NCBI GenBank assembly: GCA_944358805.1
Contig: CALVSD010000001.1
Coordinates: forward strand, 1 to 44,205
Source: an uncultured Bacilli bacterium
Lineage (GTDB): Bacteria > Bacillota_I > Bacilli_A > RF39 > UBA660
DNA: 44,205 nt
Reading direction: 5' to 3'
The notes under the pieces were generated by a model. That model ran no database searches. It was not told the origin of the DNA and was given only the letters and a program-made list of their open reading frames with translations. This document shows positions 1 through 44,205 of this stretch, piece after piece (within the stretch, counting starts at the first letter, position 1; each line of letters starts with the position of its first letter). The position numbers and the translations under genes are program-made.

Positions 1-348
1 TATACCTAAAAGTCGGCACCGAAATAGAAGCCGATTATATAAAAAACAAATCACAGCAGTTTAATAGTTCTTATTCACATGATTAAAGTCGAAGTAGAAA
101 GCACTTTTGAACCAATAATAGGATCTGAATTACAAAGTAAAGAATTAATAAATTATCTTACTAAAGATAGTGAATCTTCTAATATTTGGAAATCAGAAAT
201 ATTTGGAAGAAGTTTAGATGCAATTGTTCAAGAAGGAATTCAAGCAAAACTTTCTATGATGCCTGAAAGTATTAGGTATAAGTTAGGTCAAACACTTACT
301 AAAGTAATAAACAAAGGATCATCAAACATGATTGCAATAGTTTTATAA
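1..348 (+). pseudogene. spoIVA: Stage IV sporulation protein A (SpoIVA) 3' remnant; only the last 89 codons (79..348) lie in one open frame
   Basis: ORF 79..348 (MIKVEVESTFEPIIGSE...IFGRSLDAIVQEGIQAKLSMMPESIRYKL...IAIVL) matches the extreme C-terminus of SpoIVA as I recall it from B. subtilis (HMIKVDVESEFAPIIGTE...IFGRSLSSIVREGIQAKLSLMPENARYKL...IAIIL). Frame 1 upstream is closed by TAA 7-9, TAG 25-27 and TAA 40-42. Frame 3 is open from the window edge to TAA 84-86 and reads ..EIEADYIKNKSQQF.., which resembles the preceding SpoIVA segment. This implies a frameshift near 60-80. spoIVA next to hbs/hup also matches B. subtilis synteny. Confidence 0.55.
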
Positions 349-455
349 TTAATTTAGTAAAATTTTAGTAAAAGTATTGATTTTATAAGGTTTTCATGGT
401 ATCTTTATTTAGGAGCATAGATATAATATATGCTTATTAGATGGAGGTATTTAAA

Positions 456-728
456 ATGACAAAAACTGAATTAGTAGATTTTATTGCTGAAGAAGCAGAT
501 TTAACAAAAGCTGATGCTACTAGAGCTTTAGATGCTGTAGTTAAAGGTATCACTGAAGGATTAAAAAAAGAAGGAAAAGTTACATTAGTAGGATTTGGTA
601 CTTTTTCTGCTAAGAAAAGAGAAGCTCGTGAAGGACGTAATCCACAAACTGGAGAAACTGTTAAAATTGCTGCTCGTATCGTTCCAGGATTTAAAGCTGG
701 AAACAAATTAAAAGATGCTTTAAACTAA
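456..728 (+). CDS. hup: HU-family DNA-binding protein
   Basis: MTKTELVDFIAEEADLTKADATRALDAVV...GFGTFSAKKREAREGRNPQTGETVKIAARIVPGFKAG is a classic HU/IHF fold sequence. GGAGG at 444-448 favours the ATG at 456 over the ORF-track start at 441. Confidence 0.95.
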   Translation: MTKTELVDFIAEEADLTKADATRALDAVVKGITEGLKKEGKVTLVGFGTFSAKKREAREGRNPQTGETVKIAARIVPGFKAGNKLKDALN

Positions 729-730
729 AA

Positions 731-755
731 AATAACCTTTCGGTTATTTTTTTAT
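731..755. terminator. Bidirectional intrinsic terminator between hup and the convergent XRE-S24 gene
   Basis: Hairpin AATAACC-TTTC-GGTTATT (731-748) is flanked by an A-run upstream and a T-run downstream. Confidence 0.75.
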
Positions 756-1417
756 TTTACTTCTCTTACTATTGCGGTTACTTTTCCTAAAATCATATCC
801 GTAGAAATAATATTTATATTAATTGTTTGATATTTAGGGTTTAAAGCTTGTAGTATTATTCCTTTAGGATACCTATATAATCTTCTAACTACTAAAACAT
901 CATTTTTAATTGCTATTACTATGTCATCTCCATTTTTATAATCATCTACTTTTTTAAAGTATATTTTATCATTTTTTAAATATAATGGAGACATAGAATC
1001 ATCTAATAATTTTATAGATAATTCTTGTGGTTTAGAAATACTTTCAAAAGAGGCATTTTTATATGTATTAATAATTCTTTCTTCTTTTGGAGTCATCATG
1101 TTATCATCTCTCATGCTATTTACATATCCTTTTATTAGCCTTTTTTCCATTTTACTTCTTTCTTCATCGGTCATTGGTATTTTATCTAAAATATCATCAT
1201 TTATATTAAAAATATGGCATATTTCAAAAAATATATTATATGGAATATTCAAAGTTCCATTTTCATATTTATGAAGAGTTTGTCTATTTTTTTTATGACC
1301 TAATGCTTTGGCTAAATCTTCTAATGAATAATTATATTTAATTCTTCCTTCCTTGATAATATTACCTACAAATGGTTTTAAATTATCACTTACAAGTTCA
1401 GTCTTCCTTGTTCTCAT
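752..1417 (-). CDS. XRE-family HTH repressor fused to an S24 (LexA/CI-like) peptidase domain
   Basis: N-terminal HTH (YSLEDLAKALGHKKNRQTLHKYENG). C-terminal S24 signature LDDSMSP (Ser nucleophile) and ...DVLVVRRLY, where Arg occupies the position of the LexA catalytic Lys (VKRL). GGGAAAGG lies upstream of the ATG at 1417, so the TTG at 1450 in the track is probably an over-extension. Confidence 0.8.
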   Translation of the reverse strand: MRTRKTELVSDNLKPFVGNIIKEGRIKYNYSLEDLAKALGHKKNRQTLHKYENGTLNIPYNIFFEICHIFNINDDILDKIPMTDEERSKMEKRLIKGYVNSMRDDNMMTPKEERIINTYKNASFESISKPQELSIKLLDDSMSPLYLKNDKIYFKKVDDYKNGDDIVIAIKNDVLVVRRLYRYPKGIILQALNPKYQTININIISTDMILGKVTAIVREVK

Positions 1418-1421
1418 TTTT

Positions 1422-2093
1422 TCACAACCTTTCCCTAAAATTATTTGCAATATATATTACATAAGTCCCTAATATTAATATTATTATTTTTATAACATAT
1501 CGTATTACTAAAGACATCATCATTACATACAATGAACTGCTATTGAAATTTGTAATAAGCATAAAAATCATTACTTCAACAAAAGTAAAAATTAGAGCAG
1601 ACATTATGTTACTTATCCATATTTTATTTTTAATTTTTCTAAGTTGGTAATATATATAATTATTTACGTATAAACCTACTATAATAGATATAATATTTGC
1701 TAAAATATATTTTACACTTGAAAATAATATATTGTCATAAGTTAAGGAAGTAATATCGTTAAAATCACTCAAAATCATTCCACCAGAAAGTATTAATAAA
1801 CAAACAAATATAATACTGAAAGTAACTAACATTATCATGTTATTTTTTATATATTCATTACCTTTTTTTTGAATCAATATATTGTTTGCTATATAAATTG
1901 TAGAAGATATTCCTATTCCTAAAGACATGTTAATATTATTAATTTCTATATGTTTAATACACATTAGACTAGAAAGTATAAAAGCAATAACAATCCATAT
2001 ATATATGCCATCTTCTTTATATTTTTTATATGTATACAGTAGAAAAACATAAGAAAAAATCACTTCAAATATCAATAATATTACATTAATCAT
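1422..2093 (-). CDS. Polytopic membrane protein, VUT/DUF165 family (YhhQ-like queuosine-precursor or vitamin transporter), paralog 2
   Basis: About 220 aa and highly hydrophobic. YYQLRKIKNKIWISNIMSALIFTFVEVMIFMLITNF and LVIRYVIKIIILILGTYVIY parallel E. coli YhhQ segments (FNRLRQ..WWLAPTASTLFGNVSDTLAFFFIAF and VDYCFKVLISIVFFLPMY, recalled). The start overlaps the upstream paralog (ATGA). Confidence 0.55.
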   Translation of the reverse strand: MINVILLIFEVIFSYVFLLYTYKKYKEDGIYIWIVIAFILSSLMCIKHIEINNINMSLGIGISSTIYIANNILIQKKGNEYIKNNMIMLVTFSIIFVCLLILSGGMILSDFNDITSLTYDNILFSSVKYILANIISIIVGLYVNNYIYYQLRKIKNKIWISNIMSALIFTFVEVMIFMLITNFNSSSLYVMMMSLVIRYVIKIIILILGTYVIYIANNFRERL

Positions 2094-2749
2094 AGAGACT
2101 TCCTCCTATTAATCATATAATAAATAACAGGGATAAACATAATAGATAAGACTATTTTAAATAAATAATTTCCTAACCCTAATTTTATAGCAGCATCTAA
2201 TCCTATAATTCCAATATTAACTATTATATTAAACAATATACAATCAATAAATCCAATTAAAATTGTAGTTAAAGATATATTAATGAATAATACATCGCTA
2301 CTTTTTTTAATAATATTATAAATTTTATATGTACTATAAAACGATATTACAGTCATAATTGAATATAAAACTAATAATAAAATGTTTTTACTTAACATTT
2401 GATTTAAATTGGTAGTCACCAAGTCGGTTACTGATTGACTATATAAGAGAAACATAATTATTAATATTATAATAAATAATATATAAGAAGAAACCATAAA
2501 AATGTTTTTTTTCATGTCTTTAATATTAAGTTTCTCTGTAAAAATATATATAATTGATAATATTGAAACATAAGGTACTATCATAATGCTAAAATCTATA
2601 TTAAATACATTTACATTTTTAAATAAGAATATTACAGATAATAAATAATATAAAATAAATAAAATCTTTAACCCTGTTTTGTTAAACAAATGATATATCA
2701 AAGGGATACTAATCATACTTAAAATTAACATTATTATAAAAACTATCAT
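2090..2749 (-). CDS. Polytopic membrane protein, VUT/DUF165 family, paralog 1
   Basis: Same architecture as the neighbouring gene. FINISLTTILIGFIDCILFNIIV and LGNYLFKIVLSIMFIPVIYYM match the two C-terminal VUT motifs. AAGGAG RBS, with an extended -10 (TGATATAAT on the minus strand) roughly 30 nt upstream of the ATG, near 2780-2790 (exact position not indexed). Confidence 0.55.
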   Translation of the reverse strand: MIVFIIMLILSMISIPLIYHLFNKTGLKILFILYYLLSVIFLFKNVNVFNIDFSIMIVPYVSILSIIYIFTEKLNIKDMKKNIFMVSSYILFIIILIIMFLLYSQSVTDLVTTNLNQMLSKNILLLVLYSIMTVISFYSTYKIYNIIKKSSDVLFINISLTTILIGFIDCILFNIIVNIGIIGLDAAIKLGLGNYLFKIVLSIMFIPVIYYMINRRKSL

Positions 2750-2799
2750 ATGCGGTTTCTCCTTTTCTCAAATTATTATATCATATTTTTTTAAGATAC

Positions 2800-2838
2800 A
2801 GAAGAAAAACTATACTAGTTTCTCTAAAAGTATAGTTT
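2800..2838 (-). terminator. Intrinsic terminator after the WG-repeat gene
   Basis: On the minus strand, AAACTATAC-(14 nt loop)-GTATAGTTT is followed by TTCTTC. The 9-bp stem lies at 2807-2815 and 2830-2838. Confidence 0.7.
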
Positions 2839-4462
2839 ATCGTTGTGTTATTCTATATAAATATACTATATTATTAATCTTTTTTATAATATATACATTA
2901 TCTGTAACTTCTATTGAACTAATTACATTTTCTTCTAATTTTTTAGAAATTAAATCTTGTTTATAATATATTAAATTTCCTTCTTCTATATCTACAAAGA
3001 AATTTTTATCACTATTATTTTTTATATTTAGTTTTTTTACTGCATCATTTATTATAATGTTACCAGTATCAATATTTAGTATTGAATAATAGTCTCCATT
3101 ATTAGTAGACATTTTTAATAAAACTTCGCTACTAGATACAGTTTCAATATTAATTTTATTGATTTTATATATTTGAATTAATACAAAAGATTTTTTTATA
3201 GATAATCCATCATACACATCTACATAAACTTCATTATTTTTAATATTATAAACTGCATAATAAGTTTTACTCATTTTATTATCAACATTTATTATATCAA
3301 TAAATTCTTCATATTTATATTCTTTTATTCCGTTATCTCTATCTATTATTAATATTTTCCGTGGGATTCCTGCATTTAACATGTCATGTATTGACATTTT
3401 TACATATTCATCATTATATAAAACTTGTTCTAATTGTTCGTTATCATTTAATTTTGTTTCGTATTGTTTATTTAATTTATTATCCATGATATATACTATA
3501 TTATCTTTTGTTAGGATAAAAGTATTGTTATATGCTACTGCACTGTCATAAATAAATTCTACTACTTCTTCATTTTTAGTGTTAACTATTCCATATTTTT
3601 CGTCTTTAGATACCGCAAAATACGATGGTTCTACTTGTTCTACTTTATTAACATCATTATATAATAATGGTATTATTATTTCATTACTATTATTAACTAC
3701 TCCACATTTATTATCTTTACATACTGTTATATAATTGTCATTAGAAATTGATCCACTATAAATATAACCAGGTATGTTTTCTTCGTCTCCTATTCTCGAA
3801 TAGTCACTTAATAAGACCGTATAATCATATATGCTTAATAAATTTACTTTGTCTTCTATTATTTGAATTAAATATTTATCTAAAGTATTATTATTTTCTT
3901 TAACTTTACCAATATAACCGTCTAATTCTTGTATTATCCCATCTTTTGTATTTAATATTATTGACTTGTATTTATTTTCTTCTACTACATTAGCTACGTA
4001 AGTATCATCTTTTATATTAGTAGTAGCAAATGAATTACTATCAATAACATATATAATGTAACTAGATGTTGTATCATAATTATCCTTTAACAATACATAA
4101 TTACCTTCATAATTTGTAATATCTTTTATTAGTTTTCCTTTTCGTTTTATCAATATTTTATTGTCACTAGTAAGTACTCTATAATAATCATCATATCCAT
4201 AAGATATATTATTAAATTCATATAATGCTTCTTCAATAATATTACCATTTATATCCATTATTCCAAACTTACCATTTTTTTCATATGTTAATAACTTTGT
4301 GTTTTCATTTGTTTTTATATCTTCATATCCATCAGGTGTTAAATTTTGATATACTATTTCTTCTTGATACTCATTAATCATCATGTATCCAACAAAACCT
4401 AATAATCCAAATAGGATTATTAAAGTTATTGTCCAAAAAGCAATTCTAGATTTACCAGTCAT
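2837..4462 (-). CDS. N-terminally membrane-anchored WG-repeat (KWG-type beta-propeller-like repeat) protein
   Basis: One TM segment (IAFWTITLIILFGLLGFVGYMMI), followed by repeated units such as EKNGKFGIMDINGNIIEEALYE, KDNKCGVVNNSNEIIIPLLYND and KDEKYGIVNTKNEEVVEFIYDS. GAGGTGA RBS. Confidence 0.6.
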   Translation of the reverse strand: MTGKSRIAFWTITLIILFGLLGFVGYMMINEYQEEIVYQNLTPDGYEDIKTNENTKLLTYEKNGKFGIMDINGNIIEEALYEFNNISYGYDDYYRVLTSDNKILIKRKGKLIKDITNYEGNYVLLKDNYDTTSSYIIYVIDSNSFATTNIKDDTYVANVVEENKYKSIILNTKDGIIQELDGYIGKVKENNNTLDKYLIQIIEDKVNLLSIYDYTVLLSDYSRIGDEENIPGYIYSGSISNDNYITVCKDNKCGVVNNSNEIIIPLLYNDVNKVEQVEPSYFAVSKDEKYGIVNTKNEEVVEFIYDSAVAYNNTFILTKDNIVYIMDNKLNKQYETKLNDNEQLEQVLYNDEYVKMSIHDMLNAGIPRKILIIDRDNGIKEYKYEEFIDIINVDNKMSKTYYAVYNIKNNEVYVDVYDGLSIKKSFVLIQIYKINKINIETVSSSEVLLKMSTNNGDYYSILNIDTGNIIINDAVKKLNIKNNSDKNFFVDIEEGNLIYYKQDLISKKLEENVISSIEVTDNVYIIKKINNIVYLYRITQR

Positions 4463-4517
4463 TATTTCACCTCTATTTTAATTATATTTTAACATAATTA
4501 ATAAAAAAAAGATATAA

Positions 4518-5582
4518 TTATTTTTTCTTTTTGGCAATAATCATATCATAAAATGCTTCTAATCTAGTTTCTATTCCTACCTCACTATCTTGTGAATCAA
4601 AGCTAAAATATATTATAGGAATACTATAATCTTCAGATACTTTTGACAATATTGACATAGCATTTAGTTCAGGAGTACAACCAAAACTTTTTATGTGAAT
4701 TATTCCATCAAATCCTTGTTCTGCTAATTCTTTTGTTAATACAACACTTTCAGTAGCATCTGCTCCTAAATGATATTTTAAATACTTTTTACCTTTCTTA
4801 AGTAATTTTTTTAATTTAGATTTCTTTTGTAATAATAAATATGTTATAGTAGTAAACCTCTTAACTTCTATTCCTTTTAATGCCAATTTTTTTTCAATAA
4901 AACACGAACAATATGGTTCCATTATTGAATACAGTTCTCCTACTATACCTACTTTTAAACAATTTTGTGGTTTATTAATTGGACATTCTCTGTATTCTTT
5001 TCTATATTTATAATATATTTTAAATAATTTAAAAGGATTAATTTCACCTTGAAGTTCTTCGAACAATCTTTTTTCTATTTTATAAAAACTATTTTCTACT
5101 ACTTCAAACCCCATATTTTTACGCATATTTTTTTGTAATTTGTCCATTATTATTATCATTAGTATAGTATTAATCAAATAATAGAAATACTTAAAAATAT
5201 TAAGTTTGGGATTTACCTTTTTAACATATTTGTAAATATTAAATATAGATACTCGATTATTTTTTATAAAATTTACAAACTCTATATTATATCCTAAATC
5301 ATTAAGTATTTGTTCTTGCAATTCAGCATAATACCCATAACGACATCCTCCTCCTGCTTGAAGAATAACATTAGCTCCTAGTTCAATACTTTCGATAAAG
5401 TTACCTAAATTATATTTAAAAGGAACACATACATAATCAGGACTATATTTGCTTCCTAATTCTATTGTTTTTTTAGTTATTTTAGGAGGCACTATAACTT
5501 CACATAAAGTTGTTTTTTTAATCAAATATTTTATCGGTATATAATAATTACCTATATGAGGAAAAGTAATTTTTTTAGTCAT
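4518..5582 (-). CDS. Acyl-CoA dehydratase/activase-related protein (DUF2229-like, second half)
   Basis: FPHIGNYYIPIKYLI...VPPKITKKTIELGSKYSPDYVCVPFKYNLGNFIE...GGGCRYGYY resembles the C-terminal module of BcrAD/BadFG-associated CoA-enzyme activase proteins (YjiM-like). It is translationally coupled to the upstream gene by an 8-nt overlap. Confidence 0.5.
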   Translation of the reverse strand: MTKKITFPHIGNYYIPIKYLIKKTTLCEVIVPPKITKKTIELGSKYSPDYVCVPFKYNLGNFIESIELGANVILQAGGGCRYGYYAELQEQILNDLGYNIEFVNFIKNNRVSIFNIYKYVKKVNPKLNIFKYFYYLINTILMIIIMDKLQKNMRKNMGFEVVENSFYKIEKRLFEELQGEINPFKLFKIYYKYRKEYRECPINKPQNCLKVGIVGELYSIMEPYCSCFIEKKLALKGIEVKRFTTITYLLLQKKSKLKKLLKKGKKYLKYHLGADATESVVLTKELAEQGFDGIIHIKSFGCTPELNAMSILSKVSEDYSIPIIYFSFDSQDSEVGIETRLEAFYDMIIAKKKK

Positions 5583-6498
5583 TTTTTTCCTTCTTTCCTT
5601 TTATTATATCAATAAAACTTTCTAACCTCGTTATAAGTCCTGCTTCTGCTGTTGATTCATCTATTAAAATATTTGTTATAGGAATATTTTGTAATTTTCT
5701 AATTAATAATTCATTTACTAGGGAATCTGGACCACAAGGAAATGATGTTATAAAGATTATTCCATCAACTTTGTCTTTATAATAATTTACAGCTCCGACT
5801 AGTTCTTTAGAATAAGTCCAATATAAAGTATCTGTTAATTCATAAGAATATTTTATTGCTTTTTTTCTATCTAATAAATCTGCATGTATTATTTCTATAT
5901 TCATATTTTTTAAAAATTTTATAATTGGTTCTCCAATATATTTATCATAAATATTATATGGATGAGCTACAACAAGTATTTTTATTTTATTATTATCCAA
6001 TAATTGTTTTTGTTGACTTATAAGAATTTTATTATGTTTTTTCTCTTTTAACTTAGCGGATATATAACTGTAAATTACTTTAAATATATTTTTATTTAAA
6101 ATTAATCCCATTTTTATGAATCCTATGAATTCAAATTTTAATTTAGTTTTTTCAATATTATAATTTAATATATTTACTCTTGGAAACAAGTTTTTAGCTA
6201 TATCATATAAAGCATTAAATTTAACACACACATTATTATTTTTTCCATAATCACAAATTCTTGGTACTAAAATGCAATCGCACTTATCACATAAATACGC
6301 AACATGTCCCATATATATTTTTGATGATAGACACGATTCATCTATTGAATATTTTTTACCCAATTCTATTATTTCTTTATTTGTTTCAGGGCTAACAATT
6401 ATATTACAATTTAACTTTTCAAAAAACTCTTTCCACAACACACTATGACGATAATACAAAAATGCTCTTGGAATCCCTACTTTTATTTTCTTTTGCAT
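5575..6498 (-). CDS. Acyl-CoA dehydratase/activase-related protein (DUF2229-like, first half)
   Basis: KVGIPRAFLYYRHSVLWKEFFEKLNCNIIVSPETNKEIIELGKKYSIDESCLSSKIYMGHVAYL fits the DUF2229 N-terminal pattern (GIPRAL.YY....W..FF..LG......S..T.K.I...G........C.P.K...GHV..L). Confidence 0.5.
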   Translation of the reverse strand: MQKKIKVGIPRAFLYYRHSVLWKEFFEKLNCNIIVSPETNKEIIELGKKYSIDESCLSSKIYMGHVAYLCDKCDCILVPRICDYGKNNNVCVKFNALYDIAKNLFPRVNILNYNIEKTKLKFEFIGFIKMGLILNKNIFKVIYSYISAKLKEKKHNKILISQQKQLLDNNKIKILVVAHPYNIYDKYIGEPIIKFLKNMNIEIIHADLLDRKKAIKYSYELTDTLYWTYSKELVGAVNYYKDKVDGIIFITSFPCGPDSLVNELLIRKLQNIPITNILIDESTAEAGLITRLESFIDIIKGKKEKND

Positions 6499-6557
6499 AA
6501 ATATTCACCTAATTAAATATATGCACTATATCATTATTAATGAAAAAAAGAAGATTT

Positions 6558-6986
6558 TTATTCTTCTTCCATTTCACTATCATCTAATATTGTTAAATCT
6601 GACAAATCATCATCACTATAATCATCTTCTAAAGATGTATCATAGTTTTCTTCTTCTTCATACTCATCTTCTCTTACTTCAGAATCTTCTTCTGTTTCTT
6701 CTTCAGCTTCCTCATATATATCATTAATATCTACTTTTACAGAATGATTTGATTTTAAATCCCATTTACCATCATTTAATAAAATAAATTCTTTTGAAGT
6801 AGTTAATGATTGAAAGAAATCTGCTATCTTCTCTTGATATTCTACTTCACTTAATTGTAATAAATTGCAAATTTCCTTAAATAATTCAGCAGTATTCATA
6901 GTTTTTTTATTTTCTTTAAGATAAAGTTCTGCTATTTTTGTATAAGATAATAATTCTAATTCATCTTTACTCATTTTATTTAACAT
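6558..6986 (-). CDS. rpoE: DNA-directed RNA polymerase subunit delta
   Basis: N-terminal HARE-HTH-like domain (LSYTKIAELYLKENKKTMNTAELFKEI...FFQSLTTSKEFILLNDGKWDLK) followed by a roughly 55-aa Asp/Glu-rich tail. AGGAGG lies 8 nt upstream of the ATG. Confidence 0.9.
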   Translation of the reverse strand: MLNKMSKDELELLSYTKIAELYLKENKKTMNTAELFKEICNLLQLSEVEYQEKIADFFQSLTTSKEFILLNDGKWDLKSNHSVKVDINDIYEEAEEETEEDSEVREDEYEEEENYDTSLEDDYSDDDLSDLTILDDSEMEEE

Positions 6987-6998
6987 TTTAATATCCTC

Positions 6999-8612
6999 CT
7001 ACATTTCTTCTCTTGGAATTATACCAATTAAATCTAAAGCGTTATTAATAACTATCTTAATAGCTGTTATTAACATTATTTTTTCTTTAGTTGATTGTTC
7101 ATCATCTGTTATTATTTTCTCTTTTGCGTAGTAATTGTGAAATAATGCTGCTAATTCATAGACATAGTTTGCTATTAAATGAGGAAGTTTTTTCTCTCCA
7201 GCACTTATTACTATATCTTCAAATTCATATAATTTATTCAAGATAGTATATGTAATGTCGTTACCTAAAGTTCTATATTCTTCGATCTTATCTACTTTCT
7301 TATGATAATTTCTTAAAATAGAAGCTATTCTAGCATTAGCATATTCTATATAATAAACTGGATTATCATTTGATTCTTTCAATGCTAAATCTAAATCAAA
7401 ATCCATTTGAGTATCTATACTTTTAGATGCAAAGAAATATCTTGTTGCATTTACTCCTACTTCTTCAATTAAGTCGATTAATGTTACTGTTTTTCCTGTT
7501 CTTTTACTTAATTTTAACTCTTCTCCATCTTTTATTAATCTAACCATCTGAAGTATTTTGATATTTAAAATATCTTTATTATTACCTAAAATTTCTAAGG
7601 CTGCTTTTATCCTGTTAATATATCCATGATGATCAGAACCTAAAACATCTATTAACTCATCAAAACCTCTATCTATTTTATTAACATGATATGCAATATC
7701 GGGAAGTAAATATGTATAATTACCATCATTTTTTATAAGTACTCTGTCCTTTTCATCTCCATAATCAGAAGTTTTTAGCCATAAAGCTCCTTCACTAATA
7801 TAACAATTACCACTGTTTTTAAGTTTATTTAATACAGTATCTACCATTCCTCTGTCATACAGACTTTGTTCACTAGTAAACACGTCAAAATTAACACGAT
7901 ATTTATCTAAATCTTTTTTTATTTTATCTAGTAAAATATCTAAGCCTTCTTTTCTAAAAAAGTATATATCTTCATCTAACTTATTATCTTTATAATTGTC
8001 ATATATCTTTTCAGCAATAGTAATTATTTCTTTACCATGGTAGCCATCTTCTGGTAACTCACATTTTAACCCACATAATTCTTTATATCTTTCTTTTATA
8101 GATATTCCTAAATTATTCATTTGATTACCAGCATCATTTATATAATACTCTCTTGTTACATCATAACCAATAAAACTTAATATTCTAGATAAATTATCTC
8201 CATAAGTAGCACCTCTTCCGTGACCTACATGAAGTATTCCTGTTGGATTAGCACTTACATATTCTAAATTAATTTTTTTATTATTTCCTATATTACTTTT
8301 TCCATAGTCTCTACCTTTATAAATTATTTCATTAAGTCTATTTAATAAATATTTCTTACTTACAAAAATATTAATAAATCCTGGTTTTACAACTTCTAAT
8401 CTCTCTATTTTATCGTCGCTTATATTTTCCACAATCATATTAGCTATGTCTATAGGACTTTTTCCTAAATCTTTAGTTAATGTTAATGCAATATTAGTGG
8501 AATAATCTCCATTTCTTTTATCTTTAGGAATTTCTACAATTACTTCTTTTTCTATATTTAACTTATTTAAACTACATTTTATGATATGTCCTATTTCAGT
8601 TTTTATACTCAT
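6999..8612 (-). CDS. argS: Arginine--tRNA ligase
   Basis: SANPTGILHVGHGRG (HIGH region), GSDHHGY, KLSKRTGK (KMSK-like), and ANYVYELA...FH.FY in the anticodon-binding domain. The start is either the ATG at 8612 (weak GAGTGA RBS) or the GTG at 8621 given in the ORF track. Confidence 0.93.
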   Translation of the reverse strand: MSIKTEIGHIIKCSLNKLNIEKEVIVEIPKDKRNGDYSTNIALTLTKDLGKSPIDIANMIVENISDDKIERLEVVKPGFINIFVSKKYLLNRLNEIIYKGRDYGKSNIGNNKKINLEYVSANPTGILHVGHGRGATYGDNLSRILSFIGYDVTREYYINDAGNQMNNLGISIKERYKELCGLKCELPEDGYHGKEIITIAEKIYDNYKDNKLDEDIYFFRKEGLDILLDKIKKDLDKYRVNFDVFTSEQSLYDRGMVDTVLNKLKNSGNCYISEGALWLKTSDYGDEKDRVLIKNDGNYTYLLPDIAYHVNKIDRGFDELIDVLGSDHHGYINRIKAALEILGNNKDILNIKILQMVRLIKDGEELKLSKRTGKTVTLIDLIEEVGVNATRYFFASKSIDTQMDFDLDLALKESNDNPVYYIEYANARIASILRNYHKKVDKIEEYRTLGNDITYTILNKLYEFEDIVISAGEKKLPHLIANYVYELAALFHNYYAKEKIITDDEQSTKEKIMLITAIKIVINNALDLIGIIPREEM

Positions 8613-8991
8613 ACTTATCACTCATTTCTATATTATATTCATATTCATTATCAGAATCAATTACCAAGTATCTTACTTTTATATAATTATCATCTATTTC
8701 TACTAAATTAGTTTTTATATTTAATTCAATAGTTAAATCATTTTCTTTTAGTAAATATTCTGAAATTGTTTCTTTATTTATATCAAATATTAATATATTT
8801 TTAAACTCATCATTTTCTCTTATTAATATTAATTTATCTTCTTCTTGTAATATTGTATTAGTAACTGTTTCTTCATTATAGGTTATTTTATTTTTGTTTT
8901 TTATTCCAAAAGTATCAATATTTGTTATTGTTCCTTCATCTATGTCTTTTAAAAATCCTTTTATTCTAATTTTTATATCATTCACCACCAA
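8596..8991 (-). CDS. Small beta-barrel protein of the YwiB/DUF1934 type (assigned mainly by synteny upstream of argS)
   Basis: 131 aa, overlapping the argS start. In B. subtilis, ywiB immediately precedes argS. The start codon is uncertain (TTG at 8991). Confidence 0.45.
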   Translation of the reverse strand: MVVNDIKIRIKGFLKDIDEGTITNIDTFGIKNKNKITYNEETVTNTILQEEDKLILIRENDEFKNILIFDINKETISEYLLKENDLTIELNIKTNLVEIDDNYIKVRYLVIDSDNEYEYNIEMSDKYEYKN

Positions 8992-9118
8992 ACATAAATT
9001 TCATTTGACATTATATCACAATATTTATAAAATTTAAACTTATATTTTAATTTTTTTGATAAATAATAATTATGTATAATAAAAATACTAATTTTACAAT
9101 GAAAAGTGGGGAATTTAT

Positions 9119-11080
9119 ATGAAATTTTTTAAAAAAATAATAAAATTAGGAATAATATTAATAGTACTATTTCTTGTATTTAATGTCGGTATGTACATTT
9201 ATTGTTTGATAACACCAAAAATGGATATTAACAAATCACAATCTTATTATTTATATGATAATAGTGGACAAGAAATTATGTCTAATGGAAATGAATGGAT
9301 TAGTTTAAATAATATTAGTCAATATTTAATTGATGCCACTTTAAGTACAGAAGATAAATATTTTTATAAACATTTGGGATTTGATTATCTACGTATTGCT
9401 AAGGCTATTGTTACAAATATTACTACTAAAAGTATGTCCGAAGGAGCCTCTACTATTACGCAACAATATGCAAGAAACTTATTTTTAAACTTTGACAAAA
9501 CTTGGTCTAGAAAAATTGATGAAGCAGTTTTAGCTTTTGAATTAGAAGCACATTATACAAAGGACGAAATATTAGAAGGATATTTGAATACTATTAATTA
9601 CGGAAATGTTTTTGGAATAGAAAATGCTTCAAAATATTATTTTAATAAAAGTGCTAGTGATCTAAATTTAGCAGAAGCTTCTATGTTGGCAGGTATACCT
9701 CAATCTCCTAGTAATTTATCCCCTATAAATAACCCTGAAGCCGCTAAAAAAAGACAAAAAACGGTTTTGTTATTAATGAAAAACAATGGAGTTATTACGG
9801 AAGAAGAAATGAATGAAGCCTATAATACTGAATTATCATATTATGGAAAAACTTCAAATAATAACCTAGAATATATAAATTATTTTAGAGATGCAGTAAT
9901 AGAAGAATTATATAATATCAAGAGTATTCCTAATTCTTTAATTGAAACAGGCGGATTAAAAATATATACAACTCTTGATTTAAAAGCACAAGAAAAATTA
10001 GAAACTGCAGTAAAAGAGCAAATGAATGGCGATAACCAATTACAAGTAGCTGGAATGATGATGGATCCAAACGACGGTGGTGTTATGGCTTTAGTTGGAG
10101 GTATAAATTATAGCAAAAGTCAATTTAATAGAGCAACCAATGCTACAAGACAAGTCGGTTCTACAATGAAACCATTTTTATACTATTCTGCGTTAGAAAG
10201 TGGTTTTACAGCAGCCTCTTCATTTACTAGCGAAAAAACAACATTTACTTTTTCTAATGACCAAACTTATTCACCTAAAAATTATAATGATAAATATGCA
10301 GAAGGTCCAATATCAATGGGTGCTGCTATATCTTATTCTGACAATATTTTTGCAGTCAAAACAAATCTTTTTTTAGGAGAAGAAATGCTTGTTAATATGG
10401 CTAACAGAGTAGGAATTACAAGTAAACTTACTCCAATACCTTCTCTAGCTTTAGGAACAGAAGAAGTTAGTTTAAAAGAAATGGTTGCTGGTTATGCTTC
10501 TTTTGCAAACATGGGATATAAAGTAGAATCACATTTTATTGAGAAAGTAGAAGATAGTAATGGAAATATATTATACGAATTTAAAAATACAAAAGAAAAT
10601 ATCCTAAATCCAAGTACAACTTATATTTTAAATGAAATGCTAACATATACTTATGATAAAGCTTTTATTGATTATAATTATCCTACATTAATTAGTTTAT
10701 TACCACAAATAACACATAAATATGCAATTAAATCAGGCACTACAAATACAGACGTGTGGATTATTGGCTATAATGAAAAAGCAGTCCTAGGAATTTGGAA
10801 CGGCTATGATGACAACAGAGAATTATCTAACGAAGATAGTGGAGACCATAAAAATATATGGATAAATACTATGGAATCTTATTTTAAAGATGTAGAAACT
10901 AATTGGTATGAAAAGCCAGAAAACGTTGTAGGAGTATTAGTTAATCCTATAACAGGACAGTTAGCAACAGATGAAGATAAGAAAAATAAAACTTTTTATT
11001 TCATAAAAGGAACAGAGCCCTATTCTAATGATAATACACAAAATCTTGAGACAGCCTTTAAAGAAAAAAATATGCAATAA
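9119..11080 (+). CDS. Class A penicillin-binding protein (glycosyltransferase GT51 plus transpeptidase)
   Basis: N-terminal TM anchor. GT51 motifs EDKYFYKHLGFD, GASTITQQ and RKIDEA. Transpeptidase motifs STMKP (SxxK), YSDN (SxN) and KSGTT (KTG). Confidence 0.92.
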   Translation: MKFFKKIIKLGIILIVLFLVFNVGMYIYCLITPKMDINKSQSYYLYDNSGQEIMSNGNEWISLNNISQYLIDATLSTEDKYFYKHLGFDYLRIAKAIVTNITTKSMSEGASTITQQYARNLFLNFDKTWSRKIDEAVLAFELEAHYTKDEILEGYLNTINYGNVFGIENASKYYFNKSASDLNLAEASMLAGIPQSPSNLSPINNPEAAKKRQKTVLLLMKNNGVITEEEMNEAYNTELSYYGKTSNNNLEYINYFRDAVIEELYNIKSIPNSLIETGGLKIYTTLDLKAQEKLETAVKEQMNGDNQLQVAGMMMDPNDGGVMALVGGINYSKSQFNRATNATRQVGSTMKPFLYYSALESGFTAASSFTSEKTTFTFSNDQTYSPKNYNDKYAEGPISMGAAISYSDNIFAVKTNLFLGEEMLVNMANRVGITSKLTPIPSLALGTEEVSLKEMVAGYASFANMGYKVESHFIEKVEDSNGNILYEFKNTKENILNPSTTYILNEMLTYTYDKAFIDYNYPTLISLLPQITHKYAIKSGTTNTDVWIIGYNEKAVLGIWNGYDDNRELSNEDSGDHKNIWINTMESYFKDVETNWYEKPENVVGVLVNPITGQLATDEDKKNKTFYFIKGTEPYSNDNTQNLETAFKEKNMQ

Positions 11081-11100
11081 AATTTATTATACTTATAAAA

Positions 11101-11140
11101 AATCCTGTTTCTATGTCCAAGAAACAGGATTTCCATTAGA
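11101..11140 (-). terminator. Intrinsic terminator of the noc-like gene; the hairpin also faces the convergent PBP gene
   Basis: A 12-bp stem, AATCCTGTTTCT (11101-11112) pairing with AGAAACAGGATT (11120-11131). On the minus strand it is followed by TTTTTATAAG. The upstream arm encodes the last codons of the noc-like gene. Confidence 0.7.
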
Positions 11141-12559
11141 AATGGAATTCAAATTATTAACATCATCTTTCTTAATTTTTATTATTATTTGATATTCGTC
11201 AGCTAAATCTAATTCTTGCGTTTCTATTTTATTTCCAGCTTGTTTCATATTTGAAATCAATTCTCTTGTTTGATTAACTATTTTATTTAAATTAGATTTT
11301 GGTAATGAAGCTGGTGTAGATTCAGAATAAGGTTTAATATCATTATTTTGTTCTAGTGGATTACTTATATTGTTTCCAAAATTCATATTTACTGATTCGT
11401 CTTCTAATGAAGGGAAAAATTTATTTTCAAAATTGAATGCATTTTCTAATTTAGATGGAACTGTATTAGATTCTATAACGTTATTTAAAGGCGATTGTGT
11501 TTCTGGTTTTAATATGCTATTAAAATCTTCGCCATTGCTAGGTTGTTGCAAATTTGTAGAATTTGTATTTCTAGCTGCCTCTCTAATTGCTTCCATATCT
11601 ATTACCTGAGTTTTTTCTAGATTATCCTCTACTTTCGGTTCTAATTCATTAAATACATTAGAATTTGTATCAACTAAGTTTAATTCATTTAAAGCGTTTT
11701 GAACATTTGGATTGGCATTAGGTGTAGAAAAATTTGGAGTTGATTGAACTGTCATATTAGGATTACTTATATCTGCTATATTAACTACATCCGTATTTGG
11801 TTCTACAACATTATTGAATAATGAATTACTGTTACCAACATTGTTCTCAAACATATTTCTAGTTGCTATGGTATTCATATCATTATTCAAAAGATTTTCT
11901 GAAGGAATGGTAGAGCTAATACTAGTTTGACTACTATTAAACGGTTGTTGACCATTCATCATATTCTTTATTAATTCATCCGTATCTCTCACTGTTAATC
12001 TCTCCTCTATTATTTTGTTCAAAACTTCCCTTTGTTTCGCTGGATTATCTTTTAATTGCAATAAACTTCGTGCGTGTCTTTCAGAAATAGAATTATGTAA
12101 AAGAGCATCCTGTGCTTCAGGAACTAAATTTAATAACCTTAACTTATTGGCAATTGTTGACTGATTTTTTCCCATTTTGGCAGCTAATTGATCTTGGGTT
12201 AAATTACCTAAATCTAATAATTTTTTATATGATTTTGCTTCTTCAATTGGTGTTAAGTCCTTACGTTGAATATTTTCAATAATTGCTAATTCAGCGCTTG
12301 TTTGATCATCTAAATTAACAAGTATTGCTGGAACTTCTGTTAATCCTGCTAAAGTAGAAGCCTTATATCTTCTTTCACCTGCAATAATTTCATATTTGTC
12401 TCCTATTGGTCTTAATATTAATGGTTGTAATACTCCATACATCTTTATTGAACTTGCTAATTCATTTAATTCTTCTTCATTAAAAGCTAATCTTGGTTGA
12501 AATCTGTTTGGAATAATACTACTTAATTTTACTTTTACAACTTCTTTACCTGCTTCCAT
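11111..12559 (-). CDS. noc: ParB/Noc-family CTPase with a Noc-type DNA-recognition helix and a roughly 230-aa low-complexity insertion
   Basis: ParB N-domain (IIPNRFQPR, GVLQPLILRP, IIAGERRYKAS, which is the GERR CTP-binding box). The HTH, GKNQSTIANKLRLLNL...ISERHARSLL, matches B. subtilis Noc (GKGQSTIANKLRLLKL...ITERHARAL) and not Spo0J (GKSRPHIANHLRLLTL...SMGHGRTL). The C-terminus, NKIVNQTRELISNMKQAGNKIETQELDLADEYQIIIKIKK, parallels the Noc C-terminus. An Asn/Ser/Pro-rich stretch lies between the two. Confidence 0.8.
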   Translation of the reverse strand: MEAGKEVVKVKLSSIIPNRFQPRLAFNEEELNELASSIKMYGVLQPLILRPIGDKYEIIAGERRYKASTLAGLTEVPAILVNLDDQTSAELAIIENIQRKDLTPIEEAKSYKKLLDLGNLTQDQLAAKMGKNQSTIANKLRLLNLVPEAQDALLHNSISERHARSLLQLKDNPAKQREVLNKIIEERLTVRDTDELIKNMMNGQQPFNSSQTSISSTIPSENLLNNDMNTIATRNMFENNVGNSNSLFNNVVEPNTDVVNIADISNPNMTVQSTPNFSTPNANPNVQNALNELNLVDTNSNVFNELEPKVEDNLEKTQVIDMEAIREAARNTNSTNLQQPSNGEDFNSILKPETQSPLNNVIESNTVPSKLENAFNFENKFFPSLEDESVNMNFGNNISNPLEQNNDIKPYSESTPASLPKSNLNKIVNQTRELISNMKQAGNKIETQELDLADEYQIIIKIKKDDVNNLNSISNGNPVSWT

Positions 12560-12661
12560 ACAACATATCCCTCTTTCTATTTTTTTGCATACTATACTAA
12601 TATAATAATACTATATTTTTAATAAAAAAAAAAGACTATTTATAAATTTTAATAATCTTTT

Positions 12662-13627
12662 TTACGAATTTGGTCTTTTCTTAGTTCTTTGTCTTGTATT
12701 TTTTTTAGTTTGTGGTTGACCTGTTTGTTCTCTTTGATTGCAATCCCTAGTATTTCCATATAATTGGTTCCTTAACAAATATTGCGTTACATCATTTGGA
12801 TTACTCATACCATAAAATAAATTAGCATCTCCATTAGATAAAAATATTGTCTTTACCAATTCAAATTTAGTTGCATCATCAGTCTTCATATTTGCAATCT
12901 CATCTAAAATATTTCTTATTTCTCCTGCAAGAACTTTATTATCTGCAGTTCCTAATTTTTCTCTAACTTCAGCATCCTTTTCTGCTACTGCTAGTCTTGC
13001 TTCAGCCTCACAAATAGCAACCTTCTTTTTAGCGTCAGCTTCTGCTAATAATCTTGCATTTTCCATTTCTTGCATTGCTTTCTTTTCATAATCATCTTTC
13101 ATTGATTGTGGTAATTCAACTTGTTTAAAAGAAATATCATTTACTTTTAAACCTGTTTCATTTGTAAATAATTCATAATCTCTATTCAAATCAAAAGCAG
13201 ATAAATTATGAGTGCCGGTAATCATTTCTTCAGCTGTTTTTGAAGCCACATATTGTCTTAGTTTATCTCGTGTCTTAATTTTTAGTTCCTGCATAGGGTC
13301 GTTGTTATTAAACTCGTATTTTATTGGATCTACAACAGAAAACACAAGTGCTAAATCAACTGTAACTTCAATTCCATCAGAAGTCCTGTATTTTTCTTTA
13401 GGATAATCAATTGTATTTCTCGCTAAAGAAACCATTTTACTTTTTACCCAAAATCCCACTACAACTAATCCACTCGTCTTTACAAACGGCTTACCAGTAA
13501 ATATGTTTTGACATATTAAAGCCATGTTTGGCGGTACAGCCTTAAATACTCTTACTTTATAGCTACTAAAATCATCTACTTCTTCGCCTGCTCTTTCGTC
13601 AGTATTTCTTTTAAATAAATTTATCAT
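12662..13627 (-). CDS. SPFH/Band-7 domain protein (stomatin/flotillin superfamily) without an obvious TM segment; basic C-terminal tail
   Basis: TSDGIEVTVDLALVFSVVDPIKY, GLKVNDISFKQVELPQSM, and an Ala/Glu-rich coiled segment (LLAEADAKKKVAICEAEARLAVAEKDAEV) are typical of SPFH domains. GGGGGA RBS. Confidence 0.8.
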   Translation of the reverse strand: MINLFKRNTDERAGEEVDDFSSYKVRVFKAVPPNMALICQNIFTGKPFVKTSGLVVVGFWVKSKMVSLARNTIDYPKEKYRTSDGIEVTVDLALVFSVVDPIKYEFNNNDPMQELKIKTRDKLRQYVASKTAEEMITGTHNLSAFDLNRDYELFTNETGLKVNDISFKQVELPQSMKDDYEKKAMQEMENARLLAEADAKKKVAICEAEARLAVAEKDAEVREKLGTADNKVLAGEIRNILDEIANMKTDDATKFELVKTIFLSNGDANLFYGMSNPNDVTQYLLRNQLYGNTRDCNQREQTGQPQTKKNTRQRTKKRPNS

Positions 13628-13650
13628 TAAAATCCCCCATTTCTACTGAA

Positions 13651-13679
13651 ATTATAACACATTTGTTTGGTTTTGTCAA
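13651..13679 (-). promoter_or_regulatory. Consensus sigma-A promoter for the SPFH gene
   Basis: On the minus strand, TTGACA (13679-13674), a 17-nt spacer, then TATAAT (13656-13651). It lies immediately downstream of the rsmG stop codon. Confidence 0.75.
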
Positions 13680-13680
13680 A

Positions 13681-14382
13681 TTACAAACTTTTTTTCTTGA
13701 TTTCACTATACTTTCTCGGATATTTAATATCTGTTTTTTCTAGTTTTATAAAACTAATTAAAGTTCTATTACTACTTTCTATTGGTAACTGAAAATCTAT
13801 CTTTTTATTTTGCTTTATTTTTAATTTATTTTCATAATTTTCAATGCCGTCTAATTCTTCATTAATATTTCCTTTCATAGCAACAAATATTCCGTTTACT
13901 TTTAATAATGGAATTCCATATTCTAATAAATGTTTTAAAGGTGCTACTGCTCTTGCTGTTACAATATCATATTTTTCTCTTTCTATTTTTGCATATTCTT
14001 CTACTCTTGCATTTATTACCTTAATGTTTTCTAAGTTTAATTCTTTTATTACCTTTTCGAGAAAGTTACATTTCTTTAAAGTCGCATCAATCAATGTTAC
14101 TTTTAAATTAGGAAATATTATTTTTAACACCATACCAGGAAATCCCGCTCCTGTTCCTAAATCACATAATGACTCATTATTTAAGCCTATAATCTTAACA
14201 ATTGTAAGGCTATCATAAAAATGTTTTAAAAATACACTTTCTTTTTCTGTTATTGCAGTTAAGTTATATAATTTATTTTCTCTTTCTAATATTTCATAAT
14301 ACTTTTCTAATTTTTCTAATTGAATATCATTAATTTGTATATTCAATTTTAGTAATTCTTCTATAAATTTTTCTTTATTCAT
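13681..14382 (-). CDS. rsmG: 16S rRNA (guanine527-N7)-methyltransferase
   Basis: DLGTGAGFPGMVLKI SAM-binding motif, 233 aa, 8-nt overlap with mnmG, canonical mnmE-mnmG-rsmG order. Confidence 0.93.
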   Translation of the reverse strand: MNKEKFIEELLKLNIQINDIQLEKLEKYYEILERENKLYNLTAITEKESVFLKHFYDSLTIVKIIGLNNESLCDLGTGAGFPGMVLKIIFPNLKVTLIDATLKKCNFLEKVIKELNLENIKVINARVEEYAKIEREKYDIVTARAVAPLKHLLEYGIPLLKVNGIFVAMKGNINEELDGIENYENKLKIKQNKKIDFQLPIESSNRTLISFIKLEKTDIKYPRKYSEIKKKSL

Positions 14383-16246
14383 TATAATTCTTCCTTAAAT
14401 ATACCATCAATATTGAAATATCAGAAGGATTTACTCCGCTTATTCTAAGTGCTTGACCTATTGACTCTGGTCTTATTTTTTCAAGTTTTTGTCTAGCTTC
14501 TGTTGCTAAATTTAAAATTTTACTATAATCAATATCTTTAGGAATTAATTTTTCTTCATTTTTAATCATTTTTTCAGCTTCTCTTTCAACCTTTTTTATA
14601 TAACCTTCATATTTTATTTCTATTTCTAATTGTTCTTCTACTTCTTTCGAAAAATCACTTACTAGCAATTTATTTTCTTTTAATGTATTGATATTTATCT
14701 CATTTCTTCTAAGTAAGTCATATAAATATATTCCGTCTTTTAATAAAGGGGTCCCTATTTTTTCAAAAATTACATTTATTTCTTTAGTTGGAGTTATTTT
14801 TGTATTTTTTAAATATTCTTTAAATTTACTTATATCATTTAGTTTGTTTTTAAACTTTGCATATCTTGTTTCATCAATTAGTCCTGCATCATATCCATAT
14901 TGTCTAAGTCTAATGTCGGCATTATCATGTCTTAATAATAGACGATATTCAGCTCTTGAAGTTAACATTCTATAAGGTTCTATTGTTCCTTTTGTTACCA
15001 AGTCATCAATTAATACTCCAATATAAGCTTCATTTCTTTTTAGAATTAACGGTTCTTTCCCCTTTAACTTTAACGAAGCATTTATTCCTGCCATTAATCC
15101 TTGGGCTGCTGCTTCTTCGTATCCACTCGTTCCATTAATTTGACCTGCTGTAAACAAATTCTTTAAAACTTTTGTTTCTAATGATGCTTTAATTTGTGTC
15201 GGATATATAGCATCATATTCTATTGCATAAGCATACTTTAAAATTTTTGCATTTTCTAGACCTGGTAAACTATGTACCATTTTTTCTTGAACATCTTTTG
15301 GCATACTAGTAGAAAATCCTTGTAAGTAAATATCATCATAATATAAACTTTCTGGTTCTAAAAATAATTGATGTTTTTCTTTATCTTTAAACTTAACTAA
15401 TTTATCCTCTATAGATGGACAATATCTAGGACCTACACCTTTTATATCATCAAGGCCACCATACATTGCTGATTTATTTAAATTGTCTAATATTATTTTA
15501 TGAGTTTCTGGAGTAGTATATATTAAATAACATGGTTCTTGATTATTAACATCATATATTGGAGCAATATCATGTGAAAAAGTATATATTTCTTTATCTC
15601 CATCTTCTCTTTTAGTTTTAGAATAATCAATACTACTCTTTCCTATTCTAGGGGGAGTTCCCGTTTTTAACCTTAATATATCAAATCCATATTTTTTTAG
15701 ATTATCTGATAAATGCATTGATGGCTTTTCATCATGTGGACCACTTCTTGTTCTTGTATTTCCTACCAATATATCTGCTTTTAAATATGTTCCCGTTGTA
15801 AGTATTACAATATTAGATGTAATTTTTGTACCATCTTCTGTAATAATTCCTTTTACTTCATTATTTTCTACTATTAAATCTTCAACCATTGCTTCTTGTA
15901 AAGTTAAATTTTTAGTATTTTTTAAAGTTTTCAACATCTCTTGTGGATAAGTTATTTTATCTGCTTGCGCTCTTAAAGATCTAACTGCTGGGCCCTTTGA
16001 TGAATTTAACATCTTCATTTGTATTAATGTTTTATCAGCATTTACTCCCATTTCTCCACCTAAAGCATCTATTTCTCTTACAATAATTCCTTTAGCAGAA
16101 CCACCAATTGACGGATTACAAGGCATTGTTGCCACATTTTTTAAATTACCCGTTACAAGCAAAGTCTTATGTCCACATCTAGCTGTTGCTAAAGCCGCTT
16201 CACATCCAGCATGACCTGCTCCTACTACTATAACTTCATATTCCAT
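14375..16246 (-). CDS. mnmG: tRNA uridine 5-carboxymethylaminomethyl modification enzyme MnmG (GidA)
   Basis: YEVIVVGAGHAGCEAALA FAD-binding motif and GPRYCPSIEDK. AGGTGA RBS upstream of the ATG at 16246; the track start at 16270 would overlap mnmE. Confidence 0.96.
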   Translation of the reverse strand: MEYEVIVVGAGHAGCEAALATARCGHKTLLVTGNLKNVATMPCNPSIGGSAKGIIVREIDALGGEMGVNADKTLIQMKMLNSSKGPAVRSLRAQADKITYPQEMLKTLKNTKNLTLQEAMVEDLIVENNEVKGIITEDGTKITSNIVILTTGTYLKADILVGNTRTRSGPHDEKPSMHLSDNLKKYGFDILRLKTGTPPRIGKSSIDYSKTKREDGDKEIYTFSHDIAPIYDVNNQEPCYLIYTTPETHKIILDNLNKSAMYGGLDDIKGVGPRYCPSIEDKLVKFKDKEKHQLFLEPESLYYDDIYLQGFSTSMPKDVQEKMVHSLPGLENAKILKYAYAIEYDAIYPTQIKASLETKVLKNLFTAGQINGTSGYEEAAAQGLMAGINASLKLKGKEPLILKRNEAYIGVLIDDLVTKGTIEPYRMLTSRAEYRLLLRHDNADIRLRQYGYDAGLIDETRYAKFKNKLNDISKFKEYLKNTKITPTKEINVIFEKIGTPLLKDGIYLYDLLRRNEININTLKENKLLVSDFSKEVEEQLEIEIKYEGYIKKVEREAEKMIKNEEKLIPKDIDYSKILNLATEARQKLEKIRPESIGQALRISGVNPSDISILMVYLRKNYNE

Positions 16247-16254
16247 ATTTTCAC

Positions 16255-17607
16255 CTACTTTCCTAAACAAAATCTAGAGAATAACTCATCTAATAACTCA
16301 TCTGTATATGTTTCACCAATAATTTGTCCTAATAATTCCCAAGCATTTTTTAAATCTATCTCTACTATATCTATCGGACTATCATTATTTATATTATTAA
16401 TACTTTCTTCTATTTTAGTTAAAGATTGTTTTAATAAAGATATACTTCTTGCATTACTTAAATAAGTCATATCTTTTGTATTTATATTATCTATGTTATA
16501 AATTCTTTTTATCTCATCTTTTAAGTCTTCTATTCCAATATTTTCTTTAGCACTAATTTCTATTATTTTTTTATCATAGTTAGATAAAATTATTCTTTTT
16601 TCTAAATCAATCTTGTTAATTACAACTATACTATTTTTATTTTTTATCTTTTCTAATATTTTTAATTCTTCTTTACTAAGAATATCATTATTATTTAGTA
16701 CAAAAATTATTAAATCAGCTTTATCAATAATTTCCATACTTTTTTCTACTCCAATTTTCTCTACTACATTATCTGTTTCTCTAATACCAGCGGTATCAAT
16801 AATATTTAAAATTATACCACCTAAATTAATCTTTCCTTCTACAATGTCTCTTGTTGTTCCTTCAATATCAGTAACTATTGCTTTTTCTTCTTCTAATAAA
16901 GCATTTAAAAGACTACTTTTACCAACATTTGGTTTTCCTATTATTCCTACATTAATTCCTTCATTTATAATCTTTCCATCTTCGGAATCTTTAATAATTT
17001 TTTCTAATTGATTTTTAAAATCCACTACTTCTGGAAGAATTTTTTCATTAGTTAAAACTTCTATATCTTCATATTCCGGATAATCTATATTAACTTCTAT
17101 GTTAGATATAATTCCCACTAATTTATCTCTTAAATCATTTATTAAATTCGATACTTTCCCATTTAATTCATTTATTGATAATTGTCTATTTTTCTCTGTT
17201 TTAGAATTTATTAAATCCATTATTCCATCGGCTTCTACTAAATCAATTCTTCCGTTTAAAAATGCTCTTTTTGTAAATTCTCCTGGCTCTGCTAATCTTG
17301 CCCCATTTGTTAATATTAATTCTAACACTTTATTAGTTGTTGCTATTCCTCCGTGACAATTTATTTCCACGATATCTTCTTTAGTAAAAGTTTTTGGTGC
17401 TTTCATTACACTAACTAATACTTCATCTACTATTTCTTCTTTATCCATTATATATCCATAATGTATAGTATGTGACGAAACACTAGTTAAATCTTTTCCT
17501 TTAAATATTTTATTTACTATATTAATTGATTCATTTCCACTAACTCTAATAATGGATATTGCTCCTACCCCTAATGCTGTAGAAATTGCTGCAATTGTAT
17601 CTTCCAT
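16255..17607 (-). CDS. mnmE: tRNA modification GTPase MnmE (TrmE/ThdF)
   Basis: DTIAAISTA...GAISIIRVSG, G-domain GKPNVGKSSLLN and DTAGIR, and the C-terminal CLGK motif. Confidence 0.96.
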   Translation of the reverse strand: MEDTIAAISTALGVGAISIIRVSGNESINIVNKIFKGKDLTSVSSHTIHYGYIMDKEEIVDEVLVSVMKAPKTFTKEDIVEINCHGGIATTNKVLELILTNGARLAEPGEFTKRAFLNGRIDLVEADGIMDLINSKTEKNRQLSINELNGKVSNLINDLRDKLVGIISNIEVNIDYPEYEDIEVLTNEKILPEVVDFKNQLEKIIKDSEDGKIINEGINVGIIGKPNVGKSSLLNALLEEEKAIVTDIEGTTRDIVEGKINLGGIILNIIDTAGIRETDNVVEKIGVEKSMEIIDKADLIIFVLNNNDILSKEELKILEKIKNKNSIVVINKIDLEKRIILSNYDKKIIEISAKENIGIEDLKDEIKRIYNIDNINTKDMTYLSNARSISLLKQSLTKIEESINNINNDSPIDIVEIDLKNAWELLGQIIGETYTDELLDELFSRFCLGK

Positions 17608-17661
17608 AGTATCACCTCGTTACCCACAATATTTTAACACAAATAAAAAAGAAAGAAAAGA

Positions 17662-18270
17662 TTAATCTTCTCTTGGTTTTACAATAACATGTCTATTAGG
17701 TTCTTCACCTTCACTAACTGTATATACATATTTATTATCTGATAATATATTATGAACTATTCTTCTCTCATAAGAATTCATATTATCTAATTTAGTTTCT
17801 ACCTTAGTTTTTGCTACATCTCTTGCTACTTTCTTTGCTAAATATTCAATATTTCTATTTCTCTTTTCTTTATAATTTTCAACATCTAACATAACTGATA
17901 AATCAGAATTTACATGATTTTTTAATATAAATCTTAATATTGTTTGTAAAGATTGCATTGTTCTTCCATTTTTACCAATTAATATTGCATTATTATCAGA
18001 AAATATTTTTATTTCTATTCTATTTTCTCTTCTTCTTACTTCATAATTAGCTTCTATTCCCATTAATGATAATATTTCATTTAAAGAATCTTTTAAATAA
18101 TTAATTATTTCATCTATTGTTACAAGTTCTATACTTGCACTCTTTTTTAGTAAACCATTTTTTTCTGTTTGATTAATTATTATTATATTTTCTTCATTTA
18201 TATTTAGCTCCTTTAAAGCTTTATTTTTAGCTTCATCTATAGTTTTATCTTCAAATGTATATGTATTCAT
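17662..18270 (-). CDS. jag: Jag/KhpB RNA-binding protein (Jag_N, KH and R3H domains)
   Basis: IGKNGRTMQSLQTIL (KH) and SYERRIVHNILSD (R3H). It lies downstream of yidC, as in spoIIIJ-jag. Confidence 0.9.
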   Translation of the reverse strand: MNTYTFEDKTIDEAKNKALKELNINEENIIIINQTEKNGLLKKSASIELVTIDEIINYLKDSLNEILSLMGIEANYEVRRRENRIEIKIFSDNNAILIGKNGRTMQSLQTILRFILKNHVNSDLSVMLDVENYKEKRNRNIEYLAKKVARDVAKTKVETKLDNMNSYERRIVHNILSDNKYVYTVSEGEEPNRHVIVKPRED

Positions 18271-19178
18271 TATTTTACCTTCTTTCTTTCAACCCACATA
18301 TTTTGGAATATTGTAAATGTGCTTGAAGTTATCCAATAAATTCCTAGAGCTGTTGGTAAAGTTAATGAACCAATAAATATTATTCCTAACATTATGTATA
18401 TTGTATATTTCATTTGAGCGGCTGCTGCTGTTTGATCTTTTAAAGTTTTCCTAAATGATAAATATGTAGTTCCTAAAATAAGTACTATAAATAGGATATA
18501 TATATAGTTACCATTTTGAATACCAACTGATGTTGTAGTAGCCATTTGAAGACCTAAAAATTTACTTTCAAATATAGCTGGAGTTCTATTAATCGCCTCT
18601 AAAAATGCAAATAATAACGGCAATTGAATAAACGCAAGTAGACATCCTGATACAGGATTTATTTGATATTTTTGATATATTGCAAGCATCTCTTGCGTTT
18701 TTCTCATTTGATCTTCTTGTGATTCTTTACCTTTATATTTCTTTTCTAATTTTTCAATTTCTGGTTGCGCTTTTTTCATATTTTCTGATTGCATTGCAGT
18801 TTTTTTAGTTATAGGCATTAAAACTAATCTAATTAATATTGCTGTTATAATTATTGATAAACCATAACTATTTACTAAATTACCTATTTGAATAATTACC
18901 CACGCTAATGGTTTTACAAAAAATGTAGTCCATAATCCTTCATACTTACTAACAGGATTAAAATTATTACAACTAGGCAAATCTTTTATATCAACGCCAT
19001 TTTCTTCATATATTTTAACTACTTTTTCATCAGTTGGTTTACAAATAATATTTTCTGTTATAGATTGACCCGTTTCTGGATTAACTATAGTTTTATTATC
19101 TTTATCTTTTAATATCGTTGTACATCCTGTTAGCATAAACACTGATATTAATACTAATATTATCTTTTTCTTCGTCAT
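18270..19178 (-). CDS. yidC: YidC/SpoIIIJ membrane protein insertase (lipoprotein type)
   Basis: Lipobox LTGC. The conserved segment MQSENMKKAQPEIEKLEKKYKGK...MRKTQEMLAIYQKYQINPVSGCLLAFIQLPLLFAF. GGAG RBS upstream of the ATG at 19178 (MTKKK). Confidence 0.93.
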   Translation of the reverse strand: MTKKKIILVLISVFMLTGCTTILKDKDNKTIVNPETGQSITENIICKPTDEKVVKIYEENGVDIKDLPSCNNFNPVSKYEGLWTTFFVKPLAWVIIQIGNLVNSYGLSIIITAILIRLVLMPITKKTAMQSENMKKAQPEIEKLEKKYKGKESQEDQMRKTQEMLAIYQKYQINPVSGCLLAFIQLPLLFAFLEAINRTPAIFESKFLGLQMATTTSVGIQNGNYIYILFIVLILGTTYLSFRKTLKDQTAAAAQMKYTIYIMLGIIFIGSLTLPTALGIYWITSSTFTIFQNMWVERKKVK

Positions 19179-19179
19179 A

Positions 19180-19506
19180 TTATTCTCCAATCTTTTTAAA
19201 TAAATTTATTAATTCTTTCTCTTTTGATTGATAATCTAAATATAATAAATTCTTTCTTAATATTATAACATAGTTATATGAACTTTGTATATAATTTTTA
19301 TTATTATCAATAATGTTTTTTACCTGTCTTTTTAATTTATTACGAATTACAGCATTTCCAGTTTTTGTTGGTACACTTATTCCATATAAATTTTTCGAAT
19401 TATTCTTTTCATAATATATAGAATAATATTTATTTTTTACATTTTTATTTTTATTTATTATCCTGGAAAACTCTCTATTATCTTTTATAATCTCTTTTTT
19501 TTTCAT
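19180..19506 (-). CDS. rnpA: Ribonuclease P protein component
   Basis: KDNREFSRIINKNKNV......GISVPTKTGNAVIRNKLKRQVK is the RnpA pattern (RNR motif region). GAAGGTGA RBS upstream of the ATG at 19506. Confidence 0.9.
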   Translation of the reverse strand: MKKKEIIKDNREFSRIINKNKNVKNKYYSIYYEKNNSKNLYGISVPTKTGNAVIRNKLKRQVKNIIDNNKNYIQSSYNYVIILRKNLLYLDYQSKEKELINLFKKIGE

Positions 19507-19549
19507 AAATTCACCTTCAACATAAAGAAAAAACCACAATAAAAAGTGG

Positions 19550-19672
19550 TTATGCGCATAATTTTTTTCTTTTTTTAGCTCTTCTGCTATTTAAAACTTT
19601 TCCTTTAATACGTGCAAAAAAACCATGTTTCTTTGCTTTTTTTCTATTATTTGGTTGATAAGTTCTTTTCAT
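19550..19672 (-). CDS. rpmH: 50S ribosomal protein L34 (not in the ORF track, 40 aa)
   Basis: The minus strand reads GGAGGTGTTATAT-ATG and translates to [40 protein letters not shown]. This is about 4 aa shorter than B. subtilis L34 in the central MSSKNGR region. Confidence 0.93.
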
Positions 19673-19703
19673 ATATAACACCTCCAAAGTTAAATGCTAT
19701 TTT

Positions 19704-19732
19704 ATTATATATGGTTATTAAGTTTATGTCAA
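19704..19732 (-). promoter_or_regulatory. Consensus sigma-A promoter of rpmH-rnpA
   Basis: On the minus strand, TTGACA (19732-19727), a 17-nt spacer, then TATAAT (19709-19704). Confidence 0.75.
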
Positions 19733-19805
19733 CAATTTTAATGTTTTTTATTTATTTTTTTGTTTTTATTTGATATAATTATAGTATTAAGAATAGAGGG
19801 ATATA

Positions 19806-21560
19806 ATGTTTAAAGAAATAGTAGAAATTAGTAAAAATTACGCGCTTGTTAAAATAAATGGTAATATTAATGAAGATTTACTTAACTATAATGTTGTATT
19901 TGAAGATGATAAAAAAATACTGGGAGAAATAGAAGAAATAAGTGGGGATACTGTTAAAATTACTTTTTTAGGTGAATTTATTAGTGGTAAATTTTATTCT
20001 GGTATTATTAGAAAACCTAGTTTAAATGCAACAGTTAGAATTATTAATCAAGAGGAATTAGGAGAAATAGTAGGGGACAATAACCCAAAAAGCATGACAT
20101 TAGGAATATCTCCTTTGTATAATTATCCAATTAAAATAGATATTGACGATATGTTTTCTAATCATAGTGCTATTTTTGGTAATACTGGTTCCGGTAAAAC
20201 GTATGGAGTAGCAAGACTTGTACAAAATCTATTTGTTATGAAAGATAAAATTCCTTTTAATAGTAATATTTTTATTTTTAATAACACTAGTGAATACGAT
20301 AATGCTTTTAAATCAATAAATAACATTAATGTTAATTATAATTATAAAATTTTTACTACTAATACAGAACAAAAAGAAGCTCCATTAATTAAATTGCCTT
20401 TATGGTTACTTAACGTAGATGATTATGCAAATTTATTAAATGTAACTGTTTATTCTCAAATTGCAATTATAGAGAAGATGTTAAGCTTAGTTTCTGTATT
20501 TGCTAGAAATGACGCTGAAAGCAAGAGATATAAGAATCACTTAATAGCTAAAGCTATCATTTCTGTAATGTATTCTAATCAAATGTCTGCCAGAATTAGA
20601 GATCAAATATTTTCTATTTTAACAGATTGTTATACTGATGAATTAAATTTAGATGTAGACGTTCCTGGTATAGGATATAAAAGACAGTTTAGAAAGTGTT
20701 TTGATTTAGATAGTAAAGGCGAATTTGTAGAAAGAATTCTAATAACAGAATATATTCAACAATTTATAGATAATAATACAAAATGGAATGAAGATTATGT
20801 ACCGGTTTATTTCACTCTAGATGATTTAGAAGTAGCTTTAAATTTTGCTTTAATTTCAGAAGGACTATTATTAAATGAAAAATCTTATGCAGAAGCAACT
20901 GCTTTAAAAGTAAGATTACATACACTAAATAACAGTTCTAATAGTATATTCTTTAAATATGATAGATTTATAAATTTAAATGAATTTATATCTAATATTA
21001 TATTAGTTGATAACAATAAAAGAGCTCAAATTATTAACTTCGTTTTAGAAGATATTGATGATAGATTTGCTAAAGCTTTAGTAAAAATATACTCTAGATT
21101 ATTATTTAAATTCTCTAAAGGATTACAAGATAGGGGATCGATACCAATTCATATTATGCTTGAAGAAGCCCACAGATATGTTCAAAAAGATTCAGATAAT
21201 GAATTACTTGGTTACAATATTTTTGAAAGAATAGCTAAAGAAGGACGTAAATTTGGTTTAGTTATAGATTTGATTACACAAAGACCAACAGAATTATCTG
21301 AAACTGTTATTTCTCAATGTAGTAATTTCTTAATTTTTAAAATTAACCATCCAACCGATTTAGAATATATTAGAAAAATGGTTCCTAATATTAGTGCTGA
21401 TGTCATAGAAAAACAAAAATCTTTACAATCTGGAACCTGTGTAGCATTTGGAAGAATGATGAAAATTCCAATGATTGTAAAAATGGAAATTCCAAATCCA
21501 GAACCTCATAGTTCTAATGCATCAATCTATAACAAATGGATGATTGAATGGAAAAGATAA
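19806..21560 (+). CDS. HerA-like (DUF87) ATPase with an N-terminal HAS-barrel-like domain; stand-alone
   Basis: Walker A is FGNTGSGKTYGV. Walker B region is IHIMLEEAHRY. KEGRKFGLVIDLITQRPTELSETVISQCSNFLIFKINHPTD is typical of HerA/DUF87 hexameric translocases. The N-terminal roughly 100 aa form a beta-rich barrel-like segment (VKINGN...LGEIEEISGDTVKITFLGE). Extended -10 TGATATAAT at 19771-19779 and an AGAGGGA RBS. Confidence 0.75.
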   Translation: MFKEIVEISKNYALVKINGNINEDLLNYNVVFEDDKKILGEIEEISGDTVKITFLGEFISGKFYSGIIRKPSLNATVRIINQEELGEIVGDNNPKSMTLGISPLYNYPIKIDIDDMFSNHSAIFGNTGSGKTYGVARLVQNLFVMKDKIPFNSNIFIFNNTSEYDNAFKSINNINVNYNYKIFTTNTEQKEAPLIKLPLWLLNVDDYANLLNVTVYSQIAIIEKMLSLVSVFARNDAESKRYKNHLIAKAIISVMYSNQMSARIRDQIFSILTDCYTDELNLDVDVPGIGYKRQFRKCFDLDSKGEFVERILITEYIQQFIDNNTKWNEDYVPVYFTLDDLEVALNFALISEGLLLNEKSYAEATALKVRLHTLNNSSNSIFFKYDRFINLNEFISNIILVDNNKRAQIINFVLEDIDDRFAKALVKIYSRLLFKFSKGLQDRGSIPIHIMLEEAHRYVQKDSDNELLGYNIFERIAKEGRKFGLVIDLITQRPTELSETVISQCSNFLIFKINHPTDLEYIRKMVPNISADVIEKQKSLQSGTCVAFGRMMKIPMIVKMEIPNPEPHSSNASIYNKWMIEWKR

Positions 21561-21568
21561 TAAAATTA

Positions 21569-21598
21569 ATACTAATTTTTATAGTTAGTATTTTTTTT
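21569..21598 (+). terminator. Intrinsic terminator insulating the HerA-like gene from oriC
   Basis: ATACTAA (21569-21575), a 9-nt loop, TTAGTAT (21585-21591), then a T8 run. Confidence 0.7.
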
Positions 21599-21623
21599 AT
21601 AAACTAGTATTCCCACAGTTCAT

Positions 21624-21825
21624 TGTGGATAACTTATAAATTTATTACTTATATTATAAAGGATTAACAAGTTTTCCACAGTTTCCACATATATCCACAG
21701 CCTGTGGAAAACTATGTTTTATAATTGTGGAAAAGAAAAAAACGTAAAAACTGTGGAAAATTAATTGATTCTTTTATAAACTTTAATTTATACTTGTGGA
21801 TAACCTGTGGAAAACATGTGGGAAA
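21624..21825. promoter_or_regulatory. oriC part 1: DnaA-box cluster upstream of dnaA
   Basis: Perfect boxes TGTGGATAA (complement of TTATCCACA) at 21624-21632 and 21795-21803. Boxes with 1-2 mismatches at 21672-21680, 21681-21689, 21691-21699, 21703-21711, 21726-21734, 21752-21760, 21806-21814 and 21817-21825. Confidence 0.9.
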
Positions 21826-21901
21826 ACTTGTTATTTTGTAAAAATATGTAGATTTTTTTTTTATTTATGGTAAAATTAGATTGGGGATAGGAGGGTAATA
21901 T

Positions 21902-23266
21902 ATGGATATTGACACATTGTGGCAAAAATTTCTTGAACGAATAAAAGAACAAGTAGTAGAATTTTCTTATGATACATGGTTTAAAGAAAGCAAATTATAT
22001 GATTTATCCAATAATACTGCAACTGTTATAGTTCCTATGAAATTACATATTAAACATTTAGATGAAAATTATAAAGATTTAATTACAAAAGTCTTTAATG
22101 AACTTACAGGAACTAATTTTAAATTTGTTTTTAAATTAAAAGAAGATGTAGGTAAGAAACCAAAAGCGGATACCGTTATTGAAAACATTCAAGAAGGAGT
22201 TCCTTATCAAAGTGTGGAAGATGCAAATCTTAATCCAAATAACACTTTTGAAAATTTTATTGTAGGAAATAGTAATAAGTTTGCGTTTGTAGCAGCACAA
22301 GCAGTAGCTGAAAAACCAGGTAAAGCTTATAATCCTTTATTTTTATATAGTAAAAGCGGATTGGGAAAAACTCATTTAATGCAAGCCATTGGAAATTATA
22401 TTTTGAAAAATTCTAATATGAAAGTATTATATATTTCGTCTGATAAATTTGTTAATGATTTTATTAATGCCGTTAGAACTAATGATAAAAATAACTTTAA
22501 TAAAATTGATAATTTTAAAAATAGGTATAGGAATATTGATGTTTTAATAATTGATGACATTCAATTTTTAGGTACTGCAACTAAAGGACAAGAAGAATTT
22601 TTTCATACTTTTAATGAGTTATATAATTCAAATAAACAAATTATTATAGCTTCTGACAGATCTGTTGATGATTTAAAAATGTTAGAAAATAGATTATTAA
22701 CAAGATTTAACTGGGGACTAACTGCAAATATTACTCCACCTGATTTTGAACTTAGAATGAATATAATAAGAAAAAAGATATCTCATCAAGAGGCGGCTCA
22801 AGATGTTCCTGATAATGTTATAGAATATATAGCAAATAGTTTTGATTCAGATGTAAGACAATTAGAAGGAGCCATCACTAGAGTATTTGCTTACGCTCTT
22901 ATGATGAATAAAGGTAAAGTAACATTAGATATTGCAGTAGAAGCTTTAAAAGATCAACTTATAGACAGAAGTGTTTATAAAAATGACGTTCATAGAATTC
23001 AAAGAGTAGTATGCGATTACTTTAAAGTAAATATTGATGATTTAAAAGGAAAGAAAAGAAATCAGACAATAAACTATCCAAGACAAGTAGCAATATATTT
23101 ATGTAGAACTATGACTACAGAATCTTTTCCTAAAATAGGTTCATATTTTGGTGGTAGAGATCACTCCACAATTATGAGTGCTTATCAAAAAGTAGAAGAT
23201 GAACTTAAAGAAAACAATCAACTAAGAGAGATAATTGCGGAGTTAAAAAAAGATTTATCCACTTAA
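21902..23266 (+). CDS. dnaA: Chromosomal replication initiator protein DnaA
   Basis: NPLFLYSKSGLGKTHLMQAIGN (Walker A), LIIDDIQFL, the sensor/box VII region, and C-terminal HTH SFPKIGSYFGGRDHSTIMSA. GGAGGG RBS. Confidence 0.98.
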   Translation: MDIDTLWQKFLERIKEQVVEFSYDTWFKESKLYDLSNNTATVIVPMKLHIKHLDENYKDLITKVFNELTGTNFKFVFKLKEDVGKKPKADTVIENIQEGVPYQSVEDANLNPNNTFENFIVGNSNKFAFVAAQAVAEKPGKAYNPLFLYSKSGLGKTHLMQAIGNYILKNSNMKVLYISSDKFVNDFINAVRTNDKNNFNKIDNFKNRYRNIDVLIIDDIQFLGTATKGQEEFFHTFNELYNSNKQIIIASDRSVDDLKMLENRLLTRFNWGLTANITPPDFELRMNIIRKKISHQEAAQDVPDNVIEYIANSFDSDVRQLEGAITRVFAYALMMNKGKVTLDIAVEALKDQLIDRSVYKNDVHRIQRVVCDYFKVNIDDLKGKKRNQTINYPRQVAIYLCRTMTTESFPKIGSYFGGRDHSTIMSAYQKVEDELKENNQLREIIAELKKDLST

Positions 23267-23400
23267 TTTGTGGACAAATGTGGATAATTAAAAAAGTTTT
23301 CCACAAGCATGTGGTCAAAAATTTCTATTAATATAAGGATTTTTTGTAGTTTTCCACAGTTTCCACTGTATAATAATAAATAATATATATATAATAAGAA
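23255..23400. promoter_or_regulatory. oriC part 2: DnaA boxes plus an AT-rich TAA/ATA-repeat unwinding region between dnaA and dnaN
   Basis: Boxes at 23255-23263 (TTATCCACT), 23269-23277, 23279-23287 (perfect TGTGGATAA), 23297-23305, 23310-23318, 23350-23358 and 23359-23367. These are followed directly by GTATAATAATAAATAATATATATATAATAA (23368-23400), which resembles DnaA-trio/DUE organisation. Confidence 0.8.
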
Positions 23401-23414
23401 AGAAGGAATACATT

Positions 23415-24530
23415 ATGAAATTTATTATTAAAAAAAATATTTTACTAGAAAACTTGAATCATACTTCTAAAGCTATTTCAAGTAGAAATTTAATTCCTAT
23501 ATTAACAGGTATAAAATTTGAATTAAAAGAAGAAGGTTTATATTTGTCAGCTAGTGATACTGATATATCAATTAGAAGTTTTATAAAAAAAGATGAAATT
23601 ACAGAAATTTCTGAATTTGGTAGCATTGTTATTGGAGGAAAATATATAGTAGAAATTATAAGAAAATTACCAGATACTGATATTACTATTGAAGTATTAG
23701 ATGGATATAAAATGATTATTAGTACTTCTAATACTGAATTTAAATTAAATGGTATAAATCCAAATGAATTTCCAAATTTAGATTTAGAAGAAACAACAGA
23801 ACCAATAATTTTAAAAACAGATAATTTTAAAACTATTATTAATCAAACATTTTTTGCTACTTCTCAAAATGAATCTAGACCTCTATTAACTGGTATTAAT
23901 TTTAGAATTGATACAGATATTTTAGAAGTTATTGCAACAGATAGTTATAGATTAGCTAAAAAAACGATAAGTATAGATAAATCATTTGATAAAAGTATTA
24001 ATATAGTAATACCAGGTAAAAATTTATTAGAACTATCTAAAATCCTAGATGATGGTGATAATAGTATAGAGTTACACTTGTTTACAAATAAAATATTATT
24101 TAAATACAAAAATATTCTTTTTGTATCAAGACTTTTAAATGGTACTTATCCTGCAACTTCTGCTATAATTCCTACTAAATTTGAAATAGAAGTAGAATGT
24201 AATTATAGTAATTTGTTTGAAATGATAGATAGAGCTTCATTATTAACTTCAGATAGAGACAAAAATACTATCAAATTGGAACTTAATAATGATGAACTTA
24301 CTATTTCATCTAATTCTCCTGAAATTGGTTATGTAGAAGAAAAAATGGCTGTTAAAAGTAATGGTAACATTTCTATATCGTTTTCATCTAAATATATGTT
24401 AGATGCAATTAGAAGTTTTGGAGAAGAAAAAGTAGTTTTATATATGAATAATGATAATAGTCCAATAATAGTAAAATCAAAAGAAGAAACATCATTAATT
24501 CAACTAGTACTACCTATAAAAACTTATTAA
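23415..24530 (+). CDS. dnaN: DNA polymerase III beta sliding clamp
   Basis: 371 aa with three-domain clamp features (ILTGIKFEL, ATDSYRLA, LLNGTYP, PIIVKS....LVLPIK), directly downstream of dnaA. Confidence 0.97.
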   Translation: MKFIIKKNILLENLNHTSKAISSRNLIPILTGIKFELKEEGLYLSASDTDISIRSFIKKDEITEISEFGSIVIGGKYIVEIIRKLPDTDITIEVLDGYKMIISTSNTEFKLNGINPNEFPNLDLEETTEPIILKTDNFKTIINQTFFATSQNESRPLLTGINFRIDTDILEVIATDSYRLAKKTISIDKSFDKSINIVIPGKNLLELSKILDDGDNSIELHLFTNKILFKYKNILFVSRLLNGTYPATSAIIPTKFEIEVECNYSNLFEMIDRASLLTSDRDKNTIKLELNNDELTISSNSPEIGYVEEKMAVKSNGNISISFSSKYMLDAIRSFGEEKVVLYMNNDNSPIIVKSKEETSLIQLVLPIKTY

Positions 24531-24559
24531 TATCCACAATATTGTGGGTATTTTTTTTT
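24531..24559 (+). terminator. dnaN terminator built from a DnaA-box-like palindrome
   Basis: TATCCACAAT/ATTGTGGGTA hairpin (24531-24550) followed by a T9 run. Confidence 0.75.
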
Positions 24560-24657
24560 ATTAAAATTCAATTTTCTTGATATACGACATTTTTAGACAA
24601 ACTTCGACAAAGTAATGTGCTTTAATAAAAATCGTATTTTTGAAGGGGGGATTATTT

Positions 24658-25110
24658 ATGAGATATATAATAAACAAAAATACGTATATTATAAAAACAG
24701 AAGATAAGAGTACGACAAAAATTATTGAGAAAGGGAAAACTTTAAATAGAAAGGAAGATCCAGCGACTATTATAAGTGATTCCTGTAGTTATTATAGGTA
24801 TTCATTAAATTTTAGAGTGGAAGAAAGTAAGAAGCAATTCAAAAGCAATTACAAGAATCCTATTATAGTGGATAATGAAAGTAAAATAATTTTTTTTCCA
24901 ATTAAGTCTATTACAGCAAAAGATAATACTTGGATTTCTTATAATAATTTAGTAACCTTTTTAAGAAAGAAACATAATACTATACTAGTTTTCTTTGATG
25001 GAAGTACTATTATTGTACCCGTTAATTATAGTATTATATCTTCGCAAATATCTAAGTGTTTTATTTTAGAAAAAAAAATAGAAAAAAGTACTAATTTAAG
25101 TAAAATTTAG
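24658..25110 (+). CDS. ComK-family protein (competence transcription factor-like), short form
   Basis: KIIEKGKTL......IISDSCSYYRYSL......NYKNPIIVDNESKIIFFPIKSITAKDNTWISYNNL.....ILVFFDGSTIIVPVNYSIISSQ parallels B. subtilis ComK (KIIEKDCVF...IVDRSCRFFGSS...SHKPPIMVDPSNQIFLFPTLSSTRPQCGWISHVHV...EVTFSNGKTMELPISYNSFENQ, recalled). GAAGGGGGG RBS upstream of the ATG at 24658. Confidence 0.7.
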   Translation: MRYIINKNTYIIKTEDKSTTKIIEKGKTLNRKEDPATIISDSCSYYRYSLNFRVEESKKQFKSNYKNPIIVDNESKIIFFPIKSITAKDNTWISYNNLVTFLRKKHNTILVFFDGSTIIVPVNYSIISSQISKCFILEKKIEKSTNLSKI

Positions 25111-25212
25111 TGCTTTTTTCTTTATATAATAACTAGTTTATGGTATAATCGTATGTATAGGGATACCAGCTTTGGAAATAAGGTGATAATTTGGGCAAAA
25201 AAACAGGTTAAA

Positions 25213-26310
25213 ATGGTAATAAAAAAAATTAAATTAAAAAATTATCGTAATTATGATGATTTAGAAATAGCATTAAATGAGAAATTAAATATTATTATAG
25301 GAAAAAATGCTCAAGGTAAAACAAATATATTAGAATCTATATATGTTTTATCTTTAACAAAATCTTATTTAAATATAAATGATAAAAATTTAATAAAGCT
25401 GGGGAATAATTATTCAATATTAGAAGCAGAAACAATACTAAATAATATCCCTAAAAAATTTAAAATTTTAATAAACGATAATGGAAAAAAAGTTATCATA
25501 AACGGAAGAGAAATAAAAAAATTAAGTGAATATATATCAAATTTGAAAGTTGTTATTTTTAGTCCTGAAAATATAAGAATGATTAGAGATGGTCCAAGTG
25601 TAAGAAGAAAATTTTTGAATATGGAACTTAGTCAAATATCTCCATTATATGTTAGACTATTGATGGATTACAATAATATAATTAGACAAAAAAATGAATA
25701 TTTAAAATTAGATAAAATAAATATAGAATATTTAAAAATTTTAAATAAAAAGATAGCTGAATTATCTGTTAATATATATATATATAGGAAAGAATTTATA
25801 GATAAACTTTGCAATTTTATAGATAATATCTATTATAAAATAATGGGAATTCAAGGACTTAGAATAAAATATATATCTAATATTGATTATTTTGAAGATA
25901 AATCAATGATGATTGCTAAATATACAGAAAAGTTAGAAAAATATTTAGAGAAAGAAATATTGTATAAAGTATCGTTAATAGGCCCACAAAGGGACGATTT
26001 TATTTTTGTACTAAATGATAAAAATATATCTTTATATGGTTCGCAAGGACAATTACGGAGTGTAATATTATCGTTAAAATTGTCAGAAATAGAATTAATA
26101 AAAAATGAATGTAATGAGGATCCGATATTGTTATTAGATGATATATTTAGTGAATTAGATATTGAAAAAAAGAATAATTTAATAAATTATATAAACGATA
26201 ATACTCAAACAATAATAACAACTACTGATATAAATATGATTGATGAAAAATTAGTTAAGAAAGCAAGTATTTTTGAAATAAATGATGGAAAATTATTTCC
26301 CGGGAAATAA
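25213..26310 (+). CDS. recF: DNA replication and repair protein RecF
   Basis: IKKIKLKNYRNYDDLEI...NIIIGKNAQGKTNILESIY (Walker A), GPQRDDF, GSQGQLRS (signature) and ILLLDDIFSELD (Walker B). The start at 25213 is inferred from the usual RecF N-terminus; the RBS is weak. Confidence 0.93.
   Translation: MVIKKIKLKNYRNYDDLEIALNEKLNIIIGKNAQGKTNILESIYVLSLTKSYLNINDKNLIKLGNNYSILEAETILNNIPKKFKILINDNGKKVIINGREIKKLSEYISNLKVVIFSPENIRMIRDGPSVRRKFLNMELSQISPLYVRLLMDYNNIIRQKNEYLKLDKINIEYLKILNKKIAELSVNIYIYRKEFIDKLCNFIDNIYYKIMGIQGLRIKYISNIDYFEDKSMMIAKYTEKLEKYLEKEILYKVSLIGPQRDDFIFVLNDKNISLYGSQGQLRSVILSLKLSEIELIKNECNEDPILLLDDIFSELDIEKKNNLINYINDNTQTIITTTDINMIDEKLVKKASIFEINDGKLFPGK
26294..26309. other. Noc-binding-site-like palindrome NBS-1 (TATTTCCCGGGAAATA), overlapping the last codons of recF
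   Basis: A perfect 16-mer inside a 22-bp perfect palindrome, AATTATTTCCCGGGAAATAATT (26291-26312), followed by TTTT. Confidence 0.7.
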
Positions 26311-26344
26311 TTTTAAGTAAAAAGCAATAAAAAATATAAAAAAA

Positions 26345-26360
26345 TATTTCCCGGGAAATA
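26345..26360. other. Noc-binding-site-like palindrome NBS-2 in the gyrB leader
   Basis: A perfect 16-mer TATTTCCCGGGAAATA inside a 22-bp palindrome, AAATATTTCCCGGGAAATATTT (26342-26363), 22 nt upstream of the gyrB ATG. Confidence 0.7.
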
Positions 26361-26382
26361 TTTTTGAGGAAGGAAGACAAAA

Positions 26383-28302
26383 ATGGATAATAAAATAGAA
26401 CATTATAACGCATCGGATATTCAAGTCTTAGAAGGATTAGAAGCTGTAAGAAAAAGACCTGGTATGTATATAGGATCTACTAGTGAAAGAGGTTTGCATC
26501 ATTTGGTTTGGGAAATAGTAGATAATGCAATAGATGAGGCTTTAGCTGGATATTGTGATGATATAGAAATAATTGTAAATAAAGATGGCTCTGTTACTGT
26601 AAAGGATGATGGTAGAGGAATTCCAGTCGATAAGCATCCTAAAACAGGTATATCTACTGTAGAAACTGTTTATACAGTACTTCATGCTGGAGGTAAGTTT
26701 GGCGGAGGCGGATATAAAGTTTCTGGAGGATTACATGGAGTAGGAGCTTCAGTAGTAAATGCTCTTAGTAAATGGGTTGATGTAACTGTTTATAAAAATT
26801 CTAAAATATATCAAGCTAAATTTGCAAATGGTGGTCATATAGTTCAATCACTTACTGTTATTGGTGATTGTAGTGAAGATAGAACTGGAACAACTGTAAC
26901 TTTTATGCCAGATGAAGAAATTTTTAAAGAAACTACAAAATTTGATTATGAAACTTTAAAAGTTAGAGCAAGAGAATTAGCTTTTCTTAATAAAAGATTG
27001 AGAATAATTTTAGTTGATGATAGAGAAGATAAAAAAGACACTTTTGTTTATGAAGGTGGAATAAGGGAATATGTTGAACTTTTAAATAAAAGTAAGACTC
27101 CAATTCATAATGATATTATATATGTTGAGGGTGCAGAAAATAATGTAACTTTGGAAGTAGCTCTTCAATATAATGATGGATATAATAGTGCAATATATTC
27201 CTTTGTAAATAACATTACGACACCAGAAGGTGGTACTCACGAAGATGGAGTAAAGAATAGTTTGACTAGAATAATAAATAATTATGCAAAAAATAATAAA
27301 TTTCTTAAGGATAATGAAGATAGTCTTACTGGTGATGATGTAAGAGAAGGAATTACAATGATTGTATCAGCTAAAGTTCCTGAACCACAATTTGAAGGAC
27401 AAACTAAAACAAAATTAGGAAATAGTGAGGTTAGAAAAATAGCTGCAAATATTTTTGCAGAAGGATTTGAAAGGTTTTTAATGGAAAATCCAGAACAGGC
27501 GAAAGTTATAATCGAAAAATCGATGACTGCAGCAAGAGCAAGAGTTGCTGCAAAGAAGGCTAGAGAATTAACTAGAAGAAAAGGTGGACTTGAAATTACT
27601 AATCAATGGGGTAAATTAACAGATTGTTCTTCAAAAGATGCATCTGTTTCTGAAATGTTTATTGTTGAGGGAGATTCAGCAGCAGGGTCTGCAAAAATGG
27701 GAAGAGATCCTATAACTCAAGCAATCTTACCAATAAGAGGAAAAATTTTAAATGTAGAAAAAGCAAGGTTAGATAGAATTTTAAGTAATGAAGAAATAAG
27801 GACAATGATTACAGCTATTGGAACAGGCATTGGTGAAGATTTTGATATTTCTAAACTAAGATATAATAAAATTATAATAATGACTGATGCCGATGTTGAT
27901 GGTGCACATATTAGAACATTGCTTTTAACACTGTTTTATAGGTATTTTAAGCCACTTATTGAAGGAGGACATATCTATGCTGCTCAACCACCTTTATATT
28001 CAATTAAACACGGTAAAACAATTAAATATGTATTGGATGAAAAGGAAAGAGATGAATATTTAGCAACTCTTCCTGAAAATACTAAGTATGAAATTGGTAG
28101 AATGAAAGGTTTGGGAGAAATGGATCCTCATGAATTAAGAGCTACTACAATGGGAATTGAAAGTAGAGTACTTAAACAAATTGATTTAGCAGATGCAATT
28201 CAAGTTGATGAAATTTTTCAAGTTTTAATGGGTGAAGAAGTAGAACCAAGAAGAAAATTTATAGAAGAAAACGCATTAAATGTTGTAAATCTTGATATAT
28301 AG
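26383..28302 (+). CDS. gyrB: DNA gyrase subunit B
   Basis: [47 protein letters not shown]-like EGDSAAGS and [12 protein letters not shown]-like [12 protein letters not shown]. Confidence 0.98.
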
Positions 28303-28313
28303 GAGTGTGAATT

Positions 28314-30746
28314 ATGAACGAAAATGACAAAAAAGTAAGTATTAACATTATAGATGAAATGAAAACATCATTTTTGGATTATTCTATGAGTGTTATTGTA
28401 GCAAGAGCTATACCAGATGTTAGAGATGGTTTAAAACCTGTTCATAGACGTATTTTGTATACTTTATACGAGGAAGGGATGACACCAGATAAAAAGCACC
28501 AAAAAAGTGCTAATGCAGTAGGAGCAGTAATGGGACATTATCATCCACATGGTGATGCAGCTATTTATGATACAATGGTAAGAATGGCTCAAGATTTTAC
28601 TTATAGACATGCTTTAGTTGATGGACATGGTAATTTTGGTAGTATTGATGGAGATTCAGCTGCTGCATCTCGTTATACTGAGGCTAAACTTGCAAAAATA
28701 TCAATGGAAATGTTGAGAGATTTAAATAAAGAAACTGTTGATTTTATGGAAAACTATGATGGTCAAAGAAAAGAACCCGTAGTTTTACCTAGTAGGTTTC
28801 CAAATATTTTAGTTAATGGTAATATGGGAATAGCAGTAGGTATGGCTACTAATATACCTCCTCATAATTTAGGGGAAGTGATAGATGGTTGTATTGCTTA
28901 TATAGATAATCCTGACATTTCAGTACTTGATTTAATGGAAAAAATTAAAGGACCAGATTTTCCAACCGGAGGAATTATTTTAGGTAATAGTGGTATAAAA
29001 AGAGCTTACGAAACAGGAAGAGGTACAATAACTGTAAGAGCGAGAGTTAATATAGAAGAACATAATGGTAAAAATAAAATTATTATTACAGAATTGCCTT
29101 ATCAGGTTAATAAAAAATCTTTAATAACAAGAATAGCAGAATTAGTTAGGGATAAAGTTTTAGATGGAATATCTAATTTAAGTGATGAATCAGCATTAGA
29201 AGGAATTAAAATAGTAATAGACGTAAAAAAAGAAGCAAATGCTAATGTAGTTTTAAACAATTTATATAAGCATACACAATTACAAATTTCCTATGGTATT
29301 AACTTTTTAATGTTGGTTGATGGTAGTCCTAGAATATTAGATATGAAGACAATTTTGGAAAAATACTTAGATCACCAAAAGCAAGTTATTTATCGTAGAT
29401 GTCAATTTGATTTAAAAAAATATCAAGCAAGATTACATATATTAGAAGGATTACAAATTGCTTTAGATCATATAGATGAAGTAATAAAGATAATTAAAGC
29501 AGCAAAAACAGATGATGAAGCAAGTAAAGAATTAATAGCTAAATTTAATCTTTCTGAAGCTCAAACTCAAGCAATCTTAGAAATGAAGTTAAGAAGGCTT
29601 ACAGGTTTAGAAAAAGAAAAAATAGAAAATGAAATAGCAGAATTAGAAAGATTAATAAAAGAATTAGAAGAAATTTTAAATAGTGAAGAAAAAATTCTTC
29701 AAGTAATAAAAAATGAATTAAACGAAATTAAATTAAAATATGCAAATGAAAGAAAAACATTTATAGATATGAGTGCTATAGATTATATAGATGATGAAGC
29801 ATTAATACCTGAAGAAAATATAGTTATAACTTTAACAAATAAGGGTTATATAAAGAGAATGCCGGCTGATACTTATAAAGCACAACATCGAGGTGGAGTT
29901 GGTATTAAAGGTATGTCAATGAATGAAGAAGATTTCGTTGAAAATATTATAAACTTAACTACACATGATTATATCTTATTCTTTACTAATAATGGAAAAG
30001 TCTATAGAACTAAAGGATATGAAATTCCTGAATATAGTAGACAATCTAAAGGTTTGCCAATAATAAATTTATTATCTTTAGAGAAAAACGAAAAAATTAC
30101 ATCTTTATTAAAAATAGAACGAGAAGAAACTCACAAATATTTAGTTTTTGCTACTAAACAAGGTTTCATAAAGCGTACTGACATAAAAGAATTTGATAGT
30201 ATTCGTGCAAATGGTAAAAAGTTTATTACATTGAGAGAAGACGATGAGTTAATTTCTGTTAAAAAGACAACTGGAGATAACGAAATTTTGATGGCTTCTT
30301 CAAATGGAAGAATGGTACGATTTACAGAAGATTCAATTAGAGTAATGGGAAGATCTGCTTCTGGAGTAAGAGGCATTAATTTAGAAGAAGGAACACTCGT
30401 AGGAATGGAAATAGCGGACAATAATCAAGAAGTATTAGTAGTAACAGAGAAAGGTTATGGAAAAAAGACACCTCTAGCAGAATACAGATTAACAAACAGA
30501 GGAGGTAAAGGTGTAAAAACTTTAAGCGTTACAGAGAAAAATGGCTCTATTATATCTTTCAAAACAGTAACAAATGATGAAGATATCATGATAATTACTA
30601 ATACAGGAATGATTATAAGATTAAATGTAGAAAATATATCTTCAATGAGCAGAGTTACTCAAGGTGTTCGATTGATTAATTTAAAAGAAGGACAATTAGT
30701 TAGTTCAATAGCTATTATAAAAAGAGAATTAGAAGAAGAAATTTAG
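28314..30746 (+). CDS. gyrA: DNA gyrase subunit A
   Basis: RAIPDVRDGLKPVHRRILY, HPHGDAAIYDTMVRMAQ (QRDR), AASRYTEAKL (active-site Tyr), and C-terminal beta-pinwheel repeats. Confidence 0.98.
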   Translation: MNENDKKVSINIIDEMKTSFLDYSMSVIVARAIPDVRDGLKPVHRRILYTLYEEGMTPDKKHQKSANAVGAVMGHYHPHGDAAIYDTMVRMAQDFTYRHALVDGHGNFGSIDGDSAAASRYTEAKLAKISMEMLRDLNKETVDFMENYDGQRKEPVVLPSRFPNILVNGNMGIAVGMATNIPPHNLGEVIDGCIAYIDNPDISVLDLMEKIKGPDFPTGGIILGNSGIKRAYETGRGTITVRARVNIEEHNGKNKIIITELPYQVNKKSLITRIAELVRDKVLDGISNLSDESALEGIKIVIDVKKEANANVVLNNLYKHTQLQISYGINFLMLVDGSPRILDMKTILEKYLDHQKQVIYRRCQFDLKKYQARLHILEGLQIALDHIDEVIKIIKAAKTDDEASKELIAKFNLSEAQTQAILEMKLRRLTGLEKEKIENEIAELERLIKELEEILNSEEKILQVIKNELNEIKLKYANERKTFIDMSAIDYIDDEALIPEENIVITLTNKGYIKRMPADTYKAQHRGGVGIKGMSMNEEDFVENIINLTTHDYILFFTNNGKVYRTKGYEIPEYSRQSKGLPIINLLSLEKNEKITSLLKIEREETHKYLVFATKQGFIKRTDIKEFDSIRANGKKFITLREDDELISVKKTTGDNEILMASSNGRMVRFTEDSIRVMGRSASGVRGINLEEGTLVGMEIADNNQEVLVVTEKGYGKKTPLAEYRLTNRGGKGVKTLSVTEKNGSIISFKTVTNDEDIMIITNTGMIIRLNVENISSMSRVTQGVRLINLKEGQLVSSIAIIKRELEEEI

Positions 30747-30767
30747 TTTTACTAAACTTCTTTTTTT
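30738..30767 (+). terminator. gyrA intrinsic terminator
   Basis: GAAATTTAGT-TTT-ACTAAACTTC hairpin (one A/C mismatch) overlapping the TAG stop, followed by a T7 run. Confidence 0.65.
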
Positions 30768-30786
30768 ATTAACTTAAGTTACAAAG

Positions 30787-30802
30787 TATTTCCCGGGAAA
30801 TA
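30787..30802. other. Noc-binding-site-like palindrome NBS-3
   Basis: A perfect TATTTCCCGGGAAATA. Confidence 0.7.
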
Positions 30803-30815
30803 TTTCCTGGAAATA
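30801..30815. other. Degenerate NBS-like palindrome NBS-4 (15-mer TATTTCCTGGAAATA), abutting NBS-3
   Basis: Same half-sites (TATTTCC/GGAAATA) with one central base missing. It shares TA with NBS-3. Confidence 0.45.
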
Positions 30816-30851
30816 TTTTATCTTTTACGCAAAGTAAACAGATGTTCGTGT

Positions 30852-30867
30852 TGTTTCACGTGAAACG
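30852..30867. other. parS: parS site 1 (TGTTTCACGTGAAACG)
   Basis: 15 of 16 match to the ParB/Spo0J consensus TGTTNCACGTGAAACA. Confidence 0.8.
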
Positions 30868-30970
30868 TAGTATAATAAAAAAAATGAAGATTTTAATGTG
30901 TTTTAAAATATTTATATTTATATGTGCAAGGGAACAATTAATAAATTATTATAAAAAATCTTGCACATTA

Positions 30971-30986
30971 TGTTTCACGTGAAACG
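30971..30986. other. parS: parS site 2 (TGTTTCACGTGAAACG)
   Basis: 15 of 16 match to the parS consensus. Confidence 0.8.
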
Positions 30987-31488
30987 TAATGTGGCATCTT
31001 AACATTTTGCAAGAAGAAAATTATAAAAATGTTTTATTAATAGCACAAACAAGGCGGAGCATCTACATTATTTTTATAATTTTGTCATTGCAATTTAAAC
31101 TAAACATCTTTTTATTAATATTAAAAATAAAAATACCATAAAATAAAATAAGTTGTGAATTAAATTTGCGAACTAAAATTTGCTTCATTTCTTTGTGTAG
31201 ATAAAAATATAATGCAACAAATATATAACAATTAAATATATAATATGGTAAAAAATAAATTAATTAAGAAAAAAAACAGTACTTAAAAACGTGTTAAAAC
31301 GATTGGGATATAGAATTAAAATAAAAAAATGAAGCTTGACGAATTAATTGATGATTAATTTGATGGAAATTTATTCGTTTTATGAACGATTTTATAATTA
31401 AAAAAATAATTTAAACGAAAAATAATATGAATTTGATAGGAGTCTGATTAGAAACAACAAATAAATGACAATATAATTTTTACAAACA

Positions 31489-31504
31489 TGTTTCACGTGA
31501 AACA
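31489..31504. other. parS: parS site 3 (TGTTTCACGTGAAACA, perfect)
   Basis: 16 of 16 match. It forms the core of a 30-bp perfect palindrome at 31482-31511. Confidence 0.85.
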
Positions 31505-31652
31505 TGTTTGTGTCTTGTTTTTTTTAAATAAAAATATATAATAATAGTTAAAAATAAATTTGTTGTACAGCTCAAATAATAAAGAATAGATAAAGCACAA
31601 CAGAAATATTAAATTTTATTTTATTGCTTTTTATAATAATTGTAATGAAAAA

Positions 31653-31668
31653 GGTTCCACGTGAAACA
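31653..31668. other. parS: parS site 4 (GGTTCCACGTGAAACA)
   Basis: 15 of 16 match. It is identical in 15 positions to the site inside B. subtilis spo0J (TGTTCCACGTGAAACA). It lies 15 nt upstream of the SRP RNA -35 box. Confidence 0.8.
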
Positions 31669-31682
31669 TATTCTAAAAACAT

Positions 31683-31711
31683 TTGTATAAATTACAAATA
31701 AATAGTATAAT
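31683..31711 (+). promoter_or_regulatory. Sigma-A promoter of the SRP RNA gene
   Basis: TTGTAT (31683-31688), a 17-nt spacer, then TATAAT (31706-31711). Confidence 0.7.
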
Positions 31712-31716
31712 GATAT

Positions 31717-31797
31717 TGCGCAACAATAATATTGGAAACGAGTCAGGATTGGAAAATAGCAGCTCTAACAAGAAAAATTGTGTGCGCTTATTTTTTT
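31717..31797 (+). ncRNA. ffs: Small (4.5S-type, about 80 nt) signal recognition particle RNA
   Basis: GAGUCAGGAUUGGAAAAUAGCAGCUC reproduces the universal domain IV of E. coli 4.5S RNA (GGUCAGGUCCGGAAGGAAGCAGCC). The GGAA tetraloop, the CAGG/AGCA symmetric loop and the closing U-G pair are all present. The UCC/GGA stem is replaced by the compensatory AUU/AAU. The terminal helix GCGCAACAA (31718-31726) pairs with UUGUGUGCGC (31778-31787) and is followed by a U-run. Confidence 0.85.
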
Positions 31798-31824
31798 GTA
31801 AAAATAAAGAGGTAGATCGATATA

Positions 31825-32241
31825 ATGCATAAATATATGGAAATAGCCATAAAAGAGGCAAGAAAAGCGTATAAAAAAGGTGAAGTTCCTGTTGGAGCTG
31901 TTATTGTTTGCAATGATAAAATATTGGCGAAAGCTCATAATAATAGAAAAAAAAGTAATTTAACAATAGGACATGCTGAAATGTTAGCGATAAATATAGC
32001 TAATCGAAAGAAAAAAACGTGGATTTTAGATGATTGTGAATTATATGTGACATTAGAACCATGTATGATGTGCGCAGGAGCAATTGTTGAAAGTAGAATA
32101 AAAAAAATATATTGTAACCTAACTAAAACAAACGATTGTTCGATAAAATGGTTGAAAGAGAACAACGTTCAAGTAATTAAGGATGAAACCAGTTCAGAAA
32201 ACACCTTGTTATTACAAAGTTTTTTTCAAAAAAAAAGATAG
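31825..32241 (+). CDS. tadA: tRNA-specific adenosine deaminase
   Basis: Zinc-binding motifs of CDA-fold deaminases: HAEMLAI and PCMMCAGA. EVPVGAVIV is also present. Confidence 0.93.
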   Translation: MHKYMEIAIKEARKAYKKGEVPVGAVIVCNDKILAKAHNNRKKSNLTIGHAEMLAINIANRKKKTWILDDCELYVTLEPCMMCAGAIVESRIKKIYCNLTKTNDCSIKWLKENNVQVIKDETSSENTLLLQSFFQKKR

Positions 32242-32300
32242 AACATGGATTAAATTTTTTTTTTTATGTTATAATTATCTTATAAGAAGAGAGGTGAACA

Positions 32301-33956
32301 ATGAGTTATTTAGCTTTATATAGAAAATACAGACCTCAAAATTTTGAAGATGTAGTTGGACAAGATAAAATAATTAAGGTCATAAATAATGCAATACTAA
32401 ACGAAAAAATTTCACATGCATATTTGTTTTCAGGACCTAGAGGAACAGGGAAAACAACAACTGCTAAAATTATTGCTAAAATGGTCAATTGTCAAAATTT
32501 AACAGTTGATGGTCCTTGTAATAAATGTGAAAATTGTATTAATTTTCTCTCTAGTAATGATATAGTAGAAATTGATGCGGCTTCTAATAATGGAGTTGAT
32601 GAAATACGTGAATTAAGAGATAAAGTTAATTTGGTTCCGAGTAATAGTAGATATAAAGTTTATATTATTGATGAAGTTCATATGTTAACAACTTCTGCAT
32701 TCAATGCATTATTAAAAACTTTAGAAGAACCTCCACATCATGCAATATTCATTTTAGCAACTACTGAACCATATAAAATACCCTTAACCGTAGCTTCAAG
32801 ATGTCAAAAATTTCAATTCAATAAAATTGATGACGATTCAATTGTTAAAAAATTAAAACAAATTTCAAATAATGAGGGAATTGATATAACTGAAGAAGCA
32901 ATGTATGAAATTTCTCGTTTGGCAGACGGAGGACTTAGAGATGCTATCAATTTATTAGATCAATTAACTGCATATAAAAGTGAAAAAATAACTATAGAAG
33001 ATGTCTATAAAGTAAATGGTTCCGTTTCGTATAGTGACTTATATGAATTGTTGATAAGTATTAAAAACAATGATAAAAAGAATATTATACAAATTGTAGA
33101 AAATATCGATAAAGAGGGTAAAAATATATCAAAATTTATTGAAGAATTATTAATTTTTTTAAAAGATATTTTAGTTTTTAAAAATGGTAATAAAAAAACT
33201 AAGATTGAAGATAAAAATAAAAAGATAGAGGAAATAATGATGAATTTTGATGATGATTTAATATATTTGATGATAAATAGATTAAATGATGTATTAAATT
33301 TATTAAAAACTAGTAGTCATCCATCTATTTTATTGCTAATAAATTTGTTAAAATTAACCGAAGATAAAACTCCTTCTGAACAAAATGATAATATTTCTAT
33401 TCCGGATAATCAGTTGGAACAAAATAAAATTTTACCGGAACAAAATGTACCTAAAGAAAATAATTTCACTACTATTTCTACTGATAATTTAGATAAAATT
33501 AAAAAAATTAGAATTAACAATTCATTTGTTTCAGCTTCTAAGCAATTATTAAACTTAGTAAAAGAAAAGTGGCCTACTATATCAGAATATTTGTTAGATA
33601 AAAAGTATGAATTGGCAGTGGGATTATTAGCAGATGCTGTACCAACAGTGGTAGGAAATGATGATATCATTTTAGTTTCTAAATATATTTCGTCAGCCAC
33701 AAGAATAAATGTTAATAAAGAAGAAGTGGAGAATTTATTAAATAAGGTATATAATAAAAAATATAATATTGTTGCTATATCAGAAGAAGAGTGGGATGTT
33801 GAAAAAAAACAATATATTGAAAATATAAAAAAAGGATACAAATATGAGTATATAACTGAAGACAAAAAAGAATCGGAGGAAGTTAATTCGAGCGAAAAAA
33901 CGCAAGTAGATAAGTTAATAGAATTAGTTGGCGAAGAAATTATAGAATACAAATAA
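32301..33956 (+). CDS. dnaX: DNA polymerase III subunits gamma/tau
   Basis: LYRKYRPQNFEDVVGQ, GPRGTGKTT (Walker A), a CxxC zinc module (CNKCENC), IIDEVHML and SRCQKFQF. Confidence 0.96.
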   Translation: MSYLALYRKYRPQNFEDVVGQDKIIKVINNAILNEKISHAYLFSGPRGTGKTTTAKIIAKMVNCQNLTVDGPCNKCENCINFLSSNDIVEIDAASNNGVDEIRELRDKVNLVPSNSRYKVYIIDEVHMLTTSAFNALLKTLEEPPHHAIFILATTEPYKIPLTVASRCQKFQFNKIDDDSIVKKLKQISNNEGIDITEEAMYEISRLADGGLRDAINLLDQLTAYKSEKITIEDVYKVNGSVSYSDLYELLISIKNNDKKNIIQIVENIDKEGKNISKFIEELLIFLKDILVFKNGNKKTKIEDKNKKIEEIMMNFDDDLIYLMINRLNDVLNLLKTSSHPSILLLINLLKLTEDKTPSEQNDNISIPDNQLEQNKILPEQNVPKENNFTTISTDNLDKIKKIRINNSFVSASKQLLNLVKEKWPTISEYLLDKKYELAVGLLADAVPTVVGNDDIILVSKYISSATRINVNKEEVENLLNKVYNKKYNIVAISEEEWDVEKKQYIENIKKGYKYEYITEDKKESEEVNSSEKTQVDKLIELVGEEIIEYK

Positions 33957-33972
33957 GGAAAGGTGATTTATT

Positions 33973-34272
33973 ATGAATATGCAAGCACTAATGAAAGAAG
34001 CACAAAAAATGCAAAAGGAATTACAAAAAACACAAAAAGAATTAGAAAATACTGTTTATGAAGGAAGTTCATCACTAGTAAGTGTTAAAATGAACGGGAA
34101 AAAAGAATTATTATCTATAAATATAAAAGTAGATGAAGATATTAAATTAGATGAACTTGAATTATTTCAAGATATGATAGTAGTGGCTATTAATGATACT
34201 GTAAAGAAAATTGATAACGATAAAGAAAAGAAAATGAGTAAATTTGGTCAAGGATTAAGTGGGTTGTTATAA
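33973..34272 (+). CDS. YbaB/EbfC-family nucleoid-associated protein
   Basis: MNMQALMKEAQKMQKELQKTQKELE......VSVKMNGKKELLSINI, 99 aa, canonical dnaX-ybaB-recR order. Confidence 0.93.
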   Translation: MNMQALMKEAQKMQKELQKTQKELENTVYEGSSSLVSVKMNGKKELLSINIKVDEDIKLDELELFQDMIVVAINDTVKKIDNDKEKKMSKFGQGLSGLL

Positions 34273-34868
34273 TGTACCCGGAGAGTATTAGAAACTTAAT
34301 AGAATCTTTTAAACGACTGCCAGGAATAGGGGAAAAAACTGCAGAACGCCTGACTTTTTCTATGATAAACTTTTCAAAAGAAGAGTTAACTAATTTTAGT
34401 AATTCTATACAGGAACTTAGAGATAAAATAGGTAAGTGCCAAATTTGTGGTAATATCTGCGAAGGTGATGTATGTAATATATGTGAAAATCAAAATAGAA
34501 ATAAAAAAATGATTTTTGTAGTAGAGAAGGAAAAAGATGTATTTATATTTGAAAAATTGGGAATATTTAACGGAACATATCATGTATTAGGTTCTTTGAT
34601 ATCTCCATTAGAAGGAATAAATCCAGAAGATATAAATTTATCAAGTTTAAAAAGAAGAATATTAAATGAAGATGTAGAAGAAGTTATACTCGCATTAAAA
34701 CCAAGCATAGAAGGCGAAACTACTATGCAGTATATTAAAAAGATTTTAGAAGATACTTCTGTTAAAGTTAGTAAAATTGCTACTGGAATACCACTAGGAG
34801 CAGATATGGAGTATATTGATACACTTACTTTAGAGTTAGCTTTGGAGGAAAGAAAAAACATATCATAA
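34272..34868 (+). CDS. recR: Recombination protein RecR
   Basis: LIESFKRLPGIGEKTAERL (HhH), zinc finger CQICGNICEGDVCNIC, and a Toprim domain. Confidence 0.96.
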   Translation: MYPESIRNLIESFKRLPGIGEKTAERLTFSMINFSKEELTNFSNSIQELRDKIGKCQICGNICEGDVCNICENQNRNKKMIFVVEKEKDVFIFEKLGIFNGTYHVLGSLISPLEGINPEDINLSSLKRRILNEDVEEVILALKPSIEGETTMQYIKKILEDTSVKVSKIATGIPLGADMEYIDTLTLELALEERKNIS

Positions 34869-34900
34869 TTTTAAAAACATATATTTTATTGGTGATTTAT

Positions 34901-35089
34901 ATGTTTAAAAAAATTATGAAATTTATAAAAAAAATAATAGTTTCTATGATAATAATTTTTGCATATAACAAAATATCTTTTTCTTTAAATGCAATGATTC
35001 CAATAAATTTAATAACTATTATTTTAGTAAGTTTTTTTGGAATACCTGCAATTGTAATGTTGGTGGTATTTTATTTATTAATCTTATAG
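34901..35089 (+). CDS. bofA: Pro-sigma-K processing inhibitor BofA family protein
   Basis: MIPINLITIILVSFFGIPAIVMLVVFY parallels B. subtilis BofA (HVPINLVTTAISGFLGIPGIAALVVIK). Its position after recR matches recR-yaaL-bofA. GGTGA RBS upstream of the ATG at 34901. Confidence 0.8.
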   Translation: MFKKIMKFIKKIIVSMIIIFAYNKISFSLNAMIPINLITIILVSFFGIPAIVMLVVFYLLIL

Positions 35090-35105
35090 TATGAGGTGAT
35101 ATAAT

Positions 35106-36077
35106 TTGTTAGATGATTATAAGGAACAACAACCTTTATTATATAATTTATTAGTAAATTCATTAAAAAACAATAAATTATCACATGCTTACTTGTTTGA
35201 TATAAATGATAATAGTAATGCTTATGATATTATAATTGCATTTGTAAAATTTATATTATGTCCAGAAAATTATACTAATTTAAATTCTTGCAAAAATTGT
35301 TCAATTTGTGAAAGAATTAATTCTAATAATCATACAGAATTTAGAATAATTGAACCAAATGGAATGTGGATAAAAAAAGAACAATTATTAGAAATACAAG
35401 AAGATTATGCTAAAATTGGGATAGAAGGAAAATATAGGGTTTATATAATTAAAGAATGCGAAAAAATGAATAAACAATCCGCAAATTCCATACTGAAATT
35501 TCTAGAAGAACCTTCTCCCAATGTAATAGCTATATTAGTTACTAATAACGTTAATAAAATGTTAGATACAATTGTTTCTAGATGTCAATATATTAAATTA
35601 GAAAAAAATGAATTATCAAACAATACAATAGCAAATATGTGTAATTTTTTATGTAAAACAGAAGAAGAAAAAGAAAAGTTTTTATTAATGGAAAAACAAT
35701 TAAATTATGGAAATAGTTTGGTTAATTTTATATTATTTTATGAAAAAAATAAATATAATACGATAATTTATATAAAAGATAAATGGGATTTTTTGTTTAA
35801 TTCTAAAGAAGTAATAGAGCAAACATTAAATTTGATGATAATATTTTATTTTGAAGTAATAAAATATAAGATTTCTAATAAAATTTCATTTTTTTTAGAT
35901 TATAAAAATGAAATTGATACAGTTTCAAAATATAATGACTTAGAAAATTTAATAAAAAAAGTAGAAATATTGACTGAAAATGTAGAATATTTAAAATTTA
36001 ATTTAAATACAAATTTGTTTATAAATATGATATTAATAGAATTAGGTGGTGAATATGTTGGAAATAGTTGCTGTTAA
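35106..36077 (+). CDS. holB: DNA polymerase III subunit delta prime
   Basis: LSHAYLF, CxxCxxC module (CKNCSICERI), KVYIIKECEKMN, SANSILKFLEEP and SRCQ. GAGGTGA RBS with a TTG start. Confidence 0.88.
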   Translation: MLDDYKEQQPLLYNLLVNSLKNNKLSHAYLFDINDNSNAYDIIIAFVKFILCPENYTNLNSCKNCSICERINSNNHTEFRIIEPNGMWIKKEQLLEIQEDYAKIGIEGKYRVYIIKECEKMNKQSANSILKFLEEPSPNVIAILVTNNVNKMLDTIVSRCQYIKLEKNELSNNTIANMCNFLCKTEEEKEKFLLMEKQLNYGNSLVNFILFYEKNKYNTIIYIKDKWDFLFNSKEVIEQTLNLMIIFYFEVIKYKISNKISFFLDYKNEIDTVSKYNDLENLIKKVEILTENVEYLKFNLNTNLFINMILIELGGEYVGNSCC

Positions 36078-36849
36078 AATTAATGGAAAAGGAAAAATTT
36101 ATTATTTTAAAAATGAGAACCTTAAATTACGAAAAAATTGTACTGTTATAGTGGACACAGATAAAGGATTGCAATATGGACAAGTTGTTGATTTCATAAA
36201 AGAAGAAAAAAATCTAGATATAAACGAATTAAAAAACGTTATTAGATTAACAACTAAAAAGGATTATATTCAACATCTAACTAACATTAAAGATGCAGAA
36301 AAAGCAATTGTAAAATGTAAAGAAATGATAAATAAAAATAATCTTAATATGTCATTAGTTGATGCGGAATATACATTTACTAGATCTCAGCTAATCTTTA
36401 AGTTTATTTCTGATGAGAGAGTTGATTTTAGACAATTAGCAAAAGAATTAGGTTCTTATTTCAAAACAAGAATTGAGCTAAGACAAGTTGGAATTAGGGA
36501 TAAAGCTAAAGAAATAGGAGGAGTAGGTTTATGTGGTAGAAAACTTTGCTGTGCTTCTTTTTTGAAAGAGTTTGAAAGTGTATCTATAAATATGGCTAAA
36601 AATCAATCAATAGCTTTAAATCCTACAAAAATAAATGGAGTTTGTGGTAGATTATTATGCTGTTTAAAATACGAAAATGAAAACTATTCAGAATGTAGAA
36701 AGAAATTACCTGAAGTAGGAAAATTTGTTGATACGGATGAGGGAAGTAGTAAAGTAATATCACTTGATATATTGAATGAAAAATATACTGTTGTTACTCC
36801 CAAAAATAATATAAAAGAAGTCGATGTTAAAAATGGAAGTAAGGAATAG
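36055..36849 (+). CDS. ricT: PSP1-domain protein RicT (YaaT), stage 0 sporulation / RNase Y maturation complex
   Basis: The PSP1 C-terminal domain includes FKFISDERVDFRQLAKELGSYFKTRIELRQVGIRD, and the Cys cluster (LCCASFL, GRLLCCLKYE) is present. Its position after holB matches B. subtilis. Confidence 0.9.
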   Translation: MLEIVAVKINGKGKIYYFKNENLKLRKNCTVIVDTDKGLQYGQVVDFIKEEKNLDINELKNVIRLTTKKDYIQHLTNIKDAEKAIVKCKEMINKNNLNMSLVDAEYTFTRSQLIFKFISDERVDFRQLAKELGSYFKTRIELRQVGIRDKAKEIGGVGLCGRKLCCASFLKEFESVSINMAKNQSIALNPTKINGVCGRLLCCLKYENENYSECRKKLPEVGKFVDTDEGSSKVISLDILNEKYTVVTPKNNIKEVDVKNGSKE

Positions 36850-37555
36850 ATTACTAAACTTTAAAAATGCTTACATATATCAAAACGATGATTGGTTTAA
36901 ATTTTCTTTAGATTCAGTATTACTTGCTAATTTTGCAACTATTAATTTAAGAACTAAAAAGATTTTAGATTTAGCAACTGGTAATGCTCCAATTCCTATG
37001 TTACTTACGTATCGTACAAAAGCAAAAATATATGGTGTTGAGATTCAAAAAGAAATTTATGAATTGGGACAAAAATCTGTAATAGAAAATAACATGTTAA
37101 ATCAAATTAATCTATTTAATTTTGATGTAAAAGATTTAAACAAACATTTGGGTTTTGAACAGTTTGATGTTGTAACGTGTAATCCTCCTTATTTTAAAAC
37201 AAATGATAAAAAATTATTTAATGATAATAAGATTAAAGCAATTGCACGGCATGAAATTTTTCTTAACTTAGATGATGTTTGTAGTATAGCGTCAAAAAGT
37301 TTAAAAAATAAAGGAATCTTTGCTTTAGTGCATAGACCCGAAAGATTTTTGGAAATTTTAGATACAATGCGAAAATATAATATAGAGCCAAAAAGGATTC
37401 AATTTGTATATCCAAAAATTGAAAAAGAAGCTAATATGGTATTAATTGAAGGAATAAAAAATGGAAACAGTGGTATTAAATTATTAAATCCAATAATTGT
37501 ATATGATGAAGAAAATAATTATAATAAAAGTATAAAAAAAATGTTTGAGGAGTGA
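36824..37555 (+). CDS. tRNA (adenine-N6)-methyltransferase, YabB/TrmN6 family
   Basis: SAM motif ILDLATGNAP and the catalytic CNPPYF (NPPY) motif. It occupies the syntenic position of B. subtilis yabB. Confidence 0.8.
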   Translation: MLKMEVRNRLLNFKNAYIYQNDDWFKFSLDSVLLANFATINLRTKKILDLATGNAPIPMLLTYRTKAKIYGVEIQKEIYELGQKSVIENNMLNQINLFNFDVKDLNKHLGFEQFDVVTCNPPYFKTNDKKLFNDNKIKAIARHEIFLNLDDVCSIASKSLKNKGIFALVHRPERFLEILDTMRKYNIEPKRIQFVYPKIEKEANMVLIEGIKNGNSGIKLLNPIIVYDEENNYNKSIKKMFEE

Positions 37556-37560
37556 TTTTT

Positions 37561-38409
37561 ATGTGGCAAAATAGTTATGATGGTTCTCCTACTTTATATA
37601 TAATTCCTACGCCAATAGGAAATTTAGAAGATATTACGATAAGAGCAATAAATATATTAAAAGAAGTAGAAGTTGTGTTTTCAGAAGATACAAGGGTTAC
37701 TTCTCTTTTATTAAAGCATTATGATATAAAGAAACATTTAATATCTTTACATGACCATAATGAGGATAAAGTCAAAGAAAATGTGTTAGAATATTTGATT
37801 AAGGGAAATGACGTTGCAATTGTAACAGATAGAGGTACTCCAATAATTAGCGATCCAGGCTATAAAACAGTAGAATATGTTGTGGAAAAAGGATTCAATG
37901 TTATATCACTACCTGGTGCTACTGCGTTTGTTCCGGCTTTAACATCTTCAGGAATTAATCCTAAACCATTTACATTTTACGGATTTTTAAATAGTAAAGA
38001 AAGTAAATGTAAAAAAGAATTAGAAGAATTAAAATTTTTAAAAAGTACAATTATTTTTTATGAAGCACCTCATCGTTTAGAAAAAACTTTGAAATTAATA
38101 TTTAGTATTTTTGGAGAAAGAAAAATAAGTATATCAAGAGAAATATCTAAAAAATATGAAAGTGTTTTTAGAGGTAATTTATCTGAATTATTAAACAATT
38201 TAGGTACTATAAAAGGGGAATACGTGTTGGTAGTAGAAGGCTATAACGATACCTGTGAAAATGTTAATGATTTGACAATTATTGACAATGTAAATTTATA
38301 TGTTAATAATGGAATGAAACTTATGGATGCAATAAAGTTAGTAGCAAAAGAAAGAAATATTCCCAAAAGCGAAGTATATAAAGAATATCATTTAAATTCA
38401 AGGAGGTAA
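37561..38409 (+). CDS. rsmI: 16S rRNA (cytidine1402-2'-O)-methyltransferase
   Basis: LYIIPTPIGNLEDITIRA, SDPG, and the tetrapyrrole-methylase fold pattern. GAGGAG RBS 8 nt upstream of the ATG at 37561. Confidence 0.92.
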   Translation: MWQNSYDGSPTLYIIPTPIGNLEDITIRAINILKEVEVVFSEDTRVTSLLLKHYDIKKHLISLHDHNEDKVKENVLEYLIKGNDVAIVTDRGTPIISDPGYKTVEYVVEKGFNVISLPGATAFVPALTSSGINPKPFTFYGFLNSKESKCKKELEELKFLKSTIIFYEAPHRLEKTLKLIFSIFGERKISISREISKKYESVFRGNLSELLNNLGTIKGEYVLVVEGYNDTCENVNDLTIIDNVNLYVNNGMKLMDAIKLVAKERNIPKSEVYKEYHLNSRR

Positions 38410-38411
38410 TA

Positions 38412-38975
38412 ATGAAGCTAGTTGTAGGTTTAGGTAATCCAGGAATTGAGTATAAAAATACAAGACATAATGTAGGATTTGAATTTTTAGACTATCTTTG
38501 TAAAATGAAAAATATAAGTTTTGAAAAAGAAAAATTTAATGCTCAATATGTTTTTACAAAAGTTGATGGTGAAAGAGTATTATTAATAAAGCCACTTTCA
38601 TATATGAATTTATCTGGAACAGTTGTTAAAAAATATGTTGATTATTTTAAGCTGTTACCTGAAGATATATTAGTAATACAAGATGATCTTGATATGCCTT
38701 TAGGAAGAACAAAAATTGTGTTTGATAGTAGAAGTGGTGGCCACAATGGAATAAAAGATATAGAGAAAAATTTAAAGACTAAAAAATATGTTAGATTAAA
38801 GATAGGTATTTCAAACAATAAGGATATAGAAACAAAAGATTATGTTTTAGGGAAGTTTACTGGTGATGATTTAAAATTACTTAACGAAACGTATGATAGA
38901 TTATCAAATCTAATAGATGATTTTTGTTTAATTTCTATAGAGCGAATGATGAATAAGTATAATCGTAAGTCATAA
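38412..38975 (+). CDS. pth: Peptidyl-tRNA hydrolase
   Basis: MKLVVGLGNPG.EY..TRHNVGF, and GGHNGIKDI. Confidence 0.96.
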   Translation: MKLVVGLGNPGIEYKNTRHNVGFEFLDYLCKMKNISFEKEKFNAQYVFTKVDGERVLLIKPLSYMNLSGTVVKKYVDYFKLLPEDILVIQDDLDMPLGRTKIVFDSRSGGHNGIKDIEKNLKTKKYVRLKIGISNNKDIETKDYVLGKFTGDDLKLLNETYDRLSNLIDDFCLISIERMMNKYNRKS

Positions 38976-38978
38976 AAT

Positions 38979-38994
38979 TATTTCCCAGGAAATA
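38979..38994. other. Noc-binding-site-like palindrome NBS-5 (TATTTCCCAGGAAATA)
   Basis: 15 of 16 match. It sits inside AATTATTTCCCAGGAAATAATT (38976-38997), which differs by one base from the 22-mer at the end of recF. It starts 4 nt after the pth stop codon. Confidence 0.6.
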
Positions 38995-39092
38995 ATTTTG
39001 TAGTATTTTTACATTAAAGATGGTATAATAATAATGAATTTTTACAAAATGTAATCGTTATGATTACATATTTTTGATTATAAGGTGATAAA

Positions 39093-42000
39093 ATGAAATT
39101 TTTTGAAGATTTATTTAAAATACCGGATAATAACTATTATGGAGTTTCTGGATTAACTCTTGAGTTAAATTGTATATATATATATGACACTTTCGTTAAA
39201 CAAAATGGAAGTGTTTTAGTCGTTGCTAATTCATTATATGAAGCTAATAACTTTTATCAAAGATTATTAAATTATACTGATAAAGTATTATTTTTTCCAA
39301 TGGATGATTTTATTACTAGTGAAGCAATTGCGATAAGCCCTGAATTCAAAGTTGAAAGAATAAATACTTTAAATAAACTAATTAACGATGGTAAGTATAT
39401 TGTTATTTGTAATTTAATGGGAGTTCTTAGATATTTACCAACAAAAAAGACTTGGAAAAGTTCAATTTTAAATTTAAAAAAAGATCAAGAATATGATCGT
39501 GAAACTTTACTTAATAAATTATATAATTTAGGGTATGAAAATGAAACCATTGTAACTGAAACTGGTAAAGTTGGTGTAAGAGGATATGTAGTTGATATTT
39601 TTCCAACAGGAGAAGAAAATCCTGTTAGGATAGAATTTTGGGGAGATACAATTGATAGTATAAAATATTTTGATGTAGAAACACAGTTAACAACTAAAGA
39701 GGTTAAAGAAATTAATATTTTTCCTTATACAGAATTCATATTATCAGAAGAAAAAGATGATGTTGAAAGAAAACAAAAATATTTAGAATACTATTCTGAT
39801 AAAATATCTGGTATTTGGGATTATGTTAATAATAATATTTGTTTTTATTATGACTATGGACAACTTATTAATAGTTATTATCTTTTGCGTGAATCTATAT
39901 TGGAATATGATAAAGAAAACATATCATCAATTAAAACAAATTACATGTATGATATTGAAAATATCAATTGTAATAATAAAATTTATTTAATGAATTTAGA
40001 TAATTTATTAGAAAATTTAAAATTGCATAAGAATTATAAATTTTTATCATATAATATAGAAAATTATGAAGGTAATTATAATTTAGTTAAACAAGATATT
40101 GAAAAATATTATAGTAAAAAATATTCTATTATTATTTGCTTAAATTCAAAAAATTCTATTAATAGAATTTGTAAATATTTAGATTTTAATGATGTTTATA
40201 TAACTGATGAAAATCATATTTTAGATAATAAAATTAATATTATTATAAAACCTATTGGTAGTGGATTTATTTATGAAAACTATTTTGTTGTAAGTGAAAA
40301 TGATTTATTTAAAGTTCAGGAAAAAAGTAAAAAATATAAAAATAAATATAAAATAGGTACTAAAATAGGCAACATAAGTAATATTTCCAAGGGTGATTAT
40401 ATAGTACATGAACAGCATGGTATTGGGATTTATGATCAATTATGTACTATTACTAAAAATGGATTGAAAAAAGATTATATAAAATTAATTTATGCTGGTG
40501 GAGATGTACTATATATTCCAGTAGAAAAAATTGATAGGATAAGTAAATTTTCTGGAAAAGAGGGAGTAAATCCTAAAATTAATAAGCTAGGTACAGATGA
40601 GTGGAAAAGGAAAAAAGCGAGAGTCCGTGGAAGAATAGAAGAAATTGCTGGTAATTTATTAAAGGTATCTGCAGAAAGAGAAGCAATGAAGGGCTTTGCT
40701 TTTAGTGAAGATGATGAAAATCAAGTATTATTTGATAGTCAATTTGAGTATCAAGAAACTCCTGATCAATTAAAAGCTATTAATATCATAAAATCTGAAA
40801 TGGAAAAAAGAACTCCAATGGATATGTTACTTTGTGGGGACGTTGGATATGGTAAAACAGAAGTTGCTTTTAGAGCAATATTTAAGGCAGTTAATGATGG
40901 AAAACAAGTAGCTTATTTGTGCCCAACTACTATTTTATCTAATCAACAATATAAAAACGCTATTGAAAGATTTAAAAATTTCCCAGTTAATATAGCACTT
41001 TTAAACAGATTTGTGGATAGAGCAAAACAAAAGAAAATAATAGAGAAATTAAAAAATGGAAAAATTGATATTTTATTTGGTACACATAGAATTTTAAGTA
41101 ATGATATAGAATATAAAGATTTAGGATTACTTGTAATTGATGAAGAACAAAGATTTGGTGTTACACATAAAGAAAAGATAAAACAATATAAATCTAATAT
41201 TGATGTTTTAACATTGTCAGCTACTCCTATCCCTAGAACTTTACAAATGTCTATGTCTGGTATTAGAAGTCTTGTATTGATCGAAACAGCACCTGCTCAA
41301 AGATTCCCAGTTCAGACATATGTACTTGCAGAAAATAAGAATGTAATAAAAGATGCTATATATAAAGAATTATCGAGAAATGGTCAAGCATTCATTTTAT
41401 ATAATAAAGTAGAAAGTATTGAATCAAAAGTTAGAGAAATAAATGAGTTAATTCCTGATGCTAAAATTAATTATGCTCATGGTCAAATGACTAAAACCGA
41501 ATTAGAAAATATAATGTTAGATTTTATTGCACATAAATTTGATGTATTAGTATGCACTACTATTATAGAAACAGGAATAGATATACCTAATGTGAATACC
41601 CTAATTATTATTGATGCAGATAGATTTGGGTTATCTCAGTTATATCAAATAAGAGGTAGAATAGGTAGAAGTGATAAAATAGGTTATGCATATTTAATGT
41701 ATGATAATAGAAAAGTATTAAACGATATAGCGGTAAAAAGATTAAATACAATAAAAGAATTTACGGAATTAGGTAGTGGATTTAAAATAGCTATGCGTGA
41801 TTTATCAATAAGAGGAGCGGGAGATATACTAGGAAGTGAACAATCAGGATTTATTGATACAATTGGTATAGATTTATATTTAAAAATGTTAAATGAAGCT
41901 GTTTTAAAATTAAAAGGTCAAGAATTACCTGAAGAAGACGATATTAATGATAATAAGCCTTTAATAGAAATAGATACACATATTAGTGACTCTTATATTG

Positions 42001-42413
42001 CTAATGAGGATTTAAAAATTGAAATTCATAAAATGATTAACAAAGTAGATTCTTTAGAAAAAATGCAGTCTATAAAGGCTGAATTAGAGGATAGATTTGG
42101 TAAAATTACAAATGATATGGAAATTTATATGTATGAAGAATGGTTTGAGAAATTAGCTAAAAAACTAGAAATAGAAAACTCTAAACAGACTAAAACATTT
42201 ATTGAATTAGAATTATCAGAAAATATAAGTAAAAAAATAGATGGAGAGAAACTATTTTTTATTGCATATGAAATATCAAAAATGTTTAGATTTAGTTTTA
42301 AAAATAATAAAATTCATATAATTTTAGATACTGTAAAATTAGATAATCATTTCTTAATATATTTAATTCAACTATTAGAAAAAATTAATACTGAACTAAT
42401 TGTTAAAGATTAG
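39093..42413 (+). CDS. mfd: Transcription-repair coupling factor
   Basis: CarD/TRCF RID domain (GDYIVHEQHGIG), SF2 helicase motifs (GDVGYGKTEVA, DEEQRFG, TATPIPRT, QLYQIRGRIGRS) and the TRG motif region. Confidence 0.97.
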   Translation: MKFFEDLFKIPDNNYYGVSGLTLELNCIYIYDTFVKQNGSVLVVANSLYEANNFYQRLLNYTDKVLFFPMDDFITSEAIAISPEFKVERINTLNKLINDGKYIVICNLMGVLRYLPTKKTWKSSILNLKKDQEYDRETLLNKLYNLGYENETIVTETGKVGVRGYVVDIFPTGEENPVRIEFWGDTIDSIKYFDVETQLTTKEVKEINIFPYTEFILSEEKDDVERKQKYLEYYSDKISGIWDYVNNNICFYYDYGQLINSYYLLRESILEYDKENISSIKTNYMYDIENINCNNKIYLMNLDNLLENLKLHKNYKFLSYNIENYEGNYNLVKQDIEKYYSKKYSIIICLNSKNSINRICKYLDFNDVYITDENHILDNKINIIIKPIGSGFIYENYFVVSENDLFKVQEKSKKYKNKYKIGTKIGNISNISKGDYIVHEQHGIGIYDQLCTITKNGLKKDYIKLIYAGGDVLYIPVEKIDRISKFSGKEGVNPKINKLGTDEWKRKKARVRGRIEEIAGNLLKVSAEREAMKGFAFSEDDENQVLFDSQFEYQETPDQLKAINIIKSEMEKRTPMDMLLCGDVGYGKTEVAFRAIFKAVNDGKQVAYLCPTTILSNQQYKNAIERFKNFPVNIALLNRFVDRAKQKKIIEKLKNGKIDILFGTHRILSNDIEYKDLGLLVIDEEQRFGVTHKEKIKQYKSNIDVLTLSATPIPRTLQMSMSGIRSLVLIETAPAQRFPVQTYVLAENKNVIKDAIYKELSRNGQAFILYNKVESIESKVREINELIPDAKINYAHGQMTKTELENIMLDFIAHKFDVLVCTTIIETGIDIPNVNTLIIIDADRFGLSQLYQIRGRIGRSDKIGYAYLMYDNRKVLNDIAVKRLNTIKEFTELGSGFKIAMRDLSIRGAGDILGSEQSGFIDTIGIDLYLKMLNEAVLKLKGQELPEEDDINDNKPLIEIDTHISDSYIANEDLKIEIHKMINKVDSLEKMQSIKAELEDRFGKITNDMEIYMYEEWFEKLAKKLEIENSKQTKTFIELELSENISKKIDGEKLFFIAYEISKMFRFSFKNNKIHIILDTVKLDNHFLIYLIQLLEKINTELIVKD

Positions 42414-42472
42414 TTCTTTTTTGTATAAATTTATATATATTTAACACAATAATATTAGAAATGGAGGAATAT

Positions 42473-43003
42473 ATGAAAACAACAGGAATAATAAGGAGAA
42501 TTGATGAATTGGGTAGAATAGTAATTCCTAAGGAAATTAGAAAAAATATGCGAATTGATAATGGTGAGAGCCTTGAAATATTTATTGATGAAGATAATAT
42601 AATTTTAAAAAAATATTCTCCGATTGAAAGTTTAAATTCTGTAGCAGAAAAATACGTTGATATATTTAATCAAGTTATTAAACATAATGTTATTGTAACG
42701 GATAGAAATAAGGTAATAGCAATAGCAGGGAATTTAAAGAAGCAATATTTAAATAAAGAAATAAGTGAATTTACTAGCCATTCAATTGATAGACGAGATA
42801 GTTTTGTTGAAAGACAAAAAAATTCTTTTGAAATAGTAAAGGGTATAAATGAGGTAGGCTATTATTCATTTAGTTCTATCGTTAATAACGGTGATGCAAT
42901 TGGTTCAGTAATAATAGTTTCAACTGATTATCCAATATTAGAGGGAGATGAAAAAATGGCTGTAATACTATCAAAAATATTATCAAAGTACTTTATAAAC
43001 TGA
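42473..43003 (+). CDS. spoVT: Stage V sporulation protein T (AbrB-type N-domain plus GAF-like domain)
   Basis: MKTTGIIRRIDELGRIVIPKEIRKNMRIDNGESLEIF is nearly identical in pattern to the B. subtilis SpoVT N-terminus. About 176 aa. mfd-spoVT synteny. GGAGGA RBS upstream of the ATG at 42473. Confidence 0.9.
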   Translation: MKTTGIIRRIDELGRIVIPKEIRKNMRIDNGESLEIFIDEDNIILKKYSPIESLNSVAEKYVDIFNQVIKHNVIVTDRNKVIAIAGNLKKQYLNKEISEFTSHSIDRRDSFVERQKNSFEIVKGINEVGYYSFSSIVNNGDAIGSVIIVSTDYPILEGDEKMAVILSKILSKYFIN

Positions 43004-43031
43004 CATCAAATTGTCTTTTTTTTATAATAAG

Positions 43032-43059
43032 TTGACAAAATGTAAATAAACATTATAAT
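43032..43059 (+). promoter_or_regulatory. Sigma-A promoter of the kinase-like gene
   Basis: TTGACA (43032-43037), a 16-nt spacer, then TATAAT (43054-43059). Confidence 0.6.
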
Positions 43060-43088
43060 ATTATGTACTTTGTTTTGGGGGAATAGGC

Positions 43089-43844
43089 ATGAATTTTGTT
43101 AGTGATAATCAATTATACCAGTTTTTAAAGGAACCACAAATAAAACTTTTGGACTCTGGAAGTCAAGGACAGTGTTACCATGATAGGTCCAATAATAGAG
43201 TATATAAAATATTTAATGGTTTTTTTGATGTTGAAGATAAAATTGATTATAATAGTGAAGATATATTGAAATTTAGTAAAGTTTTAAATTCTACATACAT
43301 ATGGGCTAGTGACGTTATAACAGTTAATAATGAAGTAGTTGGTTATGTTACTCCATATATTAGGGGAGTAAATTTGTGTAGAATTAATCCTTTAAATATT
43401 GATATGGTTAAGTTAATTTATGATTTAGAAAATGTATATAAAGATAATGTAACTATTTCTAAAAATGGTATTGTCGCTTATGATGTGATGTATAATATTT
43501 TGTATGGGAAAAAGGGAATAAATATAATAGATACAGATGATTATAATTTTAATTATTTTGGTAGAAGTTATGAAGAAATTTTAAAGATTAATAATAGAAA
43601 TATTAATTATGCTTTTAAAGTTTTTCTAGTTGATAACTATTTTGATGAGTTTGTTAATCGGTTTTACGAATTACGAGAAATGTATAATGATTTAGATTTA
43701 GAATCAACTATTTTTATATTAGAATTACAGAGAAAACTTAGTGAATATTTAGAATCGGAGATAGTTTGTTTAAAAGATGCATTACAATTAAAAAATAAGA
43801 AGAAAATAAGAGAAAAGGATTTGAAAATCAGAAGATTATTATGA
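43089..43844 (+). CDS. Small protein-kinase-like (PKL) fold protein of unknown specificity
   Basis: A Gly-rich loop-like LDSGSQGQCY; a beta3 Lys candidate (RVYKIF); a catalytic-loop-like YDVMYNIL (Asp...Asn); and a metal-binding Asp in NIIDTDDY. No TM segment and no PASTA domain. Confidence 0.45.
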   Translation: MNFVSDNQLYQFLKEPQIKLLDSGSQGQCYHDRSNNRVYKIFNGFFDVEDKIDYNSEDILKFSKVLNSTYIWASDVITVNNEVVGYVTPYIRGVNLCRINPLNIDMVKLIYDLENVYKDNVTISKNGIVAYDVMYNILYGKKGINIIDTDDYNFNYFGRSYEEILKINNRNINYAFKVFLVDNYFDEFVNRFYELREMYNDLDLESTIFILELQRKLSEYLESEIVCLKDALQLKNKKKIREKDLKIRRLL

Positions 43845-43855
43845 ATATTTTAGTA

Positions 43856-43884
43856 TTGCATAAGTTATTTTAGTATGATATAAT
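43856..43884 (+). promoter_or_regulatory. Sigma-A promoter of the T-box leader
   Basis: TTGCAT (43856-43861), a 17-nt spacer that includes the TG extension (43876-43877), then TATAAT (43879-43884). Confidence 0.7.
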
Positions 43885-43890
43885 ACGTAT

Positions 43891-44115
43891 AGTTTTGAAA
43901 GATTATGAAGGAAAGAGTAATAATTACTTATAATAGAGATTCTATGTTGGTGGAAATTAGAAAAAAAGGATTATTATAGATGGTTCTGGAGTCGTTTAAT
44001 TGATATTTAAATTAAAACGGTAGTGCGTTATAGCTTTAAGAGTATAATTATATTATATAAAATAAGGTGGTACCGCGGTAATTTATCGCCCTTAAGTACT
44101 ACCTTATTTTCTTTT
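43891..44115 (+). promoter_or_regulatory. T-box riboswitch leader (tRNA-sensing transcription attenuator)
   Basis: Stem I elements: AUGAAGGAAAGAGUA (compare glyQS GAUGAGAAGAAGAGUA), AGAGA bulge at 43935-43939, and distal loop GGUGGAA at 43949-43955. The T-box sequence AAGGTGGTACCGCG has its GGTGGTACCGCG core at 44066-44077. A mutually exclusive terminator pairs AATAAGGTGGTAC (44061-44073) with GTACTACCTTATT (44096-44108) and is followed by TTCTTTT. Confidence 0.88.
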
Positions 44116-44127
44116 GAGGTGGTTAAC

Positions 44128-44205
44128 TTGAAAAAAATAAAACACATTTTTGAAGAAAAAAGGGTAGAAGTCCCCTTACCCCAAATTGATATCAAAAAAT
44201 CATGT
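44128..44205 (+). CDS. 5' end of the T-box-controlled gene (product not identifiable from 26 codons)
   Basis: GAGGTGG RBS (44116-44122), a 5-nt spacer, then a TTG start. The frame stays open to the window edge (MKKIKHIFEEKRVEVPLPQIDIKKSC). Confidence 0.4.
   Translation, partial: MKKIKHIFEEKRVEVPLPQIDIKKSC

Follow-up and report, generated by a model that had tools for sequence, protein, structure and literature searches.

A Noc-type protein of uncultured gut Bacilli with no N-terminal membrane-targeting helix and a long linker carrying conserved motifs

The window that we have analyzed is a stretch of 44,205 nucleotides of DNA from an uncultured Bacilli bacterium. On its minus strand lies a gene for a ParB-family protein, here called noc-like, and the size of 482 amino acids given in the initial annotation is borne out (Table 1). 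The sequence AAGAGGG is placed 9 nt 5' of the ATG start codon. Between this gene and rsmG there is an SPFH/Band-7 gene, and the two are probably co-transcribed from the promoter identified by its consensus ahead of the latter. The genes soj and spo0J are not located 3' of noc-like, and within the 44-kb window there is neither a ParA gene nor another gene for ParB. An Rfam scan of the window returned the SRP RNA only.

Table 1. Positions within the window of the noc-like gene, its neighbor, the parts of the encoded protein and the DNA sites.
Feature	Position	Strand	Basis or remarks
Noc-clade ParB-family gene, 482 aa + stop codon	11111..12559	-	ORF list; Pfam and NCBIfam matches
Ribosome-binding site GAAAGAGGG, 9 nt before ATG	12569..12577	-	
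SPFH/Band-7 gene between rsmG and noc-like gene	12662..13627	-	Pfam
Consensus promoter ahead of SPFH/Band-7 gene	13651-13679		
ParB N-terminal CTP-binding domain, residues 6-98	12266..12544	-	Pfam ParB_N PF02195, E=1.8e-31
PNRFQPR, residues 17-23; GERR, residues 61-64	GERR at 12368-12379	-	within ParB N-domain
ENIQR motif, residues 95-99	12263-12277	-	3 bases beyond N-domain lower bound
HTH DNA-binding domain, residues 100-201	11957..12262	-	Pfam HTH_ParB PF17762, E=1.9e-33
Specificity residues Q133, K139, N144, R161	within 12068-12172	-	signature QKNR
Acidic Asn/Ser/Glu/Pro-rich disordered linker, 218 aa, residues 203-420	11300..11953	-	AF2 pLDDT, composition, charge
Linker motif E, DVVNIADISNPNM	11753..11791	-	consensus [FV]NIxD[IL]SNP; column conservation; short predicted helix 261-265
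Linker motif D, VQNALNELNLVDTNSNVFNELEPKVED	11624..11704	-	conserved solely in closer relatives
Linker motif A, KTQVIDMEAIREAARN	11567..11614	-	consensus NPGFMDIxKIExxAxDI; 96% column occupancy; predicted helix 322-331
Linker motif B, EDFNSILKP	11504..11530	-	consensus P[ND]FDSLL[KQ]; logo; predicted helix 346-350
Linker motif C, FNFENKFFPSLEDESVNMNF	11378..11437	-	consensus [GN][KR][FY]F[NP]S[LF]E[DE]E; FF 70-76% conserved; logo
Noc/ParB-type C-terminal (dimerization) domain, residues 421-464	11168..11299	-	TIGR04285 positions 215-255 (aligned residues 424-464), E=9e-4
Non-conserved 18-aa C-terminal tail	11114..11167	-	<10% occupancy in family alignment
Perfect 16-bp Noc-binding site (NBS) TATTTCCCGGGAAATA, overlapping recF end	26294..26309	.	
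Perfect NBS, 22 nt 5' of gyrB start codon	26345..26360	.	
Perfect NBS just 3' of gyrA, followed by degenerate second copy	30787..30802	.	
NBS variant TATTTCCCAGGAAATA, 1 mismatch, after pth	38979..38994	.	
Four-site parS cluster (30852, 30971, 31489, 31653)	30852..31668	.	

The Noc-like protein begins with a ParB N-terminal domain that includes the GERR CTP-binding box, in agreement with the earlier reading of the sequence. Among 150 family members there is no variation at G61, E62, R63, R64 and R99, conservation reaches at least 90% at E95, N96 and Q98, and the residues of PNRFQPR, GERR and ENIQR are all either invariant or conserved at the level of at least 90%. R64 and N96 correspond to R89 and N121 of Bacillus subtilis Noc, which are required for CTP binding (PMC8429893). 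In the recognition region, GKNQSTIANKLRLLNL...SERHAR, residues Q133, K139, N144 and R161 occupy positions 173, 179, 184 and 201. The glutamine, lysine and arginine had been described as Noc-like, and we confirm this; three of the four residues are identical to Noc, and the signature of the family is Q-K-[N/S/A/T]-R. The asparagine at the fourth position is present as described, but it is not an anomaly, because recognition of the two NBS-specific bases falls to Q173 and R201, with a single permissive lysine at position 179 or 184 being sufficient (Jalal et al. 2020, PMC7383237), and there are three perfect NBS in the window. With a DNA-binding domain carrying residues of NBS-type specificity, the protein is a predicted NBS binder. 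At the other end, a domain of one helix and two strands (pLDDT 83-96 in the AF2 model) matches the C-terminal domain of Noc and is predicted from this to be a dimerization domain; G442, E449, D451, Y456 and K464 are conserved at 90% or above in the 150 members. This match had been assigned to the last 45 or so amino acids. The domain itself stands, but it does not reach the extreme end of the chain, which is the non-conserved tail.

The protein scores 283.1 bits with TIGR04285 and 171 bits with parB_part. On removal of the linker TIGR04285 is matched end to end (1-255 of 255) at 295.6 bits, and parB_part reaches up to 173; both TIGR04285 values lie below the curated NCBIfam cut-off of 315 bits, as do those of the relatives (283-290 bits). 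Noc of Geobacillus thermoleovorans is the top sequence match in the PDB (E=3.9e-60) and also the top Foldseek match (TMt 0.75), and comparison with the Noc DNA-binding domain (6Y93) gives TMt values of 0.89-0.91. In a neighbor-joining tree the family is recovered with 86% bootstrap support, as a clade sister to the Noc proteins of Bacillus and Geobacillus (94% for family plus Noc). In 47 of 69 loci rsmG is the gene directly 5' of noc-like, and one relative (L102) has the full canonical order mnmG-rsmG-noc-like-soj-spo0J, although the genes found 3' vary (spoIIR, dnaA, uvrB, a GH25 gene, a PBP gene or soj). The scores, the Geobacillus matches, the tree and the rsmG-noc position together support the assignment of the protein as Noc-type and not ParB-type, as had been proposed.

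The family comprises more than 150 clusters at 50% identity from uncultured gut Bacilli, with 14-21 amino acids before PNRFQPR, the residues Q-K-x-R and linkers of 72-603 amino acids. The hosts have a low GC content and are probably spore-forming. The short N-terminus and the long linker, both regarded at the outset as atypical, are indeed so in comparison with Noc, but within the clade to which this genome belongs they are the rule, and the clade is very large. Current annotation overlooks it, since members are named at NCBI by the generic label 'ParB/RepB/Spo0J family partition protein'.

In the Noc-like protein 16 residues precede P17 and 14 precede IIPNRFQPR. The initial annotation was thus right that the N-terminus is short, but its count of about ten residues before IPNRFQPR was too low. 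It was also right that there is no in-frame start further upstream; a stop codon lies in frame 17 codons 5' of the ATG, with no ATG, GTG or TTG in between. In 90 family loci an in-frame stop is found 15-39 codons ahead of the PNRFQPR box, and in 87 of these the longest possible N-terminus is 10-19 amino acids. These stops rule out a longer N-terminus made from an upstream or non-canonical start, and the 500-amino acid database versions beginning MFKIYFF are over-extensions by gene callers of 473-amino acid proteins. We checked the canonical Noc N-terminal sequence against 7OL9 and 7NFU. Neither the 10-amino acid amphipathic helix nor the conserved helix α2 of Noc was found in the Noc-like protein by inspection of the reading frame and a scan of hydrophobic moment, and residues 1-11 have μH = 0.30 and H = 0.09, compared with 0.50 and 0.58 for B. 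subtilis Noc. Scanning the whole protein gave helices solely within the folded domains or in acidic linker segments of low hydrophobicity, by which we reject a membrane-targeting helix placed elsewhere. The N-terminal membrane-targeting helix is therefore missing, as first suggested, and this is equally so in the 87 loci.

Exactly the same 482-amino acid protein is encoded by 12 independently assembled metagenome contigs from several samples, and we therefore exclude the possibility that its low-complexity block is an artefact of assembly. The great expansion of the linker is confirmed, with a length of 218 amino acids in place of the approximately 230 first estimated. It contains 21% asparagine and 11% serine, and its net charge is -19. 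In the family the length ranges from 72 to 603 amino acids with a median of 251, and the linkers are acidic, with -0.13 charge per residue. The linker is predicted to be disordered in AF2 models of both the query and a relative with a shorter linker, pLDDT being mostly below 60 in the query. While disorder was correctly anticipated, this asparagine- and serine-rich segment is not featureless, for it contains conserved motifs. Profile HMMs built for each short motif separately are underpowered, and we therefore counted regular-expression matches in 175 linkers against shuffled sequences. Motif A, for which a logo was built, was found in 64-82 linkers (0.3-4.8 in shuffles), motif B in 61 (1.1) and motif C in 76-114 (4-20). 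Over shuffled linkers the three show a 10- to 190-fold enrichment, and they occur in fixed order in proteins that are about 40% identical overall. In both AF2 models the motifs appear at pLDDT 45-76 as short helices of low confidence, and docking of the motifs on the folded domains was not seen.

Motif C is similar to the sequence SRFFGLGEKE from the canonical Noc N-terminus. When the canonical 14-mer is aligned without gaps, its best match lies on motif C for 58 of 114 linkers, in a test that is not independent of the way motif C was defined, and the match is weak in the query itself. Motif C might be a relocated Noc N-terminus, an idea that we retain as a lead. Motif B may resemble the C-terminal peptide of FtsZ or the GLxALL peptide of ParB.

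The window contains three perfect copies of the NBS TATTTCCCGGGAAATA and one with a single mismatch, where 0.37 would be expected. In relatives the variant TATTTCCCAGGAAATA is also present 5' of the noc-like gene. All three CCCGGG hexamers of the window fall inside NBS and all four CACGTG hexamers inside parS, with no hybrid NBS/parS sites in the window. Judged from its sequence, the parS cluster represents the putative centromere sites of a canonical ParB encoded outside the window. In 1.09 Mb of family loci we find 10 NBS cores, 6 of them exact, compared with 0-4 (0 exact) for eight control palindromes. NBS are nevertheless sparse in these loci, at about one per 100 kb around the noc-like gene.

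The reading that we prefer, with a probability of around 0.6, is that the protein is a Noc ortholog that is NBS-specific and CTP-gated, in which the effector has moved from the amphipathic helix to the motifs of the linker. The protein would nucleate on NBS, bind CTP, close to a sliding clamp and spread in the manner of Noc. Binding to the membrane as Noc does would not be possible, because the frame is too short for the 10-amino acid helix, α2 and the loop, and there is no other basic amphipathic segment. Without helix-type membrane binding, the output would most likely be carried by the acidic disordered linker. On this there are, in colinear order, three or more conserved motifs, among them A (NPGFMDIxKIExxA), B (P[ND]FDSLL[KQ]) and C ([KR]FFxSLEDE), which probably serve for the docking of partners, for instance a division protein or one associated with the membrane. 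Alternatively motif C might be an internalized form of the RFF membrane or autoinhibition element of Noc, although its acidic flanks suggest that it does not bind anionic lipids directly. A very long linker would also enlarge the DNA-holding compartment of the clamp. The initial annotation had reasonably considered that either membrane recruitment works differently or the protein has another role, and the motifs make a possible route through the linker concrete. A bolder version, which we advance only tentatively, is that the clade has swapped the Noc helix for a modular effector linker, by whose protein contacts CTP clamps sitting on NBS are coupled to the membrane or division machinery, for example through motif B mimicking the FtsZ C-terminal peptide to occupy FtsA or SepF, or through an internalized RFF-type motif C.

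Some observations run counter to the ortholog reading. The score is below the Noc cut-off even with the linker removed, NBS are sparse in the relatives' loci, AF2 models the motifs at low confidence with no docking, and no conserved neighbor indicates a partner. The SPFH/Band-7 protein is excluded as a general membrane partner because its gene adjoins the noc-like gene in the window and its nearest relatives alone (L005 and L006, together with L017-L019, which encode the identical protein), and because it is found in just 1 of the 69 loci of relatives that were scored, all with 1.2 kb or more of sequence upstream; no other conserved neighbor that could be a partner occurs among the relatives' loci. 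The motifs could moreover act in intramolecular regulation instead of partner recruitment.

The same clamp might instead have been diverted from nucleoid occlusion to act near the origin, either in control of replication initiation or in long-range silencing of transcription, as by KorB, together with autoregulation, from few NBS. We regard this as unlikely, but it accounts for several observations. All four NBS-type sites of the window are less than 17 kb from dnaA and one is directly before the gyrB ribosome-binding site, while 7 of the 10 NBS cores in family loci lie 160-300 bp 5' of the noc-like gene, in seven relatives, as autoregulation predicts. Replication initiation is controlled by Staphylococcus aureus Noc (PMC5540599), and B. 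subtilis Noc deprived of its helix is inactive in occlusion (PMC8429893). The clustering may be an effect of sampling, since the DNA covered is origin-proximal only, and in B. subtilis and S. aureus, too, the part of the chromosome nearer the origin is enriched in NBS. Moreover a simple repressor role leaves the conserved multi-motif linker unexplained. That linker could conversely be a neutral low-complexity expansion, as is typical in AT-rich genomes, in a Noc that has lost its helix and is weakly functional or redundant, with the motifs as functionless remnants. The huge range of linker length, a richness in asparagine that is expected at 25% GC and the low AF2 confidence would all fit, but we consider this improbable given the constant order of motifs A, B and C and their excess over shuffles. 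In addition the CTP motifs, specificity residues and C-terminal domain are strongly conserved over the more than 150 clusters, and the GC content of the linker DNA (0.29) matches that of the domain-coding DNA (0.30).

Lastly, the protein could be the chromosome-partition ParB (Spo0J) of the organism, a centromere binder and not a Noc. The NCBI label, the parS sites and the lack of a ParA or second ParB gene in the window are in keeping with this, yet we think it very improbable. Glutamine replaces the invariant parS-reading R173 and arginine replaces G201, the ParA-interacting N-terminal peptide is missing, the protein groups with Noc in the tree, and parS and NBS are two discrete classes of site in the window. 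Furthermore, 10 of 37 long loci encode a separate ParA and a ParB having the R..G signature and a KALGKGLEELF N-terminus; these true ParBs of the relatives carry RTNG or RTSG signatures together with that peptide. On the basis of these sequences the Noc-like protein coexists with a canonical ParA/ParB pair in the relatives.

In the two species in which it has been studied, Noc is thought to tie DNA to the membrane via a 10-residue helix, removal of which abolishes function. The helix is not universal to Noc-type proteins, since a very large conserved sister clade naturally lacks it and yet retains NBS sites, the residues that read them and the CTP switch. The clade is a natural experiment, in which the linker may give another link to the membrane or division, or the same clamp serves another job. 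It is also a family-wide case in which the linker that closes the ParB clamp has grown 5- to 40-fold. If the linker connects to the division machinery or membrane, a protein target for a Noc could finally be named. If its role as effector is correct, Noc could carry out occlusion with no amphipathic helix of its own, and evolution would be able to exchange the effector part of CTP switches in the ParB family.

The closest known proteins are the Noc proteins of B. subtilis, G. thermoleovorans and S. aureus (TIGR04285; PDB 7NFU, 7NG0, 7OL9 and 6Y93). They have in common with the Noc-like protein the three-domain core, at about 50% identity over 200 residues, the CTP-binding motifs, Q173, R201 and K179 and the type of C-terminal domain. 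The position of the gene after rsmG and before soj-spo0J is matched by the clade (in full in L102), and the 16-bp NBS sequence is identical in the genome of the noc-like gene. The differences are that K184 of Noc is N, S, T or A in the clade, that the basic linker of about 15 amino acids in Noc (QRKPKPRRKAFSRD) gives way to the long acidic one with its motifs, and that the 26-residue N-terminal extension of Noc (helix α1, helix α2 and a loop) is lacking. This extension is needed for membrane binding and occlusion by B. subtilis Noc (PMC8429893). The natural protein has virtually the same starting point as the engineered NocNΔ26, a few residues before strand β1 (Jalal et al. 2021, PMC8429893). 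In both NocNΔ10 and NocNΔ26, CTP binding and closure of the N-domain gate are preserved, while NocNΔ10 neither binds liposomes nor complements a noc minCD double mutant (PMC8429893). Unlike these truncations, the natural helix-less proteins have the additional linker and are conserved across a large clade, and because of that conservation they are presumably functional.

Chromosomal ParB/Spo0J has the same fold, CTP switch, sliding-clamp architecture and HTH. It differs in having the parS-specific R173 and G201, where the Noc-like protein has Q133 and R161, and in its LGKGLxxLF ParA-stimulating peptide, absent here, its short linker and its parA partner gene. KorB of plasmid RK2 (PDB 8QA8 and 8QA9) is likewise a ParB-family CTP clamp, with an output that requires a partner protein as well as sliding from a few specific promoter-near sites. 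It is 26-27% identical to the Noc-like protein, recognizes other DNA sites and has no comparable linker, so that the likeness is one of possible working mode only. SlmA of Escherichia coli is a functional analogue with the unrelated TetR-family fold. It is a site-specific DNA-binding protein that stops division over the nucleoid by contacting the tail of FtsZ and not by tethering to the membrane, and by analogy a protein contact of this type is the kind of mechanism that the linker motifs could provide.

The noc-like gene is a single ORF encoding a 482-aa protein, with a good ribosome-binding site ahead of its ATG. The frame is closed by a stop 17 codons 5' of this ATG with no alternative start between, confirming the initial annotation that no start exists further upstream. 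Pfam assigns residues 6-98 to ParB_N and residues 100-201 to HTH_ParB. The NCBIfam Noc model TIGR04285 gives 283 bits, under its 315-bit cut-off, and the generic parB_part model gives 171 bits, far under the TIGR04285 score. With the linker that joins the DNA-binding domain to the C-terminal one (residues 203-420) spliced out, the protein covers TIGR04285 from end to end (1-255 of 255) with 295.6 bits, and its last folded segment by itself corresponds to positions 215-255. The nearest solved structures, in both sequence and fold, are those of Geobacillus thermoleovorans Noc (7NG0 and 7NFU).

Canonical Noc from B. subtilis and Geobacillus, with sequences checked against PDB chains 7OL9 and 7NFU, has 37-39 residues ahead of the PN of the PNRFQPR box, starting MKHSFSRFFGLGEKE, and a short, basic linker (QRKPKPRRKAFSRD). 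In contrast, our protein has 16 residues ahead of P17 and a linker of 218 aa. A short N-terminus and an expanded linker had been noted before, and both stand with revised figures; about 10 residues (against about 30 in B. subtilis Noc) and about 230 aa had been given. Both features are real. The identical protein occurs on 12 independently assembled contigs, and the architecture is common to all of the nearest 120 database clusters. The top 150 clusters (50% identity) from an exhaustive search with residues 1-205 against 1.84 billion representatives consist almost exclusively of proteins of the same design, having 14-21 residues ahead of the box, Q-K-x-R at specificity positions 173, 179, 184 and 201, a conserved C-terminal domain and a total length of 245-848 aa. 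The design is thus clade-wide, and an artefact is ruled out. In 90 family loci an in-frame stop lies 15-39 codons ahead of the box, and in 87 of them the maximal possible N-terminus is 10-19 residues, which leaves no room for the 26 residues by which Noc is extended. An N-terminal peptide occupies this position in canonical Noc and in the outgroup ParBs alike, and loss in the family is therefore the more economical reading. The family members derive from MAGs of human and animal gut, and NCBI labels them only 'ParB/RepB/Spo0J family partition protein'. The literature searches turned up no Noc described as lacking the helix and having a long linker.

The protein is a Noc ortholog rather than a partition ParB; a Noc-type assignment had been proposed from the sequence. 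In a simple NJ tree built from the N-terminal domain plus the DNA-binding domain and including two canonical Noc sequences, the family has 86% bootstrap support and its grouping with Bacillus and Geobacillus Noc 94%, with ParBs lying outside. The gene directly follows rsmG in 47 of the 69 loci with enough upstream sequence, and separate ParA and ParB are encoded within 10 kb in 10 of 37 long loci; all this, with the preference for TIGR04285, argues against a partition ParB. One relative's locus (L102) has the complete B. subtilis order mnmG-rsmG-noc-like-soj-spo0J, its noc-like product being 514 aa with signature QKAR and its Spo0J having RTSG and the N-terminus RKALGKGLEELF.

In Noc, Q173 recognizes adenine 1 of the NBS, R201 recognizes cytosine 6, and a permissive lysine is needed at only one of positions 179 and 184 (Jalal et al. 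2020, PMC7383237). The signature is Q-K-N-R in our protein and Q-K-[N/S/A/T]-R in the family. The asparagine, earlier singled out as the one of the four positions that is not Noc-like, is therefore no obstacle, because the lysine at 179 is kept.

The window is a replication-origin region (genome GC 25%), with rnpA-yidC-jag-mnmE-mnmG-rsmG-SPFH-noc-like on one side of the origin and dnaA-dnaN-comK-recF-gyrB-gyrA on the other. It contains three perfect 16-bp NBS and a fourth that has one mismatch, where 0.37 would be expected. Every CCCGGG of the window lies within an NBS and every CACGTG within a parS, and no hybrid sites are present in it. The sites fall into two discrete classes, which implies two binders. 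The sole ParB-family gene of the window bears the NBS signature; no parA or parB partition gene is found in these 44 kb, yet parS is present, indicating that a canonical ParB is encoded elsewhere. Two parS sites likewise follow gyrA in another family locus (L003). A survey of origin-proximal DNA (family loci totalling 1.09 Mb) found 10 copies of the NBS core, six of them exact, compared with 0-4 copies (none exact) for eight control palindromes, and seven of the 10 are located 160-300 bp ahead of the noc-like gene. The CCCAGG variant, which may be a clade-typical alternative site, recurs in several distant family loci, either inside the rsmG 3' end or immediately 5' of the noc-like gene.

Features of the window and of relatives' loci (L numbers); positions without a locus refer to the window
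Feature	Position	Strand	Remarks
Noc-like gene	11111-12559	-	
parS, four sites	30852, 30971, 31489, 31653		inside 1.1-kb non-coding gap 30747-31824 after gyrA
Perfect NBS and degenerate copy	30787-30820		same post-gyrA gap
Small SRP RNA	31707-31803		post-gyrA gap; Rfam, 53 bits
Two perfect NBS, 51 bp apart	26294-26360		flank recF stop codon and gyrB ribosome-binding site
NBS variant, central CCCAGG (ATTTCCCAGGAAAT)	38979; L020 9712-9727; L022 9717-9732; L093 ~1081; L097 ~4907		
SPFH/Band-7 gene	12662-13627	-	between rsmG and noc-like gene
Perfect extended promoter TTGACA-17-TATAAT	13651-13679	-	ahead of SPFH/Band-7 gene
HerA/DUF87-type ATPase gene	19806-21560	+	at origin, between rpmH/rnpA and dnaA
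ComK-family gene	24640-25110	+	between dnaN and recF
SpoVT	42461-43003	+	
SpoIIR	L001 11213-11734		adjoins noc-like gene
Queuosine-precursor-transporter-like membrane protein, two tandem paralogs	1422-2749	-	both under NCBIfam cut-off

The SPFH/Band-7 and noc-like genes are probably one operon, given the perfect promoter. The SPFH/Band-7 protein has no obvious transmembrane segment, the N-terminus MINLFKRN and a basic C-terminal tail; the adjacency is limited to the closest relatives (L005, L006, L017-L019). The HerA/DUF87 gene, far under the cut-offs of NCBIfam anti-phage and repair HerA models, is placed likewise in L008 and L017. comK has the same neighbors in L003, L020 and L022, and the dnaN-recF slot appears to be its conserved origin-proximal position in the lineage. 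SpoVT and SpoIIR suggest endospore formation in these uncultured low-GC Bacilli.

AF2 models of our protein and a relative (P0021) show confident N-terminal, DNA-binding and C-terminal domains, with the linker disordered save for a few short helices. Family linkers (median 251 aa, range 72-603) are rich in N, E, P and S, and without exception acidic (mean -0.13 charge per residue). Family-wide motifs A (NPGFMDIxKIExxAxDI), B (P[ND]FDSLL[KQ]) and C ([GN][KR][FY]F[NP]S[LF]E[DE]E) are much commoner in real than in shuffled linkers, nearly always in that order. Motif E ([FV]NIxD[IL]SNP), outside the shuffle comparison of A, B and C, has comparable column conservation, and motif D is confined to closer relatives. 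A hydrophobic-moment scan detected no hydrophobic, amphipathic and positively charged segment like the Noc helix outside the folded domains. Motif C resembles SRFFGLGEKE of the canonical Noc N-terminus, both having a basic residue, FF, a hydrophobic residue and then an acidic run. In 58 of 114 linkers the canonical 14-mer matches best at motif C, in a test that is partly circular; the local positive charge is low and the match in our protein is weak. We take motif C as a lead to a sequence counterpart of the Noc N-terminus.

PNRFQPR, GERR and ENIQR show little or no variation among 150 family members, and R64 and N96 are the counterparts of B. subtilis Noc R89 and N121, mutation of which abolishes CTP binding, spreading and function (PMC8429893). 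Conservation of these motifs and residues suggests CTP-dependent clamp behavior. The protein would load at NBS, close on CTP and spread like Noc, with output through the linker motifs instead of an N-terminal helix. The helix is indispensable in B. subtilis, where NocN-delta-10 neither binds liposomes nor complements (PMC8429893). Either a partner would restore the link to membrane or divisome, or function would have shifted. The main rival reading is a regulatory role near the origin, consistent with NBS at the recF-gyrB junction, after gyrA and, in relatives, upstream of the noc-like gene itself, and with the control of replication initiation by S. aureus Noc (PMC5540599). A spreading clamp loaded at the recF-gyrB pair could affect gyrB expression.

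Our protein departs from the curated Noc family in two defining respects, a score under the cut-off and the missing N-terminal helix, and agrees with it in specificity residues, cognate sites, tree placement and genomic position. For these reasons we place it in a sister clade of Noc rather than among its plain members.

Follow-up and report, generated by a model that had tools for sequence, protein, structure and literature searches.

Origin-proximal palindromes of an uncultured RF39 bacterium as probable loading sites of a Noc-type ParB paralogue

From the viewpoint of their sequence, the palindromes described here are closest to the NBS, the sites of the Noc proteins of B. subtilis and S. 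aureus, which in both species are spread across the half to two thirds of the chromosome nearest the origin (PMC7383237, PMC8429893, PMC5540599, PMC4331003). NBS carry A and C at positions 2 and 7 of each half-site, where parS has G and A, and one lysine, at position 179 or 184 of the protein, suffices (PMC7383237). In B. subtilis, nucleoid occlusion additionally needs a membrane-targeting helix of Noc (PMC8429893). In the ParB-parS system, exemplified by Spo0J of B. subtilis, several palindromic loading sites lie beside oriC and are read by a protein of the CTP-clamp family, which is expected to spread. A further class of elements with a similar outline is that of the Rho-independent bidirectional terminators, in which a palindrome at the end of a gene is preceded by an A-run and followed by a T-run.

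The stretch of DNA analysed here (the window; 44,205 nucleotides from an uncultured gut bacterium of the RF39 lineage of Bacilli) shares with the Noc-NBS system an identical 16-bp palindrome, the position of its sites close to the origin and a ParB-family paralogue encoded downstream of rsmG. On this evidence, and following the NBS sequence and specificity rules of PMC7383237, the palindromes are probably loading sites (NBS) of this Noc-type protein, encoded at 11111-12559. The preliminary description of the window had proposed this pairing, which is well supported at the sequence level by the match to the published NBS, by the specificity residues of the protein, by conservation of the site DNA across species and reading frames, and by the co-variation of sites and protein. 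A Noc without the usual membrane anchor, whose sites cluster beside the origin next to centromere sites, is unusual.

The palindromes and their surroundings

The features of the window are the following.

11111-12559, minus strand: noc-type ParB-family gene (482 aa), presumed NBS reader
21624-23358, no strand: oriC context, with DnaA-box clusters at 21624-21814 (upstream of dnaA) and 23255-23358 (dnaA-dnaN)
26294-26309, no strand: NBS 1, exact 16-mer forming the last recF codons (L F P G K stop; recF stop codon at 26308-26310)
26345-26360, no strand: NBS 2, exact 16-mer between recF and gyrB, 23 nt ahead of the gyrB ATG
30787-30802, no strand: NBS 3, exact 16-mer opening the gyrA-SRP RNA spacer, 41 nt past the end of gyrA; the parS array lies in the same spacer
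30801-30815, no strand: TATTTCCTGGAAATA, a degenerate 15-mer that lacks one central base and shares 2 nt with NBS 3
30852-31668, no strand: parS array of four sites (30852-30867, 30971-30986, 31489-31504 and 31653-31668) between NBS 3 and the SRP RNA gene
38979-38994, no strand: NBS 4, TATTTCCCAGGAAATA, mismatched at one central position and beginning 4 nt past the pth stop

The five copies reported in the preliminary description are thus present where it placed them, as three exact copies of TATTTCCCGGGAAATA (NBS 1 to 3), one with a central mismatch and one abutting 15-mer with a 1-bp deletion. With up to two mismatches to the 16-mer allowed, the window contains four matches against 0.01 expected, a number reached in none of 100 shuffles, and a scan of the window at three mismatches added no further copy. 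The same holds for the core: CCCGGG occurs three times, as against 0.20 expected, and 3/3 occurrences fall within the motif, in agreement with the earlier estimate, whose assumption of G and C each near 12% matches the 24.9% GC of the window. The gene context previously given (recF end, gyrB leader, after gyrA, 4 nt after pth) is also as described; non-coding DNA and the last 20 nt of genes make up about 10% of the window, and all three independent site clusters lie there (p ~0.001).

Some copies call for separate comment. Binding of Noc at the 15-mer is doubtful, judging from its sequence, because the spacing of its half-sites is altered. The segment carrying NBS 2 is species-specific, the window being its sole carrier in an alignment of eight species, and resembles a 51-bp duplication of NBS 1 together with the spacer. 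A promoter-like site for mfd lies 3' of NBS 4, at 39008-39035. With respect to the origin, the sign of the GC skew switches near 19-20 kb, and the distances of the sites from oriC, to its right, are about 3, 3.05, 7.5 and 15.7 kb, all of them within 3-16 kb.

A presumed Noc-type reader

The product of the gene at 11111-12559, whose ATG is preceded by a ribosome-binding site, has by sequence a ParB-type CTP-binding N-terminal domain, with the motifs GERRYKA and ENIQR and predicted CTP binding, followed by a helix-turn-helix (GKNQSTIANKLRLLNL..SERHAR) that supplies Q173, K179, N184 and R201, a long N/S/P-rich linker and a Noc-like C-terminal dimerisation domain. GERRYKA and ENIQRKDL do not vary within the clade, which also conserves the C-terminus ..YQ[IF][IV]IK. 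Its best solved relative is the Noc of Geobacillus (207 bits), with Thermus Spo0J behind it (185 bits). In the NCBIfam model nucleoid_noc (TIGR04285) the window protein scores 283 bits and clade members 286-289, as against 238 for the true ParB of a relative, all of which stay below the curated cut-off of 315 bits. The gene order in the window is rsmG, a Band_7 gene and noc; in three related loci (L134, L135, L136) rsmG and the noc-type gene adjoin or have one small gene between them.

The clade departs from the known Noc proteins in several respects, namely this score, the long low-complexity linker and position 184, which holds N, S, T or A; the best 120 homologues of the window protein all show the specificity residues QK[N/S/T/A]R. 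Set beside the Q173, K179, K184 and R201 of a cognate Noc, the window protein thus reads Q, K, N and R; no test of the QKNR combination was found, the supplementary text of PMC7383237 included. The most marked departure from the B. subtilis and S. aureus proteins concerns the N-terminus: the window protein starts MEAGKEVVKV.., with 16 residues before PNRFQPR, and has no amphipathic membrane-targeting helix there; its alignment begins at residue 26-28 of the Noc PDB chains. All of the best 120 homologues likewise have an N-terminal segment of only 14-19 residues, without the membrane-targeting helices alpha1 and alpha2, while canonical Noc proteins on other contigs carry ..FFGLG.. in this segment. 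Because the helix is absent, the textbook downstream mechanism is impossible for the window protein.

The protein also differs from ParB, since it is of the Noc type instead of carrying R173 and G201, and the N-terminal ParA-interaction motif (LGKGL) is absent. Within the lineage parS has a reader of its own, the close relative L135 having a canonical pair of ParA and ParB genes, the latter with GKSRSHITNT..SMGHAR.

Conservation of the sites across relatives

The 16-mer of NBS 1 is found at the recF 3' end of seven further aligned loci (L007, L008, L010, L011, L038, L027 and L009) and of L055 and L089. The peptide read from it there is LFPGK-stop, or IISREI where a 1-nt indel has shifted the frame, the site itself being unchanged, and both types of C-terminal peptide recur down to 52% identity among the best 120 RecF homologues. 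The block AAAWTATTTCCCGGGAAATAATTT at this 3' end is invariant in eight species, while its surroundings vary. In the gyrA-SRP RNA spacer, one to six NBS are present in six relatives (L007, L008, L010, L011, L013, L009) and in many metagenomic loci, and the central variant of NBS 4 recurs in L007 at 11319, in L008 at 8154 and in L009 at 16738 and 19727. Across RecF identities of 53-80% the positions are syntenic.

Within genes, the conservation of DNA rather than peptide is most apparent in rsmI, where seven relatives write ISISREIS with TCC CGG and thereby form a perfect NBS, whereas the window encodes the same peptide through the common codons TCA AGA and has no NBS there; in the window, TCC accounts for 2.8% of the Ser codons and CGG for 0.9% of the Arg codons. 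The variable linker of DnaX keeps ..ISREI.. in no fewer than 11 loci, and one copy of the site is read in another frame, as YFPGN. From these comparisons, selection evidently acts on the site DNA, across species, two reading frames and very rare codons. The G+C-rich core needs codons almost unused at 25% GC, which is why the sites lie mostly at gene boundaries; this placement is not due to the ending of transcripts.

Sites and protein residues co-vary at the sequence level, as seen in one NBS-less lineage: a single relative, represented by the overlapping loci L012 and L136, has no NBS in about 30 kb around oriC, and its rsmG-adjacent orthologue carries K173, K179, T184 and G201. As for distribution, 50 of the 56 low-GC metagenomic contigs with an exact NBS, among the matches listed, map to the block to the right of oriC; in this count of exact 16-mers, degenerate sites being outside it, the sites of the lineage are concentrated within about 20 kb to the right of oriC, are syntenic and are interleaved with parS arrays. 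This argues for a clustering tighter than that of NBS in B. subtilis or S. aureus, as far as exact 16-mers in metagenomic contigs are concerned.

Alternative explanations and proposed role

Both directions of co-option raised in the preliminary description, NBS turned into terminators or a terminator-like repeat adopted by Noc, are unsupported as a general property, and it is unlikely that the NBS at gene ends have a second use as intrinsic terminators or attenuators acting on either strand. The description of the copies as shaped like bidirectional terminators stands for the succession of A-run, palindrome and T-run, which is common among NBS and is found at several gene ends, but fails on energy and G-C content: the stem of a single site has one G-C pair closing a CCGG loop, single-site hairpins reach only -5 to -8 kcal/mol (-6.7 to -8.2 for the recF and gyrB sites, z -1.0 to -1.6), and no single NBS is flagged by a consensus terminator scan, whereas clear terminators of the genome reach -10.8 (with U9) and -12.2 kcal/mol (with U7). 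The borderline exceptions are of moderate stability. These are the composite hairpin of NBS 3 and the 15-mer (-15.2 kcal/mol), the sole NBS-derived element flagged as terminator-like (30793-30810), and the pth site (-10.6 kcal/mol, z = -6.0), which has the pth stop on one side and the promoter-like site for mfd on the other, with no other hairpin nearby; for the post-pth site alone, terminator activity is plausible by position and strength. The positions of the sites also speak against termination. A hairpin with U7 at 30730-30768, upstream of NBS 3, belongs to gyrA itself and is one of the stronger terminators that neighbouring genes possess; in L009, L027 and L038 translation of recF continues across the site and the gene overlaps gyrB, and in L007 and L008 only about 3-24 nt remain before gyrB, leaving no room for a promoter. 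Conserved NBS are located about 500 nt inside dnaX and inside rsmI, tandem arrays of five to seven sites occupy non-coding DNA, and the NBS do not mark the 3' ends of transcription units. The 16-mer is invariant instead of conserved in structure, with no compensatory changes seen, and among 111 distinct related sites 3 are terminator-like on one strand and none on both (dG <= -9 with at least 5 U).

Considerably less likely still is that the palindromes are sites of a different factor, or that they work as DNA structure (a cruciform or hairpin used in replication or by another protein), with the Noc-like protein uninvolved. Such a reading would accommodate the longer perfect palindromes with variable arms at many NBS and parS, which a 16-bp protein site alone does not predict. 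Palindromes of 26 bp surround sites 1, 2 and 4 (26289-26314, 26340-26365 and 38974-38999, the last a near-palindrome), while site 3 has no such extension; the probability of a 5-bp palindromic extension at random positions is 0.0036. Extensions of at least 4 bp occur at 42% of the NBS and 35% of the parS of this lineage, against 1% of random positions, and of 33 sites 28-32 have A at -4 to -2 and 23-26 have T at +2 to +4. The AAAW/WTTT flanks and longer arms of many intergenic sites are unexplained by the 16-bp recognition model. Against an uninvolved protein, the sites have the very sequence of the NBS defined by experiment, the window encodes a cognate reader at a distance of 14 kb, the specificity residues of this reader are lost exactly where sites are absent, and copies within coding sequence are conserved though they have no palindromic extension. 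Least probable of all is a MITE- or REP-like element whose inverted repeat resembles the NBS by chance. Several copies do lie within a short region, and relatives show tandem amplification (a 177-bp unit present 2.5 times in L008, and in L011 and L123 units of roughly 105 bp), but these are local duplications in tandem, with a parS in the unit, and not dispersed insertions; the copies in the window have no flank similarity beyond about 5 bp per side and no target duplications were seen around them, and species whose RecF proteins are 50-80% identical hold the sites at the same syntenic positions, some of them within coding sequence and in two frames. A MITE origin, which the preliminary description had named as grounds for abandoning the Noc assignment, is excluded, the flanks being unrelated and the positions syntenic.

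Taking the palindromes as NBS, we infer a mode of action from homology with Noc and ParB of B. subtilis. A dimer of the Noc-type protein would recognise the 16-bp palindrome through its helix-turn-helix. The A and C at positions 2 and 7 of the 16-mer, which PMC7383237 numbers 1 and 6, would be read by Q173 and R201, respectively, with K179 acting as a permissive backbone contact. Binding of CTP via GERRYKA and ENIQR would then close the clamp, which would slide onto the flanking DNA. Because the sites lie about 3-15.7 kb to the right of oriC, the clamp would coat the recF-mfd region, a domain that would also be coated by ParB from the four parS after gyrA. Since the membrane-targeting helix is absent and exact sites are concentrated beside oriC, the output is probably a function of the origin domain (organising or segregating the origin together with ParB, occlusion local to the origin, or control of replication), not classical chromosome-wide membrane tethering.

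The parS array, with four matches against 0.22 expected, is the ParB loading zone accompanying the NBS. Arrays of three to nine parS occupy the gyrA-SRP RNA spacer in 7/7 related loci, and L008, L011, L036, L039, L081 and L123 have tandem units with alternating NBS and parS. The four parS after gyrA, this interleaving in relatives and the concentration of exact NBS in the oriC block are observations additional to the preliminary description.

Noc-binding palindromes and their conservation as DNA

The repeated palindrome claimed in the preliminary description is real: the 16-bp Noc-binding site (NBS) occurs in exact form as TATTTCCCGGGAAATA at 26294 (NBS 1, recF end), 26345 (NBS 2, gyrB leader) and 30787 (NBS 3, after gyrA), and as TATTTCCCAGGAAATA at 38979 (NBS 4, after pth). 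This makes four 16-mer matches in the window against 0.01 expected, and no further copies are found there even when 3 mismatches are allowed. The degenerate 15-mer TATTTCCTGGAAATA, which lacks one central base, lies at 30801-30815 and shares 2 nt with NBS 3. CCCGGG is confined to the sites, as had been claimed (three in the window, all within the 16-mers, versus 0.2 expected), and the positions of the copies relative to genes are those first described. Codon cost in a genome of 25% GC accounts better than termination for the bias of the window sites towards gene ends (p ~0.001). No Rfam family covers any NBS, the SRP RNA being the sole Rfam match in the window, and in an alignment of eight species NBS 2 looks like a 51-bp duplication peculiar to the window species. 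Three of the four 16-mers are enclosed by 26-bp palindromes, the probability of a 5-bp palindrome extension at a random position being 0.0036. In this lineage NBS and also parS, the ParB centromere site, are commonly part of extended perfect palindromes whose arms vary: 42% of the NBS and 35% of the parS are extended by 4 bp or more, versus 1% of random positions, and intergenic NBS show the flank preference AAAW...WTTT. These long palindromes may reflect a recognition preference that reaches beyond the 16-mer, or quasi-palindromes may have been 'perfected' by template switching.

The relatives available for comparison are uncultured gut 'Bacilli' MAGs of ~25% GC; a RecF search of genome contigs returned two loci, both from uncultured Bacilli MAGs. 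An exact NBS overlaps the recF end in 5/7 related loci (RecF 53-80% identical) and in a sixth lies 48 nt ahead of it. Within the eight-species alignment the block AAAWTATTTCCCGGGAAATAATTT is invariant and the codons beside it vary. A 1-nt indel changes the frame over this same DNA: some species translate it as ..LFPGK-stop, others as ..IISREI.., and both peptide types occur among the RecF C-termini of the best 120 homologues, down to 52% identity. In rsmI, the peptide ISISREIS uses TCC CGG in seven relatives (ATT TCC CGG GAA ATA), giving a perfect NBS, with TCC representing 2.8% of Ser and CGG 0.9% of Arg codons in the window. The window itself encodes the peptide differently:

38125-38148: RsmI ISISREIS segment, in the common codons ATA AGT ATA TCA AGA GAA ATA TCT

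This DNA has 4 mismatches to the NBS, and the window NBS is found ~850 bp further downstream, after pth, in what looks like site turnover between rsmI and the pth-mfd spacer. The DnaX linker, itself poorly conserved, retains ..ISREI.., encoded as a perfect NBS, in at least 11 loci, and one DnaX-linker NBS is read in a different frame, as YFPGN. Taken together, the recF, rsmI and dnaX patterns indicate that selection acts on the DNA word itself; judged from these alignments, the NBS word is under selection at conserved kilobase-scale positions.

Folding of the sites and the terminator reading

All the palindromes had been described as terminator-shaped, with the proposal that NBS were co-opted as terminators or the reverse. 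As a general reading this is not borne out, since folding, the recF-gyrB layout of relatives and a survey of 111 sites all speak against it. The stem of a single site has ten A-U pairs and a lone G-C pair, which closes a CCGG loop; the sites at recF and gyrB reach -6.7 to -8.2 kcal/mol (z -1.0 to -1.6), the equivalent sites of relatives -3 to -6 kcal/mol, and a consensus terminator scan of the window flagged no single NBS. The clear terminators of this genome are stronger than a single NBS, and include a terminator-like hairpin immediately behind dnaN at 24529-24552 (-10.8 kcal/mol, then U9), which contains the DnaA-box-like ATATCCACA, and a hairpin of gyrA's own at 30730-30768 (-12.2 kcal/mol, then U7), upstream of NBS 3. 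Among the loci used for comparison, L009, L027 and L038 have a recF that is translated across the site and overlaps gyrB, and the recF-gyrB gap in L007 and L008 is only ~3-24 nt. Across 111 distinct exact sites from low-GC loci the median NBS hairpin has -4.4 kcal/mol, and a dG of -9 or below with a U-rich tail is seen on one strand in 3/111 sites and on both strands in 0/111. The exception in the window is NBS 4: its hairpin reaches -10.6 kcal/mol (z = -6), no other hairpin competes with it, and a promoter-like site for mfd comes next. NBS 3 and the 15-mer together form a composite hairpin (-15.2 kcal/mol) that also resembles a terminator, but gyrA already has one of its own. By the sequence evidence, then, the palindromes are Noc-binding sites and generally not terminators. 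As a point for annotation, perfect protein-binding palindromes at gene ends of AT-rich genomes may pass for terminators, and the keeping of the same DNA across reading frames and through rare codons offers a simple test for separating the two.

A Noc-type protein without the membrane-targeting helix

The putative reader of these sites is encoded in the left part of the window, next to a gene of the SPFH family:

11111-12559, minus strand: Noc-type ParB-family gene, 482 aa, the sole ParB-family gene in the window
12662-13627, minus strand: Band_7/SPFH (HflK-like) gene, inserted between rsmG and noc, specific to the window species

The best solved relative of the Noc-type protein is Geobacillus Noc (207 bits), with Thermus Spo0J next to it at 185 bits. 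Its score against the NCBIfam Noc model is 283 bits, versus 238 for a genuine ParB of a relative, and falls short of the curated cut-off of 315. Its recognition region, GKNQSTIANKLRLLNL...SERHAR, provides Q173, K179, N184 and R201 in the residue numbering of PMC7383237. The published Noc-binding site and parS differ at two positions in each half-site, Q173 together with R201 switches specificity to NBS, and one lysine, at 179 or 184, suffices (PMC7383237). The combination QK[N/S/T/A]R is present in 120/120 of the closest database homologues; QKNR and QKSR were not found in the searched supplementary text on deep mutational scanning of PMC7383237. The CTP motifs are intact.

The protein begins only 16 residues ahead of PNRFQPR, with a ribosome-binding site in front of the ATG, so the Noc helices alpha1 and alpha2 are absent, as they likewise are from 120/120 closest homologues. 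Occlusion in B. subtilis depends on alpha1, the membrane-targeting helix (PMC8429893), and the ..FFGLG.. motif is seen in canonical Noc proteins of other contigs. The DNA-binding and C-terminal domains of the window protein are joined by an N-, S- and P-rich linker of ~230 residues; the protein's counterparts in relatives have shorter acidic linkers and 324-350 aa in total. Two substitutes for the anchor were considered. Tethering through the Band_7/SPFH gene was rejected because that gene is absent between rsmG and noc in the related loci L134, L135 and L136, and 'FFPSLED' as a membrane motif relocated to the linker was dropped, as it is shared by the window and L136 proteins and occurs in 0/120 closer homologues.

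One relative informs on how sites and specificity residues vary together. Its contig, represented by two overlapping 21-kb loci (L012/L136), covers ~30 kb around oriC and holds no NBS there, even at 3 mismatches; all seven of its parS (7/7) are of the variant TGTTCCACGTGGAACA. The rsmG-adjacent orthologue (L136, 16215-17402) has K173, K179, T184 and G201, and ENMQK where others have ENIQR. This joint absence of NBS and of Q173/R201, a single case, fits the prediction of the binding-site model. The identification of the palindromes as Noc sites made in the preliminary description is well supported, with the exact published 16-mer, a reader of Noc specificity carrying CTP motifs, conservation at the DNA level and co-variation of site and residues.

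Clustering with parS and possible functions

The window has a G+C content of 24.9% and includes the chromosomal origin, with a sign change of GC skew near 19-20 kb. The gene order is dnaA, dnaN, ComK-like ORF, recF, gyrB, gyrA, SRP RNA, tadA, dnaX, ybaB, recR, holB, ricT, trmN-like, rsmI, pth and mfd. The elements relevant to the origin are the following:

21624-21814 and 23255-23358: DnaA-box clusters
30852-30867, 30971-30986, 31489-31504 and 31653-31668: four parS (TGTTTCACGTGAAAC[GA]; the last with 2 mismatches), after NBS 3

These parS, unmentioned in the preliminary description, compare with 0.22 expected and are all housed in the non-coding 960-bp gyrA-SRP RNA spacer. The same spacer contains 3-9 parS in each of seven related loci (7/7), with NBS either at its head or alternating with parS in tandem units of 105-200 bp. 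In L008 the NBS/parS unit has 177 bp and is repeated 2.5 times, L011 has five alternating pairs of ~105 bp each, and similar arrays occur in L036, L039, L081 and L123. Long perfect palindromes enclose two of the parS, in the segments 31481-31525 and 30962-30996: the one at 31481-31512 (-17 kcal/mol, then U8) has a promoter-like site upstream at 31449-31477, and the one around 30971 folds at -16.8 kcal/mol. Several parS have a T-run upstream and an A-run downstream, the wrong orientation for a terminator. A canonical ParA/ParB pair is not found inside the window; the close relative L135 carries canonical ParA and ParB, the latter with an LGKGL N-terminus, R173 and G201, which indicates that parS has its own reader in the lineage.

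Scanning metagenomes for the exact 16-mer gave at least 120 contigs, which were split at GC 0.32 into 56 (at or below) and 64. Among the listed contigs with GC <=0.32, 50/56 map to the block right of oriC (recF end, gyrA spacer, dnaX, rsmI/pth, mfd) and one further contig to jag/mnmE. Placement near origin genes is seen in only 7/64 listed higher-GC contigs, and in these seven the site mostly falls within the noc gene or next to it. The higher-GC contigs are an unclean baseline, since in a collection of this size some matches in non-Firmicutes are expected by chance. Four loci from higher-GC Firmicutes with a canonical Noc bearing the membrane-targeting helix (L020, L043, L059 and L116) have an exact NBS in or just beside noc, to which parS within spo0J is the analogue. 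In L134 and L135 the 10 kb on each side of noc contain neither NBS nor parS, and the window's left 26 kb likewise hold none.

Noc is the classic example of a duplicated ParB that acquired both another DNA specificity and another function, the tethering of chromosome to membrane that blocks division. By homology, the Noc-type protein would load site-specifically at NBS, undergo CTP-dependent clamp closure and then slide over several kilobases. Coverage by S. aureus Noc is 8-10 kb per site (PMC5540599). The recF-mfd region would be coated jointly by the Noc-type protein and by ParB from the adjoining parS. The absence of the anchor and the restriction of sites to the origin make classical chromosome-wide occlusion an unlikely output. 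Candidate outputs are origin organisation or segregation alongside ParB, an occlusion effect local to the origin, as has been discussed for Spo0J and Noc (PMC6852036), and control of replication, which has been reported for S. aureus Noc (PMC5540599).

As a tentative proposal that may well prove wrong, the clade's Noc paralogue could be a second origin-restricted ParB-like CTP clamp with Noc specificity and no membrane helix, rather than a membrane-tethering occlusion factor. It would load at NBS whose positions within ~20 kb of oriC are fixed and which often alternate one-for-one with parS in tandem. Such a clamp could be an intermediate of ParB-to-Noc neofunctionalisation, in which specificity came first and the anchor and chromosome-wide sites later, or a derived system for origin organisation or replication control working beside ParB. 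In contrast to the known Noc-NBS system, the variant lacks the membrane-targeting helix and has sites clustered at the origin, which in relatives are interleaved with parS arrays; no description of a Noc without this helix, or of NBS/parS arrays, was found in the literature searched. The lineage appears to uncouple the two innovations of Noc, keeping specificity and sites under strong selection, with the anchor absent and the sites beside the centromere. If confirmed, it would provide a natural system for what an anchorless Noc-type clamp does, for the order in which the innovations arose, and for how two paralogous CTP clamps share DNA without cross-loading.

Three further genes of the region deserve mention:

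19806-21560, plus strand: HerA/DUF87-type ATPase gene, between rpmH and dnaA
24640-25110, plus strand: ComK-like ORF, between dnaN and recF
42461-43003, plus strand: SpoVT/AbrB-like regulator

The ATPase gene has the same position in most relatives; L135 instead has parA and parB flanking rpmH there. The ComK-like ORF has no NCBIfam match in the window, and its orthologue in every relative examined contains the ComK domain of Pfam; B. subtilis has yaaA/rlbA at this position. SpoIIR and BofA genes are present in relatives (L134, L135) and, with the SpoVT/AbrB-like regulator, indicate that sporulation-related genes persist in these small genomes of 25% GC.

Follow-up and report, generated by a model that had tools for sequence, protein, structure and literature searches.

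The spacer between gyrA and tadA in the window probably functions as an origin-proximal centromere, in the form of an array of loading sites for ParB (Spo0J). The window is the whole stretch of DNA analysed, 44,205 nt from an uncultured Bacilli bacterium (assembly GCA_944358805.1, contig CALVSD010000001.1, positions 1–44,205). The chromosomal parS is the 16-bp palindrome TGTTNCACGTGAAACA. Judged from their sequence, the four sites found in the spacer are canonical parS and are predicted to be real ParB-loading sites. They and their surroundings are as follows.

21624–23358: bipartite oriC, with DnaA-box clusters at 21624–21814 and 23255–23358, either side of dnaA
21902–23266: dnaA, between the two DnaA-box clusters
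28314–30746, plus strand: gyrA, left border of the parS array
30852–30867: parS1, TGTTTCACGTGAAACG, one mismatch, at position 16
30971–30986: parS2, TGTTTCACGTGAAACG, one mismatch, within a 30-bp near-palindrome (30964–30993)
31489–31504: parS3, perfect, TGTTTCACGTGAAACA, with the full 18-bp clade form ATGTTTCACGTGAAACAT
31653–31668: parS4, GGTTCCACGTGAAACA, one mismatch, at position 1
31707–31803, plus strand: small SRP RNA gene (ffs), by Rfam (53 bits versus a gathering score of 40)
31825–32241, plus strand: tadA, bordering the array on the right; dnaX, ybaB and recR come next

Apart from these one perfect and three one-mismatch sites, no other match at up to two mismatches occurs in the 44,205 bases. 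The mean number of matches in 100 dinucleotide-preserving shuffles is 0.03, and none of the 100 reaches the observed count. The hexamer CACGTG is found four times (0.59 expected), exclusively inside the parS sites. The preliminary description had listed the same four 16-mers with zero or one mismatch, had placed them beyond chance and had located CACGTG nowhere else in the window; all three statements are borne out, each site being re-found at its position with its sequence.

The spacings between the sites are 119, 518 and 164 bp, and no repeat extends beyond the site cores. Tandem-repeat units of the sopC kind were sought in the array and are absent, and the 518 bp separating parS2 from parS3 contain neither decayed relics of parS or of Noc-binding sites (NBS; see below) at up to four mismatches nor extra half-sites. 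Three of the four sites deviate at an outer position, and in one a flanking base conserved in the clade is missing, which makes the array sparser and weaker than those of the relatives. The site without the conserved A at -1 is parS1, which is therefore probably the weakest of the four.

The array lies 7.5–9.2 kb to the right of the oriC defined by the DnaA boxes, in agreement with the approximately 9 kb estimated before, and thus has the origin-proximal location expected of parS. The GC-skew minimum of the window is at about 19–20 kb. The gap (30747–31824) had been reported to contain no ORF of 60 aa or more, which is largely correct, the exception being a spurious 62-aa ORF on the minus strand (31673–31861) that overlaps its edge. 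Since the SRP RNA gene is inside this protein-free gap, the spacer from gyrA to the RNA gene is 30747–31706 (960 bp, 20.6% GC). The SRP RNA gene is the only RNA gene that Rfam and ARAGORN searches of the window revealed, tRNA and rRNA being absent. The earlier remark that B. subtilis has rrnO at this position is right in kind: an rRNA operon follows gyrA in a complete Lysinibacillus chromosome, and the Bacillus contigs mostly end about 300 bp or less past gyrA.

The preliminary description had suggested comparing the gyrA–tadA interval in related genomes, and this comparison supports the array. Among the best 80 GyrA-matched GTDB genomes, 43 loci from metagenome-assembled genomes (MAGs) of uncultured low-GC Bacilli, each representing a species (GyrA 58–80% identical), have 1 to 18 parS in the gap, and 41 of the 43 have two or more. 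In two further loci the array is just downstream of the gap, and another two end too near gyrA to be judged. About nine in ten of the approximately 210 parS sites of the relatives fall inside the gap, which constitutes a few percent of the scanned bases. No parS was found in the gyrA–tadA gap of cultured Bacillaceae among the same 80 genomes. The clade itself is a large group of uncultured Bacilli of gut and rumen.

The conserved unit is the 18-bp palindrome A-TGTTYCACGTGRAACA-T, and its flanks are almost information-free. Such a limitation to the palindrome indicates that a protein binds here and that this is no repeat element, and the retention of parS in the same gap by 43 species, with no conservation of the flanking spacer, fits a ParB loading platform. 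The sites are under strong purifying selection. Besides parS, conservation in the gap extends only to NBS and the SRP RNA gene; a k-mer search for additional conserved motifs in the gap returned SRP RNA segments only. At least 27 relatives have ffs in the same gap, in some of them in the middle of the array.

The arrays of the relatives reach 18 parS in 1.85 kb. Recent tandem duplication underlies about 8 of 29 loci, the others having diverged spacers and perfect cores. The tandem units range from 60 to 393 bp, and in six loci (L008, L013, L032, L034, L041, and L045) they are arranged head to tail, are 60–126 bp long and contain one palindrome each (for example, 126 bp × 5.6 in L032 and 106 bp × 4.6 in L045). 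Clear tandem units of this kind might suggest that the sites are copies of a REP- or MITE-like palindromic repeat, whether dispersed or mobile, or else a functionless tandem repeat in decay. However, there are no copies in the window, and almost none in the relatives, outside the single syntenic gap; the sites are accompanied by neither a conserved flank nor a terminal repeat nor a target duplication; and in L002, among whose 18 sites no tandem repeat can be detected, the cores are perfect while the spacers have diverged beyond recognition. Perfect cores in diverged spacers indicate selection on the core only, and an explanation by repeats is hardly credible. Readings as CRISPR-like or mobile repeats were rejected in view of the 18-bp unit, the single locus per genome and the lack of conservation in the flanks.

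The second conserved sequence in the gap is the NBS, a 14/16-bp palindrome, (T)ATTTCCCGGGAAAT(A). The window contains three perfect 16-mers and one with a single mismatch, where the shuffles predict 0.37 at up to three mismatches.

26294–26309 and 26345–26360: two perfect NBS, at the 3' end of recF and in the spacer between recF and gyrB
30787–30802: perfect NBS, TATTTCCCGGGAAATA, 41 bp past the gyrA stop and 64 bp before parS1
38979–38994: NBS with one mismatch, TATTTCCCAGGAAATA, in the pth–mfd spacer, conserved across further assemblies of the species

In the clade loci there are 97 NBS (at most one mismatch in the 14-bp core), of which 79 are perfect 16-mers, and half are within 150 bp of a parS. 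The two kinds of sites alternate in many relatives, strictly so in L032, L017, L034, and L039, and in L032 they do so within the 126-bp tandem unit. Metagenome contigs searched by motif only for NBS-N{5,35}-parS gave 120 stretches, 116 of which are flanked by homologues of gyrA and/or tadA/dnaX. A literature search found no reports of parS arrays after gyrA, nor of systematic pairing or interleaving of parS and NBS.

The gap had been presented as non-coding DNA, a view that missed both the SRP RNA gene and the perfect NBS. The proposal of a dedicated centromere therefore holds for the centromere array, which is conserved in 43 species, but not for the word 'dedicated'. As the same spacer contains a predicted loading site for a Noc-like paralogue of ParB, it would be better regarded as a composite ParB/Noc-like loading zone than as a pure parS platform.

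Several of these palindromes may fold, and it may be asked whether they are primarily structural elements of RNA or DNA, that is, intrinsic terminators or insulators between gyrA, ffs, and tadA–dnaX, with the parS match incidental or secondary. A perfect 30-bp palindrome (31482–31511) is centred on parS3 and forms a terminator-like hairpin with a 14-bp stem followed by a T-run (-17 kcal/mol); the NBS at 30787–30802 and an adjoining half-repeat, ATTTCCTGGAAAT, form another with a T-rich tail (-15.2 kcal/mol), possibly the gyrA terminator. These are two terminator-like sites where 0.1 is expected. Throughout the clade, moreover, parS is embedded in longer perfect palindromes, which continue with a frequency of 0.6–0.8 per added base pair versus approximately 0.30 expected. 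However, a G+C-containing hairpin with a T-run is found at parS3 and at the NBS hairpin and not at parS1, parS2, or parS4; parS1 and parS4 have no significant hairpin at all, and parS2 has one of -16.8 kcal/mol (z -5.4). A T- or A-run adjoins the palindrome in only about 10% of the 219 sites in the clade. An identical core of 16–18 bp in more than 40 species with drifting flanks is unlike terminators, and the densest arrays far exceed the needs of termination. A primarily structural role is therefore very improbable.

The position of the sites among genes suggests another possibility, namely that they are operators, through which bound ParB or a related factor mainly regulates ffs and/or tadA–dnaX and not segregation. 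A TATAAT hexamer (31706–31711), read from the sequence before the SRP RNA gene, is about 38 bp downstream of the end of parS4; six relatives have sites on both sides of ffs; and in P. aeruginosa, ParB at the intergenic parS3 and parS4 represses neighbouring genes (PMC7022226). In B. subtilis, on the other hand, the loss of Spo0J leaves the expression of parS-adjacent genes unchanged (PMC7022226). In the clade, the number of sites (1–18) and their spacing are free, and the distances to ffs and tadA are not conserved, a variability that fits poorly with a promoter-specific operator. We consider such a regulatory role unlikely, and a ParB-loading array remains the preferred reading.

The only gene of the ParB family in the window encodes a protein that is predicted to read NBS and not parS.

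11111–12559, minus strand: Noc-like ParB paralogue, 482 aa, with ParB_N and HTH_ParB domains and a GERRY CTP-binding motif

The protein has an N/S-rich linker of about 230 aa and a conserved C-terminal domain, and its best match among solved structures is Geobacillus Noc. It reads GKNQSTIANKLRLLNL...ISERHAR, that is, Q, K, N, and R at the positions 173, 179, 184, and 201. The residues Q173, K179, and R201 are common to it and 11 orthologues, and have been found sufficient for NBS preference (Jalal et al. 2020). Its gene adjoins rsmG in relatives and is one gene away in the window. Against the NCBIfam model TIGR04285 the protein scores 283 bits as encoded and 291 with the linker removed, both below the cut-off of 315; the orthologues score 286–290, and the canonical ParB of one relative (L086) scores 238. 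The N-terminal amphipathic helix, which is needed by known Noc for membrane binding and occlusion (PMC8429893), is absent: the protein starts only 4–5 residues before the point aligned to Geobacillus Noc residue 26, and 12 of 12 aligned orthologues are equally short.

No gene for a parS-type ParB, ParA, SMC, or ScpAB is present within the 44-kb window. Of the search for ParB, Soj, and SMC genes suggested in the preliminary description, the window thus yielded one ParB-family gene, of the Noc type, but no parS-type ParB, ParA, or SMC. Since the specificity residues of this sole family member are of the Noc type, the cognate parS-binding ParB should be encoded outside the 44 kb. A look-up of exact proteins added about 5.6 kb of sequence beyond the window contig, which contains no par genes, and tblastn searches of all loci with the Noc-like N-terminus and the ParB and ParA of L086 revealed neither a ParB nor a ParA gene in the vicinity of the array in the low-GC clade loci.

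A canonical ParA–ParB pair was found in only one relative of the clade, L086 (ParB at 196–1074). This ParB has R173, T179, and G201, the LGKGLEELF motif for ParA interaction and the GERRLRA motif for CTP binding, and its best match among solved structures is B. subtilis Spo0J (221 bits versus about 157 for Noc). A search for its homologues gave, among the matches listed, 120 variants, all at least 85% identical and from one genus. The slot adjoining rpmH is occupied by parAB in L086 and by a HerA/FtsK-like ATPase in the sub-clade of the window, so that the cognate ParB of the window genome is one that we infer and have not seen.

These results bear on a further alternative, in which the 482-aa protein is a ParB/Noc of dual specificity that reads both parS and NBS, the genome having no separate ParB. 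The protein is the sole member of its family in 44 kb, no parAB is found beside rpmH or dnaA in the sub-clade, and promiscuous ParB/Noc variants are known in vitro (PMC7383237). However, all the promiscuous variants retain R173, whereas the window protein has Q173 (with K179 and R201), which removes a contact with a parS guanine in the Caulobacter ParB scaffold. The Noc-type signature is present in 12 of 12 aligned orthologues, and L086 has, besides its separate ParA/ParB pair, a protein 73% identical to that of the window. A single protein of dual specificity is thus quite unlikely.

Under the preferred reading, in which the spacer is a centromere loaded by a canonical ParB, ParB dimers would nucleate on each parS, clamp shut around the DNA upon CTP binding and then slide outward. 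Closely spaced parS would raise the loading flux, so that a dense partition complex could cover the neighbouring kilobases, including oriC 7.5–9 kb away. Together with ParA, if ParA is present, the complex would serve to place the origin and to segregate it, and it would probably recruit SMC–ScpAB. Binding, spreading, SMC recruitment, and a canonical ParB in the window genome are what we infer.

The pairing of parS and NBS, together with a Noc-like protein without the helix, suggests that two ParB-family CTP switches can cooperate at one locus. A more elaborate reading, which we hold tentatively as possible and short of probable, is that sites for the canonical ParB and for a helix-less, Noc-derived paralogue are deliberately interleaved in a composite centromere, often within one tandem unit, so that two CTP-gated clamps would load side by side and build up an origin complex in which they are mixed or layered. 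The Noc paralogue would then have been diverted from nucleoid occlusion across the genome to a role at the origin or centromere, for example, in organising the origin, controlling initiation, or capturing the origin in sporulation. The long palindromes around parS might, in such a case, contribute structurally as cruciforms or hairpins, or reflect a palindrome-based generation of sites.

Why parS sites cluster, and what determines how many there are, is an acknowledged open question (PMC7333895). The clade offers a natural series for its study, with a fixed spacer, 1–18 perfect sites, and tandem expansion followed by spacer decay. In fragmented MAGs of this very common uncultured gut lineage, the array also serves as a marker of the origin region, and compact parS/NBS cassettes are the kind of element used in orthogonal ParB/Noc DNA labelling (PMC11109969).

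With the parS–Spo0J system of B. subtilis and other Firmicutes the array shares the 16-bp palindrome and the origin-proximal location, and the ParB of the clade relative resembles Spo0J in its GERRxRA CTP-binding motif and parS-type residues. B. subtilis has about ten parS distributed over hundreds of kilobases, mostly inside genes. In contrast, the window and the 43 related species pack theirs between genes, in one short spacer whose syntenic position is fixed, the clade reaching 18 sites in 1.85 kb, with recognition extended to 18 bp.

The sopC of the F plasmid consists of 12 units of 43 bp with one SopB site each. The six relatives with head-to-tail units of one palindrome are similar to it, whereas the four sites in the window are not in a tandem repeat. 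The clade site, moreover, is the chromosomal parS and is not plasmid-specific, and its units can hold two different sites.

Origin-proximal clusters of parS also exist in Caulobacter, Corynebacterium, and Myxococcus, and those of other bacteria span about 10–200 kb with genes interspersed. P. aeruginosa (parS1–4), as well as Streptomyces coelicolor and Listeria innocua (20–23 sites), likewise have several sites near oriC. Those of the clade differ in being 50–500 bp apart, non-coding, often in tandem and interleaved with the sites of a second ParB-family protein. Clustered parS near oriC act as one nucleation zone of the partition complex, for which a single site is usually enough (PMC7333895, PMC7022226).

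The Noc–NBS system of B. subtilis and S. aureus has the same 16-bp NBS and a protein with Q173/K179/R201 like the one described here, and noc in B. subtilis is beside rsmG, as is the Noc-like gene in relatives. The NBS known so far are distributed through the half or two-thirds of the chromosome nearest the origin (PMC5540599), whereas those described here are concentrated in the intergenic spacers surrounding oriC, in alternation with parS, and the window protein, in contrast to known Noc, has no N-terminal amphipathic helix and falls below the NCBIfam cut-off for Noc.

The window, which contains the array, is the replication-origin region of an uncultured bacterium whose G+C is about 25%; an ENA metagenome scaffold carries identical sequence, and the genes follow an order typical of Bacilli. 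The relevant features are as follows.

argS, the ParB-family gene, the SPFH gene, rsmG, mnmG, mnmE, jag, yidC, rnpA: minus strand
9119-11080 (+): PBP1A gene, between argS and the ParB-family gene
11111-12559 (-): Noc-like gene, 482 aa, with ParB_N, HTH_ParB and the GERRY CTP-binding motif
HerA/FtsK-like ATPase gene, dnaA, dnaN, ComK-like gene, recF, gyrB, gyrA: plus strand
19806-21560 (+): HerA/FtsK-like P-loop ATPase (DUF87), 584 aa, between rnpA/rpmH and dnaA, beside oriC
21624-21814 and 23255-23358: DnaA-box clusters, either side of dnaA
26294-26309 (recF 3' end) and 26345-26360 (recF-gyrB spacer): two perfect Noc-binding sites (NBS), TATTTCCCGGGAAATA
30787-30802: perfect 16-bp NBS, TATTTCCCGGGAAATA, 41 bp past the gyrA stop
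30852 and 30971: parS1 and parS2, TGTTTCACGTGAAACG each
31489: parS3, TGTTTCACGTGAAACA, perfect
31653: parS4, GGTTCCACGTGAAACA
31707-31803: small SRP RNA gene (ffs), by Rfam
tadA, dnaX, ybaB, recR, holB, pth, mfd, spoVT: right of the gyrA-tadA gap
38979-38994: one-mismatch NBS, pth-mfd spacer

With DnaA-box clusters flanking dnaA and a turn of the cumulative GC skew at about 19-20 kb, oriC is placed 7.5-9.2 kb left of the parS array, which bears out the distance of about 9 kb estimated in the preliminary description. Seven GTDB relatives and a metagenome contig have the HerA/FtsK-like ATPase in the same slot, at 64-79% identity. A ComK-family gene (24640-25110, +) lies between dnaN and recF, a position occupied in Bacillus by the small S4-like yaaA gene. 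Sporulation genes are seen in the window (spoVT, 42461-43003) and in two relatives (spoIIR; L086, 11092-11613, and L088, 18784-19317). Together with the PBP1A gene, they suggest that this small-genome lineage retains peptidoglycan synthesis and possibly spores, which bears on any origin-anchoring role of the array.

A re-scan of the window returned the four 16-mers exactly as first described, in both coordinates and sequence, and no further parS at ≤ 2 mismatches in the 44,205 bases; the chance expectation, from dinucleotide-preserving shuffles of the window, is a mean of 0.03. By count over the window, CACGTG is limited to these four sites, as had been claimed. Decayed sites were looked for between parS2 and parS3, and none are present. 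The gap had also been described as free of ORFs of 60 aa or more; it indeed holds no protein-coding gene, but it is not empty, because the SRP RNA gene and an NBS lie inside it. On reading the sequence, a TATAAT hexamer is found at 31706-31711, and the terminal helix of the SRP RNA starts near 31719. The NBS of the window were overlooked in the preliminary description.

To place the array among relatives, the 80 genomes best matched by GyrA were fetched from GTDB, one genome per species. They split cleanly into cultured Bacillaceae and uncultured low-GC metagenome-assembled genomes (MAGs). In the former, no parS follows gyrA, and an rRNA operon comes next where the sequence extends. The latter comprise 47 loci with GyrA 58-80% identical to that of the window, labelled Bacilli, Mollicutes, Tenericutes, Erysipelotrichaceae or 'Firmicutes bacterium CAG:582'. 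The gyrA-tadA gap holds 1-18 parS in 43 of these 47 loci, and two or more in 41. Two others (L045 and L071) have the array slightly further downstream, and two contigs (L005 and L014) stop too near gyrA to be scored. The closest species (L002) has 18 parS within 1.85 kb. About nine-tenths of the approximately 210 clade parS fall within the gap, which the SRP RNA gene shares in at least 27 relatives, lying mid-array in six. One MAG, HGM10817, contributes two contigs (L005 and L018) with different gyrA, 80% and 67% identical to that of the window; this bin is probably a mixture of two related species.

The site logo is an 18-bp palindrome, A-TGTTYCACGTGRAACA-T, with flanks essentially devoid of information, and the only other conserved sequences in a k-mer survey of the gaps are SRP RNA segments. 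Tandem duplication is recognisable in about 8 of 29 arrays (units of 60, 75, 76, 106, 108, 126 and 393 bp); the remainder, the window and L002 among them, have unrelated spacers, and the cores alone persist. Such a pattern is consistent with purifying selection on protein-binding sites, and suggests that arrays may grow by tandem duplication followed by spacer decay. A mobile or neutral repeat is a rival reading, against which stand the single locus per genome, the absence of conserved flanks and the fact that the cores outlast the spacers. Nor do operators for ffs or tadA fit, given the free variation in the number and spacing of the sites.

Clade parS also sit inside longer perfect palindromes far above chance. 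Past the conserved ±1 position, the palindrome extends with a probability of 0.6-0.8 per bp, where base composition would give about 0.30. Such palindromes occur in 24 of 45 loci and reach 24-36 bp in L002, L010, L020, L026, L031, L040, L052 and others. In the window, parS2 is embedded in one (30964-30993), and parS3 forms the middle of a perfect 30-bp palindrome (31482-31511) followed by a T-run. The NBS after gyrA forms, with a neighbouring half-repeat, a hairpin with a T-rich tail; both this hairpin and the parS3 palindrome score as terminator-like. A purely structural role, as terminators, suits these two elements; it fits neither the remaining sites nor the invariant core and the array sizes. 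The sequence of the outer arms is not conserved, and only about 10% of the clade sites have neighbouring T- or A-runs. Selection for cruciforms or hairpins is one candidate cause of the palindromy; another is that new sites arise by a palindrome-based route.

NBS occur regularly in the clade parS arrays. The clade loci contain 97 NBS (≤ 1 mismatch, 14-bp core), 79 of them perfect 16-mers; half of the 97 lie ≤ 150 bp from a parS, and the preferred NBS-to-parS offset is 28-30 bp. L032 has 5.6 copies of a 126-bp unit with one parS and one NBS, and similar alternation is found in L017, L034, L039, L026 and L009. The four NBS of the window are all at gene 3' ends or intergenic, as extended, A/T-flanked palindromes. 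Several relatives (L012, 5326-5435; L036, 8328/8373; L037, 14619/14664) have small NBS-only tandem clusters (2-3 sites, 45-48 bp apart) some 2 kb downstream of gyrA, mirroring the recF-gyrB pair of the window.

As an unbiased test, a metagenome contig collection was scanned for the bare motif NBS-N{5,35}-parS, giving at least 120 stretches. Because 116 of the 120 listed lie beside gyrA and/or tadA/dnaX homologues (G+C 0.19-0.38), the composite is, among the matches listed, essentially specific to the gyrA-tadA spacer of this lineage; it is very common in gut and rumen metagenomes. Three of the other four are 1-2 kb contigs, too short for neighbours. The only clear composite beyond this gap among those listed is in a different organism (L182, 49% G+C), with four parS and one NBS at 1553-2320 between rsmG and parA-parB, the spacer where noc normally sits.

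The Noc-like gene is the only ParB-family gene in the window. Its product is most similar, among solved structures, to Geobacillus Noc (207 bits; B. subtilis Spo0J, 155 bits). Four positions set the preference for parS or NBS; Q173 and R201 with one permissive lysine give NBS recognition, and Q173 abolishes contact with a parS guanine (Jalal et al. 2020). The protein has Q173, K179, N184 and R201, a signature common to all 12 aligned orthologues, and in relatives its gene adjoins rsmG, the position of B. subtilis noc. From the structural match, these residues, the orthologue signature and this neighbourhood, it is predicted to read NBS rather than parS. A single dual-specificity protein reading both sites is argued against by Q173 and by the separate ParB of a relative. 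The Noc-like protein is nonetheless not a textbook Noc. Its Noc profile score (283-291 bits) is under the curated cut-off of 315. It starts where residue ~26 of Geobacillus Noc aligns, and therefore lacks the amphipathic N-terminal helix on which Noc depends for binding the membrane and occluding the nucleoid. Its N/S-rich low-complexity linker is roughly 230 aa long, against about 100 aa in orthologues. An SPFH/Band-7 membrane-protein gene (12662-13627, -) separates rsmG from the Noc-like gene, is on the same strand as both and is missing from this position in L086 and L088; that its product links the helix-less protein to the membrane is pure speculation.

No parS-type ParB was found in the window, and none of the clade loci has a ParB or ParA gene within about 10 kb of gyrA. 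A canonical ParB was seen only in one clade relative, a species (L086/L090) whose Noc-like protein is 73% identical to that of the window. There, divergent from the rpmH-rnpA operon, lie genes for ParA and for a ParB of 292 aa. This ParB contains LGKGLEELF, GERRLRA, R173, T179 and G201; among solved structures, it matches B. subtilis Spo0J best (221 bits). The HerA/FtsK-like ATPase fills the rnpA/rpmH-dnaA slot in the window and in seven GTDB relatives; in another genus of the clade, parA-parB adjoin rpmH in its place. From the L086/L090 pair, and because parS is perfectly conserved in the sub-clade (L002, L003, L008, L013, L016), we infer that a parS-type ParB is present in the genome of the window.

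The gyrA-tadA spacer is most likely the centromere of the chromosome. ParB would nucleate on parS, close as a CTP-bound clamp and slide outward, and several near sites would raise its loading rate. The complex would span the oriC region a few kb away and act in origin positioning and segregation, and a Noc-like clamp would load on the adjacent NBS. SMC-ScpAB may also be recruited, as it is in B. subtilis, S. pneumoniae, Caulobacter and Corynebacterium (PMC7022226). Binding of both proteins, spreading and SMC recruitment are what we infer for this site.

Origin-proximal parS clusters, of 1 to about 23 sites, are well known (PMC7333895); therefore this array is of a known kind, and the centromere idea at the core of the preliminary description is sound. 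In the literature searched, the scope of which excluded the survey of Livny et al. 2007, no description was found of the spacer packing, the tandem-unit architecture or the parS/NBS interleaving. It is chiefly the composite parS/NBS architecture, rather than the four sites themselves, that is of interest. The array differs from the known clusters in its extreme packing into a single non-coding spacer, whose syntenic position is fixed throughout an uncultured lineage, and the tandem-unit arrays of some clade species recall plasmid centromeres. It differs further in the systematic interleaving with NBS, probably read by a Noc paralogue without the membrane helix.
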